DNA of 64,000 bases from Escherichia phage B9-1: the sequence record OQ420740.1; one strand, given 5' to 3'. Below the pieces are notes generated by a model. The model was not told the origin of the DNA. It saw only the letters and a program-made list of their open reading frames with translations, and made no database searches. Of this stretch, positions 1 through 64,000 are shown in pieces. Numbering within the stretch: the stretch's first letter is position 1; each line of letters starts with the position of its first letter. The position numbers and the translations under genes are program-made.

Positions 1-882
1 TGGACCCAGAGAGACTGGAACGATAACTATGCTAAAACAGGCTATACGCCTTGTAGTTACCTCCTGTCTCCAACCATTGAAGAGGGTATGAATTTCCTTA
101 CTGCAGTATTTAAGAATTTTGCATCAGCCGCTATGAGAAACAACCTGCCAGTGATTATGCAGATTGGTGAACCGTGGTGGTGGTTCAATACCGATACTCG
201 TAAGCCTTGTATTTATGACTACCCTACAAAGCAGGCGTTTTATGATGAGACTGGTGAATATGCACTAGACATTGGGACTATTGACGATCCTAAAACTGGC
301 GGTGTTTATGACAAGTATGTAGCATTTTGTCGTGGTAAGCTTGGCGCTCGTATTGTAGCCATTTCAAAGGCAATAAAAGCACACGCTGCATCGGCTCAGA
401 TGACAGCTTTACTGTTTTTCCCCACTATTATGGAAACCGAGCTTACGCAAAAACTGAACCTTGCTGACCAATATAAAAAGGAAGCAGGTGCTCTTGATTT
501 CTTCTGCACTGAGTGCTACGATTGGGTGATGCAGGGAGGTATTGAAAAGGCAAAAGAGTCTGTAAACATACCTATCGTTAAGTTAGGTTGGAAACCGTCT
601 GAAATACAATACCTTGCAGGGTTCGTTCCTAGCAAAGAGCTTGCTCCGGTATATGGCTACGACCCAACCAGGAATTACCAAGAATTTTTATGGAGATGTA
701 TTTGCGGAAACATGGCAACTATAGAGTATAGATACCCTGAGGTAAAACAGTATGTGTGGGCATACCCGCAAGTAATGTCTGACAGCATCACTGTTACCGC
801 CAGAGATTCTACCGTTCTGCACATGGGGCAGGTTGCTCTAAAAGGGTATGTAGAAGATGTTGTTCCGCCAGACTTCTCATAA
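1..882 (+). CDS. hypothetical protein, 5'-truncated at window edge (probably virion/tail-associated)
   Basis: Frame 1 is open from nt 1 to the stop at 882; the first in-frame ATG (88) has SD-like GAGGG only 1-2 nt upstream, so the gene most likely starts left of the window; lies directly upstream of tail-fibre genes. Confidence 0.5.
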   Translation, partial: WTQRDWNDNYAKTGYTPCSYLLSPTIEEGMNFLTAVFKNFASAAMRNNLPVIMQIGEPWWWFNTDTRKPCIYDYPTKQAFYDETGEYALDIGTIDDPKTGGVYDKYVAFCRGKLGARIVAISKAIKAHAASAQMTALLFFPTIMETELTQKLNLADQYKKEAGALDFFCTECYDWVMQGGIEKAKESVNIPIVKLGWKPSEIQYLAGFVPSKELAPVYGYDPTRNYQEFLWRCICGNMATIEYRYPEVKQYVWAYPQVMSDSITVTARDSTVLHMGQVALKGYVEDVVPPDFS

Positions 883-894
883 TCAGGAGATAAA

Positions 895-1935
895 ATGTCA
901 AAACCTAGTTTTCCATTAGAGATTTGGGCAGAGGAGGATCAGGTTCTGCCTAACACCCACAGACAGAACAGGCTACGCCCGATTGATGATTTGTGGAGAA
1001 AAGGTTGGGATCTTGGTCAAAAGCCGTCATGTGAAGAACTTAACTATATTTTCAATATGCTCGGGACTTGGGCAAAATATATTGCTGACGAGCAGATCCC
1101 AGCCCAAGAAGGCCGTTATCTGGTACGTGATAATAACCTAAGTGATCTTTTGAACATTCCTGTTGCCCGTAGAAACCTTGGGATTATTACTAAGGAAGAG
1201 GCAGACACCAGGTATGTAAAAGTTACAGGCGATACAATGACAGGCCCCTTAGGTTTGCAGCGTATCAACTTTAAAGCTGCTGAGACAGATAAGGCTTGGA
1301 TAGAGACAACTATTGGCCCAGATAAGACAACTCTCGACTTTGGGTTAAGTGATAACACTGGGGCGTTTGATGATGGTGGCACATCTACAGTAGATGCGTT
1401 TCGTTGGAGATTCCAGCCAACTCAGCCAGATATTAATCCAGAGTTCACTTTGATGTACCTGAACGCGATCACGGCTAACCGTGCGCTGTTGAAAGTGGTA
1501 GGTAATGTTGAAGTTGTCGATAACATGCGGTGTAACAACCTTACCATTAGCAGCACAGCAACATTCACCAACTGTAATGTGGCTAGTCAGTTGACAGCTG
1601 GGTCCGTTTATGTTAATGGCGGCGCAAGTTGTGACAGTATGGTTGTAAGAAGCCAGCATTGTGTTGTCGGTAACAGAAATGTGGTGCGCTCTGTGAATGG
1701 AGTGACGGCTAACGGTAACGGCGATGTAACGATCACCATCCCGCAGACAGGGGTACAGGATATCAGAATCGGTGCAAGACTTGTTGATGGTGTTTCTGAA
1801 TCTCCAGTTCGCAACGGCTACGTTGTCACAGGTTGGCATTTTGGTGATAAAAAAGAGATGCGTGGTTCAACCTACTGGGCAGGACCTTTACAAAAACTTG
1901 TAAACGGTCAATGGATCACTGTTAATTATGCGTAG
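895..1935 (+). CDS. tail fibre protein, paralog A
   Basis: 346 aa; SD AGGAGA upstream of ATG; N-terminal ~70 aa and C-terminal ~130 aa (ending QKLVNGQWITVNYA) paralogous to 2951..3994; immediately followed by a Tfa-type chaperone gene. Confidence 0.6.
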   Translation: MSKPSFPLEIWAEEDQVLPNTHRQNRLRPIDDLWRKGWDLGQKPSCEELNYIFNMLGTWAKYIADEQIPAQEGRYLVRDNNLSDLLNIPVARRNLGIITKEEADTRYVKVTGDTMTGPLGLQRINFKAAETDKAWIETTIGPDKTTLDFGLSDNTGAFDDGGTSTVDAFRWRFQPTQPDINPEFTLMYLNAITANRALLKVVGNVEVVDNMRCNNLTISSTATFTNCNVASQLTAGSVYVNGGASCDSMVVRSQHCVVGNRNVVRSVNGVTANGNGDVTITIPQTGVQDIRIGARLVDGVSESPVRNGYVVTGWHFGDKKEMRGSTYWAGPLQKLVNGQWITVNYA

Positions 1936-1949
1936 ATCGGAGGACTAGC

Positions 1950-2534
1950 ATGAAAATACTTCAAGAGTTTAAACTTTACCAACCGGGATCTGGCGAATAC
2001 CACACCAACAAGGAGACCAAGGAGCTGACTCCTCAGGAGGTTGAGGATTACACAGCATACACTGGATATTTTTTACGTAATGATGATGGCGATTGGTATG
2101 TGCAATCACGAACACTGCGACAAGAAAATCCAGGCTGTATCTTCTTACTTGTTGACGAGAAGGGTATTCTTAAGACATCTACAGAAGAACCTGATGCCTT
2201 GTGGCCTGCTCCGGGTCTTCGTGTGGTTATCGCCAAAAAAGAAGAGGTACCAGAAAACATTATGCTCCACCACGACGCTTTGCGTTTAGTTGGTGATGAA
2301 TTTGTCACAGACAATGAATTCTTTGTTCAACAGGCAGAGGGTGTCATAGAGACAGAACTTGCTTGGGCTACTGCTAGAATTGGTGCCTATCAAGACATGA
2401 TTGACCTTGAATACGATCTTACTGATGACCAAAAACGCAACATCAGAGATTTGAAAATGTACAGGGTAAAACTTCTTGAAATAGATACATCTAAAGCCCC
2501 TGACATTTTCTTCCCGGAACGACCTACCCTCTAA
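1950..2534 (+). CDS. tfa: tail fibre assembly protein (Tfa / Caudo_TAP-like chaperone)
   Basis: 194 aa; SD GGAGGA; C-terminus YRVKLLEIDTSKAPDIFFPERP matches the conserved C-terminal signature of lambda Tfa / P2 G-type tail-fibre assembly proteins; positioned right after a fibre gene. Confidence 0.65.
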   Translation: MKILQEFKLYQPGSGEYHTNKETKELTPQEVEDYTAYTGYFLRNDDGDWYVQSRTLRQENPGCIFLLVDEKGILKTSTEEPDALWPAPGLRVVIAKKEEVPENIMLHHDALRLVGDEFVTDNEFFVQQAEGVIETELAWATARIGAYQDMIDLEYDLTDDQKRNIRDLKMYRVKLLEIDTSKAPDIFFPERPTL

Positions 2535-2545
2535 GAGGAGGTGTT

Positions 2546-2860
2546 GTGGAGTTGGATTTGGCGGCATTGTACGGTATCTGCATGGGTACCGTTGTCCCGA
2601 TCTGTGTATGGGCTTTCAACCAGTGGCACACCAAATGGAAAGGCATTTCCAAGAGGTTGGATGAGCTGGAGAAAGACCTCATTTTAGTGAAAAATAGCAT
2701 GGTTACAAAAGATAGACTTGATTCCATTATTGAAACCCGGTTAAGTAAGCTAGAGGCTGATATCAACGACCTTAAGCAAGATGTCAGGACAGATGTCTCC
2801 GGTATCAGAGCTGATGTGCAAAAGATTTTACACATGCTTGTAGAGCATAGTAAAAGGTAA
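2546..2860 (+). CDS. hypothetical membrane / coiled-coil protein
   Basis: 104 aa; GTG start just after SD AAGAGGAGG; N-terminal hydrophobic helix then charged heptad-like segment; followed by terminator hairpin. Confidence 0.5.
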   Translation: MELDLAALYGICMGTVVPICVWAFNQWHTKWKGISKRLDELEKDLILVKNSMVTKDRLDSIIETRLSKLEADINDLKQDVRTDVSGIRADVQKILHMLVEHSKR

Positions 2861-2870
2861 ACAAAGGCCA

Positions 2871-2903
2871 GAACGGCAAGGATGCCGTTCTTGCATTTTG
2901 TTC
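2871..2903 (+). terminator. rho-independent terminator
   Basis: 8-bp stem GAACGGCA/TGCCGTTC with AGGA loop followed by TTGCATTTTGTT. Confidence 0.6.
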
Positions 2904-2950
2904 TCTAAAGTGTTAAAATAGTCCTTAAGGAATTTTCTCAGGAGAACGTG

Positions 2951-3994
2951 ATGACTAAACCAGTTATCCCTCTTGATATTTGGGCCAATCAGGATGTTGT
3001 GCTTGAAAATACGGGAGAATTGAATAAGTCCCAACCAAAAAAAGAAGAGAGATTGAAAGGTTGGGATATGACACAAAGAGTGGCATGTGAAGTTGTTAAC
3101 TTTGAACTTCACATGCTTTCTGCGTGGTTAAAGCATTTAACAGAAGATGTTGTCCCAGGATGGGATAATAGATTCTTAAGGGTCACTAATAATCTGGCAG
3201 ACGTTCCAGACAAAGCTGCTGCACGTCAAGTTCTCAATGTATACTCGCCTGAAGAAATGGATGACCTTTATGTTGACAAGACTGGAGACACAATGATCCA
3301 GACTCAAACTTTAGGTCTTCAAAGAATTGAGTTTGCATCTGCGTCAACAGACAATGCGGCGATATACACCACCATAACTCCAGACAAGACGATGATGGAT
3401 TTCTGGATTATGGACAACATCGGTGGCGCTGACGGCACAGACCTTGATGATCCTTCTCACCAAATAGACGGTTTCCGTTGGAGATTTCAACCTTCTGGTG
3501 GGCAGCCTGTGTTTTCGGCTATGAAGCTCAATGCTATAACTGCCAACCGTGCAAGACTGGCTATCCAAGGAAATCTTGAATGCAATGATGCAAAAAGCTC
3601 CTCTGCAAATGCCAATGCGGTAACGATACCAAGAGCCACTGTTAATGGACAACAATCCTGCGGCAGCGCTCAAATAGGTGGAAGAGTAGATTGTAACGAT
3701 AAAACCGCCAGGGGTCAATATGCAACAGTTGGTGGGAGAAACGTGGTCCGCAGGGTAAATGGTAGTAGCGCAGATAGCAGTGGTAACCTTACTATCCCTA
3801 TGCCTAGTAGGGGTGTTGAAGATGTAAGGATAGCAAACCGTTTCAGAACCACCTACAGAGAATCAAGAGTATACCCTGGGCATGTAATGTGCTCCGGCAA
3901 TTACGCCTATAAACACCCGTATCAAGGTGACTATTGGACTGGTGCTATTCAAAAATTTGTAAACGGTCAATGGATCACGATATCTTATGCTTAA
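2951..3994 (+). CDS. tail fibre protein, paralog B
   Basis: 347 aa from ATG 2951 (SD GGAG 6 nt upstream; track ORF begins at GTG 2948); conserved N-terminus and C-terminus (QKFVNGQWITISYA) shared with 895..1935, divergent central region. Confidence 0.6.
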   Translation: MTKPVIPLDIWANQDVVLENTGELNKSQPKKEERLKGWDMTQRVACEVVNFELHMLSAWLKHLTEDVVPGWDNRFLRVTNNLADVPDKAAARQVLNVYSPEEMDDLYVDKTGDTMIQTQTLGLQRIEFASASTDNAAIYTTITPDKTMMDFWIMDNIGGADGTDLDDPSHQIDGFRWRFQPSGGQPVFSAMKLNAITANRARLAIQGNLECNDAKSSSANANAVTIPRATVNGQQSCGSAQIGGRVDCNDKTARGQYATVGGRNVVRRVNGSSADSSGNLTIPMPSRGVEDVRIANRFRTTYRESRVYPGHVMCSGNYAYKHPYQGDYWTGAIQKFVNGQWITISYA

Positions 3995-4003
3995 AGAGGG
4001 TAA

Positions 4004-4270
4004 ATGAAATTAACTCAGTTTTTATGGGGGTTGGTTGCGGCATCTGATGACCCTACGAAAGTGTCCCAATCTAAGCTATGGTCAAACATAGGCATGGCAG
4101 TGATGACTGGGGTGTTTATTCATATGGGGTACAATGATACGCTTCCTGAATGGTATGCGTGGATATACGCACCTTCGGTAGCTTGCCCCCAGCTTATTAG
4201 CAAATTCATCTCGCTCCGGTGGGGTTGCCAGCACCCTGACCACGTTAAAAACGAAGAGCAAAAAGCTTAA
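4004..4270 (+). CDS. hypothetical small protein
   Basis: 88 aa ORF with SD AGAGGG; hydrophobic central segment; function unknown. Confidence 0.45.
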   Translation: MKLTQFLWGLVAASDDPTKVSQSKLWSNIGMAVMTGVFIHMGYNDTLPEWYAWIYAPSVACPQLISKFISLRWGCQHPDHVKNEEQKA

Positions 4271-4279
4271 GGAGAAATC

Positions 4280-6025
4280 ATGGCGCAAGACATGACAAGC
4301 TTTGAGCAGGCGGTAGATCAAGTAATTGTTGATTCTGAACGTTTGCACTTGGTTGTCAACGGCAACGCTGTGGATGAAGTTGTCGTAGAGGATGGGACCA
4401 CTATCCCTACGGTACGAAAAGCCATGCTTGACAACCTTTATTTTAAAACGCCACCGATCCCTTGGGCGTATGGTGCATCCACAACAGTTTTTAACCAGTT
4501 GTATGAGTTTAAAGGGGATACAGGCACTCAGTGGTGGTACGCCCCCGCAGCATCAAAATCTAACCCGGTTAGGATGCCAGCAGATCCTTCACAATCTCCG
4601 AACTGGAGATTATACACCGATTCTGCAGTAATGGCAAAATACTACGCAAAACTTAACAGCCCAAGGTTCGAAGGTGACCCGAGAGTACCTACACCTCCGA
4701 TGGATGATAAGTCAGAGTCTATAGCAAACACAGAGTTTGTTGTTGACTATGTGGATAGCATATTTAAAGCCATGGAGGGGATGAAAGTTACTGTAGGATC
4801 TTTGGTGGTAAAAGGTCTTACAGAACTTGCCAACACCATAGTTGGGGGCACCCTTACCTTACACGGACCTGTTAATGGAGCAGATTCTACTGCACGCTTC
4901 AGGAACCTAATCCTTACGGCAAATACTTCTACACTAACTTTTGCGTGGAGCGATCCTAAGCATGCAGACTGGAGAAGCACAGAGCTGCAACCTCATGAAG
5001 TATCAACTCACAGAGTTATAGCTGACACTATAACTTCTGGGAAACCAGTGGCTAATAACAACGATGTGCATTTTGATGGTCTAGGTAATAACTTTTTTGA
5101 CTACGTGTACATTCGTGGTAATGCCATGAAGGCAGCCACCGAACCGACATTGCAGGTTGATGGGACCACTAGGGTTAAGAACCTTGAGGTGACAGGCACC
5201 GTTACAGGGATAACCTACTCTGTAGATGGCACCATGATCTACCCTAGCTATATTGAAAGCACGGGAGATGCACTGATCAATGGAGATTTAGAGGTTGGTG
5301 GATCTATAGTCATTCGTGGCACAGCATCTGTCCAGAACATATCTTTAAATACTCTGAGGGTGAATGAGCGTGCCACTTTTGAAGGAGAGGGGCTTACAGC
5401 CAACAAAGGTGTAATTACCGAGCTGACAACCACCACTCTAACTGCAACAACTGCAAACTCTGAAAACTGCAACGTTACCAGAAACTTGCAGGTAAATGGA
5501 GATGTTAGTTTAAACGCAGCAGGGACGGGCACTACCTACCTTCACAACCTTGAAATATCAGGTACAGTGACTGGGTGGCTGCCAGACTTCTCTAATGTCA
5601 ACTTTGTCTGTAATGGCATTAACTCCAGTGGCAAGATAACCACCTCTCAAGAAATTGAAGCTGGTAAAACTATTACTGCCCCTGCTTTCCATGCAGGGAA
5701 GGTGGAGTTTGACTTAGAGGAGGCTGACGCATCTAGTGGGACATGGACACCTAACGGGCAGGCCAATATGTATGTTGTCCACGCGAAAGGGGATTTTACA
5801 ATAGGGCAATGGCCTGGAACATCGGCTGAAGATAAACCTTACCCGTTCACTGCAATCATCTATGTCATTCAAGATGCTGTAGGCCACAACGTGACTTTAC
5901 ACGATAAATATGCCATACTGTCGGCTACTCCTGTTATTAACAACAAAGCCAACAGTGTCACCTTGCTACAATTGACATATTGTGGTGTTGGTGATATTGT
6001 GGATGTGGTTATTGCACAACGTTAA
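4280..6025 (+). CDS. tail fibre / tail spike-like protein (beta-repeat rich)
   Basis: 581 aa; strong SD AAGGAGA; Gly/Thr/Asn-rich repeated segments (TGTVTGITYS, EISGTVTGW) typical of fibre shafts; in the fibre gene cluster. Confidence 0.55.
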   Translation: MAQDMTSFEQAVDQVIVDSERLHLVVNGNAVDEVVVEDGTTIPTVRKAMLDNLYFKTPPIPWAYGASTTVFNQLYEFKGDTGTQWWYAPAASKSNPVRMPADPSQSPNWRLYTDSAVMAKYYAKLNSPRFEGDPRVPTPPMDDKSESIANTEFVVDYVDSIFKAMEGMKVTVGSLVVKGLTELANTIVGGTLTLHGPVNGADSTARFRNLILTANTSTLTFAWSDPKHADWRSTELQPHEVSTHRVIADTITSGKPVANNNDVHFDGLGNNFFDYVYIRGNAMKAATEPTLQVDGTTRVKNLEVTGTVTGITYSVDGTMIYPSYIESTGDALINGDLEVGGSIVIRGTASVQNISLNTLRVNERATFEGEGLTANKGVITELTTTTLTATTANSENCNVTRNLQVNGDVSLNAAGTGTTYLHNLEISGTVTGWLPDFSNVNFVCNGINSSGKITTSQEIEAGKTITAPAFHAGKVEFDLEEADASSGTWTPNGQANMYVVHAKGDFTIGQWPGTSAEDKPYPFTAIIYVIQDAVGHNVTLHDKYAILSATPVINNKANSVTLLQLTYCGVGDIVDVVIAQR

Positions 6026-6033
6026 TATATCTG

Positions 6034-6060
6034 ACCGCTCCTGACGGGGCGGTTTTCTTA
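6034..6060 (+). terminator. putative rho-independent terminator
   Basis: Hairpin ACCGC...GCGGT followed by TTTTCTTAT directly after the stop of 4280..6025. Confidence 0.5.
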
Positions 6061-6073
6061 TCTGGAGAACACA

Positions 6074-9000
6074 ATGCTTCCAATCCCTTTGCTAAAACTT
6101 GGTCGTCATTTCCTCGATAAGAGGGGTGGAGTTAAGGAACTTGCTGTTCTGTCATACCCAATAGACAACAGTGACGGTACAAGCACTACAGTAGCTTATG
6201 TAAATAGCTTAGCTATACTTTTTGACGACGGTCAGCTTAATATTACTGGCTATAACAAGTTCGGGGAGTGTCGCACTGGGGATCGTAACCCTATAAACTA
6301 CCCGAGCGAGACGGCCTGGAATGTCGATCATGTGTGGAGAGCAGACCGTGCGTTTGTGATCCGGACTTTTGATAACCAGTTTTTCTACATCGGCTGCACT
6401 GCAGGTCTTATCGGATCCACTGCGGCAGGTGGTAACGATGTTTGCGTAAACGAGTGGACACCTCTTCCGGAACAGATTGTTCAAGGATTGCACCTTGACA
6501 CCCACCCAGAGCGCCTTATCGAGGTAATGGGTGGTATTAACAACACTGTTTGGGTTATGGCAGAGGCTGAGGGTGACGGCATTTTACACCTGTACGGGTC
6601 TGGTAACAACACCTACGGATCTTTACATGTAGATAAGAACCAGCATGCAACTCCTGTAAAGATTGGTGAAACATCAGAAAATCCTGAAACAGGCCCTTGG
6701 AAAAACCCAAGTATCAACTGCGAGGTGCATGACAACTCTGTTATTTTCGGTGGTCCTAGAGGTTTCTGGATTGCTGGGTACGACTTTCTGAGAAACAATA
6801 GTAGAAACACTCTCGTTTGGCCTCCTGCTCAGATTACCCGTGACGATTTGAGAGGAATTCCTGCAGATGAGGAGTGGAAAGGGTTCATGTGCGGTCCGAA
6901 TGGGGCAGTGGTTGCAACACAAAGAATGCACAGACCTGATGACCAACAACTTGTTAACGTATTTTATGGTCAAAACGTTTGGGGAGATGATACCTGGCGT
7001 GCTTTGAATATAACCTACACCCATGAGGTGATAATGGCTCGTGGGTACGGCACAAGTGGCATTTTCTTCAACAATGGTACTAAGCAGTATCGTGGCTTCT
7101 CTCGAAACCTGTGCAACGATATTGGCGCACAATCTGCAAACAATAATCCCCGTGCCGATTTTGTTCATTACCAGGCCCTTGCTACGGCCAAATATGTTGA
7201 GCAACGTTTGCCAGTTAGCTGGACAGAGAGTGTTTATTTCCAAGGCATCCATAGAGAAGGTTTTTTAGGGACCTTTACTGTTGTTAATGGTAAACTTTGG
7301 TGGTCAGGTATCCCAAGGGGAAGTTTTGCAGGCTCTAATAACCTGTTTGGCGGTAGACTTAATAGTCAAGGGTTCACAGAGGTTCCTGAGAATTGGTATA
7401 AAAATGTCCCAGTAGATAGTTGGGGTGTTGATGATATTTTTGACGTTAACGGTGTTAGCAGCGTTAGCAATATTTACATTGGTGACACGGTCAAGATGAA
7501 ATTGAAGCCTCAGCCAGAGGGGGCTACGTTCATTATTGACAAGATTGAGCTGGTAAATGCTGCGGGTACGGTTGTTACAGATGCAAATTACCAATTCTCC
7601 ACCAACTGGAACCACGGCGGGGCCAACGAAGTTGTTGTTACTCAGTATAACAGGAATGTTAACAGACGTGGCCTGTACTCTGTAAAAATAACCTATCATG
7701 ACAAGCATGGCACAGGAAGAACTCACACGACAAGGACTTTGAACTGGAACACCATAGTTCCTGCGTATCCTTCTGACGGTAAGTGGCATACCGTTGGTAG
7801 AAACAAGCAGTTCCATGTTAACGATACTGTATACTTCGGGCTGAATGGGACTCAGCCTGCGGTAGAAGGAGATACATCGTATATGGTCCGACTCCACAGA
7901 ATGGATGCTGGATCAGTCACCTATGATGTTACCCAAGAGATTTATGATCAGAGACGAAATACCTACAACAACTTAGTGCAGACACAGGCCGTATGGGAGT
8001 TCAACCCTAACGGCAGAGGCGGTAAAATGTTGCAGGTTAACGAGCAAAACGGAACGTCGTTGACTGTCCACGAACACCCAGACCCTTGGCCTGATCCTGG
8101 AAAACCTCACCCAGGTGCTCGTACACTGAAAATTGTCAGCCATGATGCAGGATATTTCGGAATACGCTGGGAAGCCACAGTAAGATATGCAGACGGGACA
8201 ACAAACAACATAGGGATTACACTTGGAGGCACCAGTGAAGATAGCTCTCTGAAAATTGCCTACACCCCTAGGGGCATCTCTATTGATAATATGGATGTTG
8301 TTCGCAATGGTTACGGCGATGTGAATGTCAAAGTTACTCTTGGCGAACATCTTGGTGGGGAAAGGATCATCATGTATGCCTTTGATCATGACCCGCGAAC
8401 CAATGGAACTTATGCAAATCAGGCATGGAGTTACCTGATAAATGCACCTGAGCCGAATACTAAAGAGTTCTACTACGGTATGAAGCGAGATGTATGCAAG
8501 AAAACAGGAACACATGACTGGATTGCTATCTGCGTTAAAGATGAGCGCACAGCTTGGGATGAGCCTGTTAATAGATGGTTCATAGGTATTCCTACCAGAA
8601 GCGATAAGTATATCGCAGAATACATTGTGTGCATGGGCGGTACCAACCTAAATATGTGTTGGAACGAAGATGCAAACAAATACTCTGATTATGACTATAT
8701 GAGAGATTACTCTTGTAATCAGTGGTTTAACCAATCAACAGGGTATCCTCCACGACAGGCGAGAGTAAACCCTGCAATCTTTACAGATACGCAGGTTTTC
8801 TTGACAAAACAGGCCAACGAGGTTCAGACCTTCAAGAACAAATACGACCCTAACAAGTGGTTTTATAACTGTTATGGCGCATTTTTCTGGGGTCCTGGCG
8901 AACTGCCTAATGGAGGATCTTGCTTCGAGGCTGCAACTTACGCCAGTGACAGGTTCATGGGGCAGGTTAAGAAGTACAAGATAATCCCAGGGCCTGAAAC

Positions 9001-11710
9001 TTTAGGCAACGCTGTTGACCCATATATCATCATGACAGCACTAAGATCGAACATGGACGGAACATCCATATCTATGCAAGTTCCAGTAACAAACGGGTAC
9101 AAACGTGTTGTGATGATCATTAAGTGCGACTTAATAGGTAAGCAAGTTCTTGCAGAAAACGGAACCTCAACACATCTATTCGAGACTGCTCTGCATTATC
9201 AGTTTGCTGATTCACCTTTTGCAGGGGATAAGAGAATATCTGATACAGACAACACTCGATGCAAGAAATTTATGCTTGGTGGTGGATGGTGGTGGTATGA
9301 ATTTGATTTAACAGACAAATTCACTGACACGTCTAAAGTGGTGACAGGGCTTCGTCTAGATCTTGGCGAAAACATGCACAAAAGTGTTTGTGATGGCACC
9401 TACGGTGACCCAACAATCTACTTAAAGTATGTCTCTTTTGAGCATCCGGAAGATGTTGTTTACGGTCCAAAACTGAGATTGTTTGGCAGTTGGATTGCAA
9501 AAGACAGGGTAGGCATGGGTAAAAAGGTAAGAGGGTTCTTGGTTGATGCAGGAACAGAAGACATGCTGGTTAATGCAGTGTGGCCTGAATTACCTGGGAC
9601 TCAGTGGGATAACTCAGCCAAGTCCATAAACTGGTTCAACATTCACAGAGCTATGTGGACAACTAACTGCTACCTGTGGAAAGAGTTGAATGACGGCGCT
9701 TTCGGGTTTACAGGTGGCAGAAGAATGGCAATCATTTGCTGGACAACGCTGCAAAGATGTTATGACCATGACTACGAGATTGGGGGTAGGGCATGGAAAA
9801 ATATTAGGGATAGAATCATAACTAACTTCGCAGACCCTAATGGTGGTGGAGCGTATGGCTTCGACTGCAGCAGGCTCATCCATTTGAACGGGTCCTCTGC
9901 ATATAAGAAAGAGGGTTACTCTGGATCTATGATTGAGTGGGGCCTGGTGAAAGATGCTCGCGTATTGATGGGTCAACAACTTGCTGCTGCAATAGGACCT
10001 AACGCAGTGCAGTCTGTTAAACCAGCGTGGTTCGATATCCCAATATGGTCATCTGGAACACCAGGAACTGCGGCAATCAACCCTACCACTGGGGATCTGG
10101 AAATCTCTTGGGAGGACTTGAAGCAGGTTGGTGGCTGGGATAAGACAGGCTACCAGGTACAATGGTGGAGATCTGACGGATCGTTAGCGGCTGATGAGTT
10201 TGTTAAGGACAATTTCTACACTATGTCCTCTGCAAAAGCACAGCAATTGTTTGGTCAGGCAACTCCGTCAACGATCACCATGTCCATGTGCTGTAAAGAC
10301 AACAGGACTGGAGCCCTGGGACCAAGGGTTGCTAAAGTTTTCTCAGGTATTAAATGGAATCTCCCTGTTCAAAGTGTTTCATGGAAGCAAATAGGTGATA
10401 ACAAGCTGCTGGTTACTCCTGCCTGTCAGTTCAACGCAACTCTTAACGTTGATCCTGCTGTTGCGGCAAACTCAGCTAAAGCTTCTGACTTCTCTGTGTC
10501 TAACACTGCTATGGCAGATGTGAGGAAGATTGATACACTGAATGCCAGAATTACCTGTAAAAACACTTATGGCACATTCCAGATCATCAACAACTTCACA
10601 GATGCTGATTCTAAGGTAGTGAGGACAGCAAGCCAGACTATGCAGTTGGGAACTCTGGCATACTCTGCCTTGATCACTGAACAATCTCCTACCCTTCAGG
10701 GTGGGGGTGTTGGTAAGTTGATCACAACACCTGTGTGGAAGCCAAATGAGTGGGTTGTGTTTGATTTGACTGTAGACTTCTCCAGTGACAATAACTGGAC
10801 ATGGGTAAGGAATTGCTTGTCACAGTTGATGGGTGGTCCAAGCTCTGTTAGTGATAGCCACGACTCTACTGACCCGAGCGTGTTCCAGGTGGGTAAAACT
10901 CACCCAGAAACTGGGGCACAGTTGCCTGACAGGAAGTATGCTTTGGTTTGCATCTCTTACGGAAAAGCAGATGTCACCTTCTCAGGGACGCACACTTATA
11001 ACGGAACTTACAACTTCTCAAGGAAGTATAGTCTCAAGGCTGGTAACATTATAGATGAAGTTGGTGCGTTGTATAACCCAGGTAACGGCATAGGGATTGT
11101 GGGTGGTAAACTGCAGATGCAGGAACCTTCTATTACCCCTTCCAATGTGTCTGGGATTAGAAAGACTTGGGAAAGCAGTAATACCAACATTGCAACAGTG
11201 GATGCTACCACAGGGCTGGTAACATTTAAAGCCCCTGGTAATGTCACTATAAAGTTTGTAGTTACTGATGATGCAGGGCGCAAAACGTCTTCAACATCTT
11301 TTACTGTCAAACAGATGACACCACAGTGGAGAATGTGGATAGGTACAGCAACAAACGGGGCATACCCTAATCCGGCAGGTACTTCTGGTATGAAGACTTT
11401 CTCTACAAGCAAACCGATGGAGTACGGCAGCGGTCCTAAGGTAGGGCAGATGGTGTACTTTGGTGCGTATATTCCTGAAATTATAGGGCTTCCGAGAAGT
11501 CAGCTTCAGTTGCTGTTTGGGGCTGGTGTTGACGATCTTGCCACTTTCGGGTATAGCGACAACATCGAGGCTGCAAGGAGTTCAGGATGGGTAGGGTTCA
11601 GAATGGAGTCTGGAAAGGAAGGCAGGATTCTAGGGACAGCCTCTATAGGTGTTATGTTCCCTGGTGACCAGCAGTATCGTCTGGAAGCCTACGCGACTTT
11701 CTCTCTTTAA
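6074..11710 (+). CDS. large virion-associated protein with C-terminal bacterial Ig-like (Big_2) domain
   Basis: 1878-aa uninterrupted ORF; segment SNTNIATVDATTGLVTFKAPGNVTIKFVVTDDAGRKTSSTSFTV fits the Big_2 fold signature; all antisense ORFs inside are short. Confidence 0.6.
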   Translation: MLPIPLLKLGRHFLDKRGGVKELAVLSYPIDNSDGTSTTVAYVNSLAILFDDGQLNITGYNKFGECRTGDRNPINYPSETAWNVDHVWRADRAFVIRTFDNQFFYIGCTAGLIGSTAAGGNDVCVNEWTPLPEQIVQGLHLDTHPERLIEVMGGINNTVWVMAEAEGDGILHLYGSGNNTYGSLHVDKNQHATPVKIGETSENPETGPWKNPSINCEVHDNSVIFGGPRGFWIAGYDFLRNNSRNTLVWPPAQITRDDLRGIPADEEWKGFMCGPNGAVVATQRMHRPDDQQLVNVFYGQNVWGDDTWRALNITYTHEVIMARGYGTSGIFFNNGTKQYRGFSRNLCNDIGAQSANNNPRADFVHYQALATAKYVEQRLPVSWTESVYFQGIHREGFLGTFTVVNGKLWWSGIPRGSFAGSNNLFGGRLNSQGFTEVPENWYKNVPVDSWGVDDIFDVNGVSSVSNIYIGDTVKMKLKPQPEGATFIIDKIELVNAAGTVVTDANYQFSTNWNHGGANEVVVTQYNRNVNRRGLYSVKITYHDKHGTGRTHTTRTLNWNTIVPAYPSDGKWHTVGRNKQFHVNDTVYFGLNGTQPAVEGDTSYMVRLHRMDAGSVTYDVTQEIYDQRRNTYNNLVQTQAVWEFNPNGRGGKMLQVNEQNGTSLTVHEHPDPWPDPGKPHPGARTLKIVSHDAGYFGIRWEATVRYADGTTNNIGITLGGTSEDSSLKIAYTPRGISIDNMDVVRNGYGDVNVKVTLGEHLGGERIIMYAFDHDPRTNGTYANQAWSYLINAPEPNTKEFYYGMKRDVCKKTGTHDWIAICVKDERTAWDEPVNRWFIGIPTRSDKYIAEYIVCMGGTNLNMCWNEDANKYSDYDYMRDYSCNQWFNQSTGYPPRQARVNPAIFTDTQVFLTKQANEVQTFKNKYDPNKWFYNCYGAFFWGPGELPNGGSCFEAATYASDRFMGQVKKYKIIPGPETLGNAVDPYIIMTALRSNMDGTSISMQVPVTNGYKRVVMIIKCDLIGKQVLAENGTSTHLFETALHYQFADSPFAGDKRISDTDNTRCKKFMLGGGWWWYEFDLTDKFTDTSKVVTGLRLDLGENMHKSVCDGTYGDPTIYLKYVSFEHPEDVVYGPKLRLFGSWIAKDRVGMGKKVRGFLVDAGTEDMLVNAVWPELPGTQWDNSAKSINWFNIHRAMWTTNCYLWKELNDGAFGFTGGRRMAIICWTTLQRCYDHDYEIGGRAWKNIRDRIITNFADPNGGGAYGFDCSRLIHLNGSSAYKKEGYSGSMIEWGLVKDARVLMGQQLAAAIGPNAVQSVKPAWFDIPIWSSGTPGTAAINPTTGDLEISWEDLKQVGGWDKTGYQVQWWRSDGSLAADEFVKDNFYTMSSAKAQQLFGQATPSTITMSMCCKDNRTGALGPRVAKVFSGIKWNLPVQSVSWKQIGDNKLLVTPACQFNATLNVDPAVAANSAKASDFSVSNTAMADVRKIDTLNARITCKNTYGTFQIINNFTDADSKVVRTASQTMQLGTLAYSALITEQSPTLQGGGVGKLITTPVWKPNEWVVFDLTVDFSSDNNWTWVRNCLSQLMGGPSSVSDSHDSTDPSVFQVGKTHPETGAQLPDRKYALVCISYGKADVTFSGTHTYNGTYNFSRKYSLKAGNIIDEVGALYNPGNGIGIVGGKLQMQEPSITPSNVSGIRKTWESSNTNIATVDATTGLVTFKAPGNVTIKFVVTDDAGRKTSSTSFTVKQMTPQWRMWIGTATNGAYPNPAGTSGMKTFSTSKPMEYGSGPKVGQMVYFGAYIPEIIGLPRSQLQLLFGAGVDDLATFGYSDNIEAARSSGWVGFRMESGKEGRILGTASIGVMFPGDQQYRLEAYATFSL

Positions 11711-11720
11711 CAAGTAGTAG

Positions 11721-11755
11721 ATAAAAAAGGGGCCAAATGGCCCCTTTCTTTTTAT
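11721..11755. terminator. bidirectional rho-independent terminator
   Basis: AAAAAAGGGGCCAAATGGCCCCTTTCTTTTT: perfect GGGGCC/GGCCCC stem flanked by an A-run and a T-run, between convergent genes 6074..11710 (+) and 11758..11958 (-). Confidence 0.7.
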
Positions 11756-11757
11756 AG

Positions 11758-11958
11758 TTAGTAATACTCCCAACATGCCCCATCTTCAGACGGCTTGACG
11801 CGCTTACCTTTATGGTCAACATAGGTATAGCCACAACCTTCACAAATAACAGGTGCTGCATAGCCTTCCTTCCACTGATCCTCAGTGATCAGACCTTCCA
11901 AATCTTTGCAGTCAAAGCCAAACAACTCTTCAGAGCAATCTTTACAAAAATCAGCCAT
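11758..11958 (-). CDS. small Cys-rich protein (zinc-ribbon-like)
   Basis: 66 aa; CxxC...CxxC pattern (DFCKDC ... CEGCG); SD GAGGA upstream. Confidence 0.5.
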   Translation of the reverse strand: MADFCKDCSEELFGFDCKDLEGLITEDQWKEGYAAPVICEGCGYTYVDHKGKRVKPSEDGACWEYY

Positions 11959-11961
11959 TTC

Positions 11962-12369
11962 TCAGTCCTCGCATTTAACAAATTTTTCTACAGATCCACC
12001 AAGCACAGCTTGTTGTTTGATGGCACTTTCTTCTTCATAGTGGATAGACTTATGTGCCGTACCTCCGAACTTACCTGTGTGGAAGGTGTGCACCCAAATC
12101 TCTTTGGGAAGGGATTTATTCTCTTCTTCCACCAATTCCCACATACCCCACAAGTGATCTGTGATATCTTTGATGAAATACCCCTCGCCGAGGTTTGTAT
12201 TCACACTATAGGCCGATTCGTGATCTCCACAAATATAACGGAAGGCAGTGTACTCCTTCCCAGGTGTGAAGTGGGTATCCATCAGTATAGCTGTTAGAGA
12301 ATTAGGGTCTCGAAAGCCCAAGAACTTTAGTTTAACAATTTCGACGTTCACACTTGCAAGATTATCCAT
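11962..12369 (-). CDS. hypothetical protein
   Basis: ATG at 12369 has strong SD GAGGAG 6 nt upstream; the longer track ORF begins at a TTG (12444) with no SD. Confidence 0.5.
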   Translation of the reverse strand: MDNLASVNVEIVKLKFLGFRDPNSLTAILMDTHFTPGKEYTAFRYICGDHESAYSVNTNLGEGYFIKDITDHLWGMWELVEEENKSLPKEIWVHTFHTGKFGGTAHKSIHYEEESAIKQQAVLGGSVEKFVKCED

Positions 12370-12532
12370 GACAATCTCCTCTGCTTGGTTGATGAGATAA
12401 TCATATATAAATCTGGTGTTGATGTCAAGCTTAATTTTAAGCAATTTGAGAGGGTATTTTATTTAGAAGGGTAATCACACAGAGGCAGGTAGTTTATGAA
12501 GGCATAGGCCTCGTTTGAGGCCTTAAAATAGG

Positions 12533-12916
12533 TTACGACGATACCTTGACAGATTTATCTGATAAAGCTGGGAAACCTAAAGCAGCACCAAGACCGCCAT
12601 ACGCTATCCACCACTGGAGTTCATCGTGGCACCATTTTCCAATCAAGAAGGTGCTGTAGTAGCGGGTCAGTATCTTGGCATATGCTTTAGGATCTGCATT
12701 CTCCGGTATGATAATGCTTGGTGGGCGTTTGTTATGACCACAGCAGCAGTTTAAGGTCTTCAATCCTGCCGCCCATAGGCTCATGATAGGTTTAGCCATG
12801 CACTTATCAAGGCACACACGTTTTTTGCCGTCACGGAGCTTTTTAGGCACATCAACGATAACATTTGGATGCTTGGCACCTTTCACTTTCCAATTATAAG
12901 ATTTACACTTGCACAT
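12533..12916 (-). CDS. hypothetical Cys-rich protein
   Basis: 127 aa ORF with SD GGAG; multiple Cys (CKCK, CLDKC, NCCCGH); function not recognised. Confidence 0.55.
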   Translation of the reverse strand: MCKCKSYNWKVKGAKHPNVIVDVPKKLRDGKKRVCLDKCMAKPIMSLWAAGLKTLNCCCGHNKRPPSIIIPENADPKAYAKILTRYYSTFLIGKWCHDELQWWIAYGGLGAALGFPALSDKSVKVSS

Positions 12917-12946
12917 TTAGTCAGTCTCCATCTAGAAAGCCATATT

Positions 12947-13117
12947 TTACTTAAAGTCTTTGTCACCTATTACGATTGCACGAATCCACTCATTGTGATG
13001 CTCAATGGATGTAAGGTGTAACATAATGCAGTGATTGTCATTACCAAACACGGCTCGATAAGCCTTAGCAGCACCATGATATAACTTCCACATCACGTAA
13101 TGGTATCTTCGTTTCAT
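12947..13117 (-). CDS. small hypothetical protein (56 aa)
   Basis: ATG overlaps the stop of upstream gene 13114..13593 (ATGA coupling); SD GGAG 8 nt upstream; below the 60-aa track cutoff. Confidence 0.35.
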   Translation of the reverse strand: MKRRYHYVMWKLYHGAAKAYRAVFGNDNHCIMLHLTSIEHHNEWIRAIVIGDKDFK

Positions 13118-13593
13118 GGTTCTTTCTCCGGTTCAGGATCTGGATAATCTTCAATAATAAAGGGCCATCCGTTACGCTTAGCGTCAGACTTATACTCAAT
13201 CTCCTTCATTGCAAACTCTAACTGATTCTTAGCCGGAATGCAAGCTGGAGAATCATCAACCCAGATGTCTGGGTAGATATCAAACTGCGCCAGATAAGCG
13301 GCCTTCTGAACGCCTTCAGTATAAAACACTCCAACATCTAACTCCTTGCGCCAGTATTCGATGTCCACGTTGTCTTGAGTGATGAATCGGAAAGTCACAA
13401 GATAGACTGTCCACCCTTCCTTCTTCAGGTCCTTAATAAGGCGGGAGAAGATGAAAGGGCTCGCATTAAACGTTCCATCAAAGTCGATAGCAATGATGTG
13501 GGTGCCGTGACGAGTCTCATATGGATTGCTCGTGGTGAGATTGCTGTAGTTGAAAGGTACTTCTTCTCCGCAGTAGCTGTAGTCCATATTCAC
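13114..13593 (-). CDS. HAD-superfamily phosphatase (nucleotidase / phosphatase-like)
   Basis: 159 aa; HAD motif I IAIDFDGT and later WVDDSP acidic motif. Confidence 0.6.
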   Translation of the reverse strand: MNMDYSYCGEEVPFNYSNLTTSNPYETRHGTHIIAIDFDGTFNASPFIFSRLIKDLKKEGWTVYLVTFRFITQDNVDIEYWRKELDVGVFYTEGVQKAAYLAQFDIYPDIWVDDSPACIPAKNQLEFAMKEIEYKSDAKRNGWPFIIEDYPDPEPEKEP

Positions 13594-13865
13594 ACCTTCT
13601 CGTTGATAAATTTACGGGCGGTTTGGTGAGTTGTTTCTGCTGTCTTCAGAATGATATTAATTTTATTGTCAAGATCATTCATCTCAGCAGTTAATTCAGG
13701 AATCTCTCCAGCATGCATGGTGAAATCATACATAGACATACCCAGGATCTCATTGATTCGGCGGTTGCATTCTGCAGCACGTTGGTTCATTTTCCAAGCT
13801 AACACTAGAGCCTCTTGCGTAGCCTCTAGTGCAAAGTCTAATACGTCAGCTTCTTCTTTCGTCAT
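13590..13865 (-). CDS. hypothetical protein
   Basis: 91 aa ORF, 4-nt overlap with downstream gene (operon coupling). Confidence 0.55.
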   Translation of the reverse strand: MTKEEADVLDFALEATQEALVLAWKMNQRAAECNRRINEILGMSMYDFTMHAGEIPELTAEMNDLDNKINIILKTAETTHQTARKFINEKV

Positions 13866-13921
13866 CTCAGTCTCTCTTGTTGTATTGTTGATAGGTGTAT
13901 GAATGCTTTATAACTCACCTT

Positions 13922-14488
13922 TTATTCAAACTGCAATAGCAAATCCACTACCGCGCTAGGTCTGTCAACAAACTCACCGGGTCCACATGCCCACAGAGGG
14001 TATCCGTCTACATACCGCCAAATCCAACCTGCAGTGTGGAGTTCTAGCAGGGCAGTACCGTCCTTACTGTCAACCACTCTTTCCCACAGTGTTGGGCAGC
14101 GAAGCTTGAGGATCGGATCCCCTCCCTTATACCCATCCATGTAGATACCCATTGCAAAGTTCAGCATCATCTTTTTGTGCACTGACCTCTTACTGAGGGT
14201 GCTCATCACTTCCTCTTTGTGGATGTTTGTAAGCTTCTCCTTGGCTACCTGCAGATCGTTGCAGCCATTGTTCAGAAGATCTTCCAGACACTTGACCCGA
14301 AGGTCGTGAATATCTTTGTCGTGCACCGTTGGTACAGGGTCGTAGCGATATAGCACTGTTGATACAAGGTTGCTCGGGTGTGGGTCTGACAGCAACCCAT
14401 AACCCCAATACTCCTCTGTATCTGAAAGGACAAGACACCCAATGTCTCTGTCAAGCTTTCCTGTGTTGTAAGCCACATTGACCGCCAT
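13922..14488 (-). CDS. hypothetical protein
   Basis: 188 aa ORF in the leftward operon; embedded ORFs in other frames judged spurious. Confidence 0.55.
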   Translation of the reverse strand: MAVNVAYNTGKLDRDIGCLVLSDTEEYWGYGLLSDPHPSNLVSTVLYRYDPVPTVHDKDIHDLRVKCLEDLLNNGCNDLQVAKEKLTNIHKEEVMSTLSKRSVHKKMMLNFAMGIYMDGYKGGDPILKLRCPTLWERVVDSKDGTALLELHTAGWIWRYVDGYPLWACGPGEFVDRPSAVVDLLLQFE

Positions 14489-14490
14489 AA

Positions 14491-14736
14491 TTATAGCTCC
14501 ACTAGCAAAGTGCTCTCAAAATGCCTCTCATGCAGACCACTATAAGGAACCACTTCCACAACACCGTCGCGGATGTATGGAGTCATCATGGTGACATAAT
14601 CACCGAACGGGTTGGCATTATCACTAACCACGACCACATGCTGCCCCTCCTTGGCAGAGTGCCAGATAGATCTGCACTTCATCATGTGTTCGAGAGCGCC
14701 AGGTAAAATCTTGTTACGTTCTTTACGGGTCTTCAT
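14491..14736 (-). CDS. hypothetical small protein
   Basis: 81 aa ORF; tightly packed with neighbours. Confidence 0.5.
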   Translation of the reverse strand: MKTRKERNKILPGALEHMMKCRSIWHSAKEGQHVVVVSDNANPFGDYVTMMTPYIRDGVVEVVPYSGLHERHFESTLLVEL

Positions 14737-15182
14737 AACAGATATAGCTCCTTATGAAAGTGGGCTTTCAATTTCTCACCGAGAAACTTCTTGATACCTT
14801 CCTCTAAAGTGTTTTCGATGTAGTCCAGCTTAACTGCTTCGATAGACATATCATAGATCGCCAGCTCTAAGCTGTCAAGTCCCATCATAGCATGAACCAT
14901 AAGATTTTCATCTTCAGATACATTCAGGGGACTTCCTATAACATCTGGAGGCAGAATAGTTTCCCAATTATTCTGGGCGGTAGATCTCCCGCCATCCACC
15001 TTACGTCTCAGCTCGAATGTATTCTTAGTGTAGAACACTTCATAAGAAACGATACGACTGTCACTCTCATAATAGACGAAGTTCAAGTAGGAGCCCAGCC
15101 GTAGTCGGCAAACTTCTACCCCAAACCATTGTTTCTTATAAGAATTCAGGCTAATGCTGTCGCATTCACGTTTGCTCAACAC
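14733..15182 (-). CDS. hypothetical protein
   Basis: 149 aa ORF overlapping downstream gene by 4 nt. Confidence 0.55.
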   Translation of the reverse strand: MLSKRECDSISLNSYKKQWFGVEVCRLRLGSYLNFVYYESDSRIVSYEVFYTKNTFELRRKVDGGRSTAQNNWETILPPDVIGSPLNVSEDENLMVHAMMGLDSLELAIYDMSIEAVKLDYIENTLEEGIKKFLGEKLKAHFHKELYLL

Positions 15183-15198
15183 GGCTCTCTCCTTCTTG

Positions 15199-15432
15199 TT
15201 AATCTTCGTAAATAATGATTTCTGCTTTAGGTTTTCGTGCTTTCAGGTCCAGCTCTATCCAGTGCACCATCGCTGTTTCAAGAAAAACAGCCTGGATGCA
15301 TCCGTCTTCAGCGTGCCCTACCAGCATAACAAGATCTTCACATTCATCATCTGCATCACGGACATACAAGATCTCTCCAGATTCAAAGTCTTTCACAACC
15401 TGATTGCTGGATAATTTACGAATTTTTGCCAT
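15199..15432 (-). CDS. hypothetical small protein (distant member of the tandem 87-aa family?)
   Basis: 77 aa ORF adjacent to three tandem paralogs, similar size and charge pattern. Confidence 0.5.
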   Translation of the reverse strand: MAKIRKLSSNQVVKDFESGEILYVRDADDECEDLVMLVGHAEDGCIQAVFLETAMVHWIELDLKARKPKAEIIIYED

Positions 15433-15433
15433 A

Positions 15434-15697
15434 TCAGAAACCCTCTAAAAAGCTCTTGTAGAAAATAATCTCAGTATCCACACCAGTCACGATCTTGTCG
15501 TTCCTGATTTCATCTGTAAGATAGGTGTCAAAACGCAGCACCTGTGTGGTATTGTCACACATCCACTCGGCTGTTACCATGGCAAAAATCTTAGCATCTT
15601 CATTATCTGGTGTAAATGTCACCACCTCACCGCATTTAAACTTTTCGATAGGTTGCGTGTTAGCTTTTGGTTCTGCAATGGTGATTTTCGTGGTCAT
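15434..15697 (-). CDS. small protein, tandem paralog 1 of 3
   Basis: 87 aa; shares the G.VV...D...... V(M/A)(I/L)V motif and length with 15697..15960 and 15960..16223. Confidence 0.55.
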   Translation of the reverse strand: MTTKITIAEPKANTQPIEKFKCGEVVTFTPDNEDAKIFAMVTAEWMCDNTTQVLRFDTYLTDEIRNDKIVTGVDTEIIFYKSFLEGF

Positions 15698-15960
15698 TAT
15701 TCTCCTCCTTCTTTTGAATAGCTTGTCTCTCCAAGGATGGTAATTTTGGTGTCAAGCTCTGTAACTTTCATGTTTGGTGGCAGATCGTACAACTCATTAT
15801 TTTCTAAATCGAACCCCCATACACAATGTTCCCCTGTTTTGACAATCATAACTATGTTTTGAATGCCGTCTCCGTCACAACTTACCACGGTCCCACATGG
15901 AAAACTGTCTGCACGCTTTTTGTTCTTCACTTTAGAATTGAATACAATGCTAGTAGCCAT
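15697..15960 (-). CDS. small protein, tandem paralog 2 of 3
   Basis: 87 aa; start overlaps the stop of the upstream gene; paralogous to neighbours. Confidence 0.55.
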   Translation of the reverse strand: MATSIVFNSKVKNKKRADSFPCGTVVSCDGDGIQNIVMIVKTGEHCVWGFDLENNELYDLPPNMKVTELDTKITILGETSYSKEGGE

Positions 15961-16223
15961 TATTGTTCCTCCACCATAACTTCGCCAAGAATTTCTATGC
16001 AGGCATCCATTTCTGTAACAACCAAGGTGTGAGGTAGTTCTGCAAACACCTTTCTGAACAGGTCAAATACCCCAACATATATGTTTGCAGGATGTGATCT
16101 CACAACAAGTGCTGTATTCACATCTCCAAGTTCATCAACAAACATCACCACAGTACCTGGAGCTACTGAAGACAGATACTTCTTAGTTTTACGGTTGGAT
16201 GCAAATTTTAACTCTGTTGCCAT
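15960..16223 (-). CDS. small protein, tandem paralog 3 of 3
   Basis: 87 aa; MATELKFASNRKTKK... resembles MATSIVFNSKVKNKK... of paralog 2. Confidence 0.55.
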   Translation of the reverse strand: MATELKFASNRKTKKYLSSVAPGTVVMFVDELGDVNTALVVRSHPANIYVGVFDLFRKVFAELPHTLVVTEMDACIEILGEVMVEEQ

Positions 16224-16238
16224 AAATAATCTCCTCCT

Positions 16239-17699
16239 TTATTTAACGTACTCGATTAATTCCACAGTTCTCCCAAAGCTAGGGATATAATTTTTATTAT
16301 ACCCTTCGGTGAGAACCCATAAAGTATCGTACTTTTTCCACTTGTTGTCAACAGCCTTTTGTTCAAAGTTATGCTCAAAGTATAGGTCGGTAAGGACGAT
16401 GACATCTTTTGCATTTGGTATGTTAGCATCCAGATACTCGAACACGCAGGCGGCTGTTGTGCCCCATGTTGAGTGGACCTCATAGTTGATCATCTCATCG
16501 ATGTTACCGCGAGTGTATACTTTAACCTCTCCAACCTCGGTTGACCAACAGAACATCGTAACCTTAAACTCTTTATACAAATTGCACAACCCGGTGATCT
16601 CATTGAACATTTTCTTTAAAGTTCTTTGTGAGATCGATCCAGAAACGTCTAAAGCCACCACAATATCTATAGTGTTTTCCGGATTACGACCAGGAACAAT
16701 AACGTGCTGATTCTTGTTTATAGCTCCAACTTTTCGCATTGTGGTGGTCAAAGACCCAGATCGGCGACCCGGTTTTCTGTAGGTTAACTCAGCCTTCCTT
16801 TTAGATAACATACGTTGCTTAATAATATCTATATAATTGATTACAGGCTTGCCTCTGTTTTTGACAAACTCGCGCACCGCCTCGGGGCAACGACCTCCTG
16901 AAGCTTGCATTGCTGCTTCCAACATGTCACCAGAGTCCTGCATGGCCTGATCTTTATCCGATTGACTGATTACTGGTTGCGGCTGATCATACCCCATAGC
17001 CTTTCCAAGATCATCACTAGTGCCACCGTTCCCGCTCATGTGATCATCGGTTTGTCGTTTATCTCCTTGGGAGTTCTCTCCTTTACCGTTCTTACTTTTA
17101 CCGCTATTCTGATCTCTTTGTTTATCAAGAACTGCATAGACGTTCTCAGCAATCCATCCATGAAACTTCATGTCGCAGTAGCAACTAGCTAAGAAGCCAA
17201 AAGGCTTACCTTTTACGAACTCAGTGCTTTTCCCCTTCGGGAAGAAAACACAAGGAGGCTTGCTAAAGTCAACCACAAGACCTGTGTTGATAACGTGATC
17301 ACAAGCAATATTGAACAGTTCCGGCTCAAAGCTTTTACCACGGACCAGATGATCACAGATAATATGCCCCACCTCATGTGACAGAAGAAAGGCCACCTCT
17401 TTCACAGATTTTGGGGAATAGAAAACCTCAGCCATCTCAAACTGCTTGTCAGTCAGAGATGCTTTAAGAATGGTTTTACGCTCATCTGCCAACCCCATAA
17501 TGAACTCAGGGCTGTAGTAGATGCGTTTATGGTCTGTTGCCATAGTGGAGCACCATGTGTGGTTTTCTACGAACTGCAACCCTGACAACAGTGTGCCATA
17601 AAACGGCAGCTTTTCAAGAAGGTACATGCGAGCGGCCTGCAGCATTCGCAAGGCATCATCTTTTTGTGCGGTAATGATTTCTGAACTTCTGCTATCCAT
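16239..17699 (-). CDS. metallopeptidase-like (HExxH) + von Willebrand factor A (vWA) domain protein
   Basis: N-terminal HEVGHIICDH (HExxH) and C-terminal VALDVSGSIS (MIDAS DxSxS) match the DUF2201_N putative metallopeptidase + VWA-like architecture that partners with MoxR ATPases; start taken at ATG 17699 (SD GGAG), the track start 17720 lies inside an intergenic hairpin. Confidence 0.65.
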   Translation of the reverse strand: MDSRSSEIITAQKDDALRMLQAARMYLLEKLPFYGTLLSGLQFVENHTWCSTMATDHKRIYYSPEFIMGLADERKTILKASLTDKQFEMAEVFYSPKSVKEVAFLLSHEVGHIICDHLVRGKSFEPELFNIACDHVINTGLVVDFSKPPCVFFPKGKSTEFVKGKPFGFLASCYCDMKFHGWIAENVYAVLDKQRDQNSGKSKNGKGENSQGDKRQTDDHMSGNGGTSDDLGKAMGYDQPQPVISQSDKDQAMQDSGDMLEAAMQASGGRCPEAVREFVKNRGKPVINYIDIIKQRMLSKRKAELTYRKPGRRSGSLTTTMRKVGAINKNQHVIVPGRNPENTIDIVVALDVSGSISQRTLKKMFNEITGLCNLYKEFKVTMFCWSTEVGEVKVYTRGNIDEMINYEVHSTWGTTAACVFEYLDANIPNAKDVIVLTDLYFEHNFEQKAVDNKWKKYDTLWVLTEGYNKNYIPSFGRTVELIEYVK

Positions 17700-17711
17700 T
17701 AAAACTCCAGA

Positions 17712-17728
17712 AGGGGCCATTGGCCCCT
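17712..17728 (-). other. intergenic GC hairpin (terminator/attenuator-like)
   Basis: AGGGGCCATTGGCCCCT, same type as the 11721 terminator, between 17733..18722 and 16239..17699; only a short T-run follows on the minus strand. Confidence 0.4.
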
Positions 17729-17732
17729 GTCA

Positions 17733-18722
17733 TTATTTAACGTGCTTGAAAATACCAGCCAACTCGGTCATTGTCATGCGAGTGGTCTTCATAAGGTCTG
17801 TCATAGCCTTCTCCATGATTGGAGATACTACCATGAAGTTACCTTTGGTGAAACCTTTGTTCCAGTCGGTAACTAATAGGGGTTTAAGTCCGGCACCGAG
17901 ACGTTCACCAGTTAAAGCACAACATTTTCGAATGTATGTGCTCTTAAACTGGCTGAATGACAGATCAACTTTCATACCTGCATCGTAGAACGTCTGGCAA
18001 TAGAAAGTGTAAGCTTTGGCAATCTCAACATCGTCAGGCAGTGCAGGAACCTCTTCTGTAAGCTCTTCTTCGACCCCTTGAGGCTCTTTTTCCTCTTCGT
18101 AAGCCTGTTGCGTCATCTCTTCAATCTCCTCTACTACAGGCTCGTTTACAATGTCAGAAATGTGCTTGTTGGCTCCACGATTAGCCATGAAGTTTTTAAA
18201 ATCCTGCATTGGTGACATATCTTCCTCCCATTCTTCGTCAAAGAGTGCTAGTTTATCCTCTTCCGTTCCATATTGCAAGATGAAATCTTCAAAAGTGTAA
18301 TCACCTTTCAATTTCTCCATACGCTCTTCGCTCAGGTGGAGCATCATCTGCTGGACAATTTTTCGATCAGTTTTGTCTTTAATCAAGACTGCGGTCTTTT
18401 TATCTACCAGGCAGTCCTTTAGGGAGTTGCATCTCAATCCCACCACACAACAATTATCAACCGCATAAGGACCTTCATCATCTATCCGCTCCAGAGATGG
18501 GTAGAAAGGATTTCCCAGTCCGTTTTCATCTGTGTGCATGTCGAAAGGTATAAGGGTATAGTCGCATACTCCCTCTCCTAAAAGTTTTTTACCAAATAGG
18601 AGATATTCTTCCCATGACAGGTTGAACTCTATATCCCGTTTCCGTGCGTTATTCTGTTTGCGTCTGTATTTTTTGAGCAAGCGCTCTAACTCTTCTGGTG
18701 TATAATATTTTTCAAGATTCAT
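17733..18722 (-). CDS. hypothetical acidic protein
   Basis: ATG at 18722 with SD AAGAGA; the track start 18782 is a TTG lying inside the divergent promoter region; Glu-rich central region. Confidence 0.55.
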   Translation of the reverse strand: MNLEKYYTPEELERLLKKYRRKQNNARKRDIEFNLSWEEYLLFGKKLLGEGVCDYTLIPFDMHTDENGLGNPFYPSLERIDDEGPYAVDNCCVVGLRCNSLKDCLVDKKTAVLIKDKTDRKIVQQMMLHLSEERMEKLKGDYTFEDFILQYGTEEDKLALFDEEWEEDMSPMQDFKNFMANRGANKHISDIVNEPVVEEIEEMTQQAYEEEKEPQGVEEELTEEVPALPDDVEIAKAYTFYCQTFYDAGMKVDLSFSQFKSTYIRKCCALTGERLGAGLKPLLVTDWNKGFTKGNFMVVSPIMEKAMTDLMKTTRMTMTELAGIFKHVK

Positions 18723-18753
18723 GAGTTGTCTCTTGTTCTCTGTGGGTGGAGAA

Positions 18754-18782
18754 ATCTTACCAAGTGCCTGAGAAGATGTCAA
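18754..18782 (-). promoter_or_regulatory. sigma70-like promoter (leftward operon)
   Basis: Minus strand TTGACA, 17-bp spacer, TAAGAT, about 30 nt upstream of ATG 18722; approximate. Confidence 0.4.
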
Positions 18783-18795
18783 CCTGAAAAACGTG

Positions 18796-18824
18796 TTGAC
18801 TTTACTCTAAATCCACGATATAGT
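18796..18824 (+). promoter_or_regulatory. sigma70-like promoter (rightward block)
   Basis: TTGACT, 17-bp spacer, TATAGT, about 40 nt upstream of ATG 18865 in a divergent intergenic region. Confidence 0.5.
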
Positions 18825-18864
18825 GCACCCATTCAAAAGAAAACTAACATAGGAGCACTTACTC

Positions 18865-19764
18865 ATGACAAATCTTAACAGTTTTAGCACCAGGTGGAAA
18901 CAAGATATCACAACCAATCTCTCAGCAGGTGATATCCTTTCTGCAATTTACGAGGCTTTGGATGATAAAGCTACTTCAAAATCGGTTTGTACTAATCCGC
19001 TAATCCCTGTAGTGATGAAGGTAATTGAGCGGAGGTTGGTATCTGGGTCCGATAAGTGGACATACCTTGATAATGGAGGGCATACTTACTCCAACGGATA
19101 TGTTGATATAAAAGTGGAATACGCAGTATCATACCGCCGGAGCGGTTCTGTAACTTTCAACTTCTCTGGAGGTTTCCGATCTCTGGCAACTTCACCTTTT
19201 GTTTCCTCAGAGGAGAAGTATGAGCTGCCATTTCTTTGGATGATGGCTAACGCGACAGGAAAAACCCCCGTTAGCATCCGAGTAAAATACAACTACAACG
19301 GATCTAGTAAGATCTATGCCGAGAGTGTCTCAGCAAGTTTTTATTTTGTGATGGGGGATGGAATCCTCAAACATATAAAGATGTGCGATATGCATGATGT
19401 TATAAATGAAGTGACTGATAAGAATGTCCTAGTGAAAGACCTCAATAATTTTTATACACCTGGAGACTATTACGTCAACCGCCCACTGTGCATCTTTAAT
19501 GCCGCACACCCTTTAGGTGAGTATTTGATCGCCAATAGCGATATTGCCAATAATCGCTTCGAGGTAGCAAGAGTACAGAATGAGGTGTTGACATCTTGCA
19601 AGAGCGGTGATAAGTTTACCGAAGAAGAGATGGGTGTTTTAGAGATGATGGGATATAAGTGTAGCCTTTGGGTAGATGAGGTGTTTAATGACGGCATCTA
19701 TGGACAGGATATTTACCCACTAAAGAAGTATACTGATTCCAGTTTAATTTACGCGGGGATTTGA
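18865..19764 (+). CDS. hypothetical protein
   Basis: 299 aa ORF, SD AGGAG. Confidence 0.6.
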   Translation: MTNLNSFSTRWKQDITTNLSAGDILSAIYEALDDKATSKSVCTNPLIPVVMKVIERRLVSGSDKWTYLDNGGHTYSNGYVDIKVEYAVSYRRSGSVTFNFSGGFRSLATSPFVSSEEKYELPFLWMMANATGKTPVSIRVKYNYNGSSKIYAESVSASFYFVMGDGILKHIKMCDMHDVINEVTDKNVLVKDLNNFYTPGDYYVNRPLCIFNAAHPLGEYLIANSDIANNRFEVARVQNEVLTSCKSGDKFTEEEMGVLEMMGYKCSLWVDEVFNDGIYGQDIYPLKKYTDSSLIYAGI

Positions 19765-19766
19765 CT

Positions 19767-20039
19767 ATGATGAAGTCATGTGGTAGTGTATATTATGTTG
19801 GTGAGAATGTTCAGGCAGATAGTGTGTGGAAATCCATTAAGTCCACCACCGATGATGCCTTCTTGAGCGGATCATGTTTCCCCAATCCTGGGGACATTCT
19901 CCCTTACCCTGGGGATTTTGTTGTCAATAAGATGGACGGTTACACCGTGTGCCTGATGGTTGAAAAAATCTTTTTAGACACTAGACACAATCACCGTCTT
20001 GTGTTAAAATTTCAAGAATGTAAAATGACAGTTGCCTAA
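19767..20039 (+). CDS. hypothetical small protein
   Basis: ATG 19767 (track start TTG 19761 overlaps the previous stop). Confidence 0.5.
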   Translation: MMKSCGSVYYVGENVQADSVWKSIKSTTDDAFLSGSCFPNPGDILPYPGDFVVNKMDGYTVCLMVEKIFLDTRHNHRLVLKFQECKMTVA

Positions 20040-20051
20040 GGAGGCCTACCA

Positions 20052-20408
20052 ATGTCTAAAGTTACTTATCGTGCAGCTATTTACTGCAATGAGCAACCAA
20101 TCAATAGTGATGGTCACTGCTTTTTTAAAGAAAATCAGTTGGGCTGTATTGCCCTCCCTGATGAAGGGGAAGGTTATATGATTGCATTGACAGGGTTTGA
20201 GCCTGAAGCCTTGGAAGCCAATCTGGACTACCTGGTAGAGAAGGGTGCTGCAGACTTGGTTGCCAATGGCCTCTCCATAAGCCTTGAAGAAGTGGAGCGC
20301 TTCATGGGCAATTACCGTGTAGTGCGTGAGTTTACTGTCGAGGTGGAAACTCCAGAGTGGGGTGGTACTGAAACTAATGCTGAAGAAAAAGAAGAGGAGG
20401 CAGAATAA
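20052..20408 (+). CDS. hypothetical protein (acidic C-terminus)
   Basis: 118 aa, strong SD AAGGAGG. Confidence 0.55.
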   Translation: MSKVTYRAAIYCNEQPINSDGHCFFKENQLGCIALPDEGEGYMIALTGFEPEALEANLDYLVEKGAADLVANGLSISLEEVERFMGNYRVVREFTVEVETPEWGGTETNAEEKEEEAE

Positions 20409-20665
20409 TGAAAGTGCAAATCTTAACTAATGCCGAGAAGATGTTTATCGAAGATACGCCTTTTGAAACTGGTGAGCTACAGTTTGTATATTTTGTTGAC
20501 TTAGATAAGGTTTTTCCTGCGCTGAATCTGGGTTTGGAGAAAGTACCTTATAAAACTCTATGCCAGGTTGTCCGTGCCTTAGCGGCAGATGGAGAGTTCC
20601 ACACCTTTGAAGATATCCAGACCTATGGGTATCTTGAACTGCAACGAGAAGAAGAGGTAGACTGA
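20408..20665 (+). CDS. hypothetical small protein
   Basis: 85 aa, SD GGAGG, start overlaps upstream stop. Confidence 0.55.
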   Translation: MKVQILTNAEKMFIEDTPFETGELQFVYFVDLDKVFPALNLGLEKVPYKTLCQVVRALAADGEFHTFEDIQTYGYLELQREEEVD

Positions 20666-20667
20666 TA

Positions 20668-21048
20668 ATGGCCCAGTGGAAGACAACAGTTGACCTTCAT
20701 GATCAGTGGTTAGGACGCATAACTGAAGACGGGAAACTGGTAGAGTGGGACAACAAACATGTTAGCGAGTTGGCAAGTATTGTGGCTGGCAAGTTACGCT
20801 CCAAGTTCCCTGAACAGCTGGATCCTGATAGTTCAAAGTTCGATCCTGAGTTGGAGGATGTTGTATACTACTTCGATACCGTTGATGACTACGACGCGTG
20901 GTTTGCAGCACGGGAGCTTTACCCACAAGGCTCTGCTATGCGCAAGATGGAAGAAGATTATCCTCCGTGTGAGCAATTCAATAGTGCAATGACTTGCCTC
21001 TATGATTGGGCAGATAAGAACCTTGTCTGGATTCGGACTGCATTTTAG
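20668..21048 (+). CDS. hypothetical protein
   Basis: 126 aa ORF. Confidence 0.55.
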   Translation: MAQWKTTVDLHDQWLGRITEDGKLVEWDNKHVSELASIVAGKLRSKFPEQLDPDSSKFDPELEDVVYYFDTVDDYDAWFAARELYPQGSAMRKMEEDYPPCEQFNSAMTCLYDWADKNLVWIRTAF

Positions 21049-21092
21049 TGGGTAGGGATGGCGGCAAGGATGCTGCTTAAGGAGCAGTAGAG

Positions 21093-21362
21093 ATGTTATA
21101 CCAGCAGTACGAACTTCGTGCAGAAAAAGAATTAAATTTTGACAAAGATATTCACAGATATTATTATGGGAAAGTTAGAGGGCAAGCAAGAAAGTGTACT
21201 CCAACACTCTTTTATGCCAGCAGACGACTAGCGCCAGAAGAGGCAACAGCAGAAAGGGTTGCATATGGCTGGAGAGTTGCGTATGATATTGACAGATCCG
21301 ATGTGATGTCTGTTTTGGAAAACTTTGAAAACACTTACACACAAGTAGAGGACTTTTACTAA
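21093..21362 (+). CDS. hypothetical small protein
   Basis: 89 aa, SD AAGGAG. Confidence 0.55.
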   Translation: MLYQQYELRAEKELNFDKDIHRYYYGKVRGQARKCTPTLFYASRRLAPEEATAERVAYGWRVAYDIDRSDVMSVLENFENTYTQVEDFY

Positions 21363-22546
21363 TGTCAAGAAACGTATTCGAAAGTGGTCAAATCACTGTC
21401 CGCGAGTTGCCAGCTATTATTCAATTTGCCCAGCGTCATAACCGATCTGTCCTGATTTTAGGACCGATGGGCGTGGGGAAGAGCCAGGTGATGAAGCAGA
21501 TTGCTGATAGTATGTTCGGTGAGCGAGATGACAACCTTGTTGACGTGCGACTGTCAGATAAAGACCCTGCTGACTTATCTGGGCTACCTATCCCTGTAGA
21601 GTCGGATGGGACTACACGTACAGTGTTTGCAATTCCAGAATTTTGGCCTGCAGATCCGGACTGGAGCGGAATTATCTTTCTAGACGAGCTTACTCATGCA
21701 GATAACTACCTGCAGAAGGTTGCAATGCAAATTATGCTCGACCACAAGTGCGGCACCTATGCATTTCCTAAGGGCTCTGTTTTTGTAGCTGCAGGTAACC
21801 GTGCTACAGACGGTGCTGTTCTTTCGGCGCTCGAAGCTCCTCTAGCTAACCGCTTTATCATTGTAGAAGTTACAAGCAGTGCAGAGGTGTTTATTGAGGA
21901 CTATGCATTCCTTAATGGGGTGCACTCCTCTGTAATTGGATATCTGAAAAGAGTCCCATCAGCCATTGATAATTATGAGGCCATGGCTGAGATTAATTGT
22001 CCATCTTTTGCCACACCGCGATCTTGGGTTGCTGCATCTGACATCTTGCACGATTTTGACAGCGGTATTATTTCTGACGCTATGGCCCGTGTCCTTCTAC
22101 AAGGTGCCATTGGTCACACTGCAGCGGTAGAAATTTGGACCTACCACACCAAGAAACGAAACTTGCCAGAAATCGGTCGGATTATGGCAGGAGGCTGCAA
22201 AGAATATGTAGGTCCTAAGCAGCCAGACATCTTGTGGATTCTGGGGTCTGAAGGTTGTATCGCTATTCGTAATATGATGGAAAATGCAAGTATCTCCGAC
22301 GAAGATCTCGTCAGCTGTGTGGCAAACTTCCTTGATTTCCTTTGGGAAAATTTCAAGGATGAGAACCGAGACTTTGTATTCTCAGTCTTTATGGCGATGA
22401 TGAAACCTAACGCCTTAGGAAATGCCTTACTTATTGGTAAAGGCAGGGACAAGATCGTTGCTCAGCTGATCAAAGCATACCCAAACCTGATGAAGATTGT
22501 AAAAGAGTTTGGTGAAGAGTTTAGCGCCATTTTAGCTAAAGCTTGA
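21362..22546 (+). CDS. MoxR-type AAA+ ATPase
   Basis: 394 aa; Walker A GPMGVGKS and Walker B IIFLDELTHA in MoxR-like spacing; likely partner of the vWA protein at 16239..17699. Confidence 0.7.
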   Translation: MSRNVFESGQITVRELPAIIQFAQRHNRSVLILGPMGVGKSQVMKQIADSMFGERDDNLVDVRLSDKDPADLSGLPIPVESDGTTRTVFAIPEFWPADPDWSGIIFLDELTHADNYLQKVAMQIMLDHKCGTYAFPKGSVFVAAGNRATDGAVLSALEAPLANRFIIVEVTSSAEVFIEDYAFLNGVHSSVIGYLKRVPSAIDNYEAMAEINCPSFATPRSWVAASDILHDFDSGIISDAMARVLLQGAIGHTAAVEIWTYHTKKRNLPEIGRIMAGGCKEYVGPKQPDILWILGSEGCIAIRNMMENASISDEDLVSCVANFLDFLWENFKDENRDFVFSVFMAMMKPNALGNALLIGKGRDKIVAQLIKAYPNLMKIVKEFGEEFSAILAKA

Positions 22547-22555
22547 GGAGGTTGT

Positions 22556-22936
22556 ATGGCTAAAGTAGGTAAGCGGGGAAACTACTTGGTGGTATTGACC
22601 GAGGAGCCGGAGAAGGAGTACGAATGCAGCTCCGCTTGTGTGATCGATATCCGAGAAAAAGATGTGGATGAAATCTGGTTTAAAATACTGGACGCTTGCG
22701 ACAGCAGTGACTATTTCTTCATCTATGTCAACGATAAAGCGGGGTTCTTCCATGACGATGGGGAATTACCGTATGAAATCTATGAACTTGTAGAGGCTTG
22801 CCATCGTGGAGATGCGGAGTTGTTTGGTCTACGGCTGAAAAGCGGTAAATTCTTCTATCAAGATGAATGCATGAATCTTCACAACTTCGTAGAGGGGACT
22901 TGCAACGATGGAGAGATTTTGGCACACTACGATTAA
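22556..22936 (+). CDS. hypothetical protein
   Basis: 126 aa, SD GAGGAGG. Confidence 0.55.
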   Translation: MAKVGKRGNYLVVLTEEPEKEYECSSACVIDIREKDVDEIWFKILDACDSSDYFFIYVNDKAGFFHDDGELPYEIYELVEACHRGDAELFGLRLKSGKFFYQDECMNLHNFVEGTCNDGEILAHYD

Positions 22937-22949
22937 TTTCTAAGACACA

Positions 22950-22976
22950 CCCCGCTTCGGCGGGGATTTTCTATTT
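22950..22976 (+). terminator. rho-independent terminator
   Basis: CCCCGCTTCGGCGGGG (GC stem, TTCG loop) followed by ATTTTCTATTT. Confidence 0.65.
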
Positions 22977-22985
22977 GGAGCTATT

Positions 22986-23486
22986 GTGAAAATTAAAATC
23001 TTTGCTATTATTTTGAGCGCATTTTTATCGCTGCCTGTTGTTGCAGCACCAAAACAAAAAGTATATCACACTTGCAAGCCGTCGGATACTAAGGAAAACA
23101 TTCTAGCATGCAATATCTACAGGGAGGCTAGAGGGGATGGCACGATGGGTATGCTGGCATCCGGATTTGCCACACTAAACAGGAAATCTCACCCCAAATA
23201 CCCAGACACTATAAGAAAGATTGTCTACCAACCTAACCAGTTTTCGTGGACAAACCACGGCAAAACTTTTAAGGTGACAGAAAAAGATTCATGGGATCAC
23301 GCTAAAAGTCTTGCAAAGATGCTTCTAAAGGTCTATAATAACAACCATGTTGCATACATGGCTATGGATATAACAGGCGGAGCAACACACTACCATACAA
23401 CAAAAGTACGACCGAAATGGGCAAAAAAGATGCAGAGGACAGCTCAATTCGGGAGCCATATCTACTACAAGGAGCGCAATAAATGA
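22986..23486 (+). CDS. secreted cell-wall hydrolase (SleB/CwlJ-like, Hydrolase_2 family)
   Basis: GTG start; N-terminal signal peptide MKIKIFAIILSAFLSLPVVAAP; motifs YREARGDG ... LNR ... YQPNQFSW match the SleB-type cell-wall hydrolase signature. Confidence 0.55.
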   Translation: MKIKIFAIILSAFLSLPVVAAPKQKVYHTCKPSDTKENILACNIYREARGDGTMGMLASGFATLNRKSHPKYPDTIRKIVYQPNQFSWTNHGKTFKVTEKDSWDHAKSLAKMLLKVYNNNHVAYMAMDITGGATHYHTTKVRPKWAKKMQRTAQFGSHIYYKERNK

Positions 23487-25465
23487 TTGTAAACAGCAAT
23501 GAAACTAAAGCGGTGCTAACTGGGAATATGGAGGTAACCAGGGGATCAATTTCTCTGAACAAAGAGACTTTTGGGCTAATCATCAAAGGGATTTATGAAG
23601 ATAAGGTACTGGCAAGCTGCCGTGAACCGATCTTCAATGCTGTGGACTCACATGTTGAGTCTGGACGAGGTGATGTACCGATCATCATTCACTCTCCTAC
23701 AGACCTTGAACCATACTTCTTTGTGCAGGACGTTGGATTAGGCATGTCAGAAGAGATGGTCCGTAACACTTTCATGAACCTAGGTGAGTCGACCAAGCGC
23801 AACAGCAACGCTCTGGTAGGCAATAAAGGTGTTGGTTCAAAGGCCCCGTTCAGCATGGTGGACACTTTCGATGTAATCAGTGTGCACAACGGTGTGGAAA
23901 GCACATACCTATTGTTCTTGGACCAGGGTATCCCAAATGTCACCAAGATCCGTGAGCGGAAGACTGAAGAGCACAACGGGGTAAAAGTTCAGTTTCATGT
24001 TAAGAAAGAGCATGTTCTGAAATATCGCACCGCTATTGCATCATGCCTGCGCTATGCAAAATTTCCGTTCACTGTCACCGACCCGATGACGAGCAAGATG
24101 CTGGAGGGAGACAAAGTAGAGGCGCAGTATTATTATGAAAAAGATGGTTGGAAGATGACCATCCTGAAGGGTTATACCAGCTCTGACGAGAGTCGTGTGG
24201 TAATGGGTCACCAACCTTACCGTTCTAAGTTCCTGGAGACACTAATAGATTATCCTGCAATTTGTGTAGAGATCCCTATCGGAGATTGCAATATTAACCC
24301 AGGGCGTGAATGGACCATAGAAGGTCACGACGATGGTGGATTCCAAGAGCGTTTGGAAGCTTTTGTCAAAGAAGGCATTCGCCTTCGTGGAGCAGAAGTT
24401 GTTGCAGAACTGGAGACAGCAAAAACATCCTCAGAAGCACGCGAGATGATGAAGAACAGTGGAGTGTTCGGGCACATCTTCGGTAAGAATTTTATGTATG
24501 ACCGCTGGGAAGAAACAGGGCTAGGAAATTTGGGGGACTGCGAGATCTTCGCTGGCGGCTTAAATAAAGGCCGCATAGGTTACGCCTGCTACGGAAAGGT
24601 AGAATTCTTACGGGGAGTTTATTTAGTATTTAACGACGGAGACGGCAAATATAACCGGAATAAGTGTAACTACTTAAGCGAGATTACCGGACGCAACGTT
24701 TTCTATTGCCGTAACACGGATCTGGTGAAAGAGTTTAAAGAGGCGGCACACCATCCGTTTTTTGCAGATACGGTCAAATTGTTATCGGAGCTTCCACGCC
24801 GACCTACGAAGAAAGGTGAAACCAAAACCCGTTACGAACCAGGCTATTGGGTTAAAAAACTTGAGAAGGATGGTTACTTCCGGCGTGAGCGTATTACTAA
24901 GGCAGAGTTCAGGAAGATTAAGCACTGCATACCGTATGAGGGGGATATCCAACGCGGAAGTTGTTGGCTAGGGCAGATGAGCAACATCTACCAGCAAGAT
25001 TATGACCGTGTGCGTTCGGCACTCCAGATTCCTGAAGGGGAAGATCTGTACCTGGTGTCGGAATCTCGTCTGCTTTGGACTGATCCTGATTGCCAATATG
25101 TTACAGAGAAGAATGTGGAACATTTGTTGAAAGAGGATGCTTGGAAATTCTTACTAACTCGCGCAGCAAATGAAACTTCATATGACAGCCTGTACAGACA
25201 GTTAGGTAAAATTATCCCCATGCAGGATTTTGGAAGTTATCGGCCACATTTCCACAAGTGGGAAGGTAGCACCACGTGGAAGTACGGTGAGCTAAATCAT
25301 CGTGCCAAAATCTTAATCGCCAACCGGGTTAAGTGCGGGAAGGCCTATATTGCAAGATTGGAAAAGAAATATCCACTTTTGAAGCATGTAGGCTTGAAAT
25401 ATTGGGACACTCCTGCTATGATTGAATACCGTGAACTGATTGATACAAAGAATAACATCAAATAA
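23483..25465 (+). CDS. GHKL-type ATPase (rIIA-like)
   Basis: 660 aa; N-box NAVDS, G1 box DVGLGMS, G2 box GNKGVGSKA in GHKL order; T4 rIIA carries such an N-terminal domain; rIIA assignment is by analogy only. Confidence 0.6.
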   Translation: MIVNSNETKAVLTGNMEVTRGSISLNKETFGLIIKGIYEDKVLASCREPIFNAVDSHVESGRGDVPIIIHSPTDLEPYFFVQDVGLGMSEEMVRNTFMNLGESTKRNSNALVGNKGVGSKAPFSMVDTFDVISVHNGVESTYLLFLDQGIPNVTKIRERKTEEHNGVKVQFHVKKEHVLKYRTAIASCLRYAKFPFTVTDPMTSKMLEGDKVEAQYYYEKDGWKMTILKGYTSSDESRVVMGHQPYRSKFLETLIDYPAICVEIPIGDCNINPGREWTIEGHDDGGFQERLEAFVKEGIRLRGAEVVAELETAKTSSEAREMMKNSGVFGHIFGKNFMYDRWEETGLGNLGDCEIFAGGLNKGRIGYACYGKVEFLRGVYLVFNDGDGKYNRNKCNYLSEITGRNVFYCRNTDLVKEFKEAAHHPFFADTVKLLSELPRRPTKKGETKTRYEPGYWVKKLEKDGYFRRERITKAEFRKIKHCIPYEGDIQRGSCWLGQMSNIYQQDYDRVRSALQIPEGEDLYLVSESRLLWTDPDCQYVTEKNVEHLLKEDAWKFLLTRAANETSYDSLYRQLGKIIPMQDFGSYRPHFHKWEGSTTWKYGELNHRAKILIANRVKCGKAYIARLEKKYPLLKHVGLKYWDTPAMIEYRELIDTKNNIK

Positions 25466-25475
25466 GGAGACCAAG

Positions 25476-26681
25476 ATGATTTTCATCTACGAACATTTCA
25501 AAACTCGTAAAGAAGCACGTGACCGCCGTGCAGAACTTGAGAAGAAGGGTTTCACATGCGCTATTGAGAAAGGTAACACAACCTGGACACTGGCAGTAGG
25601 TGCCCCAGAGTTGTTCGATCCTGACCGTGACAGCGTCTGCTACACCCGTGAGGATTTTGAAACCCGTGAAGAGGCCCGTTTATTTCGATATGGGCTGGAA
25701 GATAACGGTAAGTACGCCATGATCTTAGATTTAGGAGAAGGTTCCGTTAAACGTTGGGGTGTGGTATATCCACTGTGTGTTGTTCACGGTGTAGGGTTCA
25801 CTGGGGTAGCAATCAAGTCAGAAGAACCTTTAGTAGAAGTAAAAGACCCGGTGCTGGAGGTGGTGAGCAGTGTGTCTCAGCAACAGACCCGAAGCATCGA
25901 GCCTTTGGTGGTTATTTGCGGGGAACTCCTCCAGATCACCTGCAACGAAGGTATTTTTGAAATTCGCCGCAGTGAAAGTGAGGAAGTTTACCAGAAAGTC
26001 TTCGACCATATCTCTGTTCAGGAATATGACGAGGCAATTGGTGAAATCCTTGTCTGGCTGGAACGCAAGAATGAGTTCACCACACTTGCAGACAACCTGA
26101 TCATGAAAGATGGTAAGCTCTACTACTACGGTGTAGAGATGCGATCCACCATTGCAAAGAAAATTGAGAAAGATTATGCAGACGGAACACTGGATGACCG
26201 CTATGTGAAATTCCTCGTTCGCCTGCTACGCAATCCTTCTGCAAAATCTGTAAACATGCTCTACGATTTTATGCAGGCAAACGACATTCAGATTGCAGAA
26301 GATGGTCGAATCATTTGCTACAAAGGGGTTCAGTTTAACGGCGACAAGTGGGTGGATTGGCACAGTGGTAAAGTCCCACAATACCAGGGGGCTTTTGTAT
26401 CCATGCCTCGTAACTTTGTAGAGGATGATCCGGAAGCTGCATGCTCTTATGGCCTGCACTGTGCCAGCAAAGAGTATGCAAAGAGCTACGGAACTGTGAT
26501 GACGGTTATGGTTGACCCTGCCGATGTAGTTAGTGTACCTTACCAACACAACAGCGCCAAGTGCCGTGCATGCCGCTACGAAATCGTAGTAGCTCCAGAA
26601 TCGCGCAAAGATGGCGACCCAATTGAGTACGTGGTTGACCGCGACGGTAATACTATCGACATTATCTACGAGGAGGCGTAA
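25476..26681 (+). CDS. hypothetical protein (rIIB-like by position only)
   Basis: ATG 25476 with SD AAGGAGA (track start 25440 overlaps the upstream gene); two ~35-aa N-terminal repeats (TRKEARDRRAELEK / TREEARLFRYGLED). Confidence 0.55.
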   Translation: MIFIYEHFKTRKEARDRRAELEKKGFTCAIEKGNTTWTLAVGAPELFDPDRDSVCYTREDFETREEARLFRYGLEDNGKYAMILDLGEGSVKRWGVVYPLCVVHGVGFTGVAIKSEEPLVEVKDPVLEVVSSVSQQQTRSIEPLVVICGELLQITCNEGIFEIRRSESEEVYQKVFDHISVQEYDEAIGEILVWLERKNEFTTLADNLIMKDGKLYYYGVEMRSTIAKKIEKDYADGTLDDRYVKFLVRLLRNPSAKSVNMLYDFMQANDIQIAEDGRIICYKGVQFNGDKWVDWHSGKVPQYQGAFVSMPRNFVEDDPEAACSYGLHCASKEYAKSYGTVMTVMVDPADVVSVPYQHNSAKCRACRYEIVVAPESRKDGDPIEYVVDRDGNTIDIIYEEA

Positions 26682-28051
26682 TGGAAAAAGGGCAGTACGA
26701 TGTAGGCACAGATGCTGCCCTTGTTGCAATCATGAGCGGTGAGAATGTCTTCGTAAGTGGACCTGGTGGAACCGGGAAGACATATCTTATCAACATGATC
26801 CAGTCCATGTATGGAGACTCTTGCATAACGGTTGCCCCGACAGGGGTAGCCGCTTTAAACGTTAATGGAGCAACAGCGCACCGAACTTTCGATCTTGCCG
26901 CAGGTGTGAGCATGGAGTCAGACTGGACAGCAATAAGGGCAAAAACAGCAAAGCCTCTGAAAAGCAAGGCATTTACCATCCTGATTATCGATGAAATCTC
27001 TATGATCCGTGCTGACAAGTTCATAGAGATGGATAGAAAACTCCGCTTTCTTCGGAAAAATGACAAACCTTTCGGAGGCATTCAGGTGTTATTGTTTGGA
27101 GATTTCTACCAAGCACCTCCAGTTGTCTCTTCTATGGAGAAAGAAGCCTACTTCAACTTCTACCACACAGACCTGTGTTGCTATACAGAATCTTGGGAGG
27201 ATCTTAATCTTCACAACATAGCCTTAGTAGACCAGTTCCGTCAGGAATCTGTTCGCTTCGCCACAATGTTGAACTGTGTTCGTGAAGGTCGTCGCATAAA
27301 AGAGGTTGTAGCAGAGCTTAACACTCGTTGCTATCATGGTGGTGTCCCAACAGATGCCTTGACCATCTGTGCCACCAATAAGCAAGCAGAGGAGGTGAAC
27401 AGACGTTTCTATGATGCCATCAAGGCCCCAGAGAAGACCTACATTGGTAAAATGAAAGGTAAGTTCCCTTCCACACTACCTGTGGAGCAGGAAATGAGGC
27501 TGAAGATAGGGATGAAGGTTATGATAACCTCAAACGATGTTGACCCTACTCACAAAGTTCCGTATTATGTTAACGGGACACGTGCCACAGTGGTAAAATT
27601 CAAGACCAAATCCGTAGTAGTTGAGCTAGAAGACGGAACACAGGTTGAAATTGAGCCAAGATTGTGGGAGAATAACGAGTACAAACCTTCCCAGAGGTAC
27701 AATATTGCCGAAAGGAAGATGGAGAAGTTCATAGAGAGGGTTGTGATCGGGTCTTATGAGCAACTTCCTTTGAAATCTGGGTACGCAGTAACATCGCATA
27801 AAAGTCAAGGACTTACGTTAGATTGTTACAACCTAGACCTCGGAAAGAACGGAGCTTTCTCTCCCGGAATGACGTATGTTGCCTTGAGTCGGGTTAAGAC
27901 GATACAAGGAATAAACTTGTTGCGTCCATTAAGAGAGGTGGATATTATTGTTGACCCGAGAGTCGTAGAGTTTTATAATACAACTTTCCCTGGCTTAGAC
28001 GAGAAAGTCAGGAAAGATTTTGAAACTAGAGCAGAAAAGGGGGACGTATGA
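26681..28051 (+). CDS. dda: Dda-like SF1 DNA helicase (RecD/Pif1-like)
   Basis: 456 aa; Walker A GPGGTGKT, Walker B IIDEISM, C-terminal helicase motifs (VTSHKSQG, YVALSRV). Confidence 0.75.
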   Translation: MEKGQYDVGTDAALVAIMSGENVFVSGPGGTGKTYLINMIQSMYGDSCITVAPTGVAALNVNGATAHRTFDLAAGVSMESDWTAIRAKTAKPLKSKAFTILIIDEISMIRADKFIEMDRKLRFLRKNDKPFGGIQVLLFGDFYQAPPVVSSMEKEAYFNFYHTDLCCYTESWEDLNLHNIALVDQFRQESVRFATMLNCVREGRRIKEVVAELNTRCYHGGVPTDALTICATNKQAEEVNRRFYDAIKAPEKTYIGKMKGKFPSTLPVEQEMRLKIGMKVMITSNDVDPTHKVPYYVNGTRATVVKFKTKSVVVELEDGTQVEIEPRLWENNEYKPSQRYNIAERKMEKFIERVVIGSYEQLPLKSGYAVTSHKSQGLTLDCYNLDLGKNGAFSPGMTYVALSRVKTIQGINLLRPLREVDIIVDPRVVEFYNTTFPGLDEKVRKDFETRAEKGDV

Positions 28052-28389
28052 GTTTGTGGAGAAATATCGTTAACTACGTGTGTGGCAATCCGACTCCTGA
28101 AGAGAAGGATGTTGTGATTCACGATTTTACTAAAAGATCTCGTGAAAAAGATCTACTGCTAACAAAGGTGACTGATAAAGATCCTGCAGTAGGGGACTGG
28201 GCAGGTTTTGCGTTTACATCGGACAAATACACCTTTAACAAAGGTGACTACCTTGTTGTGGATTTTAACGAAGATATTGAGGGTGCTGAACCTTACTATC
28301 AAACCCTTATTGTTGCAGGGTGTGTTGATCTCTCTGCAGGCATGCACAGTTTGATTCTTTTTGAGCTTGACTCTGAAGACCTTGAGTAG
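28048..28389 (+). CDS. hypothetical protein
   Basis: 113 aa, ATGA overlap with the helicase gene. Confidence 0.5.
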   Translation: MSLWRNIVNYVCGNPTPEEKDVVIHDFTKRSREKDLLLTKVTDKDPAVGDWAGFAFTSDKYTFNKGDYLVVDFNEDIEGAEPYYQTLIVAGCVDLSAGMHSLILFELDSEDLE

Positions 28390-28450
28390 TAAGATGTGAG
28401 TATAAAGGGGAGGCACTCCTCCCCACAAAAACTAAGGAGAGCACCAAACG

Positions 28451-29794
28451 ATGAGTAAAACCAAATTAGAACTTACCTGGATAGGTAAGAACGAGCGCAA
28501 AAAGCTAGAGCCTCACATTTTGCGAGAAGATTCGAGCAAGTCTTATCACGCCAGTAAAAAGGTGACCGAAAACGATATTTTTGATAATAAACTGATTTTT
28601 GGAGATAACTTACTGGCATTGAAGGCACTAGAGCAAGAGTATGCAGGCAAAGTGAAGTGTGTTTACATAGACCCGCCATTTAATACCGGAAGGGATTTTG
28701 AGCACTACGATGATAGCCTGGAGCACTCCATTTGGCTGGGCTTAATGCGGGACAGATTAGAAATAATTCGTAATCTGCTAAGCGATGATGGAGTGATATT
28801 CGTTCACTTAGATGACTGCGAAATGGCTTATTTAAAAGTCTTGATGGACGAGATTTTTGGTCGTGCAAATCAGTTAAATACCATATCGATGACTACAAAT
28901 TGCCCTTCAGGCTTTAAGGCAACAGGAACTACAGTTTTCTCCACAGCAAACTTTTTGCTTGTATATGCAAAAGATCGTACCAAGAAACCACTTAACAAAA
29001 TCTATATACCTAAAGAGTATGATACGGGATATAACAAATATCTATTAAACCCAGATGACCATTATAAAAGTTGGACGTGGTGCGGTATTGCCGATGCGTT
29101 TGCAAAGGCCAATGGCTATAAAGATACAAAAGAAGCCAAGAAAAAACTGCCTGATACATTTGATGATGAATTAGCACAATTTGCAATTGATAATGCAGAA
29201 CGTGTATTTCAATCCGTTGCAATTGGCGGTGGTGCCAAAATAAAGAGAAAAGAAACTATCGAGAAGTCAAAGAAAGATAGGGATAAGGTTTATGTACATC
29301 CAAATGAGGATGTCGAAGGCTTTTATATCGCAAATGGTAGGCAAATGGTCTTTTATTCCAATAGGCTTTTGGAAATTGACGGTGAGATGCAGCCTGCTGA
29401 ACTAATAACTGATGTTTGGACTGACATTAGTTGGAATGGAATAGCAAATGAAGGGGGCGTTAGTTTCAAAAATGGAAAAAAACCTGAAGCGCTTTTGAAG
29501 CGGATTTTAAAAATGTGTACGCGAGAAGGAGATTTAGTATTGGATTCATTCGGCGGTTCGGGGACTACTGCTGCTGTAGCTCACAAGATGAAAAGACGTT
29601 GGATCTCTGTTGAGCTAGGAGATCATTGTCATACCCATATTATTCCACGCTTGCAAAAAGTGATCGATGGTGAAGATCAAAGTGGTATTTCTAAATCTGT
29701 AAACTGGCAAGGTGGTGGGGGCTTTCGTTATTACAAACTTGCCCAGAACTTAGTTGTGAAAGATAAGCTTGACTCAGAAGAAGATTTAGAGTAA
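28451..29794 (+). CDS. DNA methyltransferase (beta-class N6-adenine/N4-cytosine, Mod-like)
   Basis: 447 aa; catalytic motif IV DPPF (VYIDPPFNTG) near the N-terminus and SAM motif I FGGSGTT near the C-terminus (beta-class order). Confidence 0.7.
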   Translation: MSKTKLELTWIGKNERKKLEPHILREDSSKSYHASKKVTENDIFDNKLIFGDNLLALKALEQEYAGKVKCVYIDPPFNTGRDFEHYDDSLEHSIWLGLMRDRLEIIRNLLSDDGVIFVHLDDCEMAYLKVLMDEIFGRANQLNTISMTTNCPSGFKATGTTVFSTANFLLVYAKDRTKKPLNKIYIPKEYDTGYNKYLLNPDDHYKSWTWCGIADAFAKANGYKDTKEAKKKLPDTFDDELAQFAIDNAERVFQSVAIGGGAKIKRKETIEKSKKDRDKVYVHPNEDVEGFYIANGRQMVFYSNRLLEIDGEMQPAELITDVWTDISWNGIANEGGVSFKNGKKPEALLKRILKMCTREGDLVLDSFGGSGTTAAVAHKMKRRWISVELGDHCHTHIIPRLQKVIDGEDQSGISKSVNWQGGGGFRYYKLAQNLVVKDKLDSEEDLE

Positions 29795-29850
29795 TATTTA
29801 AAATATCGAAGGAGAGGTCTACTCTTAACACAAGATAAGGAGAACACCGA

Positions 29851-30156
29851 ATGATGAAGCGTTATAAACCATATACTTTTGAAATCGATTTCGAACTTGA
29901 CAATATGCTCACTGTAGAGGCTCAGGCAGTTGTCCAGTTGCCAGATCCAGAGTGCCGTGATTCTGATGTTGATTATTATGGATTTAGACAGATTACTGAT
30001 GTGCATGTTTACCACAACGGAGAAGAGGTGGATTTTCACCAACTGCCGAACGATATGCGCCACTCGATTTACAAACGGGCAGCACGTGAACTAGAGTCCT
30101 ATCTGGATGCAGCAACAACAGCGGCTGCATTTGCTGAAGAGACAGGAGGTTTCTGA
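29851..30156 (+). CDS. hypothetical protein
   Basis: 101 aa, SD AAGGAGA. Confidence 0.5.
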   Translation: MMKRYKPYTFEIDFELDNMLTVEAQAVVQLPDPECRDSDVDYYGFRQITDVHVYHNGEEVDFHQLPNDMRHSIYKRAARELESYLDAATTAAAFAEETGGF

Positions 30157-30551
30157 TGATTACAGATGTGAAGATTATCCAATACCACCTAACCAAATTA
30201 GAAGATGCTGAAAAAGAGCTTTCAGAAGTTCTGAACAGTGGGTATACTTTACTGACATGCTCCTGTTCAGACACATACATTGTGTGGACACTTGCTAAGA
30301 AGGAAGAACCAGCAGGAATCTTGGTGCCAAACCCTAAGATTATTAGTGAGGTGGACGACTACTCTCAGGATGGCCTACCAGAAGGCTGGGAAACATGGGA
30401 AGGTGGTGAAAACCCTGCACCAGGTAAGTGGGTAAAATACAAACTACGTAGCGGTGCACAGTATGCTGACTACTCTGATGACCTAGACTGGAGTCACTCT
30501 TCACCAGGATCATCTGCAAGTGCATATGATATTGTTGCTTTTCAGGAATAA
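30156..30551 (+). CDS. hypothetical protein
   Basis: 131 aa, SD AGGAGG, ATGA overlap. Confidence 0.5.
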   Translation: MITDVKIIQYHLTKLEDAEKELSEVLNSGYTLLTCSCSDTYIVWTLAKKEEPAGILVPNPKIISEVDDYSQDGLPEGWETWEGGENPAPGKWVKYKLRSGAQYADYSDDLDWSHSSPGSSASAYDIVAFQE

Positions 30552-30563
30552 GGAGAGAGTGTT

Positions 30564-31046
30564 ATGTCAGATTTTATGTGGAAGGTAGGCTACGCTGCTC
30601 CCGAGATGTGCAAGGCCTGCTTTGTGAAAATAGGCCGCGAGGATATCGACAAAGTTATCTTTAAGTTTCGTGATGTGGCTGTAATCGGCAACCGAGTGCT
30701 TAAGCACTTAAAAAATCTGAAACTCACCAAAAAGAAATTCTTCGGGCTTTTTGAAGAGAAAGTTGATGCTTGGACCCATTGCATTCAGGAAGCTAAATCT
30801 CACTACAGTGCTATTGTTACTCCAGAACGGGTAGCCAAGATGGAAGGATTCATCAACAGCACGGAGTTTGAGTGCTTAAAAGCTGCCCTTGATAGTTATC
30901 CAAAGTGCCTCAAACATCTCGACAAGTATGTAGAAGAGGATGGGGAAATGTATCTCACTCTGGATGCATACTATGAGATGCAAGAAATTTTAAATTTAGA
31001 TTTGACATTGGTATCCACCGAGTATACAATAGGTATCCGGGTTTAA
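30564..31046 (+). CDS. hypothetical protein
   Basis: 160 aa, SD AAGGAGA. Confidence 0.55.
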   Translation: MSDFMWKVGYAAPEMCKACFVKIGREDIDKVIFKFRDVAVIGNRVLKHLKNLKLTKKKFFGLFEEKVDAWTHCIQEAKSHYSAIVTPERVAKMEGFINSTEFECLKAALDSYPKCLKHLDKYVEEDGEMYLTLDAYYEMQEILNLDLTLVSTEYTIGIRV

Positions 31047-31052
31047 CACTAG

Positions 31053-31080
31053 GCCCTGCCCGAAAGGGTGGGGCTTTTTG
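31053..31080 (+). terminator. rho-independent terminator (copy 1 of a duplicated hairpin)
   Basis: GCCCTGCCCGAAAGGGTGGGGC (9-bp stem with 2 G-U pairs, GAAA loop) then TTTTTG; same hairpin recurs at 41199. Confidence 0.65.
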
Positions 31081-31097
31081 CATTAGGAGACAGCAAA

Positions 31098-31862
31098 TTG
31101 AAATTTATCTACAAAGAACACTACCACAAAGGTGTTGTGTGGAGTCTATTTGACGGGTCTGGTGGTGCAGTTATTGACTGGGCAAAAGCTGGATATCTGT
31201 GCCTGTGCTTTAACGCAGAAGGTGCTGACCATGGCAGTTATGCAGAGGTGATAACCGATCATCCCAACATTCACTACGTGGATTATTGGATTGACCCGTG
31301 GTTCCCTCAAGAAACTTTTTGCATGTACCCAGCTCCAGACTTTATTCTTGCATTTCCTCCGTGCACGCATTTAGCAGTATCAGGTGCTGCACATTTTAAG
31401 AAAAAGCTGGCTAAGGACCCTCTGATTCAAATTAATGCTGTAAAAGATGCTCGGGTTGCAGAAGAGTTGGGAGAGATTTACGATTGCCCGTGGCATGTAG
31501 AGAATCCTGTGGGAGTTATGTCCACACTGTGGCGAAAACCTGATTACCGTTTTCATCCTTCAGATTATGGCGGGTATTTACCGGAGGATGATGTAAACCC
31601 CTGGTTTCCTGAATTTATAGCTCCACGGGATGCCTACCCAAAAATAACTTGCGGTTGGATAGGCAATGGATTTATAATCCCCGCCACAAAACCTGTCCCG
31701 CAAATAGTTGATGTGGTTAGTGGTTATTCCATGCAACACGCTAAGCTAGGTGGAAAGAGTGCAAGGACGAAGATGATTCGAAGCCTTACACCACGTGGCT
31801 GGGCAAGAGCTGTATTCTTAGCAAACGAGCCTGCAGTAAGGAGAAGAATTAATGGGCAGTAA
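31098..31862 (+). CDS. C5-cytosine methyltransferase-like protein (minimal catalytic domain)
   Basis: TTG start after SD AGGAGA; ordered motifs LFDGSGG (motif I-like), FPPCTHLAVSG (PC, motif IV-like) and ENPVG (motif VI-like); only ~255 aa with no obvious target-recognition domain. Confidence 0.45.
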   Translation: MKFIYKEHYHKGVVWSLFDGSGGAVIDWAKAGYLCLCFNAEGADHGSYAEVITDHPNIHYVDYWIDPWFPQETFCMYPAPDFILAFPPCTHLAVSGAAHFKKKLAKDPLIQINAVKDARVAEELGEIYDCPWHVENPVGVMSTLWRKPDYRFHPSDYGGYLPEDDVNPWFPEFIAPRDAYPKITCGWIGNGFIIPATKPVPQIVDVVSGYSMQHAKLGGKSARTKMIRSLTPRGWARAVFLANEPAVRRRINGQ

Positions 31863-33930
31863 ATTCATGGCATCTGCATACAACCGTTTCGGTGAGCCAA
31901 ACCCGAAAGCAACTAAGTATAAAAGTGGGGGAAGTGTGAAACGAGACTATCGTGATGAAAAAGAAGTTGAAACTGTAGAGACTGTTTTAGAAAATACTAA
32001 AATTGTCCCTGTTCCACAACAAAATATTGGACTGATGGCTGCACAATATTTTGGTGTACGATCATCGCTATCCCAAGAGGATGGTGTAACTGTTACTGCC
32101 ACCTACTTTCCGTATTACGACCGCTACGGTAATCTATCTGGCTTTAAAAAGCGTGACTGGACAATCCCTAAAGAGCAAAGGGGCCATTTCTCGGTTGTCG
32201 GCATAGTAAAGGCCAACTCCCAGATGTTTGGTCAAAAGCTGTGTGCATCCTCCAACAACCGCAAGCAGATTAACGTTTGTGAGGGGGAAGGGGATGTTAT
32301 TGCAGCGTGGCAGGCTGCATATCAGGTACAAGTAAAAGGAATTCTCACCAATGCTAAAGCCCCAGCGAAGGTGAAGCAGTGGGCTAAAGAAGTCCAGGAT
32401 GGGATCGATGCAGTTATCAACGGCGGCGATCTTGCAGGAAAACCATGCCTGCCTTTTGTTGGAATTAACTGCGGGTGTGCAAACGCAGTAGACACTTTTG
32501 CGAACAATGAGAAATTTATCCGTAGCTACGGAACAGTAGTCCTTGCAATGGACAACGATGCAGCTAACGAGGTAGAGAAGCAAAAACACGTTATCAAAGG
32601 TGTTGAAGCTACGCATAATATCGCAGCATTTTTGATGGCTGACAACGTTTACCACGTGGAATACCCAGGTGAGGTAAACGACCCTGATGGTGTAAAAGAT
32701 ATTCGTGACATGCTGAAGGCTAAAAAGCTGGAAGATATTGTCAACATGTTCCGTCACCCAGTCAAATATGTGCCTGATGCTGTATCTGATTTAGAAGACT
32801 TCTCCATTGAATCTCTTCGTAAGAAGACTTCCAATGGCGTGGATATTAGTGCAGAGTTCCCTAAACTGCAGAAGATGCTGAAAGGACTCCACAAAGGCAC
32901 CTTGATGATGCTGACAGGCCCGTCTGGCGGTGGTAAAACAACTGTAGCCAAGAAGCTGGAACATTGCATTGCAAGATACTTGATGGATCCAACATGCCCT
33001 AAAGCTGATGATTATGAAGAGGATGATCGCCTGTGCCTGATTCACCTTGAAGAGGATCCTGAGGAAGCAATCAACTCTCTGTACGCTAACCAGCTGGGGT
33101 TTGATGTTAAAGAGTTTGTTGAAGACCCCAGTCAGTTCCTGACCGATCAGGAGCACGCTGAGATTCATCAATCTTGGGCCAAGGCCGGAAAAATCAAAGT
33201 GTTCAAGCATTTCGGCTCCATCCCTGTAGATGAGCTGATCACTAAGCTTAAACAAATGGTGTGCCTGTATCACTGCCGTTACATTGTGCTGGATCACTTG
33301 TCTATGGTGATTTCAGGGCTTAATGTTAAGGATGAGCGTAAAGAGCTTGACATGGCTATGACTCAACTAGCCGCGTTCTGTAAGCAGTTTAATGTGTTTA
33401 TCTTGGTGATTGCTCACCTGAAGCGCACAGAGATTGTACCTCCGAAGGATAAGGATGGAAATCCGTTACCTTTCTGGTACCCTGTACGAAAAGAGAACCT
33501 TCGCGGTAGTGCCGGATTGGAGCAACTTAGCTGGGTGGTTGTCGGGGTAGAGGCAGAGGAGATGGTGGATCGTTCCCGTGGACGTGTCCGACTGGTAGGT
33601 CTTAAAAACCGCCCAGCAAAAACCTTAGGTATTGCGGACACTCTAGTTATGGATCCTCACACAGGCAAGTTCCATGATGCCAGCAACTGGTACTGGGACA
33701 AAGAAATGCAGATGTTTACAGACGGGGAAGGTGGGGAGGTTGTTTGGAGACCTCAGGCTATGTTTGAGGATCAGGAGCATGCAGTTGTAGAAACACCTGT
33801 GGGCAAGGTTGTGGCTGATAAGGTTGTAACTCCTACTGTTAACCCTGTTGACACACAGGAAGACCTTCAGTATGATGATCCGTCCTCTAACCACGTTCCG
33901 GGTTTTGAAGACGACGAAACACCTTTTTAA
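31852..33930 (+). CDS. DNA primase-helicase (TOPRIM + DnaB-like helicase)
   Basis: 692 aa; TOPRIM signatures VCEGEGD and LAMDNDAAN; helicase Walker A GPSGGGKTT and Walker B IVLDHLS. Confidence 0.7.
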   Translation: MGSKFMASAYNRFGEPNPKATKYKSGGSVKRDYRDEKEVETVETVLENTKIVPVPQQNIGLMAAQYFGVRSSLSQEDGVTVTATYFPYYDRYGNLSGFKKRDWTIPKEQRGHFSVVGIVKANSQMFGQKLCASSNNRKQINVCEGEGDVIAAWQAAYQVQVKGILTNAKAPAKVKQWAKEVQDGIDAVINGGDLAGKPCLPFVGINCGCANAVDTFANNEKFIRSYGTVVLAMDNDAANEVEKQKHVIKGVEATHNIAAFLMADNVYHVEYPGEVNDPDGVKDIRDMLKAKKLEDIVNMFRHPVKYVPDAVSDLEDFSIESLRKKTSNGVDISAEFPKLQKMLKGLHKGTLMMLTGPSGGGKTTVAKKLEHCIARYLMDPTCPKADDYEEDDRLCLIHLEEDPEEAINSLYANQLGFDVKEFVEDPSQFLTDQEHAEIHQSWAKAGKIKVFKHFGSIPVDELITKLKQMVCLYHCRYIVLDHLSMVISGLNVKDERKELDMAMTQLAAFCKQFNVFILVIAHLKRTEIVPPKDKDGNPLPFWYPVRKENLRGSAGLEQLSWVVVGVEAEEMVDRSRGRVRLVGLKNRPAKTLGIADTLVMDPHTGKFHDASNWYWDKEMQMFTDGEGGEVVWRPQAMFEDQEHAVVETPVGKVVADKVVTPTVNPVDTQEDLQYDDPSSNHVPGFEDDETPF

Positions 33931-33988
33931 TGTTTAACCAAGAGTGGGAGGGGTAGTACAACCGCCTCCCCTTTAAGGAGAACTGTAT

Positions 33989-36766
33989 ATGAGCATGTGG
34001 TCGTTCGATTTTGAGGCCTCTGGCCTGCTGGAAGACCCAGATCTTTATTATCACTGCGGTTTGTTTAAAGAGCTGAATAAGAACCGTTTTATGCTGTTCC
34101 TTCCTCTAAATGACCGCACACACTACTCTGAAGAGGATGTGGAGAAAGCTAAGAACTTCATTCTGGCAAAGAAGACCCTTTATACAGATTTTGATGTTCG
34201 CATAGCAGATTTTTCAGAGTTGGAGGGTTGGCTTACAGGTAACTCAGACTGGTCACCTACAGCTTTGAACTGTCATAACTGCTACAGCTACGACTTTATG
34301 CTAATGGAGAGATTATCCGGTATTCATTTTGATATGTTCCGTGATCCTAAATGCATGGGGACTATCAACGACCACCAGGTTAATCTGTTCGATACGTTAG
34401 CAATGAGTCGAATCTTGTGGCCTGACCGCCCTTTGCCAAAAGGTTGTCCGGACGCAGTATTTAATCCAGTTACCAAGAAAATGCAGCCTGTTGGGCCTCA
34501 TGGCCTTATGGCATGGGGCTATGCCCTTGGTAACCAGAAAGTTCAAATCGATGACTGGCGTGAGCTTCCGCTGTGGAAGTATGTGGATCGTGTGTTCGAG
34601 GACGTTATCATTCAGGAGTTGCTCTGGAAGGAGTTGGTAGCTGAATCAAAAGGTGTATTCTACGGCAAATCTGACATGCAGAACTTTATGTACGATCCTG
34701 CCAAAGAGAAGCCGAAAGGCTTCAAGAAGATCACCTGGAAGAACGCATTACGCCGAGGCATGTTACAGCACTTCCTGATGGAGCTGCAGGCTCGACAGGG
34801 GGTGTATTTCGACATAGATGGGGCTATTGCTCTACGTGACCGTTGCGATGCGTGGATGAAAGAGATCGCTGATCGTGTTGAACCACAACTCCCTTTAAAA
34901 GAGCTATCAATGTCTCAACGGCCTAAGTTTCCTGAAAAGCCGTTTAACCAGGATGGGACAATCTCCAATAATGGTTGGAAATGGTTAAAAGACAAGCTTG
35001 GCTACCCTGTGGACATGAGTGCTTTAGAGTTCAAAGCTCCTCCTAAGCGAGCATTTACCTCCACAGGGGATGTAAGTAAGATGGGGATAAAATGGTGTGA
35101 AGAGATGGGCTGTAAAGACCCCGATAAGATGGCTGATTTCTTGAGGGGGTATATCAAAGGAACTTCTACACCACACCCTTTACCTAAAGAGCTGATGGAT
35201 CAGGCGATAAGTGACCTACAGCAGAAGCGAATGCCTGACTGCAAGATACCTATGAAAATCAGCAATCAGGACGACATCAAGCGATACCTGATCAGTGCTG
35301 GTTGGCTCCCAACAATGTGGAGAACTAAGGATGTAACTAAGGACAGCAAGAAGAAAGCTTTACCTGATGCAGATGTTGATGCACGAGTATATGCATATAT
35401 GGACGAGCTTTTGGAGTCAGAGTATTGTGACCTAATTATCAACTTCTGGAACAAAACTGATGCTAAGTTCCAGACAACTGTACATAAGTTCAGAAGCTTC
35501 CCTAACTCTGAAAGAATTAAAAAGGAAGTGTTCGGGAAAATACGTAGAAAAGCCAGAGCGCTTATTACTTCTCCGCAACTGAAAGATACGTTTGGACACC
35601 TATGTCCGAATCTTGAAAAATTGAACGGAGAGATGGCTAAAGATATCGTTTTGTGGTTATCATTGCGAAACCGCAGATCGGTCCTTGATCCAATCAAGGA
35701 AGATAAGGTCGATACTGGTCTTCTTAATCATCCACGTTTGAAGATTGACCACAAGCTTCCTGCTAAAAGTTCTGGATTAACAAACACTTCCAGACAGAAA
35801 CATAGTATTTGTGCAAACATGCCTAAACCATCTCCTAAAGTGGTTATGGGTAAAGAGATGCGTAGTCTGTGGGGTGTTCCTCCGGGATACTTTGAGATCG
35901 GTATTGACGGGTCCAACTTAGAGCAGCTCATCGGGGCCTGGGGTGCCTTTGAGTTTGACAACGGTCTGTATTATGATGTTGTAAGTAACGGGGACGCGCA
36001 CCAAAACAATGCTGAGGCATATACAAAAGTAGCAGGTAGAGAGGTGTCTCGTAACGATGGTAAACCTATCACGTATGGGGTTATGTATGGGGCACAAAAA
36101 GATAAAGTTGCAGATATGCTGGATATCTCTCCAGAACTGGGGCAGAGAGTAATTGATGCTCTCTGGGATGCCAACCCAGGTCTTAAGGGGCGCAAAGAGG
36201 ATCTGGAGAAATTCTGGGAAGCAACAGGTAAGAAATTTATCTACTCTTTTGACGGGCATGCCATTTGGACCCGCTCTAAACACTCTTTGCTTAATGCATA
36301 TCAGCAAAATGGCGGTGCATCGTTGTGCGACTTGGTCGGAATCCTCATGCACCACCAAATGGTGAAGCGTGGATGGTATGATGAAGGTGTTCGTCGTATT
36401 ATTTATTACCATGACGAATATCAGCTTCAAGTGCCTGACACCCCTAAGTATAAAACTGTATACACCTTCGACACAATTGAAGAGCTGGAAACATTTAAAG
36501 CCCAACAAGAGGCTAAACTTCATGTGTTCGACGGTCATAAGTACAAAAAGGCACGCAAAGATGAGGACGGAAACGAAGTGGTTGACAAGGACGGAAATAC
36601 GGTATACGATCCTATCTTGAACGATGACGGAAAGCTTGAACTTATCTGGAGCCCTGTGGGCGAAATGGTGGTGCATTGCTTCTGGCAGGCTTCTAAAATG
36701 ATGGGCGTTCCGTTCCAGATCACAGGTGAATACTTGTGCGGTCGTAACTGGGGCGATTGTCACTAA
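33989..36766 (+). CDS. DNA polymerase, family A (Pol I-like)
   Basis: 925 aa; exonuclease-like FDFEASGL near the N-terminus; motif A GIDGSNLEQL, motif B KPITYGVMYG, motif C YHDE. Confidence 0.75.
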   Translation: MSMWSFDFEASGLLEDPDLYYHCGLFKELNKNRFMLFLPLNDRTHYSEEDVEKAKNFILAKKTLYTDFDVRIADFSELEGWLTGNSDWSPTALNCHNCYSYDFMLMERLSGIHFDMFRDPKCMGTINDHQVNLFDTLAMSRILWPDRPLPKGCPDAVFNPVTKKMQPVGPHGLMAWGYALGNQKVQIDDWRELPLWKYVDRVFEDVIIQELLWKELVAESKGVFYGKSDMQNFMYDPAKEKPKGFKKITWKNALRRGMLQHFLMELQARQGVYFDIDGAIALRDRCDAWMKEIADRVEPQLPLKELSMSQRPKFPEKPFNQDGTISNNGWKWLKDKLGYPVDMSALEFKAPPKRAFTSTGDVSKMGIKWCEEMGCKDPDKMADFLRGYIKGTSTPHPLPKELMDQAISDLQQKRMPDCKIPMKISNQDDIKRYLISAGWLPTMWRTKDVTKDSKKKALPDADVDARVYAYMDELLESEYCDLIINFWNKTDAKFQTTVHKFRSFPNSERIKKEVFGKIRRKARALITSPQLKDTFGHLCPNLEKLNGEMAKDIVLWLSLRNRRSVLDPIKEDKVDTGLLNHPRLKIDHKLPAKSSGLTNTSRQKHSICANMPKPSPKVVMGKEMRSLWGVPPGYFEIGIDGSNLEQLIGAWGAFEFDNGLYYDVVSNGDAHQNNAEAYTKVAGREVSRNDGKPITYGVMYGAQKDKVADMLDISPELGQRVIDALWDANPGLKGRKEDLEKFWEATGKKFIYSFDGHAIWTRSKHSLLNAYQQNGGASLCDLVGILMHHQMVKRGWYDEGVRRIIYYHDEYQLQVPDTPKYKTVYTFDTIEELETFKAQQEAKLHVFDGHKYKKARKDEDGNEVVDKDGNTVYDPILNDDGKLELIWSPVGEMVVHCFWQASKMMGVPFQITGEYLCGRNWGDCH

Positions 36767-36817
36767 TGTAAACTATCAACACACGGAAGTGTTGTTAGAC
36801 AAAGAGAGGAGACTTTT

Positions 36818-37102
36818 ATGGTAGTAGAACCAACAAAAACATTTACCTCCATGACTATCCCTGTCATTATGCAGGTAGAGTGCGTTCAGGTGTCCCAAGT
36901 GTGGCCCGGTACTAAAATTCCAACAGGGCCCGATTTCTTTCAGGTCGGCAAAGTGTATAATGTCTGGAAGGCACCGGATTGTTATCCTTTCATCAAAGAT
37001 GACCGTGGGATGCTGTGGTATCTTGGAAATGATTTGACACTGCATCTTGGAAATGCTATTATTGCAGTGTTCCGGCTCAACAAGAAGGAGACAGATCAAT
37101 GA
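36818..37102 (+). CDS. small protein, tandem family member
   Basis: 94 aa; motif GKVYNV...D.RGMLWYL shared with 37099..37326 and 37323..37517. Confidence 0.5.
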   Translation: MVVEPTKTFTSMTIPVIMQVECVQVSQVWPGTKIPTGPDFFQVGKVYNVWKAPDCYPFIKDDRGMLWYLGNDLTLHLGNAIIAVFRLNKKETDQ

Positions 37103-37326
37103 CAACTTTGGTTAAAGCTACATTTGTAGAAGAAAAGATGACAGACCTGTCATTCTTTGAAGAAGGTAAGGTCTACAAGGTTTATTACGATAAGGATCGC
37201 AGGAACAATATGATCGAAGACGAGGACGGTATCTCCTGGTATATCTCCCATCTGGCAAATGGTGAGTATCATATCTATGGGACCACCCTACTTGCCAAGT
37301 TTGTAGTTGTTGAAGAGGATCTATGA
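37099..37326 (+). CDS. small protein, tandem family member
   Basis: 75 aa; GKVYKV...DEDGISWYI; ATGA coupling. Confidence 0.5.
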   Translation: MTTLVKATFVEEKMTDLSFFEEGKVYKVYYDKDRRNNMIEDEDGISWYISHLANGEYHIYGTTLLAKFVVVEEDL

Positions 37327-37517
37327 AAGTAAAGTATCTGGCTGAAGGTATGAGTAGGTATTTTACCCTTGGGGAAGAGTATTGGCCCTTCACGGAAAAT
37401 GGAGATGTATACGTGAAGGATGACCAAGGTGTGCCGTGGTTTCTGCACCATAATGGGTTGGGATATTCCATCTACTGCGGTGCGGTGAACAACACAACCC
37501 TTGCAGAGTTTGTATAG
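37323..37517 (+). CDS. small protein, tandem family member
   Basis: 64 aa; GEEYW...DDQGVPWFL; ATGA coupling. Confidence 0.45.
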   Translation: MKVKYLAEGMSRYFTLGEEYWPFTENGDVYVKDDQGVPWFLHHNGLGYSIYCGAVNNTTLAEFV

Positions 37518-37527
37518 AGGAGGTAGA

Positions 37528-37899
37528 ATGTTAGTAAAAGGTACCCACACAGTCAAGCAACGTATTGAAGTTGAGATTGATGACTGCGAGCTGAAGCATA
37601 TTTTACAGTCATGCTCCAACGTTTTGCTCCTCAGTATTCTCCAGGAGCGAGCGGAGAACGAGTTCTTAAATGCACTGGCAGGCCGCCCCGGTGACTTCTG
37701 TGTGCGTAAGCGTGGTGACAACAAGTCATGGTTGTGGGAAATCGATGCCGACTGGGATTACCACAAAAATGAGGGTATAGATGAGCCTATTCGTGAATTG
37801 ACAGACAAAGAGATTCAGATGTACAATGAAGTTTGTCATTGGGCAAAACGCCAACAAATTTACCTCGACCCTGTGTGGCTGATTGAAAATAGCCATTGA
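37528..37899 (+). CDS. hypothetical protein
   Basis: ATG 37528 with SD AGGAGG (track start TTG 37501 overlaps the upstream gene). Confidence 0.5.
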   Translation: MLVKGTHTVKQRIEVEIDDCELKHILQSCSNVLLLSILQERAENEFLNALAGRPGDFCVRKRGDNKSWLWEIDADWDYHKNEGIDEPIRELTDKEIQMYNEVCHWAKRQQIYLDPVWLIENSH

Positions 37900-37924
37900 C
37901 AAGAAGTAAGATTAGATATAAGAT
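37896..37924 (+). promoter_or_regulatory. sigma70-like promoter
   Basis: TTGACA followed 15-17 bp later by TATAAG/TAAGAT, about 50 nt upstream of ATG 37975. Confidence 0.45.
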
Positions 37925-37974
37925 GCTTCACACAAACAGAGCGTTGATTTCAAATAATTAAGGAGACCTCCAAG

Positions 37975-38229
37975 ATGAAAATCACTTTGAAGCCAGAATG
38001 CGTTGCAAATGACCGAGCTTTTAAAGATTGCACAGTCGGTGCAATTTATGAAGCAGAGTTTTGTGAGAATCCCCTGGTAAAAGCCCTTCTGGAAGAAGGG
38101 ACCTATTTATCACAAGAAGAGCTAGATGAGTTGGAAAACTCAGCCCAGTGTCTTACCTTTAAAGATGATGAAGGAGATTCTGTCTGGTGCACTGTTAACG
38201 AAGTAGTTTTTGTAAAACCTGAGCATTAA
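37975..38229 (+). CDS. small acidic protein (paralog pair with 38293..38553)
   Basis: 84 aa; KPECVANDRAFKDCT ... DDEGDSVWCT parallels KPDYLEKDSAFRDCT ... DDNGDCVFCT in the next gene. Confidence 0.5.
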   Translation: MKITLKPECVANDRAFKDCTVGAIYEAEFCENPLVKALLEEGTYLSQEELDELENSAQCLTFKDDEGDSVWCTVNEVVFVKPEH

Positions 38230-38232
38230 TAC

Positions 38233-38261
38233 TTGACAATAGCGATAGGGCCTAATATAAT
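38233..38261 (+). promoter_or_regulatory. consensus sigma70 promoter (TTGACA-17-TATAAT)
   Basis: Exact TTGACA at 38233-38238, 17-bp spacer, exact TATAAT at 38256-38261, upstream of ATG 38293. Confidence 0.6.
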
Positions 38262-38292
38262 GGCCCTATCAAAACGAAAGGGTACCACAGCA

Positions 38293-38553
38293 ATGACCAA
38301 ACAATATCAACGAATTAAAGCCAAGGTTAAGCCAGACTATCTGGAGAAGGACTCTGCTTTTCGGGACTGCACGGCAGATAAAGTTTACACAGGTTCCGTT
38401 CTGTTAAACGACGAATTTGAAGTGGATGTTCTTGGTAAAGAGGCCGTTATCGAAGATGACAACGGGGACTGTGTTTTCTGCACCACCCGTGAGCTGGAAG
38501 TCTTAGAATACTTCGGTGAAATCTTCAACTCATTAGATGACGAGGAAGCGTGA
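38293..38553 (+). CDS. small acidic protein (paralog of 37975..38229)
   Basis: ATG 38293 chosen because the track start (TTG 38233) is the -35 hexamer of a consensus promoter. Confidence 0.45.
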   Translation: MTKQYQRIKAKVKPDYLEKDSAFRDCTADKVYTGSVLLNDEFEVDVLGKEAVIEDDNGDCVFCTTRELEVLEYFGEIFNSLDDEEA

Positions 38554-38954
38554 TGAAAAACATTTGGGATATTAATATCTTTGAAGCCTCGGAGCTTGAC
38601 GGTGCCGATGGGGTTATTATAGTTTCTGATGGGAAGGCAACATTGACCTCTGGACTGACCTATGAGGACACTACCTACGCATTGGGCGATCTTGCCTTGT
38701 TGAAATCCACAGGTGACTCTCTGGAAGAACGTCTGCAAGGATTTGCCTTTAAAGAAGGCACAAGCACCACACTAATGTGCACTACACGCACTGTTCAGTT
38801 GGGCAACGGGGTCTATATGGTCATTGCAGTGTGCCCCAAATTCAGCAACATCAATAAAGATGATGCTGACGCTGTCAACGACGTGGTTGTCCTCTTCGTT
38901 GGTGACGCTATGGCAGATCTGATGAATGCAGGAGAAGCAGCAAATGAAGACTGA
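38553..38954 (+). CDS. hypothetical protein
   Basis: ATG 38553 with SD GAGGAAG, overlapping the upstream stop. Confidence 0.5.
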   Translation: MKNIWDINIFEASELDGADGVIIVSDGKATLTSGLTYEDTTYALGDLALLKSTGDSLEERLQGFAFKEGTSTTLMCTTRTVQLGNGVYMVIAVCPKFSNINKDDADAVNDVVVLFVGDAMADLMNAGEAANED

Positions 38955-39246
38955 AAACATCAACCCAACAGGATTCTTGAAAGTATACCGTGAACTGCTG
39001 TATACTACAGAAGATAGTGTTCTAGAGTATCCAGAATATCTTTTGCTGTATAAGTATCTACAGGAAGCTGGTGAAAATCTACCAGTTAGTGCAGAAGGCG
39101 GTCCGAACTGGATATACAGCGCATGGAGAAAGGTTGACATTCTCCCAGATCCAGGAAAAGATATGGTAGTTTGGCAGCTTATCAACAACATCGGGATTCC
39201 AATCTTTGATGAGGCTGTTAAAATCTATTTTGAACTTGACGATTAA
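38944..39246 (+). CDS. hypothetical protein
   Basis: ATG 38944 with SD AGGAGA 8 nt upstream (track start 38926 lacks an SD). Confidence 0.45.
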   Translation: MKTENINPTGFLKVYRELLYTTEDSVLEYPEYLLLYKYLQEAGENLPVSAEGGPNWIYSAWRKVDILPDPGKDMVVWQLINNIGIPIFDEAVKIYFELDD

Positions 39247-39263
39247 TATCAGGAGACCTTAAG

Positions 39264-39509
39264 ATGGCTGAAGTAGTTGCTCGCGCAGGACAGAAAGTAC
39301 GTTGTGTTGAAGTTGGTTTCGGCGGCAAAGGTTGCCAGAACCTGACACAAGGTAAGGAATACGCTGTTATTTCTGGTGGTGGCGATAAGAGCATTGTGTT
39401 CGATGACCATATTCTGGATGCTGAAAACTTTGAAATAATTGACGATGATGGTGATCCAATCACCTGCCTGCTGAACGGGAGTTGGGGTACTTTCGAAGTA
39501 ATTGGCTAA
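39264..39509 (+). CDS. hypothetical small protein
   Basis: 81 aa, SD AGGAGA. Confidence 0.5.
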   Translation: MAEVVARAGQKVRCVEVGFGGKGCQNLTQGKEYAVISGGGDKSIVFDDHILDAENFEIIDDDGDPITCLLNGSWGTFEVIG

Positions 39510-39546
39510 CAAATACCTGTTGTAATTTACAGAAGGAGATGCTAAA

Positions 39547-39957
39547 ATGGTGTCTCCTTTATGTTGTTCAAATAAAATCGGAGATTCCACAATGGAACAA
39601 ATGAACGATCAAACGTCGGTTGCGATGAACGGGCAAGAACAACCTCAAGAATTTTTCTTAGGGTTAAGCAAAGATCAAGTGTCTCTTCTACTAGTGCTTT
39701 CTTCTTTCATGGGAAGACTTCAGGAGCTTACACAACAGCCAGAGGCTGAACAATTATTCCAGGCTCTGCGTGAAGAAGAAAAATATCGCCGTTTGGACTA
39801 TGCCTTAGGTTGGGTAGCTCAACAACGAGATATGCTGATGGCCCTCTCTGGGACCACGAGTTTTGCAATGGGCCTGTTGGCTCAAGTTCAGGACAAATTA
39901 ATTCAAGCAGGGTTTGCACACACGGCAAACACTAACGAAGAACAAGGAGATAAATAA
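39547..39957 (+). CDS. hypothetical protein
   Basis: 136 aa, SD AAGGAGA. Confidence 0.5.
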   Translation: MVSPLCCSNKIGDSTMEQMNDQTSVAMNGQEQPQEFFLGLSKDQVSLLLVLSSFMGRLQELTQQPEAEQLFQALREEEKYRRLDYALGWVAQQRDMLMALSGTTSFAMGLLAQVQDKLIQAGFAHTANTNEEQGDK

Positions 39958-41183
39958 TGAGCGTTATTCAACAATTCGCTAACCCGATGAATCCGCGTGA
40001 AACTGTTTTACTGGCTCACGGCATGATTAAACGTGTCAGCATCAAGCCTATCAAAGGTGCTGATCCTACAACAGGTATTAAAACCACTGTGTGGCAAGGT
40101 AAGAAAATTGAATCCAGCCACACCATCTCTTTACTGATTTCTGAACTGGACTCCTCTGATAACCTGCTCCAAGGTGGTGAAGAAGTTTGGATCAGCATGG
40201 GTGATAAGCTGCTTAAGCCTGGTCATCAAGACTCCGTCTCTGTTAAAATTGATGACAAGTGGGAAACAGTAACGCCAGGATGGATCGTAAATATCCCTTT
40301 AAAGGCAAATGAGCATAACGGTAAGACCTACTACAAAGGCTCACTGGCTAAAATGGTTAAGTTGGGGGCAGGAGAGGCTCCAGCAGCTCCACAGCAACAA
40401 AAACAGCAACAAGGCACACAATCACAAGGTCAGAAGCAGAAACCTCAGCAGAATGCCAATCAGGACGTTTTACGCATCTATGGTGATGTGACTCAGATTG
40501 TTGGTAACGTGGTTACTGTCAATGACCACAAGATTGGCGAAGGTGCTATGGTTGTCTCTGATGAGCAGCTTAAAGACCTAGTGGTAGGTGGTCGTGTTGC
40601 GGCTATTGTTGACAAAGACACCGGGAATATTATCAGCGGTTTTAAAGCCTACCCGCCCAAGGCAGAGAACGGAACTCAAGGCTCTGGTGGTAAGCGTAAA
40701 TCTTCTTATGATCCTATCGGTGTAGAAACAGGACATAGCATCAATGCGTTGCAAATCATCCTGGATCGCGGGTTTAAGGTAGACAATCCTTTAGACGTGG
40801 CTAAAACACTACACGTTGTCACCATTGAGCTTAAGAAAGAGTACGCTCAAGCTACCAACCGAACTGAAGATGAAGTAGGTGCCAGTGTTGGTAATGCGGT
40901 ATTGAACGCTTGTCGCCGTATTGACAAGAAAACGAAAGTTGACGATTTTGCAGTAGCAATTACTGCAGAGGCAAAAGATGTCTTGACTAATCTTGCTGAA
41001 CCGTTGTATGATTGGATCAAGAACGGTGCGGGAGCCACTGACCATCAAGAACCTCAAGCTGCCAAACAGGAAGCTGCTCCACAGCAAAACACTGTAGACG
41101 CTCCTCCTGTAGATAATGATGAAGATGACCCTATGGATCAGAATCCGGCACAGTACGCCTTTGATGATGACATTCCTTTTTAA
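39957..41183 (+). CDS. putative ssDNA-binding protein with host SSB-like C-terminal tip
   Basis: 408 aa; two Gln/Pro-rich low-complexity linkers and a C-terminus ...QYAFDDDIPF whose last six residues equal the E. coli SSB tip DDDIPF; N-terminal fold not recognised by eye. Confidence 0.45.
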   Translation: MSVIQQFANPMNPRETVLLAHGMIKRVSIKPIKGADPTTGIKTTVWQGKKIESSHTISLLISELDSSDNLLQGGEEVWISMGDKLLKPGHQDSVSVKIDDKWETVTPGWIVNIPLKANEHNGKTYYKGSLAKMVKLGAGEAPAAPQQQKQQQGTQSQGQKQKPQQNANQDVLRIYGDVTQIVGNVVTVNDHKIGEGAMVVSDEQLKDLVVGGRVAAIVDKDTGNIISGFKAYPPKAENGTQGSGGKRKSSYDPIGVETGHSINALQIILDRGFKVDNPLDVAKTLHVVTIELKKEYAQATNRTEDEVGASVGNAVLNACRRIDKKTKVDDFAVAITAEAKDVLTNLAEPLYDWIKNGAGATDHQEPQAAKQEAAPQQNTVDAPPVDNDEDDPMDQNPAQYAFDDDIPF

Positions 41184-41198
41184 CATCTAGTTAACATG

Positions 41199-41228
41199 GC
41201 CCTGCCCGAAAGGGTGGGGCATTTTTGT
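41199..41228 (+). terminator. rho-independent terminator (copy 2 of duplicated hairpin)
   Basis: GCCCTGCCCGAAAGGGTGGGGC then ATTTTTG, identical to the hairpin at 31053. Confidence 0.65.
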
Positions 41229-41245
41229 ATATAGAGGACTGAAAA

Positions 41246-41662
41246 ATGACATTAGAAGATATCATTGTTAAACCTGAGAACTATGACCAATACAATCTAT
41301 CAACTCAATCTGTGGATCTTGGATGCGCCACTGTCAGTGCGTGGCTGGTTAACGGAAAAGAGCTGGATAAATGCTTAGAAGCTCACATGACTGTGAACAA
41401 GTTCCTTGATGAAAATACTCACTGGCTGGAAGGTGCAGGTGTATACGCTTCGTGGCTAGAGAGTATGGGATTTGACTACCAATCTGAAGAGGGGTGGTGG
41501 AGCTATCTGGCTATCTGTCCAGAGACGTTGCAATGCTTCATGAAATATTCTGAAGATTTGGAGTACCGGGCGGTGGTTGACAGTGCTATTGCCCGTTATA
41601 GCCGCAAACCTTTTTCCCATGACATTAAAACTGTGGAAGAATTTGTTGAAGTTTTCTGTTGA
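41246..41662 (+). CDS. hypothetical protein
   Basis: 138 aa, SD AGAGGA. Confidence 0.5.
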   Translation: MTLEDIIVKPENYDQYNLSTQSVDLGCATVSAWLVNGKELDKCLEAHMTVNKFLDENTHWLEGAGVYASWLESMGFDYQSEEGWWSYLAICPETLQCFMKYSEDLEYRAVVDSAIARYSRKPFSHDIKTVEEFVEVFC

Positions 41663-41690
41663 CACGGGTTGTAAGGTGTGCAATTATAAC
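41659..41690 (+). promoter_or_regulatory. sigma70-like promoter
   Basis: TTGACA, 17-bp spacer, AATTAT/TATAAC, overlapping the end of 41246..41662, ~70 nt upstream of ATG 41759. Confidence 0.45.
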
Positions 41691-41758
41691 CTTGTTGAGC
41701 TGGAGGATGTGATGAACGAAGAAAACTGGGATGTGTAACTAACAGGAGGCCACTGCCC

Positions 41759-41956
41759 ATGATTTATCGAATCCGTGTGAGAGAAGATGCACCAGGTTGT
41801 TACTTTGACTGGCGTGGGTGGTGGTTTCTCCACCCAATGGATGGACTCACAGATAGAATGCTAGATGCTGCCCTTTACACAGATACTGACATAGAGTATA
41901 ATCTTTACTTGAAGGATGGTATCGATAACGGCCTGTTTGAAGCAATTCCTGCGTAA
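41759..41956 (+). CDS. hypothetical small protein
   Basis: 65 aa, SD AGGAGG. Confidence 0.5.
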   Translation: MIYRIRVREDAPGCYFDWRGWWFLHPMDGLTDRMLDAALYTDTDIEYNLYLKDGIDNGLFEAIPA

Positions 41957-42021
41957 GAGAATGTGATCGCCATGTTTTATGATCTTCCTGTAGCACCACC
42001 TATTGATCCTGGAGAACTACG

Positions 42022-42447
42022 ATGATTTATGAAATGCCAAAACTGATTCGTGACGATGCACGAAACGCCCACACCTTTATTATGGGCAAGCGCATGGATA
42101 TTATTTGTCACAAAGACTTCTGGGAAGGGAGCTACTTCACAGAATATTTTGGAAAAATGGATGATGGCCTACTGATCCAGTTTTACACCGATGCGGAAAA
42201 CAACATTAGTTGGGAGTTCGAGACCGAAGATGTCCATAAACTTTTCACCTTCCTCGACATTAAGGTTAAGGCCAAGTTTGAAGAAGGTGAGTGCGACGAT
42301 TGTGGATTTTATGAGGTAACGGATTTCTATCTTCCGAGCGGTAAAAACCTTTACTATGAAAGCCACTTCGGTAACTCCAATATGCCACAGTGCTGGACTG
42401 AGTTTTTTGAAATTGTGGAAGAGGAGCTGGAATATCGTGATTATTGA
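42022..42447 (+). CDS. hypothetical protein
   Basis: 141 aa, SD GGAGA. Confidence 0.5.
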   Translation: MIYEMPKLIRDDARNAHTFIMGKRMDIICHKDFWEGSYFTEYFGKMDDGLLIQFYTDAENNISWEFETEDVHKLFTFLDIKVKAKFEEGECDDCGFYEVTDFYLPSGKNLYYESHFGNSNMPQCWTEFFEIVEEELEYRDY

Positions 42448-42895
42448 TACTGTAGAGGGAGATTTAATCTCCCTTTTTAAGAGCGGTGCTGGTCACCTGA
42501 TCCACGGTTGTAACTGCTTCCACACAATGGGGAAGGGTGTAGCAAAGCAGATTGCTCGTGAATTCCCTCAAGCATTGGAAGCTGATAAAATGACTATGCA
42601 CGGTTGCCTAAGTAAACTGGGCGCGTTCTCCCGCTGGGAGCACTTATCTCCGAGAGGTATTGTCTACGGAATAAATCTGTATACTCAGTTCTACCCAGGG
42701 CCTAATGCTGAATATTTCTCAATACTGAAAGGATTTGAGCGAGTCAATGAAGTATTTGAGGGGTCGATTTTACCATTCTACATCCCTAAGATCGGGTGCG
42801 GCATAGGCGGTTTGAAGTGGGAACATGTAGAGGACATTATTAACCTTGCCACTTTTGATATAGATATTATCGTGGTGGAGTACAAAGAGTGTTGA
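42437..42895 (+). CDS. macro-domain protein (ADP-ribose binding/processing)
   Basis: GTG 42437 with SD GAGGAG (track ORF starts further upstream inside the preceding gene); GDLISLFKSGAGHLIHGCNCFHTMGKGVAKQIA aligns with the macrodomain pattern GDIT...VNAAN..L.GGGGV.GAI; second glycine motif IGCGIGG. Confidence 0.55.
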   Translation: MIIDTVEGDLISLFKSGAGHLIHGCNCFHTMGKGVAKQIAREFPQALEADKMTMHGCLSKLGAFSRWEHLSPRGIVYGINLYTQFYPGPNAEYFSILKGFERVNEVFEGSILPFYIPKIGCGIGGLKWEHVEDIINLATFDIDIIVVEYKEC

Positions 42896-42920
42896 CAGCT
42901 ATATTTTAAGGTGGTATAGT
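42892..42920 (+). promoter_or_regulatory. sigma70-like promoter
   Basis: TTGACA, 17-bp spacer, TATAGT, ~30 nt upstream of ATG 42950. Confidence 0.5.
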
Positions 42921-42949
42921 CACCACAACGATTAAGACAGGGGAGCACT

Positions 42950-43144
42950 ATGGAGACTAAAATCTTAATTCTAGCTGTGGTAGATACAACAGAAGGAGCC
43001 ATGTTTGAATCTGCAGGAGGGTATTTCTACCTGCCCTACGGAAAAAGAACTTCCGAGCCGAGTAAAGATTCAATCATCAAAGTGTTCCCGTGTGCTTTCT
43101 GGCTGGAGATTCTGGTAGAAGATTGCAGAGGCTTGGGGAGATAA
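42950..43144 (+). CDS. hypothetical small protein
   Basis: 64 aa ORF with SD GGGGAG. Confidence 0.4.
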   Translation: METKILILAVVDTTEGAMFESAGGYFYLPYGKRTSEPSKDSIIKVFPCAFWLEILVEDCRGLGR

Positions 43145-43146
43145 TT

Positions 43147-43341
43147 ATGAGAAACAAGAAAGAGCTTTACTCTGGCGAGTGGATAAACGATCAACAGGTA
43201 GGAGAGGTAACCTGCTTCCGTTGCTTTACTCGGTACAATCTTAAAACTGCACCAAAAAGTGTTCCAAAGACTGACGGTTATTACATAAAAGAACCTCATT
43301 GCCCGAAGTGTAAATGCCGAGTATACTGGAGTAACCTGTAA
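43147..43341 (+). CDS. small zinc-ribbon protein
   Basis: ATG 43147 with SD GGGGAGA; CFRC ... CPKC paired Cys motifs. Confidence 0.45.
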   Translation: MRNKKELYSGEWINDQQVGEVTCFRCFTRYNLKTAPKSVPKTDGYYIKEPHCPKCKCRVYWSNL

Positions 43342-43345
43342 AAGG

Positions 43346-43373
43346 TTGACATCTGAAAACTGCGGTATATAAT
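43346..43373 (+). promoter_or_regulatory. sigma70-like promoter
   Basis: TTGACA, 16-bp spacer, TATAAT, ~30 nt upstream of ATG 43405. Confidence 0.55.
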
Positions 43374-43404
43374 ATAAACATAAACTAGCAGAGAGGGATA
43401 AATT

Positions 43405-43596
43405 ATGGTAATTTTTAATCGAGACGGTATCATAGTTAGACAGCACCCATTCCTTGAATACTATCAGGTTGAGCAATGGTGTTACGGTGATTGCAGTCAT
43501 TCCTATGGGCAAAGTTGGGGATATCGCACAGTTTTTGAATCAACAGATCTTGATAAAGTAAAACAGAAAGTCTTAGAACTTCTTAACAACAAGTGA
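43405..43596 (+). CDS. hypothetical small protein
   Basis: 63 aa, SD AGAGGGA. Confidence 0.45.
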   Translation: MVIFNRDGIIVRQHPFLEYYQVEQWCYGDCSHSYGQSWGYRTVFESTDLDKVKQKVLELLNNK

Positions 43597-43606
43597 GTAT
43601 TATACT

Positions 43607-43939
43607 ATGGTAACATTAGAAAGACGTAAAGCTATCGCCGCCACACTGGCAGACATCTTTTGGGATTGCAATTTAAAAGATACCCGATATTGCGGCGCAT
43701 CTGTAGATGTATTATTCCCACGGCCCACCATTGTTGCAATGGGTAGCCTGCTGGGTGTAGTTGCAGGTGCATGGGATAAGGAAGGTGGTTTCTATATCTG
43801 GCAGCCTGACTACGGGACCTGGAAAGAAGTAAGGGGTGCTGATGACTTTGGGCCTGCAGTTGCTAAGATGGATGGCTGGGAAATTTATGTTGGAAACGAC
43901 ATGAAGCTGAAAGGTGAGATTGTTTACTGGTTACCTTAA
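43607..43939 (+). CDS. hypothetical protein
   Basis: 110 aa ORF; weak SD. Confidence 0.45.
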   Translation: MVTLERRKAIAATLADIFWDCNLKDTRYCGASVDVLFPRPTIVAMGSLLGVVAGAWDKEGGFYIWQPDYGTWKEVRGADDFGPAVAKMDGWEIYVGNDMKLKGEIVYWLP

Positions 43940-43959
43940 TAAAACGCAGGAGATAAAGT

Positions 43960-44205
43960 ATGAACAAAGGGTGGACATTTGTAGACGGCGTTAAAAACAT
44001 GCCTCTAGGAAAGTATATTGTAGCCATGGCAGATGAGAATGGCAAGGTGGATTTCGGAGTTTGCGAGATTGTTCTTGCAGGATCTGGTGACTATGCCCAC
44101 AAAACTGGGATAATTAACGGTCATTTCTACTTTGATTACAACCCTGTTGTGGCGTATATGGCTATGCCAGAGTTAGAGCTCCCAAAGGAGGGTGCAAATG
44201 TTTAA
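43960..44205 (+). CDS. hypothetical small protein
   Basis: 81 aa, SD AGGAGA. Confidence 0.5.
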   Translation: MNKGWTFVDGVKNMPLGKYIVAMADENGKVDFGVCEIVLAGSGDYAHKTGIINGHFYFDYNPVVAYMAMPELELPKEGANV

Positions 44206-44395
44206 GCTTAAATCTGCATGGAACATTGCTGTGGGTGATGAGATCCGCATCCCTGGTGGGAAGACCGTTATGAAGATATCTCGTATTGAATACGAAGGCG
44301 ACCGTGTATTCCACATCTTTGCAGAAGATGGTCGGGAAATTTATGTACAAGCGGGCTCTCACATCTATATCCGTAAGAAAGGGGATGACAAATGA
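44198..44395 (+). CDS. hypothetical small protein
   Basis: ATG 44198 with SD AAGGAGG 6 nt upstream (track start is GTG 44192). Confidence 0.45.
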   Translation: MFKLKSAWNIAVGDEIRIPGGKTVMKISRIEYEGDRVFHIFAEDGREIYVQAGSHIYIRKKGDDK

Positions 44396-44721
44396 CAGAG
44401 ATCATTATTTCAACTGCAGGGTATGTATTCCTGACAATCATTGCTCTGACCATTTTGGTGGCGGTATATGGATTTGTTATTCTACCTATTCTTGAGACAA
44501 TTAGTTTGTGTCGGTGTTGGAGAAAGGCTTACGGTCCACAGCCGTGGAGGGACTGGCCCCACCTGGTTCGCATAGCGTTCTCTTATGCTTATGATCACGC
44601 CAGCAGTGCATGCATAACCGGGTATCACGCTCACAATTGGAACTGGGAGGGGTTGGGTAGATGGAATGTTATAAAGACCATACCTCTACGTATGCACAAG
44701 CCTAAAAACAAAGACAGTTGA
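44392..44721 (+). CDS. hypothetical membrane protein
   Basis: 109 aa; ATGA coupling; N-terminal transmembrane segment IIISTAGYVFLTIIALTILVAVYGFVILPIL. Confidence 0.5.
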   Translation: MTEIIISTAGYVFLTIIALTILVAVYGFVILPILETISLCRCWRKAYGPQPWRDWPHLVRIAFSYAYDHASSACITGYHAHNWNWEGLGRWNVIKTIPLRMHKPKNKDS

Positions 44722-44724
44722 TAC

Positions 44725-44753
44725 TTGAAAATCCCTGGCACATCAAGTATAAG
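44725..44753 (+). promoter_or_regulatory. sigma70-like promoter
   Basis: TTGAAA, 17-bp spacer, TATAAG, immediately followed by SD AAGGAGG and a short ORF. Confidence 0.45.
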
Positions 44754-44766
44754 GAGGATTTCTAAA

Positions 44767-44874
44767 ATGGACTTCCTCCTTTTGATATTTTACCTGGCCG
44801 GATATTTTAAAATTCTTAGAAAATCAGAAAATGGATCGAAAACTAAAATGGATTTTTCAAGACAGGCGCGATAA
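44767..44874 (+). CDS. putative micro-protein (35 aa, hydrophobic N-terminus)
   Basis: ATG 8 nt after strong SD AAGGAGG; MDFLLLIFYLAGYFKIL...; below track cutoff. Confidence 0.3.
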   Translation: MDFLLLIFYLAGYFKILRKSENGSKTKMDFSRQAR

Positions 44875-45032
44875 GATGTGCTGCTCATTCTATCGTTCGC
44901 ACCGTACTTTAAGTTACTATTCCAGATTTTCCGCACATACTCTCACCCTTCTACCAGGACTTTCCCAGCTTACCTTTGACCCTTTATAACAATAAACCCA
45001 TTATTCTCAGTAGGTTTTGATACATCTCTCTC

Positions 45033-45198
45033 AGTACTCGATCTGTTTTTCGTTTCAAAGATTGAATTTTCTGAAAATTTTTCTCGATAAATTTCTTAGT
45101 ACTCGATCTGTTTTTCGTTTTCTGAATCAGATTTTCTGGAAATCGTTCCGGAGCTCGACCTGAAATTTTTGGGGACGAAATCGATTTTTCGTTTTCGG
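45033..45198. repeat. iteron-like direct repeats
   Basis: 23-bp AGTACTCGATCTGTTTTTCGTTT at ~45033-45055 and ~45098-45120, with degenerate copies GCTCGACCTGAAATTTTTGG (~45151) and AATCGATTTTTCGTTTTCGG (~45179). Confidence 0.55.
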
Positions 45199-45326
45199 AA
45201 ATGGATTTTTAAAATTTGTATATGGAAATACTTAAGGAGGTATTATTTTATATAGAATTGTCACGGTAGGTAATTAGCATGCTAACTAAATTTATGAAAT
45301 GCGAAAAGTTCTCATTTAGAATTTTG

Positions 45327-45380
45327 AATGATAATCATTCTCGTTTGCAGAATAACGGGCACCCCCGGTGATTGTCTCCC
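45327..45380. repeat. GC-rich conserved element, copy 1 (AATGATAAT...CCGGTGATTGTCTCCC)
   Basis: AT-rich arm AATGATAATCATTCTCGTTTGCAG then core CCGGTGATTGTCTCCC (45365-45380); repeated ~130 bp downstream and in inverse orientation at 54119. Confidence 0.5.
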
Positions 45381-45456
45381 GGCCCCTGTTGCCCCGGCTT
45401 GTTATTATAGTATCACACAGGACAAAGAAAGCAAGGATTTTTTGCATAAATTTTTA

Positions 45457-45514
45457 AATGATAATGATAACCGTTCTCATTTTATGCAGCGCCCATCCCC
45501 GGTGGTTGTCTCCC
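45457..45514. repeat. GC-rich conserved element, copy 2
   Basis: AATGATAATGATAACCGTTCTCATTTTATGCAG then core CCGGTGGTTGTCTCCC (45499-45514). Confidence 0.5.
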
Positions 45515-45699
45515 CCGTCACCGGTGCCTGCCGTCCTTTCGATAGGTATATTGTGCCACCTGGCGGGGCCGCTGTCAACACTTTTCAAAAAAATTCTAAC
45601 CTGATGCGCTAACCGTTGCAACCTGGCGGGGCCAGCCTGGCAGGGCTATGCTATAGGGTAGGCAACAACTGAAGAGGAGGTACAAAAATAAAAGGTAAT

Positions 45700-45867
45700 A
45701 TGATCCCTGGAAATGTAGCGATTAATGACGCTGAGGCTATCGCCCTGGTTGAAAAGGCTATGGCGGGAGCGTTGGAACATAAAGAAGAGTACGAAAAAAT
45801 GATGGTTAACCTGGCAGGGCGGCGGCTGGAGAATTCTGCCCAAAAAATAATTCTAACTAATGGTTGA
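45700..45867 (+). CDS. putative small protein (55 aa)
   Basis: ORF MIPGNVAINDAEAIALVEKAMAG... with coding-like composition; weak SD AAAGG; below track cutoff; overlapping antisense track ORF 45646..45843 looks spurious. Confidence 0.3.
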   Translation: MIPGNVAINDAEAIALVEKAMAGALEHKEEYEKMMVNLAGRRLENSAQKIILTNG

Positions 45868-45891
45868 CAGCTCGGATAGTTCTGTTATTCT
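45864..45891 (+). promoter_or_regulatory. sigma70-like promoter
   Basis: TTGACA, 16-bp spacer, TATTCT, ~50 nt upstream of ATG 45944. Confidence 0.45.
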
Positions 45892-45943
45892 TATCCTCGC
45901 AAGGTGAACAACACCACACTAATTAACAGAGAGGATAAAAATC

Positions 45944-46141
45944 ATGAACGCCTACGGAATTAAAGTACGTCGCAACACTCGCCAGGCCGTCACCGATCAA
46001 ATGATTTGCCAGGTGGACGTAACCATCAACAACGGGCAAGGCCTTTATAAATTCCGTCGCGGTCAGAGCTACACCCGGCAACAGCTTAATCGTTGCGCCC
46101 TGACAAAAGGCCAGATCAACCACTGGTTTAATAAAAAATAA
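45944..46141 (+). CDS. hypothetical small basic protein
   Basis: 65 aa; leader AGAGAGGATAAAAATCATG; antisense track ORF 45923..46123 rejected. Confidence 0.5.
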   Translation: MNAYGIKVRRNTRQAVTDQMICQVDVTINNGQGLYKFRRGQSYTRQQLNRCALTKGQINHWFNKK

Positions 46142-46144
46142 GTA

Positions 46145-46173
46145 TTGACATACAGTCTGACACCAAATACACT
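46145..46173 (+). promoter_or_regulatory. sigma70-like promoter
   Basis: TTGACA (46145-46150), 17-bp spacer, TACACT, ~30 nt upstream of ATG 46206. Confidence 0.5.
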
Positions 46174-46205
46174 AAAAGCACAAAAGACACTAAGAGGATA
46201 AAATC

Positions 46206-46604
46206 ATGAAAACCACTACCTTTAATTTTGATAATGCGGACTTTTCTTTTTCTGATGTCAAGAACTGCCGCCGTGATCGTGGATTTTACAAGGCTTATAA
46301 TCTGGTGGGCCTGGACGATGACAATAATTTGCACGAAGTAGCTGAGATCCGGTATTATGCCGCCGCCAGCGGGAACACTCAATACTGTGTTTTTTGGATT
46401 CACGACAACAAGAACAATAAGTACGGTTATACTGGCGGGAAGGCGAGCGGTCACGGTTACGATAAAGCTAATGCAGCACTTGAGAGCGCATTAAATGCTA
46501 TGGGGATCACTGCCAACGGCTGGATCTATGAAGAAGAGTTTTTGTCGGCACTTGCTAACCACCTGGGCTATAAAAAGCACATTGTAACATGCGCCCACGA
46601 ATAA
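46206..46604 (+). CDS. hypothetical protein
   Basis: 132 aa; leader TAAGAGGATAAAATCATG. Confidence 0.55.
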   Translation: MKTTTFNFDNADFSFSDVKNCRRDRGFYKAYNLVGLDDDNNLHEVAEIRYYAAASGNTQYCVFWIHDNKNNKYGYTGGKASGHGYDKANAALESALNAMGITANGWIYEEEFLSALANHLGYKKHIVTCAHE

Positions 46605-46610
46605 AAATTG

Positions 46611-46638
46611 TTGACACGCTGCAAAATTCAAGTAAACT
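46611..46638 (+). promoter_or_regulatory. sigma70-like promoter
   Basis: TTGACA (46611-46616), 16-bp spacer, TAAACT. Confidence 0.5.
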
Positions 46639-46648
46639 AATCACAAAA

Positions 46649-46667
46649 GGCGGGAATGTTTCCCGCC
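46649..46667 (+). other. 5' leader stem-loop
   Basis: GGCGGGAATGTTTCCCGCC, 7-bp stem, just downstream of the predicted transcription start and ~20 nt before ATG 46687; near-identical to the hairpin at 49189. Confidence 0.45.
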
Positions 46668-46686
46668 AACACAAAGGAAAAAGATC

Positions 46687-47091
46687 ATGAATAAGAACGT
46701 ACGCCGCATCATGAATGAACTGGCAAACGATGAAAAAATTATTGACATGCATTTGATCAACATTTGCCGCCGTTGTGTAACATATAACAACCGCGCCGCA
46801 AAAGCGCGTGAGATGAACGCAAAAGGCACCTTAAAGCCCTTCCAGGTGGTGGTAAAGGCCATTAAAGATGTAACTAATACGGCAAATCAGGTACAGGGGA
46901 ACACCAACGAAAGTACCAATATTGATCCGGCTTACATCATGAAACGGATCCGGACCTGCAAGAACAAAGAGCAGGTGTATAACGTCATAGACTGGTTGGA
47001 TTCCATGGGCGACGTGGTGTACAATAGGTTTTCTGCAGCTATCGAGATCCAGCTTGACAGGTTGGACGGTAAAGTACTGAAAACTTACTAA
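46687..47091 (+). CDS. hypothetical protein
   Basis: 134 aa; leader AAAGGAAAAAGATCATG. Confidence 0.55.
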   Translation: MNKNVRRIMNELANDEKIIDMHLINICRRCVTYNNRAAKAREMNAKGTLKPFQVVVKAIKDVTNTANQVQGNTNESTNIDPAYIMKRIRTCKNKEQVYNVIDWLDSMGDVVYNRFSAAIEIQLDRLDGKVLKTY

Positions 47092-47140
47092 GTTTATTTT
47101 TAGATGGCCTTGACTACAGGGCCATCAATAAAGTAAACTA
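47092..47140 (+). repeat. 46-bp repeated intergenic element, copy 1 (palindrome over a -35-like hexamer)
   Basis: GTTTATTTTTAGATGGCCTTGACTACAGGGCCATCAATAAAGTAAACT; 7-bp inverted repeat GATGGCC/GGCCATC encloses TTGACT. Confidence 0.5.
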
Positions 47141-47170
47141 ATCTCAGTTAAGCGAAAAAGGGGCTTTAAG

Positions 47171-47290
47171 ATGAGCACTACACGCCAATACACAAAGGTA
47201 ACTATTATCGCCTGCGTTGTCGGTTACATCCTGGCGCAAATGTTAATGAGTAGCGCTAACAGTTTTGCAAAATTTTTCTTAAATTTTTAA
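47171..47290 (+). CDS. putative hydrophobic micro-protein (39 aa)
   Basis: ATG after SD AAAGGGGC; MSTTRQYTKVTIIACVVGYILAQMLMSSANSFAKFFLNF; below track cutoff. Confidence 0.3.
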   Translation: MSTTRQYTKVTIIACVVGYILAQMLMSSANSFAKFFLNF

Positions 47291-47318
47291 TTGACAAGCT
47301 AACCCAAATCAGTATACT
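47291..47318 (+). promoter_or_regulatory. sigma70-like promoter
   Basis: TTGACA (47291-47296), 16-bp spacer, TATACT, then an imperfect hairpin CGGGAAAACTTCCCAG and SD AAAGGAGA before ATG 47370. Confidence 0.5.
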
Positions 47319-47369
47319 TAAACACGTAAACGGGAAAACTTCCCAGAACACACAAAAGGAGAAAACACC

Positions 47370-47711
47370 ATGACTACTATGACCGCCGCAGAAAAAGCTA
47401 TTCAGGTTGCCGCACTGAAAAAACAGATCGCAGACCTTGAGAACAAGATCGATAACTTTGAAATCGACGAGGACAAGTACGACGAAAACTATGATGAATG
47501 GTTAGACGAGGTCTACGGCGAAATCATGATCGGAAACATTTCTTTTCTTCCGTCGCGTATCCTCAAGGAGCTAGATCCTATCGCTTACCGCTGCGGATTT
47601 AGCGACTACATCGACAGCCTGGATATTGAGGACGATGAAGAGTACCAAGAATTGCAAACAGAGTTGGAAGAAGCAAAAGAAGAGCTTGCAGAACTGGAAG
47701 AAAACGAGTAA
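47370..47711 (+). CDS. hypothetical acidic coiled-coil protein
   Basis: 113 aa; Glu/Asp-rich with heptad-like spacing. Confidence 0.55.
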   Translation: MTTMTAAEKAIQVAALKKQIADLENKIDNFEIDEDKYDENYDEWLDEVYGEIMIGNISFLPSRILKELDPIAYRCGFSDYIDSLDIEDDEEYQELQTELEEAKEELAELEENE

Positions 47712-47760
47712 GTTTATTTTTAGATGGCCTTGACTCCAGGGCCATCAATAAAGTAAACTT
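47712..47760 (+). repeat. 46-bp repeated intergenic element, copy 2
   Basis: AGTTTATTTTTAGATGGCCTTGACTCCAGGGCCATCAATAAAGTAAACT, directly after the stop of 47370..47711. Confidence 0.5.
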
Positions 47761-47797
47761 TACACTGTTAACACTGAACTAATGAGGAGTTAAAACC

Positions 47798-48043
47798 ATG
47801 GCAGCACTAATCACCAAATACTATGCCCCTACCAACACCAAAAGCGCCCGGATCATGGTAAAAGGCTTCGGACGTAAAAAGGTTTACACCTGGGATTATT
47901 CCCTAGACATGGAAGACAACTACACCAACGCGATGACCGATTTTATTAACGAGCTGAATACGCGGATCTTAACAAATTATAAAATTACCGACATTGCTTA
48001 TATAGGTGAAGGCGGGATCTGTTTTGTAGGCATTGTGAAATAG
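47798..48043 (+). CDS. hypothetical small protein
   Basis: 81 aa, SD GAGGAG. Confidence 0.5.
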   Translation: MAALITKYYAPTNTKSARIMVKGFGRKKVYTWDYSLDMEDNYTNAMTDFINELNTRILTNYKITDIAYIGEGGICFVGIVK

Positions 48044-48095
48044 TTATTTTTTCGGTGGTCCTGGTTGCAGGGCCATCTATAAAAATAATTTACTA
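48044..48095 (+). repeat. diverged copy of the 46-bp intergenic element
   Basis: TTATTTTTTCGGTGGTCCTGGTTGCAGGGCCATCTATAAAAATAATTTACT, same T-run / inverted repeat / -10-like layout. Confidence 0.4.
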
Positions 48096-48118
48096 ACACC
48101 ATGAAAGGAGAAAGTAAC

Positions 48119-48472
48119 ATGATCAGCGGTGCAAGTTTTATTATTGGCGCTATTGCTACGGCTTTAATTGTAAACAAGATCCAATCCAAAAACGAAAAAG
48201 AGAGCAACGCCCTTGCAGAATATCCATTTTGGACATTTAACGATAACGAAGATTATATTATAAAGTATAAAAATAAAGAAGGTGACCAAGTAACACCGCG
48301 ACCGATCCCGGCTTACAAGATGCAGGAAACACTATACCGCCTGGAGGCGGGGGGCGCAAAAATTGTGGACTTTTGGGGATACGATCACACAGATCAGGAA
48401 GTTATAAAGCGCCGTATCCGGGCTATTCAGGCCAATATTGAAGTTAGCAAGGGGGGAATATATGAAGATTAA
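48119..48472 (+). CDS. hypothetical membrane-anchored protein
   Basis: ATG 48119 with SD AAAGGAGA (track start 48101 lacks an SD); N-terminal hydrophobic segment ISGASFIIGAIATALIV. Confidence 0.5.
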   Translation: MISGASFIIGAIATALIVNKIQSKNEKESNALAEYPFWTFNDNEDYIIKYKNKEGDQVTPRPIPAYKMQETLYRLEAGGAKIVDFWGYDHTDQEVIKRRIRAIQANIEVSKGGIYED

Positions 48473-48659
48473 TTTTGAGAAGATTGTAAAGCGATCTCAT
48501 GATTCCGAAGAGCTGCCGGAACGCCGCCAGCGTAACAATAAACTGAATAAGCCAAAAAGATTTGGAAAGATCTGGCGAAATCATTATGATCGTAAATTGC
48601 CTGGCCTACTTTTGGAACGTGAACGACAGGCAGAACGATACCGCCATAAAGACAAATAA
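48462..48659 (+). CDS. hypothetical small basic protein
   Basis: ATG 48462 with SD AAGGGGGG; overlaps the upstream gene by 11 nt. Confidence 0.4.
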   Translation: MKINFEKIVKRSHDSEELPERRQRNNKLNKPKRFGKIWRNHYDRKLPGLLLERERQAERYRHKDK

Positions 48660-48667
48660 CAACCAAC

Positions 48668-48696
48668 GCCCCGCCATTGTGCGGGGCTTTTTATTT
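48668..48696 (+). terminator. rho-independent terminator
   Basis: GCCCCGCCATTGTGCGGGGC (7-bp stem) followed by TTTTTATTT. Confidence 0.7.
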
Positions 48697-48840
48697 CTAT
48701 CCTACGAATAGCGCCCCTGGTTGGCCCTATAAGCGCCAAAAAGGCCCCCACCTATGCAATCCCCTTTCTTAACCTGAAAACATCGCCCAGGGCCGTTTTA
48801 TGGCGTTAAAAATATTATTGACAGTGATTTTATTTAAAGC

Positions 48841-48868
48841 TTGACATCTTAAACAGGTTAGCTATACT
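48841..48868 (+). promoter_or_regulatory. sigma70-like promoter
   Basis: TTGACA (48841-48846), 16-bp spacer, TATACT; a second TTGACA lies ~20 bp upstream. Confidence 0.5.
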
Positions 48869-48900
48869 AACCACATCAAAGAGAGAAAGGAGTAAACGCC

Positions 48901-49161
48901 ATGCGTAAATTAAAAAATTTTGATAAGGTTGATGTTGTCCTGAATAATTTTTACTACTGCAACAACAAGGCCATTTGGTGGCGTGATAGTTCCACCGATA
49001 AAGTCAAGGCGCGCTTTCTCCAGGGGCACTGGCAAGGCCGCCCAGTGATTAAAATCATGGGGCAATTGGTAGCGTTTAAAAATTGCCGCCGTGTTGATGA
49101 CGTTGAAGAGATCTTGAACATTTTACGCCACAATAATTTAAAAAATAGTGTTGACAAGTAA
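48901..49161 (+). CDS. hypothetical small protein
   Basis: 86 aa, SD AAAGGAG. Confidence 0.5.
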   Translation: MRKLKNFDKVDVVLNNFYYCNNKAIWWRDSSTDKVKARFLQGHWQGRPVIKIMGQLVAFKNCRRVDDVEEILNILRHNNLKNSVDK

Positions 49162-49178
49162 ATCTCGATAAGTATAAT
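49151..49178 (+). promoter_or_regulatory. sigma70-like promoter
   Basis: TTGACA (49151-49156), 16-bp spacer, exact TATAAT (49173-49178); overlaps the end of the upstream gene. Confidence 0.55.
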
Positions 49179-49188
49179 TAAACACACA

Positions 49189-49207
49189 GGCGGGAAAACT
49201 TCCCGCC
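49189..49207 (+). other. 5' leader stem-loop
   Basis: GGCGGGAAAACTTCCCGCC, perfect 7-bp stem, ~10 nt after the -10 and ~30 nt before ATG 49236. Confidence 0.45.
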
Positions 49208-49235
49208 ACTAACAAAGAAAACAGGAGAAAATATC

Positions 49236-49859
49236 ATGACCACCGTTAACATTACCACAGGTTACAATTTATCTTTCGACGTGCTGACCGACGAACAAAA
49301 AGAAAAAGCCGTTGAAATGGTCCGCGAAAGAGAAGAACACAGCGGGGATAACTTTTTTGCAGAAAGTGTAATTGAATACTATAAAGAATATGTTTTTCCA
49401 GAGTATGGCCTTGAAGATACCGAAGTACATTGGTCCGGCTTTTGGTGCCAGGGTGACGGCGCGTCAATCAGTGCTGAAAACGTTGATTTAGAAAAATTCT
49501 TGCGTAAAGTCAAATCTCTGACTAAATTCCGCTCAATTCGTAACTTGTTCGGCACAATGCACGATGGCGAGCTATCTGCAAGTGTTGAGCGTGATCCATA
49601 TAGCCGCCATAGTCACGAAAACACTGTAAGCGGGTACATTGATACTACATGGCTAGACCTGACAGCCAAGCAAGAAAGTAAGGTTGAAGAGCTGGAAGAG
49701 CTGATCACCGAGACGGTACGGGAGCTATCCCGCAAGGTTTATGTAGACCTGGAGGAGGCCTATCTTGAACAGTTTACTACCGAAAACCTGATCGGCCTTA
49801 TTGAAGCCAATGATTGGCGGTTTAATGTGGATGAATATGGGGAGATGAGTTTTTCATAA
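49236..49859 (+). CDS. hypothetical protein
   Basis: 207 aa; SD ACAGGAGA; no family recognised by eye. Confidence 0.55.
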   Translation: MTTVNITTGYNLSFDVLTDEQKEKAVEMVREREEHSGDNFFAESVIEYYKEYVFPEYGLEDTEVHWSGFWCQGDGASISAENVDLEKFLRKVKSLTKFRSIRNLFGTMHDGELSASVERDPYSRHSHENTVSGYIDTTWLDLTAKQESKVEELEELITETVRELSRKVYVDLEEAYLEQFTTENLIGLIEANDWRFNVDEYGEMSFS

Positions 49860-49867
49860 ATAAAGTG

Positions 49868-49895
49868 TTGCAATAATCTAAAAACCTGCTATATT
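49868..49895 (+). promoter_or_regulatory. sigma70-like promoter
   Basis: TTGCAA, 16-bp spacer, TATATT, followed by hairpin GGGGCGAGATGACTTGCCCC and leader AAAGAGGATAACATCATG. Confidence 0.45.
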
Positions 49896-49948
49896 AAAAC
49901 TCAAGGGGCGAGATGACTTGCCCCACACAAAACAAAGAGGATAACATC

Positions 49949-50329
49949 ATGAAAAACACCACCAAGGCTATTGACACCGTTATGTTTAACCTGGTTACAT
50001 TCCGTGAAGATATGAAAGATCTTCCACGTGAAACAGTGTGCGACCATATCGAAAACTATCGCAAACTTATTAAAGAATTGCCATTAAAACGAGATCAGTA
50101 CGCGGCTAACGCTATGCTTAACGCCATGATCAAAAAGATGATCCAGTGTGATTTAACTCTGGCCTATGATTATGCAGGTGGTCGTTTTGCAGTATACAAT
50201 CAGCCCGTGCCTGGTATGAGCACCACCGAAGAATTGCACGCGCTCAATCTAAAACAAGACGTGTGGGATAATATGCCCCGCGTGGTGGTGTGGGCAGAAA
50301 GCGGAAAGATTTACGGCGATAATTTTTAA
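49949..50329 (+). CDS. hypothetical protein
   Basis: ATG 49949 with SD AAGAGGA (track start 49913 lies in the promoter/hairpin). Confidence 0.5.
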   Translation: MKNTTKAIDTVMFNLVTFREDMKDLPRETVCDHIENYRKLIKELPLKRDQYAANAMLNAMIKKMIQCDLTLAYDYAGGRFAVYNQPVPGMSTTEELHALNLKQDVWDNMPRVVVWAESGKIYGDNF

Positions 50330-50395
50330 TCAGGTAACAGGCGGCGGCATATTTGCCGCCCTATTGTTAAGAAGAATTGTAAGAGGGTACATAGA

Positions 50396-50767
50396 ATGGA
50401 ATTTATTATTTTGGCTATATTAGTTGCCTTGTTTAACGCCTGGATCGCTGGCAAGATGGGCAGATCTGCCTTTTTATGGTTTATTATATCTATCTTCCTG
50501 GGAGTGGTTGCAACTATTGTATTGGTTATCCTTGCAATTGTTGATAAGGGGAATAATAGAAAGGGTAAAGTATTTTCAGACCTGTACGACGCTCAAACAT
50601 TTGTCAACGCCTACTACAGCGATCTTCCAGTCTCCCTACGTTGCAGCCTTGCACAACAGGTTTTCGATGAAGCTAAAACCAGAGATCACGCCCATGAGAT
50701 ATGTTTAACTGAGGCGGATCGCCTATTTGAGAGGAATAGAAAATATGTGGACCAACCGTTTAAATAA
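50396..50767 (+). CDS. hypothetical membrane protein
   Basis: 123 aa; two hydrophobic helices (FIILAILVALFNAWIA, FLWFIISIFLGVVATIVLVILAIV). Confidence 0.5.
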   Translation: MEFIILAILVALFNAWIAGKMGRSAFLWFIISIFLGVVATIVLVILAIVDKGNNRKGKVFSDLYDAQTFVNAYYSDLPVSLRCSLAQQVFDEAKTRDHAHEICLTEADRLFERNRKYVDQPFK

Positions 50768-50966
50768 TGCCACGTTAATTAATCCCTTTAGTGAAGATTT
50801 GAAGCCAGCCGCCTGGCGTGATGGATTCAATAACGAAAGCTTTATTTTCAGGCCTGATCTTAAGGAATTTTATAACAATGGATCGAACAACGACAGAGAT
50901 AATTTTTCTCGTAATGTGCGTGGCGATAATACTCCTGGGGGCCATTGCAAACCACGTCACTGCTAA
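50745..50966 (+). CDS. hypothetical small protein (uncertain)
   Basis: ATG 50745 with SD GAGAGGA; conflicts with an alternative-frame hydrophobic ORF (MDRTTTEIIFLVMCVAIILLGAI, ending 51003); the real gene is not resolved. Confidence 0.3.
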   Translation: MWTNRLNNATLINPFSEDLKPAAWRDGFNNESFIFRPDLKEFYNNGSNNDRDNFSRNVRGDNTPGGHCKPRHC

Positions 50967-50986
50967 CAGGAGGGAAGGGGGAGACG

Positions 50987-51106
50987 ATGACACCCAAGGA
51001 TAAGCCCCGCACCGATAAGGCGCGCCGTGTTATGGTATGGCTTGAGATCATCGCCCTTGAAATATTGTTAGGCGTAGGGATGTATTTTATCGCTGTAAGT
51101 AACTGA
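50987..51106 (+). CDS. putative hydrophobic micro-protein (39 aa)
   Basis: ATG after SD GGGGGAG; MTPKDKPRTDKARRVMVWLEIIALEILLGVGMYFIAVSN; followed by a terminator. Confidence 0.3.
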   Translation: MTPKDKPRTDKARRVMVWLEIIALEILLGVGMYFIAVSN

Positions 51107-51110
51107 TAAC

Positions 51111-51150
51111 GGCCCCCGATCCCTGGGGGCCTAACTTTTTAAATTTTTTC
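51111..51150 (+). terminator. rho-independent terminator
   Basis: GGCCCCCGATCCCTGGGGGCC hairpin followed by TAACTTTTTAAATTTTTT. Confidence 0.65.
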
Positions 51151-51160
51151 TCCCTGGGTG

Positions 51161-51189
51161 TTGCAATCCGATCCAGAATATGGATAATA
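51161..51189 (+). promoter_or_regulatory. sigma70-like promoter
   Basis: TTGCAA, 16-17-bp spacer, GATAAT, then hairpin GGGGAGCAATCCCC and leader AAAAAGGAGAAACAAAATG; shares AATATGGATAATAA with the promoter at 51975. Confidence 0.45.
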
Positions 51190-51243
51190 ACAATCAACGG
51201 GGAGCAATCCCCACCAACACAAAGACTAAAAAGGAGAAACAAA

Positions 51244-51444
51244 ATGAGCAACAATATCCGCGTTATTAACTTCAAAAAAGAAGAAAAAATTGCCGTGCTG
51301 ATTGACGGTCAAGAAATCTTTAAAGGCGATTATGAAGATCATCAGGTAGCGATCAGTATTACCCGCGTGATTGGTTACCATAATTTTTACCCCCAAGGCG
51401 CTGAGGCAGCAGTAAAACGAATTAAAGAGATTGTAGGCCTGTAA
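51244..51444 (+). CDS. hypothetical small protein
   Basis: 66 aa, SD AAGGAGA. Confidence 0.5.
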   Translation: MSNNIRVINFKKEEKIAVLIDGQEIFKGDYEDHQVAISITRVIGYHNFYPQGAEAAVKRIKEIVGL

Positions 51445-51491
51445 AATTTATTTTTAGATGGCCTTGACTCCAGGGCCATCAATAAAGTAAA
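51445..51491 (+). repeat. 46-bp repeated intergenic element, copy 3
   Basis: AATTTATTTTTAGATGGCCTTGACTCCAGGGCCATCAATAAAGTAAA, identical core to 47712..47760. Confidence 0.5.
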
Positions 51492-51528
51492 TTTAAACCC
51501 TGTTAAAATAATCAGTGCAAAAGGAGTA

Positions 51529-51834
51529 ATGATCATGTTTATCCAGGCTAATAATCTTTATTTCTTTGATGGTCAGATCGTAGACGGCGTGGAGGTGGAA
51601 ATCACCGGGTGCCCTGGCGGTCAGGTTATGACTTTTCGGAATAATGCCTTTGATGATTCTCATATCGTTATGAGAATGGAAGTTAGTAAGCTGGACGATA
51701 AGAAAACACTCATTGATTATTCCGTGAAAGATCATCCAGACTACCACATGATCTATGGCGATTTGTGCATTGTTGACCGTGACAAGGTGGGCGGCATTGT
51801 GATCGCTATTGTGAACGATGTTTTCTCTAAATAA
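51529..51834 (+). CDS. hypothetical protein
   Basis: 101 aa, SD AAAGGAG (second ATG at 51535 also possible). Confidence 0.5.
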   Translation: MIMFIQANNLYFFDGQIVDGVEVEITGCPGGQVMTFRNNAFDDSHIVMRMEVSKLDDKKTLIDYSVKDHPDYHMIYGDLCIVDRDKVGGIVIAIVNDVFSK

Positions 51835-51974
51835 TTCCGGCAAATGATGCAAAATAAGGCCCCTGGCAGGGCCTGCAGCGATATAATCACATAAAGGCTA
51901 TGCGGTTGCATGGCCTTTATTATTTTAGCGTTACAGCTGCCCCCAAGGCGCTTAAAAAATTTTTAAAGAAGTAC

Positions 51975-52002
51975 TTGCATCAAGTCCTACAATATGGATA
52001 AT
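51975..52002 (+). promoter_or_regulatory. sigma70-like promoter
   Basis: TTGCAT, 16-bp spacer, GATAAT, ~60 nt upstream of ATG 52064. Confidence 0.45.
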
Positions 52003-52063
52003 AAAGGGTGTCGGGGGGCGGTGAGGCCTCCAATCATTAACCAGATAGATAGGAGTTAAAACC

Positions 52064-52348
52064 ATGGCTATTGTTACCGTTGGCGATGTAGTAGAAATGG
52101 AAGCCAAATACTTAAAAGCGGGTATGCATATCATACGGAATGATCAAGAATTGTTATTAACCATGGTTGAATATAATCCCGGTCAGGATTATCCTAGCGT
52201 TGACTACTTTTTCCAGTATGTTGATGAAGAATTAAAAGAGGATGAGGCTTATCAGGGTGAATTTTGCAATTTCTTTTGCTCTGACGAGGTTGTAAAAGTT
52301 ATTTATCAACCTGGTGTACCTTTCCCGTTGCACGCCATCAATAAATAA
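52064..52348 (+). CDS. hypothetical small protein
   Basis: 94 aa, SD TAGGAG. Confidence 0.5.
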   Translation: MAIVTVGDVVEMEAKYLKAGMHIIRNDQELLLTMVEYNPGQDYPSVDYFFQYVDEELKEDEAYQGEFCNFFCSDEVVKVIYQPGVPFPLHAINK

Positions 52349-52414
52349 GCCTGGCGGGGCCGAAAAGGCCCCTCCTGAAATTATGAAAAAAAAAATAAAG
52401 AGGGGTGAATCATC

Positions 52415-52651
52415 ATGATTGAACAAATTAAAAGCACTAAACCGAACGTTAACGGCAATGTTTCTCACTTTATTGGTGATAATGAAAGAGGGACACCGTA
52501 CGCTGCGGTAACAGTTCAACCGAACGGGGATTATTGGTTTACTGTATATGGATCTTATTCTTTTGGGCGTCCGGTGCATGATAGAATTTTAAAAGTAGCT
52601 AATCCGACCGGGAAGAATATCACAGCAGAAAAATTTTTTGAAAATAGTTGA
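52415..52651 (+). CDS. hypothetical small protein
   Basis: 78 aa, SD AAGAGGGG. Confidence 0.5.
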   Translation: MIEQIKSTKPNVNGNVSHFIGDNERGTPYAAVTVQPNGDYWFTVYGSYSFGRPVHDRILKVANPTGKNITAEKFFENS

Positions 52652-52675
52652 CATGACCGTATAAGACTGTAGTAT
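52648..52675 (+). promoter_or_regulatory. sigma70-like promoter
   Basis: TTGACA, 16-bp spacer, TAGTAT, then hairpin GGGGGCAAGCCCC and leader AAAGAGGATAAAAATCATG. Confidence 0.45.
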
Positions 52676-52723
52676 ATAAATCAAAGGGGGCAAGCCCCAC
52701 CAACCACAAAGAGGATAAAAATC

Positions 52724-52903
52724 ATGGCTATTATTGCAAAGACCGAGATTGTAGGGTTAGATTCTATTCTCCTGGCATATGAGGAGGCTATAGAAATGTA
52801 TGTGGTTTCCTATGGTGAGTATATCCGTGAATATAAATCTATTGATCTAGCTTTTGAATGTTATATTCGCCAGGTCAATAAAGCATATGATGATTATCGT
52901 TAA
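52724..52903 (+). CDS. putative small protein (59 aa)
   Basis: ATG after the conserved leader AAAGAGGATAAAAATC; one residue under the track cutoff. Confidence 0.4.
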   Translation: MAIIAKTEIVGLDSILLAYEEAIEMYVVSYGEYIREYKSIDLAFECYIRQVNKAYDDYR

Positions 52904-52995
52904 AATAGTTTGACAACAAACAACACCGTCTAACAAAGCATAATACATAAGGTGGTGGAATGGTCCGCCACCTGGAGCAAGAAGAGGAAAACAAG

Positions 52996-53100
52996 ATGAA
53001 ACAGAAATTAATTGATGCGATGATCCTGGTTATTGCCCTGGGTATTGGCCTGATTGCAACCATGGCTAATATGATCTTGTCTTCCAACGGTATCGGATAA
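52996..53100 (+). CDS. putative transmembrane micro-protein (34 aa)
   Basis: ATG after SD GAAGAGGAAA; MKQKLIDAMILVIALGIGLIATMANMILSSNGIG; preceded by hairpin GGTGGTGGAATGGTCCGCCACC. Confidence 0.35.
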   Translation: MKQKLIDAMILVIALGIGLIATMANMILSSNGIG

Positions 53101-53109
53101 GGTGGGCAA

Positions 53110-53325
53110 ATGATCACCAACAAAACAGGCAAAACAGAATTTTTACGCAACTTGCAGATCGGCAAGCCTGAGATCTGGTATTGCACTAAAACACCACGTG
53201 ACGAAATGAAAGATTTTACCGCCACGCTGAAGCGGGTAAAGATATCTATCACGCAGAAAAAAGCCTTGATAGTGGTTGAAGGTGAGATCCCTCAAGCCGT
53301 TGTTATAGTTGAGCGTACAGCATAG
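53110..53325 (+). CDS. hypothetical small protein
   Basis: 71 aa ORF. Confidence 0.45.
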   Translation: MITNKTGKTEFLRNLQIGKPEIWYCTKTPRDEMKDFTATLKRVKISITQKKALIVVEGEIPQAVVIVERTA

Positions 53326-53416
53326 TTTAATTTATACAGATACCCGAAAATTAACCAACAAAGCATAAACAGGCGGTTACTGCCGCCTTAAACGTAGCAG
53401 AAAGAGGATAGACACA

Positions 53417-53701
53417 ATGAAAAAGATGATCGCAGTGGTTGCCCTGGTTGTTGGACTTAATGCGCCTGTAATGGCTAAAGAGTTGGCAAAAGAGGTAGAT
53501 CTAACTGATATCCATGCCGTCAATCAAATCGGGGTTACTTATCGCCTATGCCTTGCCGCAAAAACTTTTAAGGACGGCACTACAGAGTACTACGGATTCG
53601 AGGGCGTCCGGTGCGGTGAACTTGCTCGCGACCTTAAAGAAGATCCAGACCTGGAGGATCTGCCGATAACCGTAAACGGGAAAACTTACGTGAACCGTTA
53701 A
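53417..53701 (+). CDS. secreted small protein
   Basis: 94 aa; SD AAAGAGGA; signal-peptide-like N-terminus MKKMIAVVALVVGLNAPVMA. Confidence 0.5.
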   Translation: MKKMIAVVALVVGLNAPVMAKELAKEVDLTDIHAVNQIGVTYRLCLAAKTFKDGTTEYYGFEGVRCGELARDLKEDPDLEDLPITVNGKTYVNR

Positions 53702-53703
53702 CC

Positions 53704-53838
53704 ATGAGAAAGATAATTATTACCATAGGGATCGTGGCGGCAATGTTGGCGATCTTTCCCCTTATGGTTAGGTATGTGCTGATCAGTGTTGTCCTGGTAG
53801 TCAGCGATCTAATGTTATATATTAACTCATTGTTTTAG
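53704..53838 (+). CDS. putative hydrophobic micro-protein (44 aa)
   Basis: ATG 2 nt after the upstream stop; MRKIIITIGIVAAMLAIFPLMVRYVLISVVLVVSDLMLYINSLF; no clear SD. Confidence 0.3.
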   Translation: MRKIIITIGIVAAMLAIFPLMVRYVLISVVLVVSDLMLYINSLF

Positions 53839-53846
53839 GTGGAATA

Positions 53847-54038
53847 ATGACAGCAGAAGAAGTTAAAAAAGTACTGGCAGTACTGCGCTACCATAATCAC
53901 AGAAAGGTAATAGATGATCCTGATTATGTAGATTCAAGCCTAGAAGAGGATACACTACAAGCTATCAGCCATATGCAAGAATTGTTTAAGCGTATGACAG
54001 AGAAGAACAGATCCGACTACATAGGCGAAAAAATATAA
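53847..54038 (+). CDS. hypothetical small protein
   Basis: 63 aa, SD AGGTGG. Confidence 0.45.
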   Translation: MTAEEVKKVLAVLRYHNHRKVIDDPDYVDSSLEEDTLQAISHMQELFKRMTEKNRSDYIGEKI

Positions 54039-54056
54039 TCCTTAAATACTATAAAG

Positions 54057-54083
54057 CAGGGCTTGCAACGGTCCTGTTTTTTG
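54057..54083 (+). terminator. putative rho-independent terminator
   Basis: Short hairpin CAGGGCTTGCAACGGTCCTG followed by TTTTTTG. Confidence 0.45.
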
Positions 54084-54118
54084 TTACACTTGTTTCACGG
54101 GTGGCACCTGGCGACGGG

Positions 54119-54134
54119 GGGAGACAATCACCGG
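54119..54134 (-). repeat. GC-rich conserved element, inverted copy 3
   Basis: GGGAGACAATCACCGG is the reverse complement of the core at 45365-45380; flank CCCCGTCGCCAGGTGCC resembles copy 2; sits just upstream of the promoter at 54167. Confidence 0.5.
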
Positions 54135-54166
54135 GCCTGCCTGTCATATAAAAACTATAAAAACCG

Positions 54167-54195
54167 TTGACACCTGCCAGGCGGTGGGGTAACAT
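54167..54195 (+). promoter_or_regulatory. sigma70-like promoter
   Basis: TTGACA, 17-bp spacer, TAACAT, then hairpin GGGCAAAAGTGCCC and leader AGAAGAGAGGAAAACGCCATG. Confidence 0.5.
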
Positions 54196-54249
54196 TTATC
54201 TTGAAGGGGCAAAAGTGCCCACACAACAACCAGAAGAGAGGAAAACGCC

Positions 54250-54522
54250 ATGTTAGGCTGGATTAACCAAGAAGTCGAATCACGTTTTAACGCTATTTGG
54301 GATCTCATCGAAAAAGAGGACGGAACATCAAGCCCTTATCTCAATAATCTTGAATTCCATTTCGTGGAAGCGATGAACGCAGAACATGATCACGAAGGTG
54401 GTGCGGACGAGTTCGCTAAAGGGTATGGCTTCAACAATGCCAACGAAATGATCGAGGCGGTTGTACTCCAGGCTGAGGAAGATTATCAATTAAAAACGCT
54501 TGAATTCTGCCGCCGTAAGTAA
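54250..54522 (+). CDS. hypothetical small acidic protein
   Basis: 90 aa. Confidence 0.5.
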   Translation: MLGWINQEVESRFNAIWDLIEKEDGTSSPYLNNLEFHFVEAMNAEHDHEGGADEFAKGYGFNNANEMIEAVVLQAEEDYQLKTLEFCRRK

Positions 54523-54584
54523 TAAGATAATGACACGGGCCAAAAGGCCCACTAAACCAGGACCACATAAAGAGGAAAAACATC

Positions 54585-54848
54585 ATGAAACGTCTGGATC
54601 AGCTCAAACTAGTTCAGTACATGGCTTACAAAATTCTTGAAGTCCAAAAAGGTAGCAAAAAAGAAGTTTGCGAGAAAGCTTACAAGATCTTTACTCGCAA
54701 AAAAGACGATTGGATGTTACGCCAGACTAAAAAGGCTGATATCTTGGGGTGCCTGGAAGAAGAGATCCGGCTTGAAGAACAAGAAGAGATCCGCCGTAGT
54801 GAGGCAGATTATCAGGCAGCTTGGGAAAACTGGATGAGCAACAAATAA
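54585..54848 (+). CDS. hypothetical small protein
   Basis: 87 aa, SD AAAGAGGAAA; the overlapping track ORF 54637..54837 in another frame is rejected. Confidence 0.5.
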   Translation: MKRLDQLKLVQYMAYKILEVQKGSKKEVCEKAYKIFTRKKDDWMLRQTKKADILGCLEEEIRLEEQEEIRRSEADYQAAWENWMSNK

Positions 54849-54914
54849 TACAACAAGCTACATGGTCAGGGGCAATAAAGCCCCTTGATCACATAAAAAT
54901 TATGCTATCCTTGG

Positions 54915-54943
54915 TTGACAGGGATCGGCAGTTTTGCTATATT
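54915..54943 (+). promoter_or_regulatory. sigma70-like promoter
   Basis: TTGACA, 17-bp spacer, TATATT, ~50 nt upstream of ATG 54993. Confidence 0.5.
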
Positions 54944-54992
54944 CTTTTTTGAAGGGAAGTTGTAAGAAAATTAACTAAGAGGTAAAAACACC

Positions 54993-55412
54993 ATGAACAT
55001 TAAATCTGATAATCCGGCATATAGCTTTGATAACGCTTTTTGTCACGGTCCGGCGGCGAAAGGATTCGAAATCGATGGTAAACTAGTTATTGTTAATGTT
55101 GACGGGGAAGAGGTTGCAGTATATCCGGTGGCAGACGTTAAAAGCCGTCTACAATGCCGCATGGATGTTACCGCCTACCAGCTTGATCCGGTCCGGGTAG
55201 TTGCCCTAGTCCTGGAAGAAGAAATTAAAGCAATGCACCACAGCAACAAGTTTATTGGTGACGCTCAAGATAATATGCAGGTATGCCGCCATAAAGTTAA
55301 TGAAGTACTTAAAGAGTACGGCTATAAGGATTTAATGATCAAGCGTGATGAAAAATTCCGTTACCGTAACGACCTGGCAAATCGGATTTTTGAAATATAC
55401 GAATCATTATAA
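54993..55412 (+). CDS. hypothetical protein
   Basis: 139 aa, SD TAAGAGG; last gene of the rightward array. Confidence 0.55.
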   Translation: MNIKSDNPAYSFDNAFCHGPAAKGFEIDGKLVIVNVDGEEVAVYPVADVKSRLQCRMDVTAYQLDPVRVVALVLEEEIKAMHHSNKFIGDAQDNMQVCRHKVNEVLKEYGYKDLMIKRDEKFRYRNDLANRIFEIYESL

Positions 55413-55430
55413 TTTCTTAACTGAATTATC

Positions 55431-55458
55431 AAGGGGCTTAAAGGCCCCTTTCTTTTTG
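55431..55458 (+). terminator. rho-independent terminator
   Basis: AGGGGCTTAAAGGCCCCT hairpin followed by TTCTTTTTG, 20 nt after the stop at 55412. Confidence 0.7.
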
Positions 55459-56074
55459 TCTGCTCTTCTCCTACCATAAACGGCCCTACCTGGCAAGTGG
55501 AATAATTGACTAGCCATCAATCCCACACACTGTACAAATATACATATAAAATAACTATTGCATAATCTTTCACTGTGTGGTAGCAGGGCCATTTTTACCC
55601 GTTTTCTCTCCCAAAAGTGCACGTAATGCCGCTATTGCACAAATTTTAACCTGATGCACATCTCCAATATCTTGTCAACAACTAAAAATCTTTATAAGTC
55701 ATACACTTACACAACATAGAAAGCGTGTCCTACGCGAAAAATCGAGTATAACTATAGCCGCCAGATCTCAGAATTCACGTACGAACACCATTCTATAGTC
55801 TGCAAAGTATTTATTCCAACCACAGAATAACGGAATAGTCAATACCTGCATAAAATAATTATTCGTGTAAACTGCATAACATAAATCAGCTCAGGTGTCA
55901 ACATTTTTCGTAAACAGTCCGAAATTATCACGATGAGTTATCATAAACAGAGAAATCTTTAGTCGTCTAATGTTTACTGTACATTACTATACTGACTGGA
56001 ATCATTAGATGACTAAGAGAAAGATAAGAAATAATTAATAATGTAATTGTTTTACCTGTAACAATAAGGCAACT

Positions 56075-56094
56075 ATGCAAACGAATGGCATGGC
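56075..56094. repeat. 20-bp direct repeat, copy 1
   Basis: ATGCAAACGAATGGCATGGC, identical copy 213 bp downstream. Confidence 0.6.
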
Positions 56095-56213
56095 GCGACG
56101 GAGTCGCGACATAATATAAAAGCAGTAACAATCACCCCCGTGATAGTTTTTCTGCAATCTATTACTCAGATCATAGTTGCCTTGTATTTAGTTAATCATG
56201 ACATAACAAGCAA

Positions 56214-56241
56214 GGCAACTATAGATCTTCTAATAGTTGCC
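56214..56241. repeat. 28-bp palindrome
   Basis: GGCAACTAT AGATCTTCTA ATAGTTGCC: perfect 9-bp inverted arms; the same arm sequence (AGGCAACTAT / ATAGTTGCCT) also occurs at ~56066 and ~56172. Confidence 0.55.
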
Positions 56242-56287
56242 CTGCTTTTATATTATGTCATAGATTGTTAGCTTGTTAATTGTTTTC

Positions 56288-56307
56288 ATGCAAACGAATG
56301 GCATGGC
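56288..56307. repeat. 20-bp direct repeat, copy 2
   Basis: ATGCAAACGAATGGCATGGC. Confidence 0.6.
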
Positions 56308-56333
56308 TTATCATCTCTGTGTAAACTGTTCAG

Positions 56334-56359
56334 GCGTAAACAGTCTATGCGTAAACAGT
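56334..56359. repeat. tandem 11-bp iterons (GCGTAAACAGT x2; third copy at 56653-56663)
   Basis: GCGTAAACAGT at 56334-56344 and 56349-56359, preceded by inverted partial TGTAAACTGTT; third copy at 56653. Confidence 0.55.
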
Positions 56360-57866
56360 GAGATATGGAATAGTAACAGCCGTTATTGTGTCATATTGTG
56401 TGACATTGTGTCCGGTGTCTGGTGTCCAGTGTGTCAGACAAGTTTTTCTCCTCTTTGTCAAGTGCTGCATGAAAAATTTACAAACTGGTATGGTAGCATT
56501 TTTGCGGCCCTGTTTACATTCAGGAATGTATGTATAATCCTTGTTGTGTGGGCGTTTAGACGTCTGGACGGTCAGAAGTCTGCAGGTCAATATCTAATCT
56601 ATTGGTTGCTAACTATATCCCACACAAATAGTAAGAAATATAATTGTTATATGCGTAAACAGTAACCCATGTTATCAATCCCTGCATGTATCGCCAGTGG
56701 TGCGCATAATGGGTATTATGTTAAATTGCCCGTAATGATAACCATTCTCACAATGATAGGTATTCTCATTCACTCCCACAAGATAGATTGCAAATGTTGT
56801 GCCACTGTGTGAACGGCCTGGCCTATTAATTTGCCTCACTGCCTCGATATTTGAGAATTATTATAAAAATGAGAAGTATTCCCATTCCGTCCGCCTGGCA
56901 GCACTCCTGTAGGACAGGCACAAAATCGGGGTATAACTGGACCTGTTCAGATATTTCTGGCTGACTCTTCAGGCCTGTGTGGGAAAAGCCAACCTCTCCG
57001 GCGGCGGGGAGGGGTCAATTAAAAAATTTACGTGGTGTATGAAGCGCTCTTCAGGTAAGGCAGGTATTATGGGATGAAACCCTCTTCAGATGATGATATT
57101 TGTGGGTGTGATATTTGCTGGAAAGCCAGATATGACGGGACTCCCGGCAGGGGTGGGGTAGTACAGACAGGGAAAATGTGGGAATGTGATGGAGTAAATT
57201 GATCAGGTAGGTAGGATATGGAATATGTTACAAGTATGTTAAATATGGAGGTAGGATATTTGTAAGATTTGTGTGTAAAATCAAATACTTAAGTGGTGTT
57301 GTGGTATTTTCTATAAATAATTCAAGTTTAATAGGTGATATTTGTCTCCATCCACTTTGTGTGGTAAACAGATTCTAATTGAATTGGTTTACAAGTGTAT
57401 ATAAAGTATACAAATTAAAGATATAAGAAACCCCCCTCCCCCTTCGGCTACCATTCACCTTTTCCTCTGACTGGTACTTAAACACTTATTCAGACTCTTC
57501 AGGTTATCACCCATATACTATATGGCAGTGACTGGTGTCCTCCGGCCCCTCTTTCGTCACCCGTCCGCTTCGCCATGCTAATGCCATAGCCAAATGTTCG
57601 GTTGTTCACCCTGTTCACTCAGGTGTATCTCCATACCCCTTCAAACCGAAGAGAACAGAAAACCCGAATTACTCGGTAAAAGAAAAGAGAAGAACTTAAT
57701 TTTATCAAGATAGGCAAGAATGTCAAGGGATGACTGCTCACTAAACAAGCAAACAGTCATGTGTGGTGGGTAAGTAACTGTGTTGGTAGGAAATTTAGTT
57801 GAAAGATGTTATAGGTGCCTCCAGAACCTTAGCTGGGCAGCTAAACCTGCAAAGCAGACTTGTGTG

Positions 57867-58082
57867 TCAGTCCAAAGGTTCATCTACTACTTCACTGAAA
57901 TCAATGGTCAGAGTCTCTTCCCAACCATCAATCTCAGCACCGGAGTAGAGATCTTTAGGGTCTACATCAAGGGCTTCCGCAACAGCATCTATATTTAACA
58001 CCTCTGGCAGGTATGATTCATCAAATTCAAGGTAAATCAGGCCACGAGTGTTGTCAGCCCCACCAAATATTTCTATTTTCAT
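57867..58082 (-). CDS. small acidic protein
   Basis: ATG 58082 with strong SD GAGGAG (track start 58148 is a GTG without SD); 71 aa, Asp/Glu-rich. Confidence 0.5.
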   Translation of the reverse strand: MKIEIFGGADNTRGLIYLEFDESYLPEVLNIDAVAEALDVDPKDLYSGAEIDGWEETLTIDFSEVVDEPLD

Positions 58083-58202
58083 GAAATCTCCTCTGGAAAT
58101 GAGAGTGTGAACGGGGTTTATACGTTCCAATACGATGGAATTATGCACGTTTGCCTCTTCAGGCCATGCTTTAGCATGATAAACTTATGTGGGCTCGGTG
58201 CT

Positions 58203-58388
58203 TCATAGTCTCCCACCTCTGAACTCTTCGTGCTCAGGCATAATAGAGAACCAGATGGCTATGATATCTTCCCACGTTAGGTCATCAGCCTCAGGATCCA
58301 CCTGGGACGGAGATAGAGAATCCTCAGAATTGAAGTTTTCCTCTGTCACCCCTTCAGATGTCTCTTTAGATGCATGTGTGTTGGTCAT
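58203..58388 (-). CDS. small acidic protein (uncertain)
   Basis: 61 aa ORF, Glu/Asp-rich like neighbours, weak SD. Confidence 0.35.
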   Translation of the reverse strand: MTNTHASKETSEGVTEENFNSEDSLSPSQVDPEADDLTWEDIIAIWFSIMPEHEEFRGGRL

Positions 58389-58656
58389 GTTCCACCCGTG
58401 AGTATTCCGGCAACATGTTTAAAAATAAGACTTTATCGACATATGGCTGGAACGTGTCGATGCTATAAGCATATTTCAGGAGCGGTAATGTGTCAACAGA
58501 AGCGCCGCGAGGGTTTGGTTAAAATCCGAGCGTATGGTGATTTGGGTCAAAACGGACGTGCGTTCTCGCTACGCTCGAAATAGAGAGTTGCTTGTAAGCC
58601 GCCCTTAAACGCTCTGTAATGAGATTAACTGCTTAAGGTATGGAATCGTTCACCGG

Positions 58657-58684
58657 ATAAAGAAAAGGACGCCACAGAGCGTCC
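58657..58684 (-). terminator. rho-independent terminator (minus strand)
   Basis: Minus-strand hairpin GGACGC...GCGTCC followed by TTTTCTTTAT, just downstream of 58710..59009. Confidence 0.55.
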
Positions 58685-58709
58685 TATGTGCCTTAAATTT
58701 GATACTTTG

Positions 58710-59009
58710 CTATACCCATGAAGGCTTGTCTAGGTTTGAGTAACTAAAAGGTGTCAAAAGGTGACTGTCAAAATCTTTCAAACTCTCCAGATCTTTTTCC
58801 TCGTCTTGACACCATCTGTGCCTACATTTATTGTTGTAGTGCATGGAGTGCATAGCGTTCTGCAACTTAACAGGTACAAGGGATTCAGGAGTAGATAGAA
58901 TTGTTGGGTATGCCAGGACTATCTCAAACAATGGAAACACATCGAAACTGAAGTCTATTTCTGCTGAGGTTGCTGGCATATAGGAGTATTTAGCTGTCGT
59001 TGTAGACAT
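58710..59009 (-). CDS. hypothetical protein
   Basis: ATG 59009 with SD GAGGTGG (track start 59021 is GTG); 99 aa. Confidence 0.5.
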   Translation of the reverse strand: MSTTTAKYSYMPATSAEIDFSFDVFPLFEIVLAYPTILSTPESLVPVKLQNAMHSMHYNNKCRHRWCQDEEKDLESLKDFDSHLLTPFSYSNLDKPSWV

Positions 59010-59017
59010 AATCCACC

Positions 59018-59344
59018 TCACACAGGCTTGATAATACCTTCACCGAATAACTCTTCATATTTAATCTTATCAGGATCCCACTCTTGGATAATTTCGAAGA
59101 CAATGTCCAGCCCGGGGATAATCACTTCTCCAGTATCAAGTCTGGCAAGAACAAAACCGGAAGGTTGAATGGTTTCCCAGTTGCGACGATTAGAATAGAG
59201 AACTTCGAAAATATCACCAACCGCAATCTGCTGATCAAGGTGCTCAAGATTCTCTTTCATATAAACGCAGCGTATTTTCCGTGCAGGCCACAGGCCCCCT
59301 ACATCACGTTCATTTAGCTCTTTTACAGTAATCGGCATTAGCAT
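59018..59344 (-). CDS. hypothetical protein
   Basis: 108 aa, SD AGGAGA. Confidence 0.55.
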   Translation of the reverse strand: MLMPITVKELNERDVGGLWPARKIRCVYMKENLEHLDQQIAVGDIFEVLYSNRRNWETIQPSGFVLARLDTGEVIIPGLDIVFEIIQEWDPDKIKYEELFGEGIIKPV

Positions 59345-59364
59345 CTCTGATCTCCTTCATAGAT

Positions 59365-59392
59365 AGTAAAAAGAGGGGCTTTGAGCCCCTCT
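59365..59392 (-). terminator. rho-independent terminator (minus strand)
   Basis: 9-bp stem AGAGGGGCT/AGCCCCTCT, loop TTG, followed on the minus strand by TTTTTACT; between 59399..59704 and 59018..59344. Confidence 0.65.
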
Positions 59393-59398
59393 TTGTCA

Positions 59399-59704
59399 TT
59401 ATTCTACAGAGCGTTTGAACAGAATGTCTGCTTCAGACATGTGCTCAACCTCCTCTTCGATTTTAGCTCGACGTTTTTCAGCTTCGTAGCGGATATCGAA
59501 CTCGGTAGCCACCAATGACTTGATAAACTTAGGAGAATACAAGTGATCCTGTTTCTCGACAAGAATAATATCCTTGATAGCGTCTTTCAGATCTTTAATC
59601 TGAAGCTGAAGTTCCACCAGCTCTTCAATTGTTTTACGGAGGCGATCACGCTCTGCAATGTCAGAAGGAAGAGAGGTGAACAGTTCAACTTTAGATTTAG
59701 CCAT
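59399..59704 (-). CDS. hypothetical coiled-coil protein
   Basis: 101 aa, SD AAGGAGA; Lys/Glu-rich heptad pattern. Confidence 0.55.
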   Translation of the reverse strand: MAKSKVELFTSLPSDIAERDRLRKTIEELVELQLQIKDLKDAIKDIILVEKQDHLYSPKFIKSLVATEFDIRYEAEKRRAKIEEEVEHMSEADILFKRSVE

Positions 59705-59732
59705 AGTAAGAGTCTCCTTATATTGTTTTAAA

Positions 59733-59984
59733 TTAACGTTCTACAAAAATACCGTTCAGTTCGATAACCAGGAATTTCTGGTCTTCACTATCGTCACGTG
59801 CCAGCACCTCACAGACGTAGCGGTCATCTCCGTCATCATCACAGTCAAATACAAGGCTAAGGACTTTATCATGATAAACCTTCGCCACAACTGCCTCGTA
59901 AGTATTGCCGATTGTGAATCCAAGATAATCCCCGATGCATTTGACAACAACATGGTCGCCAGCATTTAAGTCAATCTTCGTCAT
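59733..59984 (-). CDS. small acidic protein
   Basis: ATG 59984 with strong SD AAGGAG (track ORF extends to 60050 without SD); 83 aa. Confidence 0.5.
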   Translation of the reverse strand: MTKIDLNAGDHVVVKCIGDYLGFTIGNTYEAVVAKVYHDKVLSLVFDCDDDGDDRYVCEVLARDDSEDQKFLVIELNGIFVER

Positions 59985-60139
59985 TACTGTGCTCCTTGGG
60001 TGAGAATATGGTATGTAAAACTTTAACCAGAGATGTGAATAACGCCCCAAAACACACCGATAGCGCTAAAACAGATAAGGCCATCATTAAAGCTTCAGTA
60101 AAATCAGTCATTCCTCACCTCTTGTTAGTCACTATACTA

Positions 60140-60403
60140 TCATTTGTCTTTGCCGTCAAGAACTTTTTTAAATCTCTCAGGAATATCTCCTGTTCTTAGA
60201 TAGTTCATGACCTCACAAGGTTCCCACTTAAACTTCTTACACAGCAGGGCGGCTGAGATTGTCTCATTGCGAAAAGAAAGGATATTAATATCCCACTCTG
60301 AGAACCCTAATTTCCGAAGAGTGGCTATAGAAATCCTCACAGCAACCCAACAAGAGAGGCACGCAACAAACGCTACTGCTACAACCCACACCAAGATGTT
60401 CAT
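60140..60403 (-). CDS. small membrane-anchored protein
   Basis: ATG 60403 with SD AAGGGG (track start 60454 is TTG); N-terminal hydrophobic helix ILVWVVAVAFVACLSCWVAV. Confidence 0.45.
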   Translation of the reverse strand: MNILVWVVAVAFVACLSCWVAVRISIATLRKLGFSEWDINILSFRNETISAALLCKKFKWEPCEVMNYLRTGDIPERFKKVLDGKDK

Positions 60404-60491
60404 ACAGCCCCTTAATGAAATACAAGACATAGTGCCAAGGTCACTATCCAGCAAATAATTAACAGTGCCGTTGCAACCTTGGCAAGATTTA

Positions 60492-60779
60492 TCATAGCGT
60501 CTCTAAAATTTCATACCCTTCGGGTCGGAAAACAAGCCACTCAGGTGCTCCATTTGGTCGATACGCTTTATACAGAACAACCTGATCTCGGCACATACAC
60601 ATTGCTACATAGTTTTCATCCACACCTGCAGCCTGCATTGCATCTTCTTCTCCGGCAACCGCTTTGCTTACAACTTCCTTGGTAGGCAGGTGGGCGATCA
60701 GTTCGTCACCATCGTTAATTCCAAAATGGCTGAGTTCTCCATTGGTGTCTTTAATCTTGATCTTAATCAAATCTTTCAT
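60492..60779 (-). CDS. small acidic protein (leftward family)
   Basis: 95 aa; start overlaps upstream stop by 1 nt (TAATG). Confidence 0.55.
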   Translation of the reverse strand: MKDLIKIKIKDTNGELSHFGINDGDELIAHLPTKEVVSKAVAGEEDAMQAAGVDENYVAMCMCRDQVVLYKAYRPNGAPEWLVFRPEGYEILETL

Positions 60780-61108
60780 TAGTCTTCCCCCAAGTTCAAA
60801 GGCCCTAAGATCTCATATGCCAGATTAGAGGTTACCAGGGGATCTTCTGCATCTTTAGTATTATACCACCCGTGAATAACCAGAGTCCCACTTTGCTTCA
60901 TGTCTAACTGGAACTGTTCTGCCGTTTCCTCATCCATCTCCAAGATCTCCATGAGGTATTTGATGTTAGGAAGGTGTGCAGCTGTTACAGTCCCCTCTAC
61001 TAGGCCTTCAGGCCAACCTACATCCGGATGACAAGTAGGGACCAGAGAGGTCAGCTTGATAGTGTATGCTTTTTCTGCACGAGCCTTCAGTAACGGATCA
61101 ATTTTCAT
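60779..61108 (-). CDS. small acidic protein (leftward family)
   Basis: 109 aa; TAATG coupling on both sides. Confidence 0.55.
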   Translation of the reverse strand: MKIDPLLKARAEKAYTIKLTSLVPTCHPDVGWPEGLVEGTVTAAHLPNIKYLMEILEMDEETAEQFQLDMKQSGTLVIHGWYNTKDAEDPLVTSNLAYEILGPLNLGED

Positions 61109-61458
61109 TATTCTTCCTCCTCTTCGGTGCCTGCTTCCAGTAGTAAGTTAAGAACATCTTCAGCAGAAGGTTCGTAGAACTCTTGGCCTTCGTTGTCGAT
61201 GATGCTATAGTCATCACCACGAATAATCAGAGGATCGTCATCAAAACCTTCAAGACCTTTAACAACGACAACACGGTCGATTGCCATCATTGTAAGAACT
61301 TTATCGACATCTTCCTCTGCTACACCATACTGCAGCAGAATGTCTTTGGTAGGAGGAACAGCATCAACCACAACACCGTTACCAAAACCTTCCGGGAGTT
61401 TAGCTAAAATATCTTCCGGAACCGCATTCATATCAAAACCTGTGATCTCTACTTTCAT
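61108..61458 (-). CDS. small acidic protein (poly-Glu C-terminus)
   Basis: 116 aa ending EAGTEEEEE. Confidence 0.55.
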   Translation of the reverse strand: MKVEITGFDMNAVPEDILAKLPEGFGNGVVVDAVPPTKDILLQYGVAEEDVDKVLTMMAIDRVVVVKGLEGFDDDPLIIRGDDYSIIDNEGQEFYEPSAEDVLNLLLEAGTEEEEE

Positions 61459-61716
61459 TTACAGCACCTCTTCGTCAACTACTTCATAAAAATGGCTCGG
61501 GATTGCAATAGCGTTCTCACCTTCACCTACAAACACAGTCCCGTCAAGGATCAACATCATAAGAATGTCTGTAATATCCTCCTCCGGAACGTTGCCAAAA
61601 CCTTTAATCAACTTATATGTCGGGACATTCGCCTCTAGGATGTCGCCATCTTTAGAACGGAAATCAACACCTTCCTGAATCTCTGCCGTTTCAAGGTTTT
61701 TCAATTTAATCTTCAT
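61459..61716 (-). CDS. small acidic protein, paralog of 62885..63154
   Basis: ATG 61716 with SD AGGAGA; MKIKLKNLETAEIQEG...YEVVDEEVL parallels MKIKLFQTELADKNCG...YEVVEE. Confidence 0.55.
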   Translation of the reverse strand: MKIKLKNLETAEIQEGVDFRSKDGDILEANVPTYKLIKGFGNVPEEDITDILMMLILDGTVFVGEGENAIAIPSHFYEVVDEEVL

Positions 61717-61749
61717 CAATCAGTCTCCTAATCTTGTTAAGATGAAGGT

Positions 61750-61778
61750 ATTATTGCACACAGGGTTGGTGTTGTCAA
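61750..61778 (-). promoter_or_regulatory. sigma70-like promoter (minus strand)
   Basis: Minus strand TTGACA, 17-bp spacer, AATAAT, ~35 nt upstream of ATG 61716. Confidence 0.45.
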
Positions 61779-61796
61779 CACCTGTGTGGCATAAAA

Positions 61797-62192
61797 TTAC
61801 TGAAACAGTGCAGATAAATTACCTTCTGGTGGGAACTTATCTGCCAGGAATGGGGTTAGAACAGTGGCCTTCTGAATATCAGGAGTCCACTCATTGTTCA
61901 GAACATCCCAGTAGTACGCAATGTTACTGTGTGGGTGCCGCATTACGAACTTTTTCCCTTCGTAGTCAGTTGAAACCTCTACAGAAGAAATAACAACAGA
62001 ATCTTCAAGGGTTTCTTCATAGAAAGATCCACCCTCAAATTTCCAACGAGATGCAAGAGCTCCTGCCTTAAACGCTGCAGATAACGGATTGTCTGCAAGA
62101 ACATACATTTCTTGCACTCTATCACTGCGATCTTTGCTTCTTACGTTGTATACAGTATCTGAGCTATACTCAACACGGTATAGACTTACCAT
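61797..62192 (-). CDS. hypothetical protein
   Basis: 131 aa, strong SD GAGGAGG. Confidence 0.55.
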   Translation of the reverse strand: MVSLYRVEYSSDTVYNVRSKDRSDRVQEMYVLADNPLSAAFKAGALASRWKFEGGSFYEETLEDSVVISSVEVSTDYEGKKFVMRHPHSNIAYYWDVLNNEWTPDIQKATVLTPFLADKFPPEGNLSALFQ

Positions 62193-62524
62193 TACCGAAC
62201 CTCCTCAATAACTTCCACATCTGAACCCACCACAAATGCAAAAGGACAGGTTTCATGAAAGATATCCGGATCTCCACCGAGCTTGCTAACTATCTCTCCG
62301 CCACTAATAAACACAAGCTCACCAATATTCATCAGATTGCTAAAATAGTAGCCATAATGATTGAAGAATGCAGCTGGGTCAGGTAGACTGGTGGCCTCAA
62401 GCTCTACATTGCTTGAGATCACTTTCTTATCATACCCTCGCGCCTTTTGAGATGCAAGATCTGCAGAGTCTTCAGGAGACCGGAGATGCACAGGAATTGT
62501 TTCACCAATAAAGCGTACTTTCAT
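62192..62524 (-). CDS. small acidic protein
   Basis: 110 aa; TAATG coupling. Confidence 0.55.
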   Translation of the reverse strand: MKVRFIGETIPVHLRSPEDSADLASQKARGYDKKVISSNVELEATSLPDPAAFFNHYGYYFSNLMNIGELVFISGGEIVSKLGGDPDIFHETCPFAFVVGSDVEVIEEVR

Positions 62525-62528
62525 ATTC

Positions 62529-62792
62529 TCACCCTACAATCATGGCTTCAAAAGGTGTCATAAACGAATAAACAGCATCATCATCTGCTTCAGGGAATGC
62601 CCCCAAAGACTTCATGTCTGAGCCTTTGACAAATACAAGGTTTTGATCAAAAGCTTCTTGGGGATCAATCCGATACATATCTTGTAGGATACCGCTTACC
62701 TCCTCATCAAGAGGCGAGTATGCTGTGCACGTTTTTCCAATCAAGCTTTGAGAATCAGGGTATCCACCTGAAGTTTTAAAATAAACAATCAT
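62529..62792 (-). CDS. small acidic protein
   Basis: 87 aa ORF. Confidence 0.5.
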   Translation of the reverse strand: MIVYFKTSGGYPDSQSLIGKTCTAYSPLDEEVSGILQDMYRIDPQEAFDQNLVFVKGSDMKSLGAFPEADDDAVYSFMTPFEAMIVG

Positions 62793-62884
62793 ATAGTATC
62801 ACCTCTGGTAAGAGATGGGGATTCCTTTCCCACAAATAATTATAAACATTTCTTGTCGAGGAAAGTATTCCAACCCAAGCAGGA

Positions 62885-63154
62885 TTACTCTTCTACAACC
62901 TCATACACATCCGGAGTTACAATCAACTCCTCTCCATTACCCGGAGCAACAAACACTACCAAACCTTCCGGTGTGTGCTTTTTAGCCATCTCGATGACAT
63001 CTTCTCGCAGAGCTGGCTCCATCAGATCAAAACCTTCACCCAGGGCATCACGAACCACCTTCATGTAGTCAACTGGTTGTGCTTCAACGATCATGCCTTC
63101 AACCAGTCCACAGTTTTTGTCTGCCAGCTCAGTTTGGAATAATTTAATTTTCAT
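62885..63154 (-). CDS. small acidic protein, paralog of 61459..61716
   Basis: 89 aa, SD GGAGA. Confidence 0.55.
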   Translation of the reverse strand: MKIKLFQTELADKNCGLVEGMIVEAQPVDYMKVVRDALGEGFDLMEPALREDVIEMAKKHTPEGLVVFVAPGNGEELIVTPDVYEVVEE

Positions 63155-63180
63155 TTAGAGGTCTCCTCAATTATTTGATA

Positions 63181-63282
63181 TTAATAGCCGTAACCTAACA
63201 CATTAACTACAACTGCGATTGCAAACATAATTTCAAAGCATGCAATCTCTACATTTGGGATTAATTTCTTAATCGTGCCCAT
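63181..63282 (-). CDS. putative hydrophobic micro-protein (33 aa)
   Basis: ATG after SD GAGGTG, directly downstream of the HPF-like gene; MGTIKKLIPNVEIACFEIMFAIAVVVNVLGYGY. Confidence 0.3.
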   Translation of the reverse strand: MGTIKKLIPNVEIACFEIMFAIAVVVNVLGYGY

Positions 63283-63297
63283 TGTAGCACCTCAATC

Positions 63298-63609
63298 TCA
63301 AAAGTCAATCTTTACTTTGCCTTTTCCCTTACCTTTCTTTCCACCACACTTAGCCAACTGGCGTGCTGCAACATCTACCATACGGTCAGTTGCCTCGTAA
63401 GCATCACTACCTTTAGCTTTGGCGATAACTTCTTTTCCAGAAGTGTCAAAAATGAAAGCCATAACTTCCTGGTGATCATTTTCAACTTTTACACTCACAC
63501 GTGCATAGTTGGCAGAGGGGTGCAAACGCTCCAGCTTGGACATTTTGTTGGAAATGAAAGACACCATACCTTCAGTGATCTCTACGTTGCCAGTGATTTC
63601 AATTTGCAT
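63298..63609 (-). CDS. hpf: ribosome hibernation promoting factor homolog (HPF / RaiA / YfiA family)
   Basis: 103 aa; N-terminus MQIEITGNVEITEGMVSFISNKMSKLERL closely follows the bacterial HPF consensus MQLNITGHNVEITEALREFVTAKFAKLEQ; family-typical length; Lys/Gly-rich C-terminal tail. Confidence 0.7.
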   Translation of the reverse strand: MQIEITGNVEITEGMVSFISNKMSKLERLHPSANYARVSVKVENDHQEVMAFIFDTSGKEVIAKAKGSDAYEATDRMVDVAARQLAKCGGKKGKGKGKVKIDF

Positions 63610-63627
63610 AATGTGTTCCTTTTAAAG

Positions 63628-63647
63628 AAGAGGGACCAACCCCTCTT
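63628..63647 (-). other. 5' leader stem-loop of the HPF-like gene
   Basis: Minus strand AAGAGGG-GTTGGT-CCCTCTT (7-bp stem) between the promoter and SD AAAGGAA. Confidence 0.4.
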
Positions 63648-63655
63648 TGAAAACA

Positions 63656-63684
63656 ATGATACTAAATCTGAAGCGTTGTGTCAA
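63656..63684 (-). promoter_or_regulatory. sigma70-like promoter (minus strand) for the HPF-like gene
   Basis: Minus strand TTGACA (63684..63679), 17-bp spacer, TATCAT (63661..63656). Confidence 0.5.
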
Positions 63685-63690
63685 CAGTTT

Positions 63691-63981
63691 TTACAACTTG
63701 TTGTCGATAGTTTTTAAAATATCTACTGCAAGATCTGCCATTTTACGAACATACTCTGCAAACTCAACAGGATCCTTGATCAATGAGTTCACAGGGTCAT
63801 ACCCTAAAGCGTTTAAAATGGCTACAGCATCCACGACCTTCTCATCATTTGCGAAGATCTCACCGTCAAACTTGTAGGTCCATTTTGAGTCAATCTTGAC
63901 ATCGCAGGATTGGTCCATGCTTATTACACCATCTTTTTTAAACGATCCGGTGTTATCAGCGTCCAAAACTAAATCCATCAT
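63691..63981 (-). CDS. hypothetical small acidic protein
   Basis: 96 aa ORF whose start lies 20 nt from the window edge. Confidence 0.5.
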   Translation of the reverse strand: MMDLVLDADNTGSFKKDGVISMDQSCDVKIDSKWTYKFDGEIFANDEKVVDAVAILNALGYDPVNSLIKDPVEFAEYVRKMADLAVDILKTIDNKL

Positions 63982-64000
63982 GTAAGCACCCCACTATTTC

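Follow-up and report, generated by a model that had tools for sequence, protein, structure and literature searches.

Promoter and stem-loop cassettes in the small-gene array of an rV5-like coliphage

Escherichia phage B9-1 carries an array of small genes in which a short GC-rich hairpin recurs beside one promoter after another, raising the question of what these hairpins do and how the units that contain them came to be repeated. We analysed a window of 64,000 nucleotides from this phage (sequence record OQ420740.1), a Vequintavirus (rV5-like coliphage) with 92-96% nucleotide identity to known Vequintavirus genomes.

The small-gene array and its promoters

The array occupies positions 45700-55412 of the + strand and comprises 28 co-oriented small genes of 34-207 aa, each an open reading frame with a Shine-Dalgarno (SD) sequence. 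Genes g1-g14 start at 45700, 45944, 46206, 46687, 47171, 47370, 47798, 48119, 48462, 48901, 49236, 49949, 50396 and 50745, and g15-g28 at 50987, 51244, 51535, 52064, 52415, 52724, 52996, 53110, 53417, 53704, 53847, 54250, 54585 and 54993. A first-pass annotation of the sequence had recognised the small-gene array but put the count at about 30. The genes are orthologous to rV5 ORF164-197. As that annotation had supposed, the products are mostly unknown small proteins: all 28 match PHROG families of unknown function, and those tested gave no significant match in Pfam or the PDB. Roles for them in host takeover or anti-defence are conjecture.

Between 45700 and 55458 the + strand contains 11 sites that agree with the sigma70 consensus in 10 or more of 12 positions, against an expectation of 1.7 (300 first-order Markov simulations; 1.73 +/- 1.25, maximum 6), and the - strand contains none. 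TTGACA occurs 14 times on the + strand and twice on the - strand, with 3.3 expected. Counting extended -10 and TTGACT variants brings the intergenic promoters to 15, so the earlier estimate of at least 13 near-consensus sigma70 promoters holds. The evidence supports the view that sigma70 drives this stretch and that it represents the rV5-like phage's early arm. The promoters themselves are already known: most of those in this phage type have been annotated (rV5 GenBank record; PMC3606486), and the rV5 record lists P195B, P195A, P192, P186, P168 and P164 in the corresponding stretch. The hairpin geometry of the cassettes we did not find described in the literature searched.

Hairpin classes, geometry and terminators

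A GC hairpin is present in 18 of the 21 intergenic spacers of the array. Eight of these spacers are canonical (class 1), with a -10 box, 9-13 nt, the hairpin and a G-poor leader with an SD; three have this layout with a decayed promoter; in five the hairpin wraps the -35 box (class 2); and in two the promoter is absent. Three promoters have no hairpin, and six genes are translationally coupled and have no cassette at all. The idea that each gene has its own cassette was thus overstated. The hairpins had been placed 10-25 nt after the promoter; they do lie downstream in class 1, at 9-13 nt from the -10 box.

The canonical cassettes, all ending in a leader, precede g4 (46611-46686; promoter 46611-46638, 10 nt, hairpin GGCGGGAATGTTTCCCGCC at 46649-46667, dG -13.1), g6 (47291-47369; promoter 47291-47318, rV5 P192, 13 nt, hairpin GGGAAAACTTCCC at 47332-47344), g11 (49151-49235; promoter 49151-49178 with a perfect consensus, 10 nt, hairpin GGCGGGAAAACTTCCCGCC at 49189-49207) and g12 (49868-49948; TTGCAA-16-TATATT with TG at 49868-49895, 9 nt, hairpin 49905-49924). 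The remaining four belong to g16 (51161-51243; TTGCAA-16-GATAAT with TG at 51161-51188, 10 nt, hairpin 51199-51212), g18 (51975-52063; TTGCAT-16-GATAAT with TG at 51975-52002, 11 nt, hairpin 52014-52031), g20 (52648-52723; promoter 52648-52675, 10 nt, hairpin 52686-52698) and g26 (54167-54249; promoter 54167-54195, rV5 P168, 11 nt, hairpin 54207-54220). The hairpins that the first-pass annotation had singled out were correct in position and sequence (46649, 49189, 49905, 51199, 52686, 52950 and 54207).

Degraded forms of this layout precede g21, a scarred cassette (52910-52995) with TTGACAACAA at 52910, a 23-nt gap, CATAAT at 52939-52944, a hairpin at 52950-52973 and a leader; g23 (53364-53416), where CATAAA, a hairpin at 53371-53388 and a leader are left; and g27 (54500-54584), with a weak promoter, TTGAAT-17-TAAGAT at 54500-54528, 8 nt, a hairpin at 54537-54550 and a leader. 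Promoterless hairpins stand upstream of g13 (GGCGGCGGCATATTTGCCGCC, 50340-50360, conserved in nine genomes) and g19 (GGCGGGGCCGAAAAGGCCCCTCC, 52353-52375).

In the class-2 cassette of g5 (47089-47170) the hairpin GATGGCC-TTGACTACAG-GGCCATC (47103-47126) holds in its loop the -35 box of TTGACT-18-TAAACT (47110-47139). The same arrangement is found at g7 (47709-47797; hairpin 47723-47746, promoter 47730-47759) and g17 (51443-51534; hairpin 51457-51480, promoter 51464-51493), while at g8 (48048-48118) the hairpin is kept (48054-48077, -16.4) and the -35 box has decayed to TGGTTG. The g28 cassette (54863-54992, rV5 P164) has an upstream hairpin (54863-54891), a second one (54903-54930) whose loop holds the -35 box of promoter 54915-54943, and a leader. 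Cassettes without a hairpin precede g2 (45864-45943; TTGACA-16-TATTCT at 45864-45891 and a leader, no strong hairpin; rV5 P195B), g3 (46145-46205; TTGACA-17-TACACT at 46145-46173 and a 26-nt leader; rV5 P195A) and g10 (48818-48900; tandem -35 boxes at 48818 and 48841, promoter 48841-48868; rV5 P186).

Several measurements set these hairpins apart from the surrounding DNA. The 30 nt 3' of the promoters fold better than background (mean -6.7 versus -3.0 kcal/mol, P=4e-5), and 22 of 32 strong hairpins (dG <= -9) are intergenic, although intergenic DNA makes up only 23.5% of the region (P=7e-8). Across 40 cassettes from this stretch, Justusliebigvirus alia and Phapecoctavirus ESCO13, the -10 box lies 10.0 +/- 1.1 nt from the hairpin and the hairpin 21.3 +/- 4.2 nt from the ATG; hairpin position is fixed relative to the -10 box and not to the ATG. 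Common descent of the cassette copies, instead of selection, could be partly responsible for this constant 10-nt spacing. The 8-nt tail after the hairpin averages 1.25 T, is A/C-rich and forms no U-tract. Predicted 5' UTRs consist of 3-7 unpaired nt, the hairpin and an open SD region.

Orthologous hairpins in nine Vequintaviruses exist in up to nine sequence variants, all of which fold at -5 to -22 kcal/mol; the variation includes loop indels and one wholesale replacement, and the g18 hairpin differs in all nine genomes and folds in every one. Hairpins are conserved also where the promoter is absent or decayed (g13, g19, g21, g23 and g27). Among these relatives the fold of the hairpin persists although its sequence changes, and the structure is probably under selection.

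Five other hairpins, which carry T-runs, have the look of true intrinsic terminators on the + strand: T1 (48668-48696; GCCCCGCCATTGTGCGGGGC followed by TTTTTATTT), T2 (51111-51150; GGCCCCCGATCCCTGGGGGCC and T-runs), T3 (51891-51920 and TATTTTA, within a unit at 51857-51927 that begins with a further hairpin at 51857-51874), T4 (54053-54087; a stem and TTTTTTGTT) and T5 (55431-55458), which ends the array. We infer that they split the array into about five units.

Duplication, exchange and relatives of the cassette

The suggestion that the regulatory cassette has been duplicated is borne out by repeat families D1, D2, D3, D6 and D10, and the A-rich leader of the ACAAAGAGGATAAAAATCATG type is, as proposed, a true repeat family. 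Two repeats span whole cassettes, one of 63 nt (D1; g5, g7 and g17) and one of 66 nt (D6) that makes the g6 and g11 cassettes paralogues at 74% identity; g8 carries D2.

Repeats of 12-32 nt, located in the -35 box or leader, are present at the indel junctions. The g10 cassette is a hot spot, with insertions of 255 nt in S127 and 538 nt in MiataMamis and a 12-nt ATATYWTTGACA repeat at both junctions, as is the g21 cassette in four relatives. Gene indels of 344 nt map to 51842-51848, just 5' of the hairpin preceding T3, of 292-352 nt to 54040-54078 in the T4 region, and of 271-279 nt to the g27 cassette, between two ACCACAYAAAGAG leader repeats. Phage NHEP1 has acquired 598 bp from a phi92-like phage; the block is 96.5% identical to phage alia, both its ends fall in promoter cassettes, and its left junction is at the TTGACA of cassette g20. 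Genes have been gained, lost and transferred between subfamilies at junctions that lie in the promoter and leader repeats.

In phi92-like, phAPEC8-like and jumbo Asteriusvirus phages, too, this cassette dominates the early region, the design being present in the Asteriusvirus vB_Ec-M-J. The closest known concept is the promoter-early stem-loop (PeSL) cassette of the T4-type phages RB49/phi1, PST/T4 and nt-1/KVP40 (Arbiol 2010 PMC2839356; Comeau 2014 PMC4122927), and the cassettes described here appear to be of that kind. Both combine an AT-rich upstream region, a near-consensus sigma70 promoter, a stem-loop of the form G(n)-loop-C(n) and a strong SD, and fit them into spacers of 60-90 nt that separate small ORFans in a hyperplastic early region; both occur in many diverged copies per genome, with several stem-loop positions relative to the promoter in one genome, and bound indels among close relatives. 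In contrast to PeSLs, which are found in Straboviridae, the present cassettes reside in Vequintavirinae, Stephanstirmvirinae and Asteriusvirus, lack a U-tract and coexist with separate true terminators. Moreover, our own scan of RB49 places its PeSL hairpin within the promoter, whereas the main class here lies 10 +/- 1 nt 3' of the -10 box, so that the promoter to which it belongs is predicted to transcribe it.

What the hairpins may do

We lean towards reading the array as a series of modular early-expression cassettes in which the hairpin acts as an RNA decay barrier or insulator and not as a terminator. Each cassette has, in order, AT-rich upstream DNA and a near-consensus sigma70 promoter; about 10 nt later comes a GC-rich stem-loop of 13-26 nt, then a leader of about 21 nt that is unstructured, poor in G and equipped with a strong SD, and finally the ATG of a small ORF. 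Unmodified host RNA polymerase would read the promoters, with a predicted start about 7 nt 3' of the -10 box, which would leave about 3-7 nt between the mRNA 5' end and the hairpin. At that position the hairpin would impede 5'-end-dependent attack on primary transcripts by RppH and RNase E; in read-through transcripts that had been processed within the AU-rich promoter RNA, it would shield neighbouring cistrons too, and termination would fall to T1-T5.

The proposal that the hairpin is a 5'-terminal stabiliser or processing site is plausible: a hairpin anchored to the -10 box, with no U-tract and an unstructured leader after it, has the geometry expected of a 5' stabiliser. The retention of hairpins in spacers that lack a good promoter speaks against a role at the 5' terminus alone, as do the five that wrap the -35 box, which cannot be 5'-terminal in their own transcripts; the RB49 hairpin inside the promoter likewise implies that no function confined to the primary 5' end would be general. 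Work from the Belasco laboratory reportedly sets the limit of protection at roughly 2-4 unpaired 5' nt; the predicted 3-7 lie at or beyond it and may be too many for full protection. As described where they are cited, the stem-loops that protect the E. coli ompA and papA mRNAs (Emory, Bouvet and Belasco 1992, cited in PMC3997798) resemble these hairpins, with a GC hairpin a few nt from the 5' end (here predicted) and then an unstructured leader and SD; they differ in that the start and the 3-7 unpaired nt are predictions here and that hairpins also occur where a 5'-terminal position is impossible.

It seems unlikely that the hairpins are attenuators or terminators that damp transcription running in from the many promoters upstream, as PeSL stem-loops were originally viewed. 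One RB49 PeSL stem-loop did reduce lacZ expression to the same extent as rrnB T1 (Arbiol et al., PMC2839356), in an assay that does not separate termination from RNA destabilisation; equivalent hairpins in the Phapecoctavirus record MZ726793 are annotated as rho-independent terminators (WebGeSTer prediction); and nearly all spacers have hairpins regardless of promoter position, even promoterless ones. However, class-1 hairpins separate a consensus promoter from the gene it serves, where efficient termination would defeat the promoter, their tails are A/C-rich, and the five bona fide terminators in the same 10 kb indicate that the phage terminates with a different signal. Class-2 stem-loops (47103, 47723, 51457 and 54903) overlap the next promoter's -35 box, as do promoter-coupled terminators, in which a T-tract after the stem forms the spacer (Fletcher et al. 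2026, bioRxiv 10.64898/2026.08.19.745784); here the spacer is AATAAAG and thus lacks a + strand terminator signature.

A role at the DNA level only, with the palindromes as recombination or template-switch hot spots, selfish linkers spreading cassettes and ORFs, we regard as distinctly unlikely. Cassettes do coincide with indel and transfer junctions, RB49 PeSL mini-circle crossovers were mapped to the stem-loop (PMC2839356), and the loops are hypervariable among close relatives, as slippage-prone palindromes would be. Yet the junctions mapped here fall in the -35 box or leader/SD repeats and not in hairpins, recombination needs no tight anchoring to the -10 box, and RNA structure is favoured by G-U pairs and by the sense RNA being stabler than its reverse complement in 17 versus 5 unique hairpins (P=0.016; a weak test, the points not being independent).

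Most improbable is that a phage or host protein specifically binds the hairpin or palindrome, as an operator at +4 to +24 or as an RNA hairpin, and so switches early genes off, or anti-terminates, at a set time: the hairpin does lie just 3' of the -10 box, where operators such as lacO1 sit, and in phi92-like, phAPEC8-like and Asteriusvirus phages dozens of copies show strong conservation of a CGGGAA-NNN-TTCCCG core with flanks (GTATCACATA-GGGCGG...), but gene conversion between cassettes explains that conservation equally well, arms and loops differ between cassettes of this stretch, orthologues change arm sequence, loop sequence and loop length with pairing kept, a poor fit to a sequence-specific dimeric binder, and no Rfam family matches the hairpins.

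The hairpins also invite comparison with T7 early-gene RNase III hairpins, which are likewise intercistronic in early host-polymerase transcripts; the hairpins here could similarly leave stable processed mRNAs. RNase III sites span about 20 bp and contain an internal loop, whereas the stems here are 4-10 bp. As units of gene content, the cassettes recall the morons of lambdoid phages, which are promoter-gene-terminator units: both are self-contained, bear one small accessory gene each and are gained or lost between relatives. Unlike morons, the units here are co-oriented in long arrays, mostly without a terminator of their own, and have in common repeated linkers where crossovers occur. The stretch would be a hyperplastic early arm assembled from expression cassettes that are repeated and exchangeable.

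Promoter-hairpin-leader cassettes of the small-gene array

The array at 45700-55458 consists of 28 plus-strand genes (g1-g28; about 30 in the first-pass annotation) that encode proteins of 34-207 aa, each preceded by a Shine-Dalgarno (SD) sequence. Using megablast, we found 251 GenBank phage records that match this stretch, with Escherichia phage S127 BCL3 (96%) and the type phage rV5 (92%) as the best full-length matches. The host phage of the array is a Vequintavirus, at 92-96% nucleotide identity, and the array is the reverse complement of rV5 ORF164-197. All 28 genes matched PHROG families of unknown function, and the gene content of the array varies among eight relatives. Pfam searches with the ten largest proteins gave no significant match (two matches fell far below threshold), and a PDB sequence search with four proteins gave no relative; the finding says nothing yet about the functions of the 28 small proteins.

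Promoters are strongly enriched in the array. We identified 11 sigma70-like sites scoring at least 10/12 on the plus strand, versus 1.73 +/- 1.25 expected from Markov simulations, and none on the minus strand; TTGACA occurs 14 times on the plus strand and twice on the minus strand. Intergenic promoters number 15 and have A/T runs upstream. The 30 nt that begin 6 nt past the -10 box have a mean folding energy of -6.7 kcal/mol, compared with -3.0 for all array windows (P=4e-5), and 22 of the 32 hairpins with dG <= -9 lie in intergenic DNA, which makes up 23.5% of the sequence (P=7e-8).

Among the 21 spacers of at least 60 nt, 18 contain a stem-loop (dG -5 to -18). Eight spacers (those before g4, g6, g11, g12, g16, g18, g20 and g26) have the canonical, or class-1, layout, in which a promoter is followed after 9-13 nt by a GC hairpin and then by a leader, and three more (g21, g23, g27) have this layout with a weak or scarred promoter. 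The hairpin wraps the -35 box in five class-2 spacers (g5, g7, g17, g28 and a degenerate g8), two spacers (g13, g19) carry a hairpin and no promoter, and three (g2, g3, g10) carry a promoter with no adjacent hairpin. Repeat analysis recovered a 63-nt element in three copies at 81-90% plus a degenerate fourth, a promoter-hairpin-leader pair of 66 nt at 74%, and leader families of 20-25 nt with 3-5 copies each. The first-pass annotation had placed such a cassette before each gene, with 10-25 nt between the -10 box and the hairpin, where we measured 9-13 nt. The array of cassettes is real, and the hairpins quoted there, such as those at 46649 and 49189, lie at exactly the positions given; "each" was too strong, as only 8 of the 21 spacers are canonical and six genes are translationally coupled to the preceding gene. 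The promoter-hairpin array is real and has firm statistical backing, in a group of phages that was already known.

A canonical cassette with a downstream hairpin is also found upstream in this early arm, at 28367-28424. A cassette-like fragment (CGTAAACGGGAAAACTTACGTGAAC) that matches 47325-47349 at 88% identity is embedded at 53671-53695, in the 3'-terminal part of the g23 coding sequence, and may be the remnant of a former junction or a chance match. The motif CCTGGCGGGGCC occurs at 45559, 45622 and 52349, always as part of a GGGGCC/GGCCCC-type hairpin (45554-45644, 52349-52375), and two of its copies sit in the spacer that directly precedes g1.

Part of this architecture was already on record. 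The rV5 record annotates six promoters of the sigma70 type within the matching segment (P195B, P195A, P192, P186, P168 and P164), and the rV5 genome paper, which counts 33 promoters of this type and 20 terminators over the whole genome and treats ORFs 10-1-238-164 as one transcription unit, makes no mention of hairpins after promoters (PMC3606486). A promoter array before short hypothetical genes was therefore already known for rV5, as it was in Certrevirus (PMC7344957) and in RaK2-like jumbo phages (PMC5259590). Literature searches gave promoter lists only when directed at earlier accounts of the hairpin in rV5-, PVP-SE1-, phi92-, phAPEC8- and RaK2-like phages, and nothing usable on transcript mapping in Vequintavirinae or Stephanstirmvirinae. 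The promoters are known; what we did not find in the literature is a description of the regular hairpin-leader design and its spread over Vequintavirinae, Stephanstirmvirinae and Asteriusvirus.

Cassettes and gene exchange among large coliphages

The cassette design is more regular in distant phages, with 12 copies in Justusliebigvirus alia (phi92-like) and 19 in Phapecoctavirus ESCO13 (phAPEC8-like). In these two phages the cassette reads TTGACA-N16/17-TAnnnT, GTATCACATA, GGGCGG(G/C)AAT(G/A)GT...CCGCTC, ACAACAGAAGAGA...ATG. Across 40 cassettes from the window, alia and ESCO13, the distance from the -10 box to the hairpin is 10.0 +/- 1.1 nt and that from the hairpin to the ATG 21.3 +/- 4.2 nt. 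A 94-nt ESCO13 cassette used as query matched 528 places in 142 phage records. Among GenBank MG0656xx records, 17-23 that are named 'Campylobacter phage' (host Campylobacter jejuni) are 92-99% identical to the coliphage group of the window, and another nine match the phAPEC8-type cassette; the attributed host looks doubtful.

The design extends to jumbo phages. Asteriusvirus phages of 350-380 kb carry homologues of g11 and g12 (49285-50330), at ~67% nucleotide identity, in their direct terminal repeats, and these homologues (1701-4399 in vB_Ec-M-J) likewise follow promoter-hairpin-leader cassettes. In the terminal-repeat early region of the 378-kb vB_Ec-M-J the design is present in 7 of 11 spacers, and its cassettes share a CGGGAA-NNN-TTCCCG hairpin type with those at 46649, 47332 and 49189 of the window. 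An IMG/VR search with the g11 protein returned only two close loci, and GenBank phage records were used for comparison in its place. Although the rV5 record carries a note of similarity to proteins of the T4-type phage RB49, tblastn with g26 gave no RB49 homologue at E <= 1e-5 among the matches listed, and we therefore do not take that note as evidence of exchange with T4-type phages.

Colinear BLAST comparison with eight relatives placed the indels of the array at a few recurrent sites, with junctions bearing 12-32-nt repeats in the -35 box or the leader. S127 has a 255-nt gene flanked by two copies of ATATYWTTGACA where the window keeps a tandem -35 scar (48818/48841). In rV5, Mangalyan and ECO111 a 279-nt gene lies between two ACCACAYAAAGAG leader copies, and in ECP2303 a 291-nt gene lies between two AGAAGAG..AAACACCATGAAA leaders. 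The genes inserted in BP9 carry their own promoter, 10 nt and hairpin, and the remaining indels begin 1-10 nt from a stop codon. In Vequintavirus NHEP1, homology to the window stops exactly at the TTGACA of the g20 promoter (52648-52675) and is followed by a two-gene block of 598 bp that is 96.5% identical to alia, a phage of a different subfamily, and that terminates in another TTGACAACAA cassette. Because whole-gene indels are expected to be intergenic in any case, the informative part of these comparisons is the duplicated cassette sequence at both junctions, which shows that promoter/leader cassettes act as junctions of gene indels and exchange.

Probable selection on the hairpin and its possible roles

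Orthologous hairpins change frequently among nine Vequintaviruses, with five variants recorded for g12, six for g16 and nine for g18, and the g4 hairpin of MiataMamis is completely different. The variants differ in arm sequence, loop sequence and loop length, yet all of them fold (-5 to -22 kcal/mol), which speaks for pairing, and against a sequence recognized by a protein, as the target of selection. This lack of sequence conservation weakens the proposal that the hairpin is a specific operator or RNA-binding site. In Vequintaviruses 87-96% identical, the most variable intergenic positions are hairpin loops and inner stems (52014-52031, 49905-49924, 51199-51212 and orthologues), and some of the changes are indels, for instance a duplicated GCAA at 52686, a pattern that suggests slippage or conversion at palindromes. 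MAFFT and RNAalifold gave no consensus structure for the 40 cassettes, since the stems and loops vary in length and the aligner takes no account of structure; per-sequence folding of orthologues and distance statistics were used instead. Searches for known elements gave no Rfam match at the gathering threshold in the whole 64-kb window, no tRNA, and no Chi site on the plus strand (checked for the GGTGGTGG arm at 52952).

With regard to function, we infer that the hairpin serves as an RNA element of early transcripts that blocks decay. Folding from an assumed start 7 nt past the -10 box predicts 3-7 unpaired nt, the hairpin and an open leader, with a mean unpaired probability around the SD of 0.6-0.95. 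In work of the Belasco laboratory, protection reportedly required a hairpin within ~2-4 nt of the mRNA 5' end, and the unpaired nucleotides predicted here may be too many for full protection. On primary transcripts the hairpin would stand a few nt from the 5' end and could protect in the manner of the 5' stem-loops described for ompA and papA mRNA in references cited by PMC3997798. In read-through transcripts the RNA derived from the promoter is very AU-rich, and a cut within it would yield a downstream cistron headed by the same hairpin. As hairpins are kept in promoter-less spacers, and given the arrangement in RB49, the role must extend beyond the primary 5' end.

The alternative that the hairpin is a DNA-level recombination palindrome is weakened by strand asymmetry: of 22 informative unique hairpins, 17 are more stable as sense-strand RNA than as the reverse complement (P=0.016; 12 G-U pairs), which weakly favours a structure formed in RNA over one formed in DNA.

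The possibility of an attenuator or terminator is weakened by the 8 nt after the hairpin, which in the 40 cassettes hold a mean of 1.25 T and no U-tract. A GC stem followed by a U-tract, the criterion of an intrinsic terminator, is absent from class-1 and class-2 hairpins and present at five other sites (48668, 51111, 51891, 54053 and 55431); these T-run hairpins look like true intrinsic terminators and would split the array into about five units. The record of vB_EcoM_ASO2A (MZ726793) does annotate seven 'rho-independent terminators' (WebGeSTer or TransTermHP) at 376-2283, 10-15 nt upstream of CDS starts, one of them 12 nt downstream of an annotated promoter and ~12 nt before its CDS. Termination between a promoter and its own CDS would defeat the promoter, so that this annotation conflicts with the layout. 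The seven correspond to cassette hairpins, and the terminator label, present in at least one GenBank record, is probably a mis-annotation.

RNase III processing sites of the T7 early type have a double-stranded stem of ~20 bp; stems in the window are 4-10 bp, and we rejected this reading and that of boxB/nut sites on stem length and lack of sequence conservation. Decay barrier, attenuator, recombination palindrome and binding site are not mutually exclusive roles.

At 31002-31080 an 11/12 promoter (TTGACA-17-TACAAT) is followed after 21 nt by a strong hairpin with a T-run (GGCCCTGCCCGAAAGGGTGGGGCTTTTTG), which could specify a ~45-50-nt transcript, a leader attenuator, or the terminator of the upstream gene placed after a promoter. 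The ~2.4 kb at 55413-57800, between convergent plus and minus gene arms, contain no convincing ORF (the 'non-coding' box of the rV5 map) and include short tandem repeats, with a 15-nt unit at 56321-56359 and a 10-nt unit at 56384-56412.

Relation to promoter-early stem-loop cassettes

Promoter-early stem-loops (PeSLs) combine an early promoter with a stem-loop and flank ORFans in hyperplastic regions of T4-type phages; five positional subclasses are distinguished, promotion of transcription has been shown, termination has been reported, and modular shuffling and mini-circle formation have been proposed (PMC2839356; PMC4122927). The window cassette is conceptually a variant of the PeSL cassette. 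Like PeSLs, the window cassettes have near-consensus sigma70 early promoters with an AT-rich upstream stretch and an adjacent stable stem-loop (G(n)-loop-C(n) in the PeSL type), are concentrated in a region rich in small ORFans, and bound indels and replacements between close relatives as recombination linkers. [quoted passage not shown] Promoter-overlapping hairpins are a minority in the window (five spacers, and 38233 further up). In addition, PeSLs are reported to terminate transcription, the window cassettes carry no terminator signature, and the host phage is a Vequintavirus rather than a T4-type myovirus. The class-2 geometry also resembles that of "promoter-coupled terminators" (bioRxiv 10.64898/2026.08.19.745784), although class-2 hairpins of the window have no T-tract. 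Strong promoters with hairpins enclosing the -10 box, the RB49-type PeSL geometry, were found at 38233-38274, 37034-37075 and 42892-42925, for example ATAGGGCC-TAATATAAT-GGCCCTAT at 38250-38274 in the same early arm.

A more far-reaching proposal, which we regard as improbable, is that the CGGGAA-NNN-TTCCCG-type stem-loop at ~+4 goes beyond a generic structure. It would be a 5'-UTR signal that is common to a pan-coliphage early-expression cassette and passes horizontally between phages, and a specific host or phage factor would read it, for example to coordinate when the whole set of early mRNAs is stable or shut off. If so, large phages that are unrelated (Vequintavirinae, Stephanstirmvirinae and Asteriusvirus) would share a new post-transcriptional regulon.

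The cassettes present an apparently undescribed and very regular 5'-UTR design, with a hairpin at a predicted ~+4 followed by an unstructured leader, and they offer a simple rule by which early transcription units could be annotated across hundreds of genomes of rV5-like and phi92-like phages. If the hairpin stabilizes or insulates early mRNAs, they would be portable expression units for phage engineering. The PeSL idea, of regulatory cassettes that also serve as recombination linkers when ORFans are shuffled, reaches beyond T4-type phages, with such linkers in at least three other large-coliphage groups and one concrete exchange between subfamilies.

Follow-up and report, generated by a model that had tools for sequence, protein, structure and literature searches.

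Four copies of a 49-nt two-tier RNA hairpin, each starting at the stop codon of the upstream ORF, lie in the early region of an rV5-like phage (Vequintavirus), where they probably act as RNase III-type processing or stability sites and as joints for the swapping of gene cassettes. In its full form, i.e., a hairpin built on an old promoter, separating early cistrons as an RNase III-type site and serving also as a cassette joint, this explanation is the best that we can offer, with a probability that we place just short of even, and we read the element as one of a known kind in phages and not as a new mechanism.

According to the proposed mechanism, the hairpin would form on the sense strand of read-through early transcripts, between two cistrons. 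Its 3' half (spacer and -10) would derive from a sigma70 early promoter of the phage, and its 5' half (T-run and GATGGCCUUG) would be the inverted complement of the 3' half. Selection would keep the two-tier fold, consisting of an A/U stem that begins at the stop codon, a 2x3 internal loop, a G/C stem and a free tetraloop. Host RNase III would bind the helix of ~22 positions and cut at the internal loop, as at the early sites of T7, separating the cistrons in such a way that the upstream mRNA keeps a protective 3' hairpin and the downstream mRNA gains a new 5' end. As DNA, the copies serve as crossover points for gene cassettes.

Copies of the element and their genomic setting

The 24-nt core GATGGCCTTGACTMCAGGGCCATC is found exactly at 47103-47126, 47723-47746 and 51457-51480 (+ strand), dinucleotide shuffles gave 0 matches to it, and the same three sites are covered by a 63-nt direct-repeat family. 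A covariance model (CM) built from 25 variants of the element was run on the 64-kb window (the whole stretch of DNA analyzed) and matched the near-identical copies at 47085-47144, 47705-47764 and 51439-51498 (+, 81-84 bits) as well as the diverged copy 4 at 48036-48095 (+, 70 bits), with no + strand matches beyond these four. Core matches, CM and stop codon positions thus bear out the three near-identical copies and one diverged copy behind stop codons described in the initial annotation. The copies, in genomic order, are:

47091-47139, + strand: copy 1 hairpin (fold -24.6 kcal/mol, z -6.3; CM 82.8 bits); lower stem 47091-47100 with 47130-47139, upper stem 47103-47112 with 47117-47126, internal loop UA (47101-47102) against AAU (47127-47129), terminal loop ACUA (47113-47116); upstream ORF 46687-47091, ending in TAA 47089-47091
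47711-47759, + strand: copy 2 hairpin (fold -26.6 kcal/mol, z -8.2; CM 83.9 bits); geometry as copy 1, loop ACUC, lower stem extendable to 47708-47763; upstream ORF 47370-47711, ending in TAA 47709-47711
48042-48090, + strand: copy 4 (diverged) hairpin (fold -22.3 kcal/mol; CM 69.6 bits); geometry 10 / 2x3 / 10 / 4, upper stem GGUGGUCCUG/CAGGGCCAUC with two G.U pairs, loop GUUG; upstream ORF 47798-48043, ending in TAG 48041-48043
51445-51493, + strand: copy 3 hairpin (fold -23.6 kcal/mol, z -6.5; CM 80.6 bits); the basal pair of the lower stem is A-U instead of the G-C of copy 1; upstream ORF 51244-51444, ending in TAA 51442-51444

The copies are enclosed by operons, with no terminator close by; for instance, the 81-aa gene flanked by copies 2 and 4 lies between P47291 and the terminator at 48668.

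Fold and conservation of pairing

The whole element, previously described as a 46-bp repeat with a palindrome, folds into a single hairpin: its A/U lower stem and its G/C upper stem, of 10 bp each, are separated by a 2x3-nt internal loop, and a tetraloop caps the upper one. All four copies reach -22 to -27 kcal/mol (z -5.5 to -8.2; RNA fold, + strand), while their antisense strands reach -11 to -17 kcal/mol, the sense fold being better by 7-11 kcal/mol (copy 4: -22.3 on the + strand vs. -11.4 on the - strand), and RNAalifold independently gave an identical structure. The 7-bp inverted repeat of the initial annotation is present, although the paired upper stem is longer than 7 bp, as U.G, U-A and G-C pairs bring it to 10 bp; because of this, the stem includes the TTG of 'TTGACT' and only ACUN is left for the loop. 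Similarly, the T-run was correctly placed before the palindrome, but it is not separate from the hairpin: it pairs with the A-rich AATAAAGTAAAC downstream in a second 10-bp helix, so it makes up half of the lower stem and is not a terminator tail out of place. Both diverged paralogue types retain the 2x3 internal loop at its distance of 10 bp from the tetraloop.

Pairing was evaluated over 25 distinct variants of the element, in which 98.8% of cells were paired (36-56% with the partners slid). Double (compensatory) changes occurred at four lower-stem pairs, the variable upper-stem pairs (4/4) showed one-sided changes only, to G.U, and the one-sided differences between arms (5/5) were G.U on the + strand, a covariation that amounts to few independent events, mainly the split between copy 4 and copies 1-3 plus a handful of lineage changes. 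When orthologues were compared, variable columns made up 10/161 in the stems, 9/16 in the loop and 89/383 in the flanks (Fisher p = 7e-7), i.e., the stems are ~four times less variable than the flanks and the loop is hypervariable, with its positions 3-4 varying freely. Copies 1-3 are near-identical, loop AC and internal-loop bases included, and copy 4 has diverged in sequence with its geometry unchanged. Taken together, the compensatory and G.U-only changes, the variable loop and the near-invariant stems point to a sense-strand RNA structure, not to a DNA operator. The near-identity of copies 1-3 exceeds what RNase III would need and could stem from gene conversion, from a sequence-specific binding protein or from promoter function.

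Promoter-like sequence in the element

The following features are relevant for the promoter-like part of the element:

47110-47139, + strand: promoter-like hexamers of copy 1 (TTGACT, 18-nt spacer, TAAACT)
47730-47759 and 51464-51493, + strand: the same hexamers in copies 2 and 3
46611-46667, + strand: ordinary early promoter P46611 and its 5'-UTR hairpin (TTGACA-16-TAAACT, followed by the hairpin GGCGGGAAUGUUUCCCGCC)

The element aligns with P46611, the PD114 promoter and the phi1_175008 promoter, all of which have the -10 context AAAGTAAAYT in common with it; the version in P46611 (AAGTAAACTAATC) matches the 3' end of copy 1 letter for letter. The spacer of the element is 2 nt longer than in the ordinary early promoters of the phage. 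Judging from these alignments, the resemblance is one of common descent, but not the constraint that is conserved, and copies 1-3 may retain weak promoter activity.

An alternative that we regard as unlikely is that the element works primarily as a sigma70 early promoter of the downstream gene (T-rich upstream region, -35 TTGACT, 18-nt spacer, -10 TAAACT), the hairpin being incidental or modulating. Besides the alignment of its hexamers with the ordinary promoters of the group, this is favored by the invariant TTGAC of copies 1-3, by copy 2, in which TAAACT stays fixed though the two outermost 5'-side positions of the lower stem vary uncompensated, by the PhagePromoter predictions annotated for copies 2 and 3 in the Gotham GenBank record, by KKE7M, where a resident promoter contributes the -10 and 5'-UTR hairpin to which the element is joined in register, and by the good promoters of relatives in which the -10 sits in a hairpin loop. 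However, the promoter scan gave copies 1-3 only a 9/12 match with a suboptimal 18-nt spacer, a class of match of which the scanned 13-kb region should contain ~32 by chance, the stringent promoter list of the rV5 authors omits these sites (rV5 P192 is annotated adjacent), and the downstream genes already belong to operons. Hexamer spacing also varies among orthologues, where indels have changed it to 13 nt (Gotham copy 1), 19 nt (L040 copy 3) and 20 nt (L031 copy 1); the 19- and 20-nt variants keep the hairpin in spite of it. Copy 4, with TGGTTG in the -35 place and no -35-like hexamer, preserves the fold by compensatory and G.U changes, and a promoter would leave unexplained why the T-run tracks the A-run and why pairing holds in sense only.

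Comparison with RNase III sites

The T7 sites R0.3, R0.5, R1, R1.1 and R1.3 were folded for comparison and showed G/C upper stems of 9-13 bp, loops of 3-5 nt and A/U lower stems, with asymmetric internal loops in R0.3, R0.5 and R1 (R1: centroid fold) and, in R0.5, a lower stem overlapping the upstream stop codon. The helix of our element, 10 + 10 bp (lower stem up to 13) around the 2x3 loop, covers 22-26 positions, and in vivo RNase III substrates span 24 positions (PMC6212723). In all four copies, 10 bp, or one helical turn, separate the tetraloop from the internal loop. A UA/UG distal box at bp 2-3 from the loop is canonical (PMC1540722); the corresponding pairs are U-A and U.G in copies 1-3, as in T7 R1.1, and U-A and C-G in copy 4, a departure that counts against an RNase III site but recurs in T7 R0.5. 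The proximal box is non-canonical at pb1 (U-A) and pb3 (G-C; canonical are G-C and A-U), which also counts against such a site, and has A-U at pb2 and an A.A mismatch at pb4; since there is no G/C at pb2 or pb4, it contains no antideterminant. The RNA-processing reading, which the initial annotation had offered next to that of an operator, is favored by the conserved structure, by the sense-strand fold and by an anatomy like that of T7 RNase III sites. From the register with T7 R1.1, which is cut 11 bp + 2 nt from the tetraloop, we infer the following cut positions:

47127-47130, + strand: predicted RNase III cut of copy 1, AAU/A on the 3' side of the internal loop, between 47129 and 47130
47749/47750, 48080/48081 and 51483/51484: equivalent predicted cuts in copies 2, 4 and 3

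The sense-strand hairpin may also work without RNase III, as a barrier to 3' exonucleases (which would act after distal decay or termination), as a pause/attenuation signal, or as the site of a phage RNA-binding regulator, a set of roles to which we would assign a low probability. These roles draw on the same structural evidence as the RNase III-type site, the very high identity of copies 1-3, down to the loop AC and the internal-loop bases, would be in keeping with recognition by a sequence-specific protein, and the stem-loops of T4-type PeSL (promoter-early stem-loop) cassettes terminated transcription in reporter assays (PMC2839356). Against these roles, no U-tract comes after the stem on either strand (AAUAAAGUAAAC on the +, UAAAAAUAAAC on the -), loop positions 3-4 are free to vary, a simple exonuclease barrier has no need for a conserved internal loop one turn from the tetraloop, and no candidate binding protein was found. 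An intrinsic (Rho-independent) terminator was considered and rejected, as a 3' U-tract is missing and the T-run is upstream and base-paired; in agreement with the initial annotation, which held that the element is not a canonical terminator, the terminator scan does not list it.

Recombination and gene cassettes

The copies of the putative RNase III-type site are also recombination joints, and the sequence between copies 1 and 2 is a dispensable cassette:

47140-47710, + strand: dispensable cassette between copies 1 and 2, containing a 39-aa ORF (47171-47290), a sigma70 promoter (47291-47318) with a 5'-UTR hairpin, and a 113-aa ORF (47370-47711)

This 620-bp cassette is missing in some phages: in L017 it is precisely deleted, leaving a single hybrid element at the junction, and the deletion in phage ime is equally precise. 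Positions 47290-47757 of the window are 94.9% identical to KKE7M, to which a cassette was transferred with crossovers in promoter-like sequence, and a promoter-gene-hairpin module has moved into a phi92-like phage. Near-identical copies and promoter homology thus provide the crossover points at which gene cassettes are added, deleted and exported.

These deletions and transfers, together with Gotham copy 1, where a 5-nt deletion destroys the upper stem and the hairpin is lost, would also be expected if the element had no RNA or promoter function and were a decaying palindromic promoter duplication, kept only as a patch of homology for recombination. We hold this to be very improbable, because neutral decay would not give G.U-only one-sided changes or compensatory pairs, nor is it compatible with stems so much less variable than the flanks around a hypervariable loop, or with a copy 4 that changed in sequence and not in geometry. 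Least probable is the operator overlapping the -35 that the initial annotation had proposed, in which a dimeric phage or host regulator on the GATGGCC/GGCCATC palindrome would occlude the -35: the perfect 7-bp palindrome surrounds TTGACT in copies 1-3, but the copy 4 half-site (GGTGGTC vs. GATGGCC) differs at 2/7 positions in a manner that preserves RNA pairing via G.U and has no -35 beside it, the arms stand at variable spacing in related hairpins of other phages, the antisense fold is poor, and conservation runs through the A/U lower stem.

Significance

rV5-like phages are much used as candidates in therapy and biocontrol, and what is known of their early transcription comes solely from predicted promoters and terminators; the four hairpins are unannotated in most records and annotated as promoters in at least one. 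If they are RNase III sites, early operons would be cut into monocistronic, differentially stable mRNAs in a T7-like fashion, and the strategy of T7 would extend to a large myovirus wholly dependent on the RNA polymerase of its host. The recombination evidence takes modular shuffling of the PeSL type beyond T4-like phages and provides a concrete case of a promoter-gene-hairpin cassette crossing between phage subfamilies.

More speculatively, and with considerable doubt on our side, Vequintavirinae and Stephanstirmvirinae could have in common an unrecognised class of 'hairpin-wrapped promoters'. In these, an early promoter would be overlaid by a two-tier sense hairpin, which surrounds the -35 in our element and the -10 in ChuuTotoro and phi1_175008. 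One 50-nt module might then serve the upstream message (by ending or processing it), the next gene (by restarting transcription) and the movement of single-gene cassettes between phage subfamilies, for which it would provide the homology.

Comparison with known systems

Intrinsic terminators have in common with the element a G/C-rich hairpin directly after a stop codon. Correia and REP-type repeats are likewise imperfect palindromes, short and repeated, that lie in transcribed intergenic DNA and fold within the mRNA, and Correia elements reportedly carry promoter boxes and are cut by RNase III; here, by contrast, four copies are found within one 4.4-kb stretch. No target-site duplications were present at the copies and nothing points to transposition, and the element had no match among 5,426 E. 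coli genomes.

PeSL cassettes of T4-type phages (Arbiol et al. 2010, PMC2839356; Comeau et al. 2014, PMC4122927) are also repeated intergenic composites of sigma70-type promoter sequence and a G/C stem-loop, placed in a hyperplastic region of small early ORFs where recombination between copies deletes, inserts and exports ORF cassettes. In PeSL, the stem-loop is followed by an AT-rich region and then by -35/-10, whereas hairpin and promoter-like sequence are superimposed here, the -35 falling at the loop and the -10 within the 3' arm of the lower stem. PeSL stem-loops are reported terminators and no U-tract follows our hairpin; furthermore, the element belongs to another phage family and has only four copies.

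The early RNase III sites of T7 differ in having no sequence homology to the element and an internal loop of ~4x5 (2x3 here); the element has non-canonical proximal-box positions 1 and 3, its cleavage is a prediction, and its host phage is a large myovirus without an RNA polymerase of its own. Shared with the T7 sites are the location between cistrons of an early operon transcribed by host RNAP, the lower stem that starts at or beside the upstream stop codon, the 9-10-bp G/C upper stem with a 4-5-nt loop over an A/U lower stem, and the asymmetric internal loop with its extra base(s) on the 3' side. In T7, too, promoters adjoin or overlap these sites, namely the C promoter at 3113 and phi1.1A/B.

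Occurrence of the element in the early region

The segment at 46000–52000, which shared 93–96% identity with over 100 Vequintavirus genomes (rV5, FV3, EdH4, and S127 BCL3 among them), represents the early region with small ORFs on the + strand, and host RNA polymerase together with sigma70-type promoters has been proposed for transcription in rV5 (PMC3606486). Seventeen GenBank 'Campylobacter phage' records (MG0656xx, host given as C. jejuni) were also ~94–95% identical to this E. coli rV5-like sequence, and their host labels look doubtful. Four copies of the element were located in the early region:

47091..47139, + strand, copy 1 (promoter-like TTGACT, 18-nt spacer, TAAACT at 47110..47139)
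47711..47759, + strand, copy 2
48042..48090, + strand, copy 4 (diverged)
51445..51493, + strand, copy 3

The initial annotation had recognized three near-identical copies and a diverged one, and this held up: a 24-nt core was found exactly three times, where none was expected by chance, a 63-nt repeat family spanned the same three sites, and these copies together with the diverged one (48036–48095) were the only covariance-model matches in 64 kb. Their placement directly after stop codons was likewise borne out, each copy beginning at the stop of its upstream ORF. Near-identical copies were retrieved with BLAST from ~120 phage genomes, mostly at three places per genome, and no match was found in 5,426 E. 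coli genomes, so a repeat of host origin is ruled out. Rfam contained no credible family (gathering search of the whole window, permissive search of 46500–52000), and scans of IMG/VR and JGI metagenomes with degenerate patterns recovered rV5-like contigs and chance G/C hairpins only, with no distant family members. As homologues of the flanking 81-aa and 134-aa proteins were either distant ones in unrelated phages or confined to Vequintavirus, no syntenic distant hairpin was available for comparison. Two RNAfold sliding-window hairpin scans of the window were too noisy for use. The element is absent from the annotation of the rV5 and EdH4 records, copies 2 and 3 are labelled as PhagePromoter predictions in the Gotham record, and literature searches found no transcript mapping for rV5-like phages.

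The first transcription unit comprises the predicted early promoter P46611, the 134-aa gene, copy 1, and a 39-aa gene. In the second one, P47291 is followed by a 113-aa gene and copy 2, then by the 81-aa gene and copy 4, and two more genes precede a terminator at 48668. The hairpins thus lie within polycistronic units already equipped with promoters and terminators. The ordinary early promoters (TTGACA-16/17-TAnnnT) each have a short G/C hairpin in the 5'-UTR, ~10 nt downstream (GGCGGGAA..UUCCCGCC or GGGAAAACUUCCC), a cassette that is also present in phi92-like phages:

46611–46667, window, promoter with leader hairpin
47291–47345, window, promoter with leader hairpin
49151–49207, window, promoter with leader hairpin
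7585–7640, comparison sequence L003, promoter with leader hairpin

Other repeats were noticed at two places. The ORF-poor stretch 45017–45260 holds three 47–55-nt direct repeats around CGATCTGTTTTTCGTTTT (spacing 65 and 74 nt), possibly a binding array or a region of origin type. Where the early region ends, 56075–56412 seems to be non-coding and holds a 20-nt sequence in two exact copies (ATGCAAACGAATGGCATGGC, at 56075 and 56288), a long hairpin (56197–56260), and short tandem arrays (units of 15 nt and 10 nt; 56321–56412).

Structure and conservation of the hairpin

All four copies were folded by RNAfold into one structure, consisting of a lower and an upper stem of 10 bp each, separated by an internal loop (UA/AAU in copies 1–3, UC/UAU in copy 4) and capped by a tetraloop, with folding energies of –22.3 to –26.6 kcal/mol and z-scores of –5.5 to –8.2. 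The T-run does lie upstream of the palindrome as first described, but it is not a free tail, since GUUUAUUUUU pairs with the downstream AAAGUAAAC(U). The antisense strand folds 7–11 kcal/mol worse because the stems hold G.U pairs.

RNAalifold returned the identical consensus structure for 25 distinct variants drawn from the window, rV5, EdH4, Gotham, KKE7M, and metagenomic contigs, in which 98.8% of cells were paired vs. 36–56% with slid partners. Changes on both sides were seen at four lower-stem pairs (G-C/A-U, U-A/C-G, U-A/A-U, A-U/U-A), the four variable upper-stem pairs all change on one side only, to G.U, and in copy 4 a single A interrupting the T-run and a single U interrupting the A-run have moved together relative to copies 1–3. 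This covariation reflects few independent events and its weight should not be overstated. Among orthologous copies in 8–11 genomes, variable columns were concentrated outside the stems (stems 10/161, loop 9/16, flanks 89/383; Fisher p = 7e-7), and all five one-sided arm differences were of the type that preserves pairing on the + strand only, which by our estimate would happen in ~1 in 250 cases if changes were unconstrained. The element is very probably real and maintained by selection as an RNA hairpin of the sense strand.

Relationship to early promoters

The initial annotation had also read the palindrome as enclosing a –35-like TTGACT. TTGACT-18-TAAACT scores 9/12, a class for which chance alone would give ~32 matches in this 13-kb region, and the –10 context AA(A/T)AAGTAAAYT is shared with three promoters: P46611, that of phage PD114, and one of phi1_175008. 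All three were aligned with the element; the hexamers of two of them are:

P46611, TTGACA-16-TAAACT
PD114 promoter, TTGCAA-16-TAAACT, with a 5'-UTR hairpin

By alignment, the 3' half of the element is homologous to ordinary early promoters of the phage group, with a spacer 2 nt longer than in the three promoters. The T-run has no counterpart in any of them and represents the –10 region in inverted complement, so that the element has the appearance of a promoter that gained an inverted copy of itself. Promoter features are not upheld everywhere that the fold is: the –35 is replaced by TGGTTG in copy 4, copy 1 of comparison sequence L031 combines TTGATA with a 5-nt loop and a 20-nt spacer, copy 3 of comparison sequence L040 has a 19-nt spacer, and the hairpin is kept in all three. 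Weak promoter activity may nevertheless be retained in copies 1–3 alongside an RNA role, as TTGAC is invariant across them and TAAACT is fixed at copy 2, where its pairing partners vary. Promoter resemblance is real, but secondary to the hairpin. A C(A/T)GTTAA motif was noted 6–10 nt after copies 1–3 (47145–47151, 47766–47772, 51501–51507), invariant in orthologues of copies 2 and 3 and variable at copy 1; it is located at the would-be transcription start if TAAACT were a –10.

Hairpins over early promoters may be a wider habit of these phages, because Serratia phage ChuuTotoro (Vequintavirinae) and Klebsiella phage phi1_175008 (Stephanstirmvirinae) have several good sigma70-type promoters whose –10 lies within the loop of an extended hairpin. 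Of six such hairpins, four fold 6.6–9.2 kcal/mol better on the sense strand, and one is two-tier (6 / 2x2 / 10). In the comparison sequences from these phages they include:

3319–3371, L045, –10-in-loop hairpin
5139–5191, L045, –10-in-loop hairpin
5614–5667, L045, –10-in-loop hairpin
2527–2576, L044, –10-in-loop hairpin

DNA-hairpin promoters of the N4 type were ruled out, the phage having no RNA polymerase of its own.

Recombination at the element

In comparison sequence L017, the upstream flank of copy 1 leads through a single element into the downstream flank of copy 2, with 47140–47710 missing, and the cultured phage ime shows this gene order too, ime_113 coming directly after ime_114. KKE7M, a Justusliebigvirus from a different subfamily, carries 468 bp with 94.9% identity to window 47290–47757, its 7603–8038 standing in place of 296 bp in its sibling PD114. 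The left crossover falls within the promoter –35/spacer and the right one between GGGCCAUC and AAUAAAGUAAAYU, where the 3' arm of the element corresponds to the –10 region of the promoter resident in PD114. Genome comparison showed the element, at these junctions, to be a recombination joint. MITE/REP-like mobility was ruled out by the four clustered copies and the absence of target duplications. Further cassette indel breakpoints vs. related genomes all lie in intergenic regulatory DNA:

48812–48823, upstream of the predicted promoter P48841
51847–51848, after ORF 51535–51834
54886–55432, between two terminator-like hairpins

Comparison with known processing sites and cassettes

The T7 intergenic regions with R0.3, R0.5, R1, R1.1, and R1.3 were folded for comparison, at what we take to be the R-site coordinates, which are consistent with gaps in the annotated T7 record. 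These sites have G/C upper stems of 9–13 bp, loops of 3–5 nt, and A/U lower stems, with asymmetric internal loops in R0.3 and R0.5 as well as in the centroid fold of R1, and in R0.5 the gene 0.4 stop codon is inside the lower stem. According to Pertzev and Nicholson (PMC1540722), the RNase III target is an 11-bp helix with a distal box UA/UG (bp 2–3 from the loop) and a proximal box (pb1–pb4) of G-C, A-U/U-A, A-U, and A-U/U-A, G/C pairs at pb2 or pb4 being antideterminants. Applied to the T7 R1.1 sequence, this register recovered the published description, including U.C at pb4. In the same register, the distal box of copies 1–3 is U-A followed by U.G; pb2 is A-U and pb4 is mismatched (A.A), but pb1 (U-A) and pb3 (G-C) deviate from the rule's G-C and A-U. 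The distal box of copy 4 (UA/CG) is that of T7 R0.5. By analogy, the cut is predicted to follow AAU in the 3' part of the internal loop, in copy 1 between 47129 and 47130. A smaller two-tier hairpin of unrelated sequence lies at 50335–50369, shortly after the stop codon 50327–50329 (6-bp lower stem, 2x3 internal loop, 7-bp G/C upper stem, tetraloop).

The RNA processing site considered at the outset is supported by the sense-strand hairpin, and RNase III-type processing or stabilisation between early cistrons is the most likely role, a tentative assignment with about an even chance at best. Polycistronic units of this kind are also the setting of the T7 RNase III sites; the two kinds of hairpin share their geometry and some of the sequence rules, and cleavage is suggested by analogy. 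Modular shuffling is known for the promoter-early stem-loop (PeSL) cassettes of T4-type phages (PMC2839356, PMC4122927), and that of the element is of the PeSL type, differing in the phage group and in the hairpin being superimposed on promoter sequence. The element belongs to known kinds, namely T7-type processing hairpins and PeSL-like cassettes, and the mechanism is not a new one.

Follow-up and report, generated by a model that had tools for sequence, protein, structure and literature searches.

Terminal repeat and conserved non-coding arms at the probable joined genome ends of a Vequintavirus coliphage

Genome ends described in other systems

The closest described systems are the direct terminal repeats (DTRs) of phages EdH4, HdK5 and Gotham (458/459 bp; MK327930, MK373780, MT682716; Korf et al. 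2019, PMC6563267). For EdH4 and HdK5, PacBio reads were found to end abruptly and a terminal redundancy of 458 bp was reported (PMC6563267). In phage rV5, the same locus corresponds to the box marked 'non-coding' (Kropinski et al. 2013, PMC3606486). Published work neither links this box to the genome termini nor describes the elements that flank the repeat, of which we found no description in the literature. The window analysed here, i.e. the whole stretch of 64 kb, belongs to a Vequintavirus (rV5-like) coliphage and shares 90-97% identity with 121 Vequintavirus records. It carries the repeat of EdH4, HdK5 and Gotham at the same locus, with 90-97% identity, the same borders and the same flanking genes. 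Nothing essential differs from the published locus, and the repeat is present once in the window because the assembly was opened elsewhere.

A more distant parallel is the T7/T3 junction, which, in the accounts of Dunn and Studier from 1983 and Chung and Hinkle from 1990, reportedly comprises a terminal repeat of 160-230 bp, flanking short-repeat arrays and phiOR reading to the right end. The locus studied here resembles it in having a short exact terminal repeat in a gene-free junction, adjacent short-repeat arrays, nearby palindromic elements and a right-arm promoter directed to the genome end. However, there is no sequence similarity, the present phage is a myovirus whose genome has 137 kb, and its promoter belongs to the host sigma-70 class and not to the phage-polymerase one. 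Its arms are also much longer (~1 kb each), and transcription runs outward in both terminal gene blocks.

A DTR of 514 bp is known from Klebsiella phage KPP-1 (Vequintavirinae, Mydovirus), where coverage of it is two-fold and PhageTerm gave a T7-type call (PMC9862379). As in our window, this DTR occupies a sparse gap on which gene blocks converge, and a few hundred bp outside one of its borders there is a dyad whose site is repeated four-fold. Nevertheless, neither the DNA nor the flanking proteins show detectable homology, and KPP-1 lacks both GGGGNGGGG runs and any counterpart to the invariant block described below. Since the flanking proteins lack homology, the arms of KPP-1 cannot be matched to those analysed here. 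Synteny across genera through a conserved 101-aa flanking protein was also considered and abandoned, as the gene is not beside a gap in 4MG, CR8 and Hena1.

Finally, transcription is terminated at CSB II of human mtDNA (GGGGGAGGGGGGGTTTG), where a hybrid G-quadruplex/R-loop primer is formed (PMC4176368, PMC3488243). The G5AG6T3 run of the right arm resembles CSB II/OriH in being carried by the non-template strand, between an upstream promoter and a downstream AT-rich region. The likeness spans only 15 nt, and the polymerase here would be the bacterial multisubunit enzyme.

The gene-free stretch and the terminal repeat

The gene-free span covers 55413-57866 (2.45 kb), slightly more than the 55460-57860 of the initial annotation, which had seen no credible gene in it. 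Our analysis agrees, as neither codon-position pattern, ORF integrity nor a PHROG search gave a coding signal. The share of substitutions at third codon positions was 0.21-0.45 in the ORFs of the gap vs 0.48-0.77 in the flanking genes, the majority of the gap ORFs are disrupted in relatives, and none of them matched a PHROG family. Hidden protein genes were ruled out on these grounds, and the conserved protein-coding gene that would have spoken against the initial annotation was looked for and not found. For the 93-aa ORF at 57867-58148, which overlaps the 71-aa gene limiting the stretch on the right, the third-position share was 0.59. A search for tRNA and tmRNA genes found none, Rfam 15 gave no matches in the 64-kb window at the gathering score, and the sole match in the gap at E<=1 was mir-4 (E=0.8), which is at chance level. 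The AT-richness noted initially is mild overall (GC 0.396 vs 0.436 in the window), although two genuine troughs, at 55850-56050 and 57200-57436, have a GC of 0.27-0.31. The features of the stretch are collected in Table 1. The terminator at its left limit is likewise annotated in the records of EdH4, Gotham and Alma.

Table 1. Position, strand and main attributes of the features in and beside the gene-free stretch
Feature	Position	Strand	Attributes
Left subterminal arm, non-coding	55413-56058		92% conserved; GC 0.356; AT trough 55850-56050; one CGTAAACAGT at 55909
Intrinsic terminator, hairpin AAGGGGCTTAAAGGCCCCTT then T-run	55431-55460	+	End of the + strand gene block
Dyad element, 249 bp	56059-56307		Candidate protein-recognition site (terminase or origin)
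Hypervariable short tandem arrays	56308-56431	+	15-nt GTAAACAGTCCAGGC, 10-nt TATTGTGTCA, 7-nt GTGTCCG; abut the left DTR border
Direct terminal repeat, 459 bp	56437-56895		Once here, probably at both ends of virion DNA; 94.7% conserved
Largely conserved 12 nt outside the right border	56896-56907		56896 and 56897 vary in three relatives; indel hotspot at 56908
Two paralogous G-rich units and GATATTTG words	56955-57165	+	CTCTTCAG ... TGTGGG ... AAGCCA ... CTCC(C)GGC ... GGGGNGGGG
AT-rich trough, GC 0.295	57200-57436		GC skew sign change ~57380; GTAAACAG word at 57364
G5AG6T3 run (GGGGGAGGGGGGTTT on the - strand)	57428-57442	-	3' edge of the invariant block
Invariant block, 264 nt, no ORF signal	57437-57700	-	Candidate untranslated transcript or transcription-dependent DNA element
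Near-consensus sigma-70 promoter TTGACA-16-TGaTAAAAT	57699-57726	-	Reads into the invariant block
Last gene of the - strand block, 71 aa	57867-58082	-	Right limit of the gene-free stretch; annotated in relatives

The records of EdH4 and Gotham carry an exact 459-bp copy at each end, annotated as a repeat_region in Gotham, and in both cases the two copies map to the DTR of the window. The left end of EdH4 aligns with 56895->55432 and its right end with 58048->56437, so that the overlap consists of the repeat only; in the collapsed sequence of the window a single copy lies at the junction with both arms contiguous. The Pr121LW record was opened exactly at 56437. In total, 56437 or 56895 is the first or last position of at least eight records produced in different laboratories (EdH4, Gotham, Pr121LW, bov10K2, bov22_2, YN3, ECP2303 and Aya), some of which may have been re-opened to match earlier ones and not independently determined. 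The borders read TGTGTCA/GACAAGTTTTT on the left and CCGTCCGCC/TGGCAGC on the right, and conservation shifts sharply at both. A cut-site motif shared by the two borders (GYCA/GRC) was dropped, as relatives differ from one another in the outer half of the right site.

Homology shows the position of the repeat and its exact borders, and we infer the ends of the present phage from relatives that are ~95% identical in the repeat and have the same borders. Very probably, therefore, the stretch is the place where the ends of a linear Vequintavirus genome with short DTRs are joined (concatemer junction). The genome terminus or packaging site proposed in the initial annotation is thus borne out by the physically determined ends of relatives. 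This reading is well supported and already present in the literature and GenBank, and it is an ordinary one since the repeat had been reported for close relatives. The apparent convergence of the two gene blocks results from the genome ends being joined, with the DTR collapsed to one copy in the assembly. Placing the DTR fixes the true start and end of the genome, prevents the spurious annotation of small ORFs, as found in some records, and shows phage engineers which DNA is needed for packaging.

On this reading, virion DNA starts and ends with the same 459 bp, one copy being carried by replicating concatemers as by the collapsed assembly, and both terminal gene blocks are transcribed outward to the physical ends, hence appearing to converge on the repeat. 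By analogy with the T7-type scheme, terminase may recognise sequences at or near the junction and cut at the two fixed borders, DNA synthesis would duplicate the repeat to give a full copy at both ends of each packaged genome, and after infection the repeats could allow concatemers to form again from daughter genomes. The non-coding arms, of ~1 kb on either side, are expected to bear the cis-acting signals. On the left these would be the hypervariable arrays touching the cut site and the dyad with its invariant sites 130-380 bp away, and on the right the promoter-driven invariant block, followed by the G-run and the AT-rich trough. The large terminase gene was not found among the large ORFs scanned. 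It is very unlikely that the region is instead the start of headful (pac) packaging with partially permuted ends, as PhageTerm called ('headful, partially permuted') for Vequintavirus BpE1AUH in a 2026 paper (PMC13211470). That conflicting call derived from a mixed cocktail, whereas long reads stop abruptly at the borders, and the 459-bp repeat is far shorter than headful redundancy. Instead of permuted ends with a long, variable terminal redundancy, we found the repeat exact and its borders fixed and identical in at least eight records.

Elements of the two arms

All repeats listed in the initial annotation were recovered where it had placed them, and they are real and enriched. The two copies of the 20-nt direct repeat ATGCAAACGAATGGCATGGC, at 56075 and 56288, are 100% identical. 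The iterons comprise three GCGTAAACAGT words (56334, 56349 and 56653) and a fourth, CGTAAACAGT, and all copies of the word in the 64-kb window lie in the region (P=2e-6). The reiterated ATTGTGT and GTGTCC runs are tandem, with TRF calls at 56384-56432, and CTCTTCAG occurs four times (56965, 57047, 57082 and 57495) among 12 copies in the window (P=8e-4). An unbiased search gave GTAAACAG as the top enriched 8-mer, with six of its seven window copies in the gap (P=2e-8). These words, 8-10 nt long and irregularly spaced, are spread across 1.5 kb, and two of them lie in the DTR, at 56510 (- strand) and 56655 (+ strand).

The 28-bp palindrome that had been described around a central AGATCT (56214-56241) is present as an inverted repeat; however, it is interrupted (9+10+9; arms GGCAACTAT and ATAGTTGCC, spacer AGATCTTCTA), is not centred on AGATCT, and belongs to the larger 249-bp dyad of the left arm. 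The GGCAACTAT core is found at four sites of the dyad, in the form of CAAGGCAACTAT or a close variant of it, with the orientation +,-,+,- (56065-56076, 56173-56184, 56211-56222 and 56233-56244). The dyad also includes a perfect inverted repeat of 18 nt (56108-56125 / 56242-56259) and both copies of the 20-nt direct repeat (56075-56094 and 56288-56307), and its ssDNA fold has a z of -7.3. The repeat units are invariant in 15 relatives, and the spacers accept insertions of 6-50 bp. A second - strand promoter (56279->56252; 10/12 with TG), considered as operator-controlled, was downgraded because insertions split its -35 and -10 in most relatives. A plasmid source of the dyad was discarded, as the single plasmid match is in fact a phage genome that had been deposited among the plasmids. 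In the tandem arrays that follow, the mean identity to relatives falls to 0.53, with both copy number and sequence changing, and conservation returns ~5 nt before the left DTR border.

In the right arm, the G-rich units have a strongly positive GC skew, and relatives keep their G-runs as GGGGCAGGGG. The trough contains one match to a DnaA box (57272) beside one to an IHF site (57279), which are the only such host-factor matches near the AT troughs. The G5AG6T3 run differs in length by 1 nt among relatives. The sigma-70 promoter, read 57726->57699, is kept in 14 of 15 relatives, and 20 of the 21 promoter sites in the window that are equally good share their orientation with genes. The block that it reads into has an identity of 98.4% over 15 relatives, being the most conserved part of the 5.3 kb compared, and block and promoter together are at least 96.7% identical over 118 records. 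It extends from the predicted transcription start to the G-run beside the trough. Its substitutions are evenly distributed over codon positions (3, 4 and 3), and thus give no coding signal. In HdK5 it lies 1.0-1.3 kb from the right genome end. A host source was rejected, as no match to E. coli was found.

Possible roles of the arm elements

The origin and the non-coding RNA locus that the initial annotation had offered as alternatives may apply to sub-elements of the flanks, namely the dyad and the invariant block. The roles proposed for individual arm elements are terminase recognition, replication initiation and an untranslated RNA. With respect to the left arm, we consider it unlikely that the dyad and the adjacent AT-rich DNA constitute an iteron-type origin bound by a phage initiator and not a packaging signal. 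The four invariant cores (12 bp with flanks), the direct and inverted repeats, the very strong cruciform potential, the adjoining trough (GC 0.27-0.32) and the analogous, non-homologous dyad close to the KPP-1 DTR are all in favour of an origin. However, the sites form inverted pairs, unlike plasmid- or lambda-type origins, in which iterons are arranged in tandem at regular spacing; a series of evenly spaced direct repeats of ~17-22 bp was not found, there is no initiator gene beside the dyad, and no similarity to plasmid origins was seen. Moreover, a distance of 130-380 bp from the cut site would suit a terminase recognition site equally well. As for the right arm, origins that combine a promoter with AT-rich DNA, such as T7 phiOR/phiOL, T4 oriF/oriG, ColE1 and mitochondrial OriH/CSB II, work by transcript priming. 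A transcription-primed origin in this arm, possibly besides its role at the terminus, must be regarded as doubtful. Host RNA polymerase starting from 57726->57699 would make a G-rich RNA of ~265 nt, which might stall or stay hybridised at G5AG6T3 and prime synthesis into the trough, a scheme that we likewise hold to be improbable. It would account for a conserved near-consensus promoter that reads into non-coding DNA, with no ORF downstream and the AT-rich region (57200-57436) beyond, as well as for a block running from transcription start to G-run. The near identity of the run to CSB II, the trough with its skew change directly downstream and its DnaA and IHF matches, the concentration here of the window's three GGGGNGGGG motifs, all facing the trough, and the PIF1-type helicase encoded by the phage point the same way. 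On the other hand, the likeness to CSB II is a post hoc observation, DnaA and IHF have a single match each, in AT-rich DNA, the KPP-1 gap has no GGGGNGGGG run, and the invariance of all 264 nt would be left unexplained. GC skew was rejected as evidence of an origin since it follows the direction of transcription, a coincidence already noted by the rV5 authors (PMC3606486).

Alternatively, the block may be a discrete functional untranslated RNA of ~265 nt transcribed from the same promoter, with a regulatory, scaffold or anti-defence role and only an incidental location at the genome end; we put this forward tentatively, as possible though not probable. Its conservation exceeds that of protein genes even at would-be synonymous positions, its edges match the predicted start site and the G-run, and it has no coding signal. 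Folding is better for the - than for the + strand (z -1.9 vs -0.3), polymorphisms that are common lie in predicted loops, and pairs are preserved in five one-sided changes. Yet the z-score is weak, and among only ~11 variable positions there are no compensatory changes and three that disrupt predicted pairs. In addition, the block matches no Rfam family and has no intrinsic terminator, and a relaxed blastn search with the block alone found no match outside the genus. Combining the two possibilities for the right arm, block, sigma-70 promoter and CSB II-like end may represent an undescribed functional RNA element of Vequintavirus, which would act either as a replication primer ~1 kb from the right end through an OriH-like G-run/R-loop or as a stand-alone regulatory or packaging-linked RNA, with the dyad as the matching terminase or initiator site. 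This combined proposal is speculative and, in our view, rather unlikely.

Should the flanks prove to hold the start of replication, the site recognised by terminase or a novel phage RNA, this would provide the first cis-acting map for a widely used group of therapeutic and typing coliphages. The block itself, with its strong host-type promoter and no ORF, is near-invariant across 118 phages and more strictly conserved than any neighbouring gene. Exact-word scans for copies diverse enough for a covariation analysis returned only two loci in IMG/VR and five in metagenomes, all of them near-identical.

Terminal repeat and its borders

Several related records start or stop inside the region. Korf et al. 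reported "short terminal redundancies of 458 bp" in two Vequintaviruses, EdH4 among them (PMC6563267). Comparison of both ends of the EdH4 and Gotham records revealed an exact 459-bp copy at each end, labelled as repeat regions in the latter record, and in both cases the copies map to 56437-56895 of the window. The left end of EdH4 runs on to 55432 and its right end arrives from 58048, the repeat being the only overlap. Moreover, the Pr121LW record (deposited in 2018) opens exactly at 56437 with one repeat copy, the borders are common to bov10K2, bov22_2, YN3, ECP2303 and Aya, and in HdK5 the invariant block of the right arm lies 1.0-1.3 kb from the right end. Because the EdH4 and Gotham end copies and the borders of the other records map to the gap, we take it to be where the two ends of the genome meet, the B9-1 assembly having reduced the direct terminal repeat to a single copy. 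The gene blocks described as converging would then be the two terminal blocks, both transcribed outward. Among the options raised in the initial annotation (replication origin, packaging site or genome terminus, non-coding RNA locus), the second was thus right, and the position of the repeat and its borders may be counted as shown by homology.

Alignment of 15 relatives over 5.3 kb lent independent support. Conservation of the gap was 0.90 overall, equal to or above that of neighbouring genes, and the repeat itself reached 0.947. Identity falls to 0.53 in the 124 bp directly outside the left border, where short-repeat arrays differ among relatives in copy number and sequence, and conservation returns about 5 nt ahead of the border. 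At the right border, 12 largely conserved nucleotides are followed by an indel hotspot. Such abrupt changes exactly at both mapped borders are as would be expected for functional cut sites.

Both borders (56436/56437 and 56895/56896) fall within small interrupted palindromes (GTCA/GAC and GCC/TGGC, slash at the border), and both repeat ends read inward as G-Y-C-A/G-R-C. This motif is of doubtful significance, since three relatives, rV5 among them, vary in the outer half of the right site. Escherichia phage I29 (ON286975) carries about 600 bp extra after the equivalent of 56907. In this insert, right-arm sequence leads through a perfect palindromic turn-around (GGGGAAATTGATCAGACAGGTAGAGTATGCATACTCTACCTGTCTGATCAATTTCCCC) to a second partial repeat copy; this is either a genome-end assembly artefact or a genuine snap-back rearrangement.

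Coding content and repeats of the gap

The claim that no credible gene occupies the gap was borne out. The share of substitutions at third codon positions was 0.21-0.45 for gap ORFs against 0.48-0.77 for flanking genes, the majority of these ORFs were disrupted in relatives, and none matched a PHROG family, ruling out hidden protein genes. Searches for tRNAs and for Rfam families found none, and host- or plasmid-derived DNA was tested and rejected as a source of the gap elements. Given the lack of coding signal, the 12-18 tiny "hypothetical proteins" annotated here in NHEP1 and Mangalyan represent over-annotation. The final gene bordering the left arm (54993-55412, + strand, 139 aa) shows an identity of 0.69 among relatives, far below the 0.92-0.96 of the adjoining non-coding DNA; its substitutions nonetheless fall mainly at third codon positions. 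The + strand block up to the left arm also carries the replication module (26681-28051, 31852-33930 and 28451-29794), comprising a PIF1-like helicase, a DnaB-like helicase and a DNA methylase.

All of the repeats noted initially were recovered, namely the 20-nt direct repeat (56075 and 56288), three GCGTAAACAGT iterons plus a fourth CGTAAACAGT, ATTGTGT / GTGTCC tandem runs and four CTCTTCAG motifs. The palindrome is present, albeit as a 9+10+9 interrupted inverted repeat, and the reported AT-richness holds for two real troughs but is only mild overall (GC 0.396 vs 0.436). Motifs exceeded chance in the window: 3.8% of the sequence holds all four copies of CGTAAACAGT, four of five of GGCAACTAT, all three of GGGGNGGGG and four of 12 of CTCTTCAG. 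In an unbiased word count, GTAAACAG ranked top, with six of its seven copies inside the gap (P=2e-8). Outside the gap, a fifth CTCTTCAG stands before TGTGGG at 58155-58195, reproducing the composite unit of the right arm; it occupies an intergenic spacer flanked by two - strand genes (57867-58082 and 58203-58388). GATC is scarce in 55460-57860 (4 copies, where the 313 of the whole window predict 11.7); the phage methylase (28451-29794) is of the N6/N4 type.

Elements of the flanking arms

Coordinates of the gap and of elements in its two non-coding arms
Feature	Position	Description
Gene-free span	55413-57866	true limits of the gap
Dyad	56059-56307	249 bp, left arm
Two paralogous G-rich units	56955-57165	right arm
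AT-rich trough	57200-57436	GC 0.295; GC skew changes sign
Invariant block	57437-57700	264 nt
Predicted promoter	57726->57699	near-consensus sigma-70, TTGACA-16-TGaTAAAAT

Within the dyad, GGCAACTAT core sites of alternating orientation occur four times, each in the form CAAGGCAACTAT or close to it; a perfect inverted repeat of 18 nt and the direct repeat of 20 nt also lie there. As single-stranded DNA the dyad folds far better than shuffles (z=-7.3). Across 15 relatives no repeat unit varies, while the spacers tolerate insertions of 6-50 bp. Such a pattern suits sites for protein binding or DNA structure rather than an RNA or a gene, and the dyad could be a recognition site for a terminase or a replication initiator alike. 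A predicted promoter within it was discounted because the same insertions part its -35 and -10 in relatives. One 33-bp insertion (TAAACTCAGGCA.AGCCTTCGTCTC.AGG.TGT), located in the central spacer at 56203/56204, occurs in rV5, MG065658 and a third record (L010), with repeat units intact.

Over 15 relatives the invariant block is 98.4% identical; when its promoter is included, identity across 118 records is no lower than 96.7%. The predicted start site coincides with the beginning of the block, no ORF lies downstream of the promoter, and the block terminates in GGGGGAGGGGGGTTT, transcribed sense. Sites of equal quality are good promoter predictors in the window, where 20 of the 21 point in the same direction as genes.

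The block may encode a stand-alone RNA: its - strand has a fold somewhat more stable than shuffled sequence (z=-1.9, against -0.3 for the + strand) and frequent polymorphisms fall in predicted loops. However, among the few changes seen in relatives none is compensatory and three break predicted pairs; no homologue was found outside the genus. A primer-forming transcript of an origin is only a lead. The G5AG6T3 run of the block almost matches CSB II of human mitochondria, GGGGGAGGGGGGGTTTG, a motif that halts transcription and forms a hybrid G-quadruplex/R-loop priming replication, an effect also obtained with T7 RNA polymerase (PMC4176368, PMC3488243). The AT-rich trough beyond the run contains a single match each to the DnaA box and the IHF site, and the phage encodes a PIF1-type helicase, but the resemblance was spotted post hoc.

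Packaging and earlier records of the locus

T7 provides the established scheme for phages whose terminal repeats are short and exact, and its own repeat has short-repeat arrays alongside. Terminase would cut concatemers at fixed sites flanking the single junction copy, DNA synthesis would duplicate the repeat to place a copy at each end of every packaged genome, and the repeats would afterwards let daughter genomes rejoin. We infer cutting and duplication in B9-1 from this scheme. The hypervariable arrays of the window resemble those of T7 and are treated as a putative by-product or spacer beside the cut site. Headful packaging has been suggested for one Vequintavirus, sequenced from a mixed cocktail (PMC13211470), but is at odds with fixed borders in many records.

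In a second genus, Mydovirus, the 514-bp repeat of Klebsiella phage KPP-1 is supported by doubled coverage and was classed as T7-type by PhageTerm (PMC9862379). According to its record, this repeat likewise lies in a sparse 1.8-kb gap with converging blocks on both sides, and 300-650 bp outside one border there is a dyad that combines a perfect 21-nt inverted repeat with the site ATGATAA-N3-TTATCAT, present four times. KPP-1 and the window have no sequence homology; the layout is common, the sequences are not.

In rV5, the genome map shows a grey "non-coding" box without ORFs, and a skew change is listed at nucleotides 104425-105475, which its authors linked to transcription direction and not to an origin (PMC3606486); it falls within 104021-106630 of the rV5 record, matching the gap region. 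As the Vequintavirus terminal repeat and the rV5 box are already published or annotated, our main finding is known and ordinary. The literature searched contained no link between that box and the termini, nor any description of the flanking elements. The latter merit experimental work, above all the invariant block with its promoter and the dyad with its invariant sites.

A DNA search with 2.5 kb around the junction matched 121 phage records (90-97% identity), all of the genus Vequintavirus (rV5-like coliphages) except some unverified "Campylobacter phage" entries. A more sensitive search returned exactly the same 121, so the stretch is specific to the genus at the DNA level. Nineteen UNVERIFIED "Campylobacter phage" records (GenBank MG0656xx, e.g. 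MG065658) show about 93% identity to rV5-like coliphages here, and their host label is probably wrong. Finally, CP057073.1 in PLSDB (5999-6496, 88% identity to the gap), filed as a 137,565-bp E. coli "non-mobilizable plasmid", is evidently a Vequintavirus genome submitted as a plasmid.
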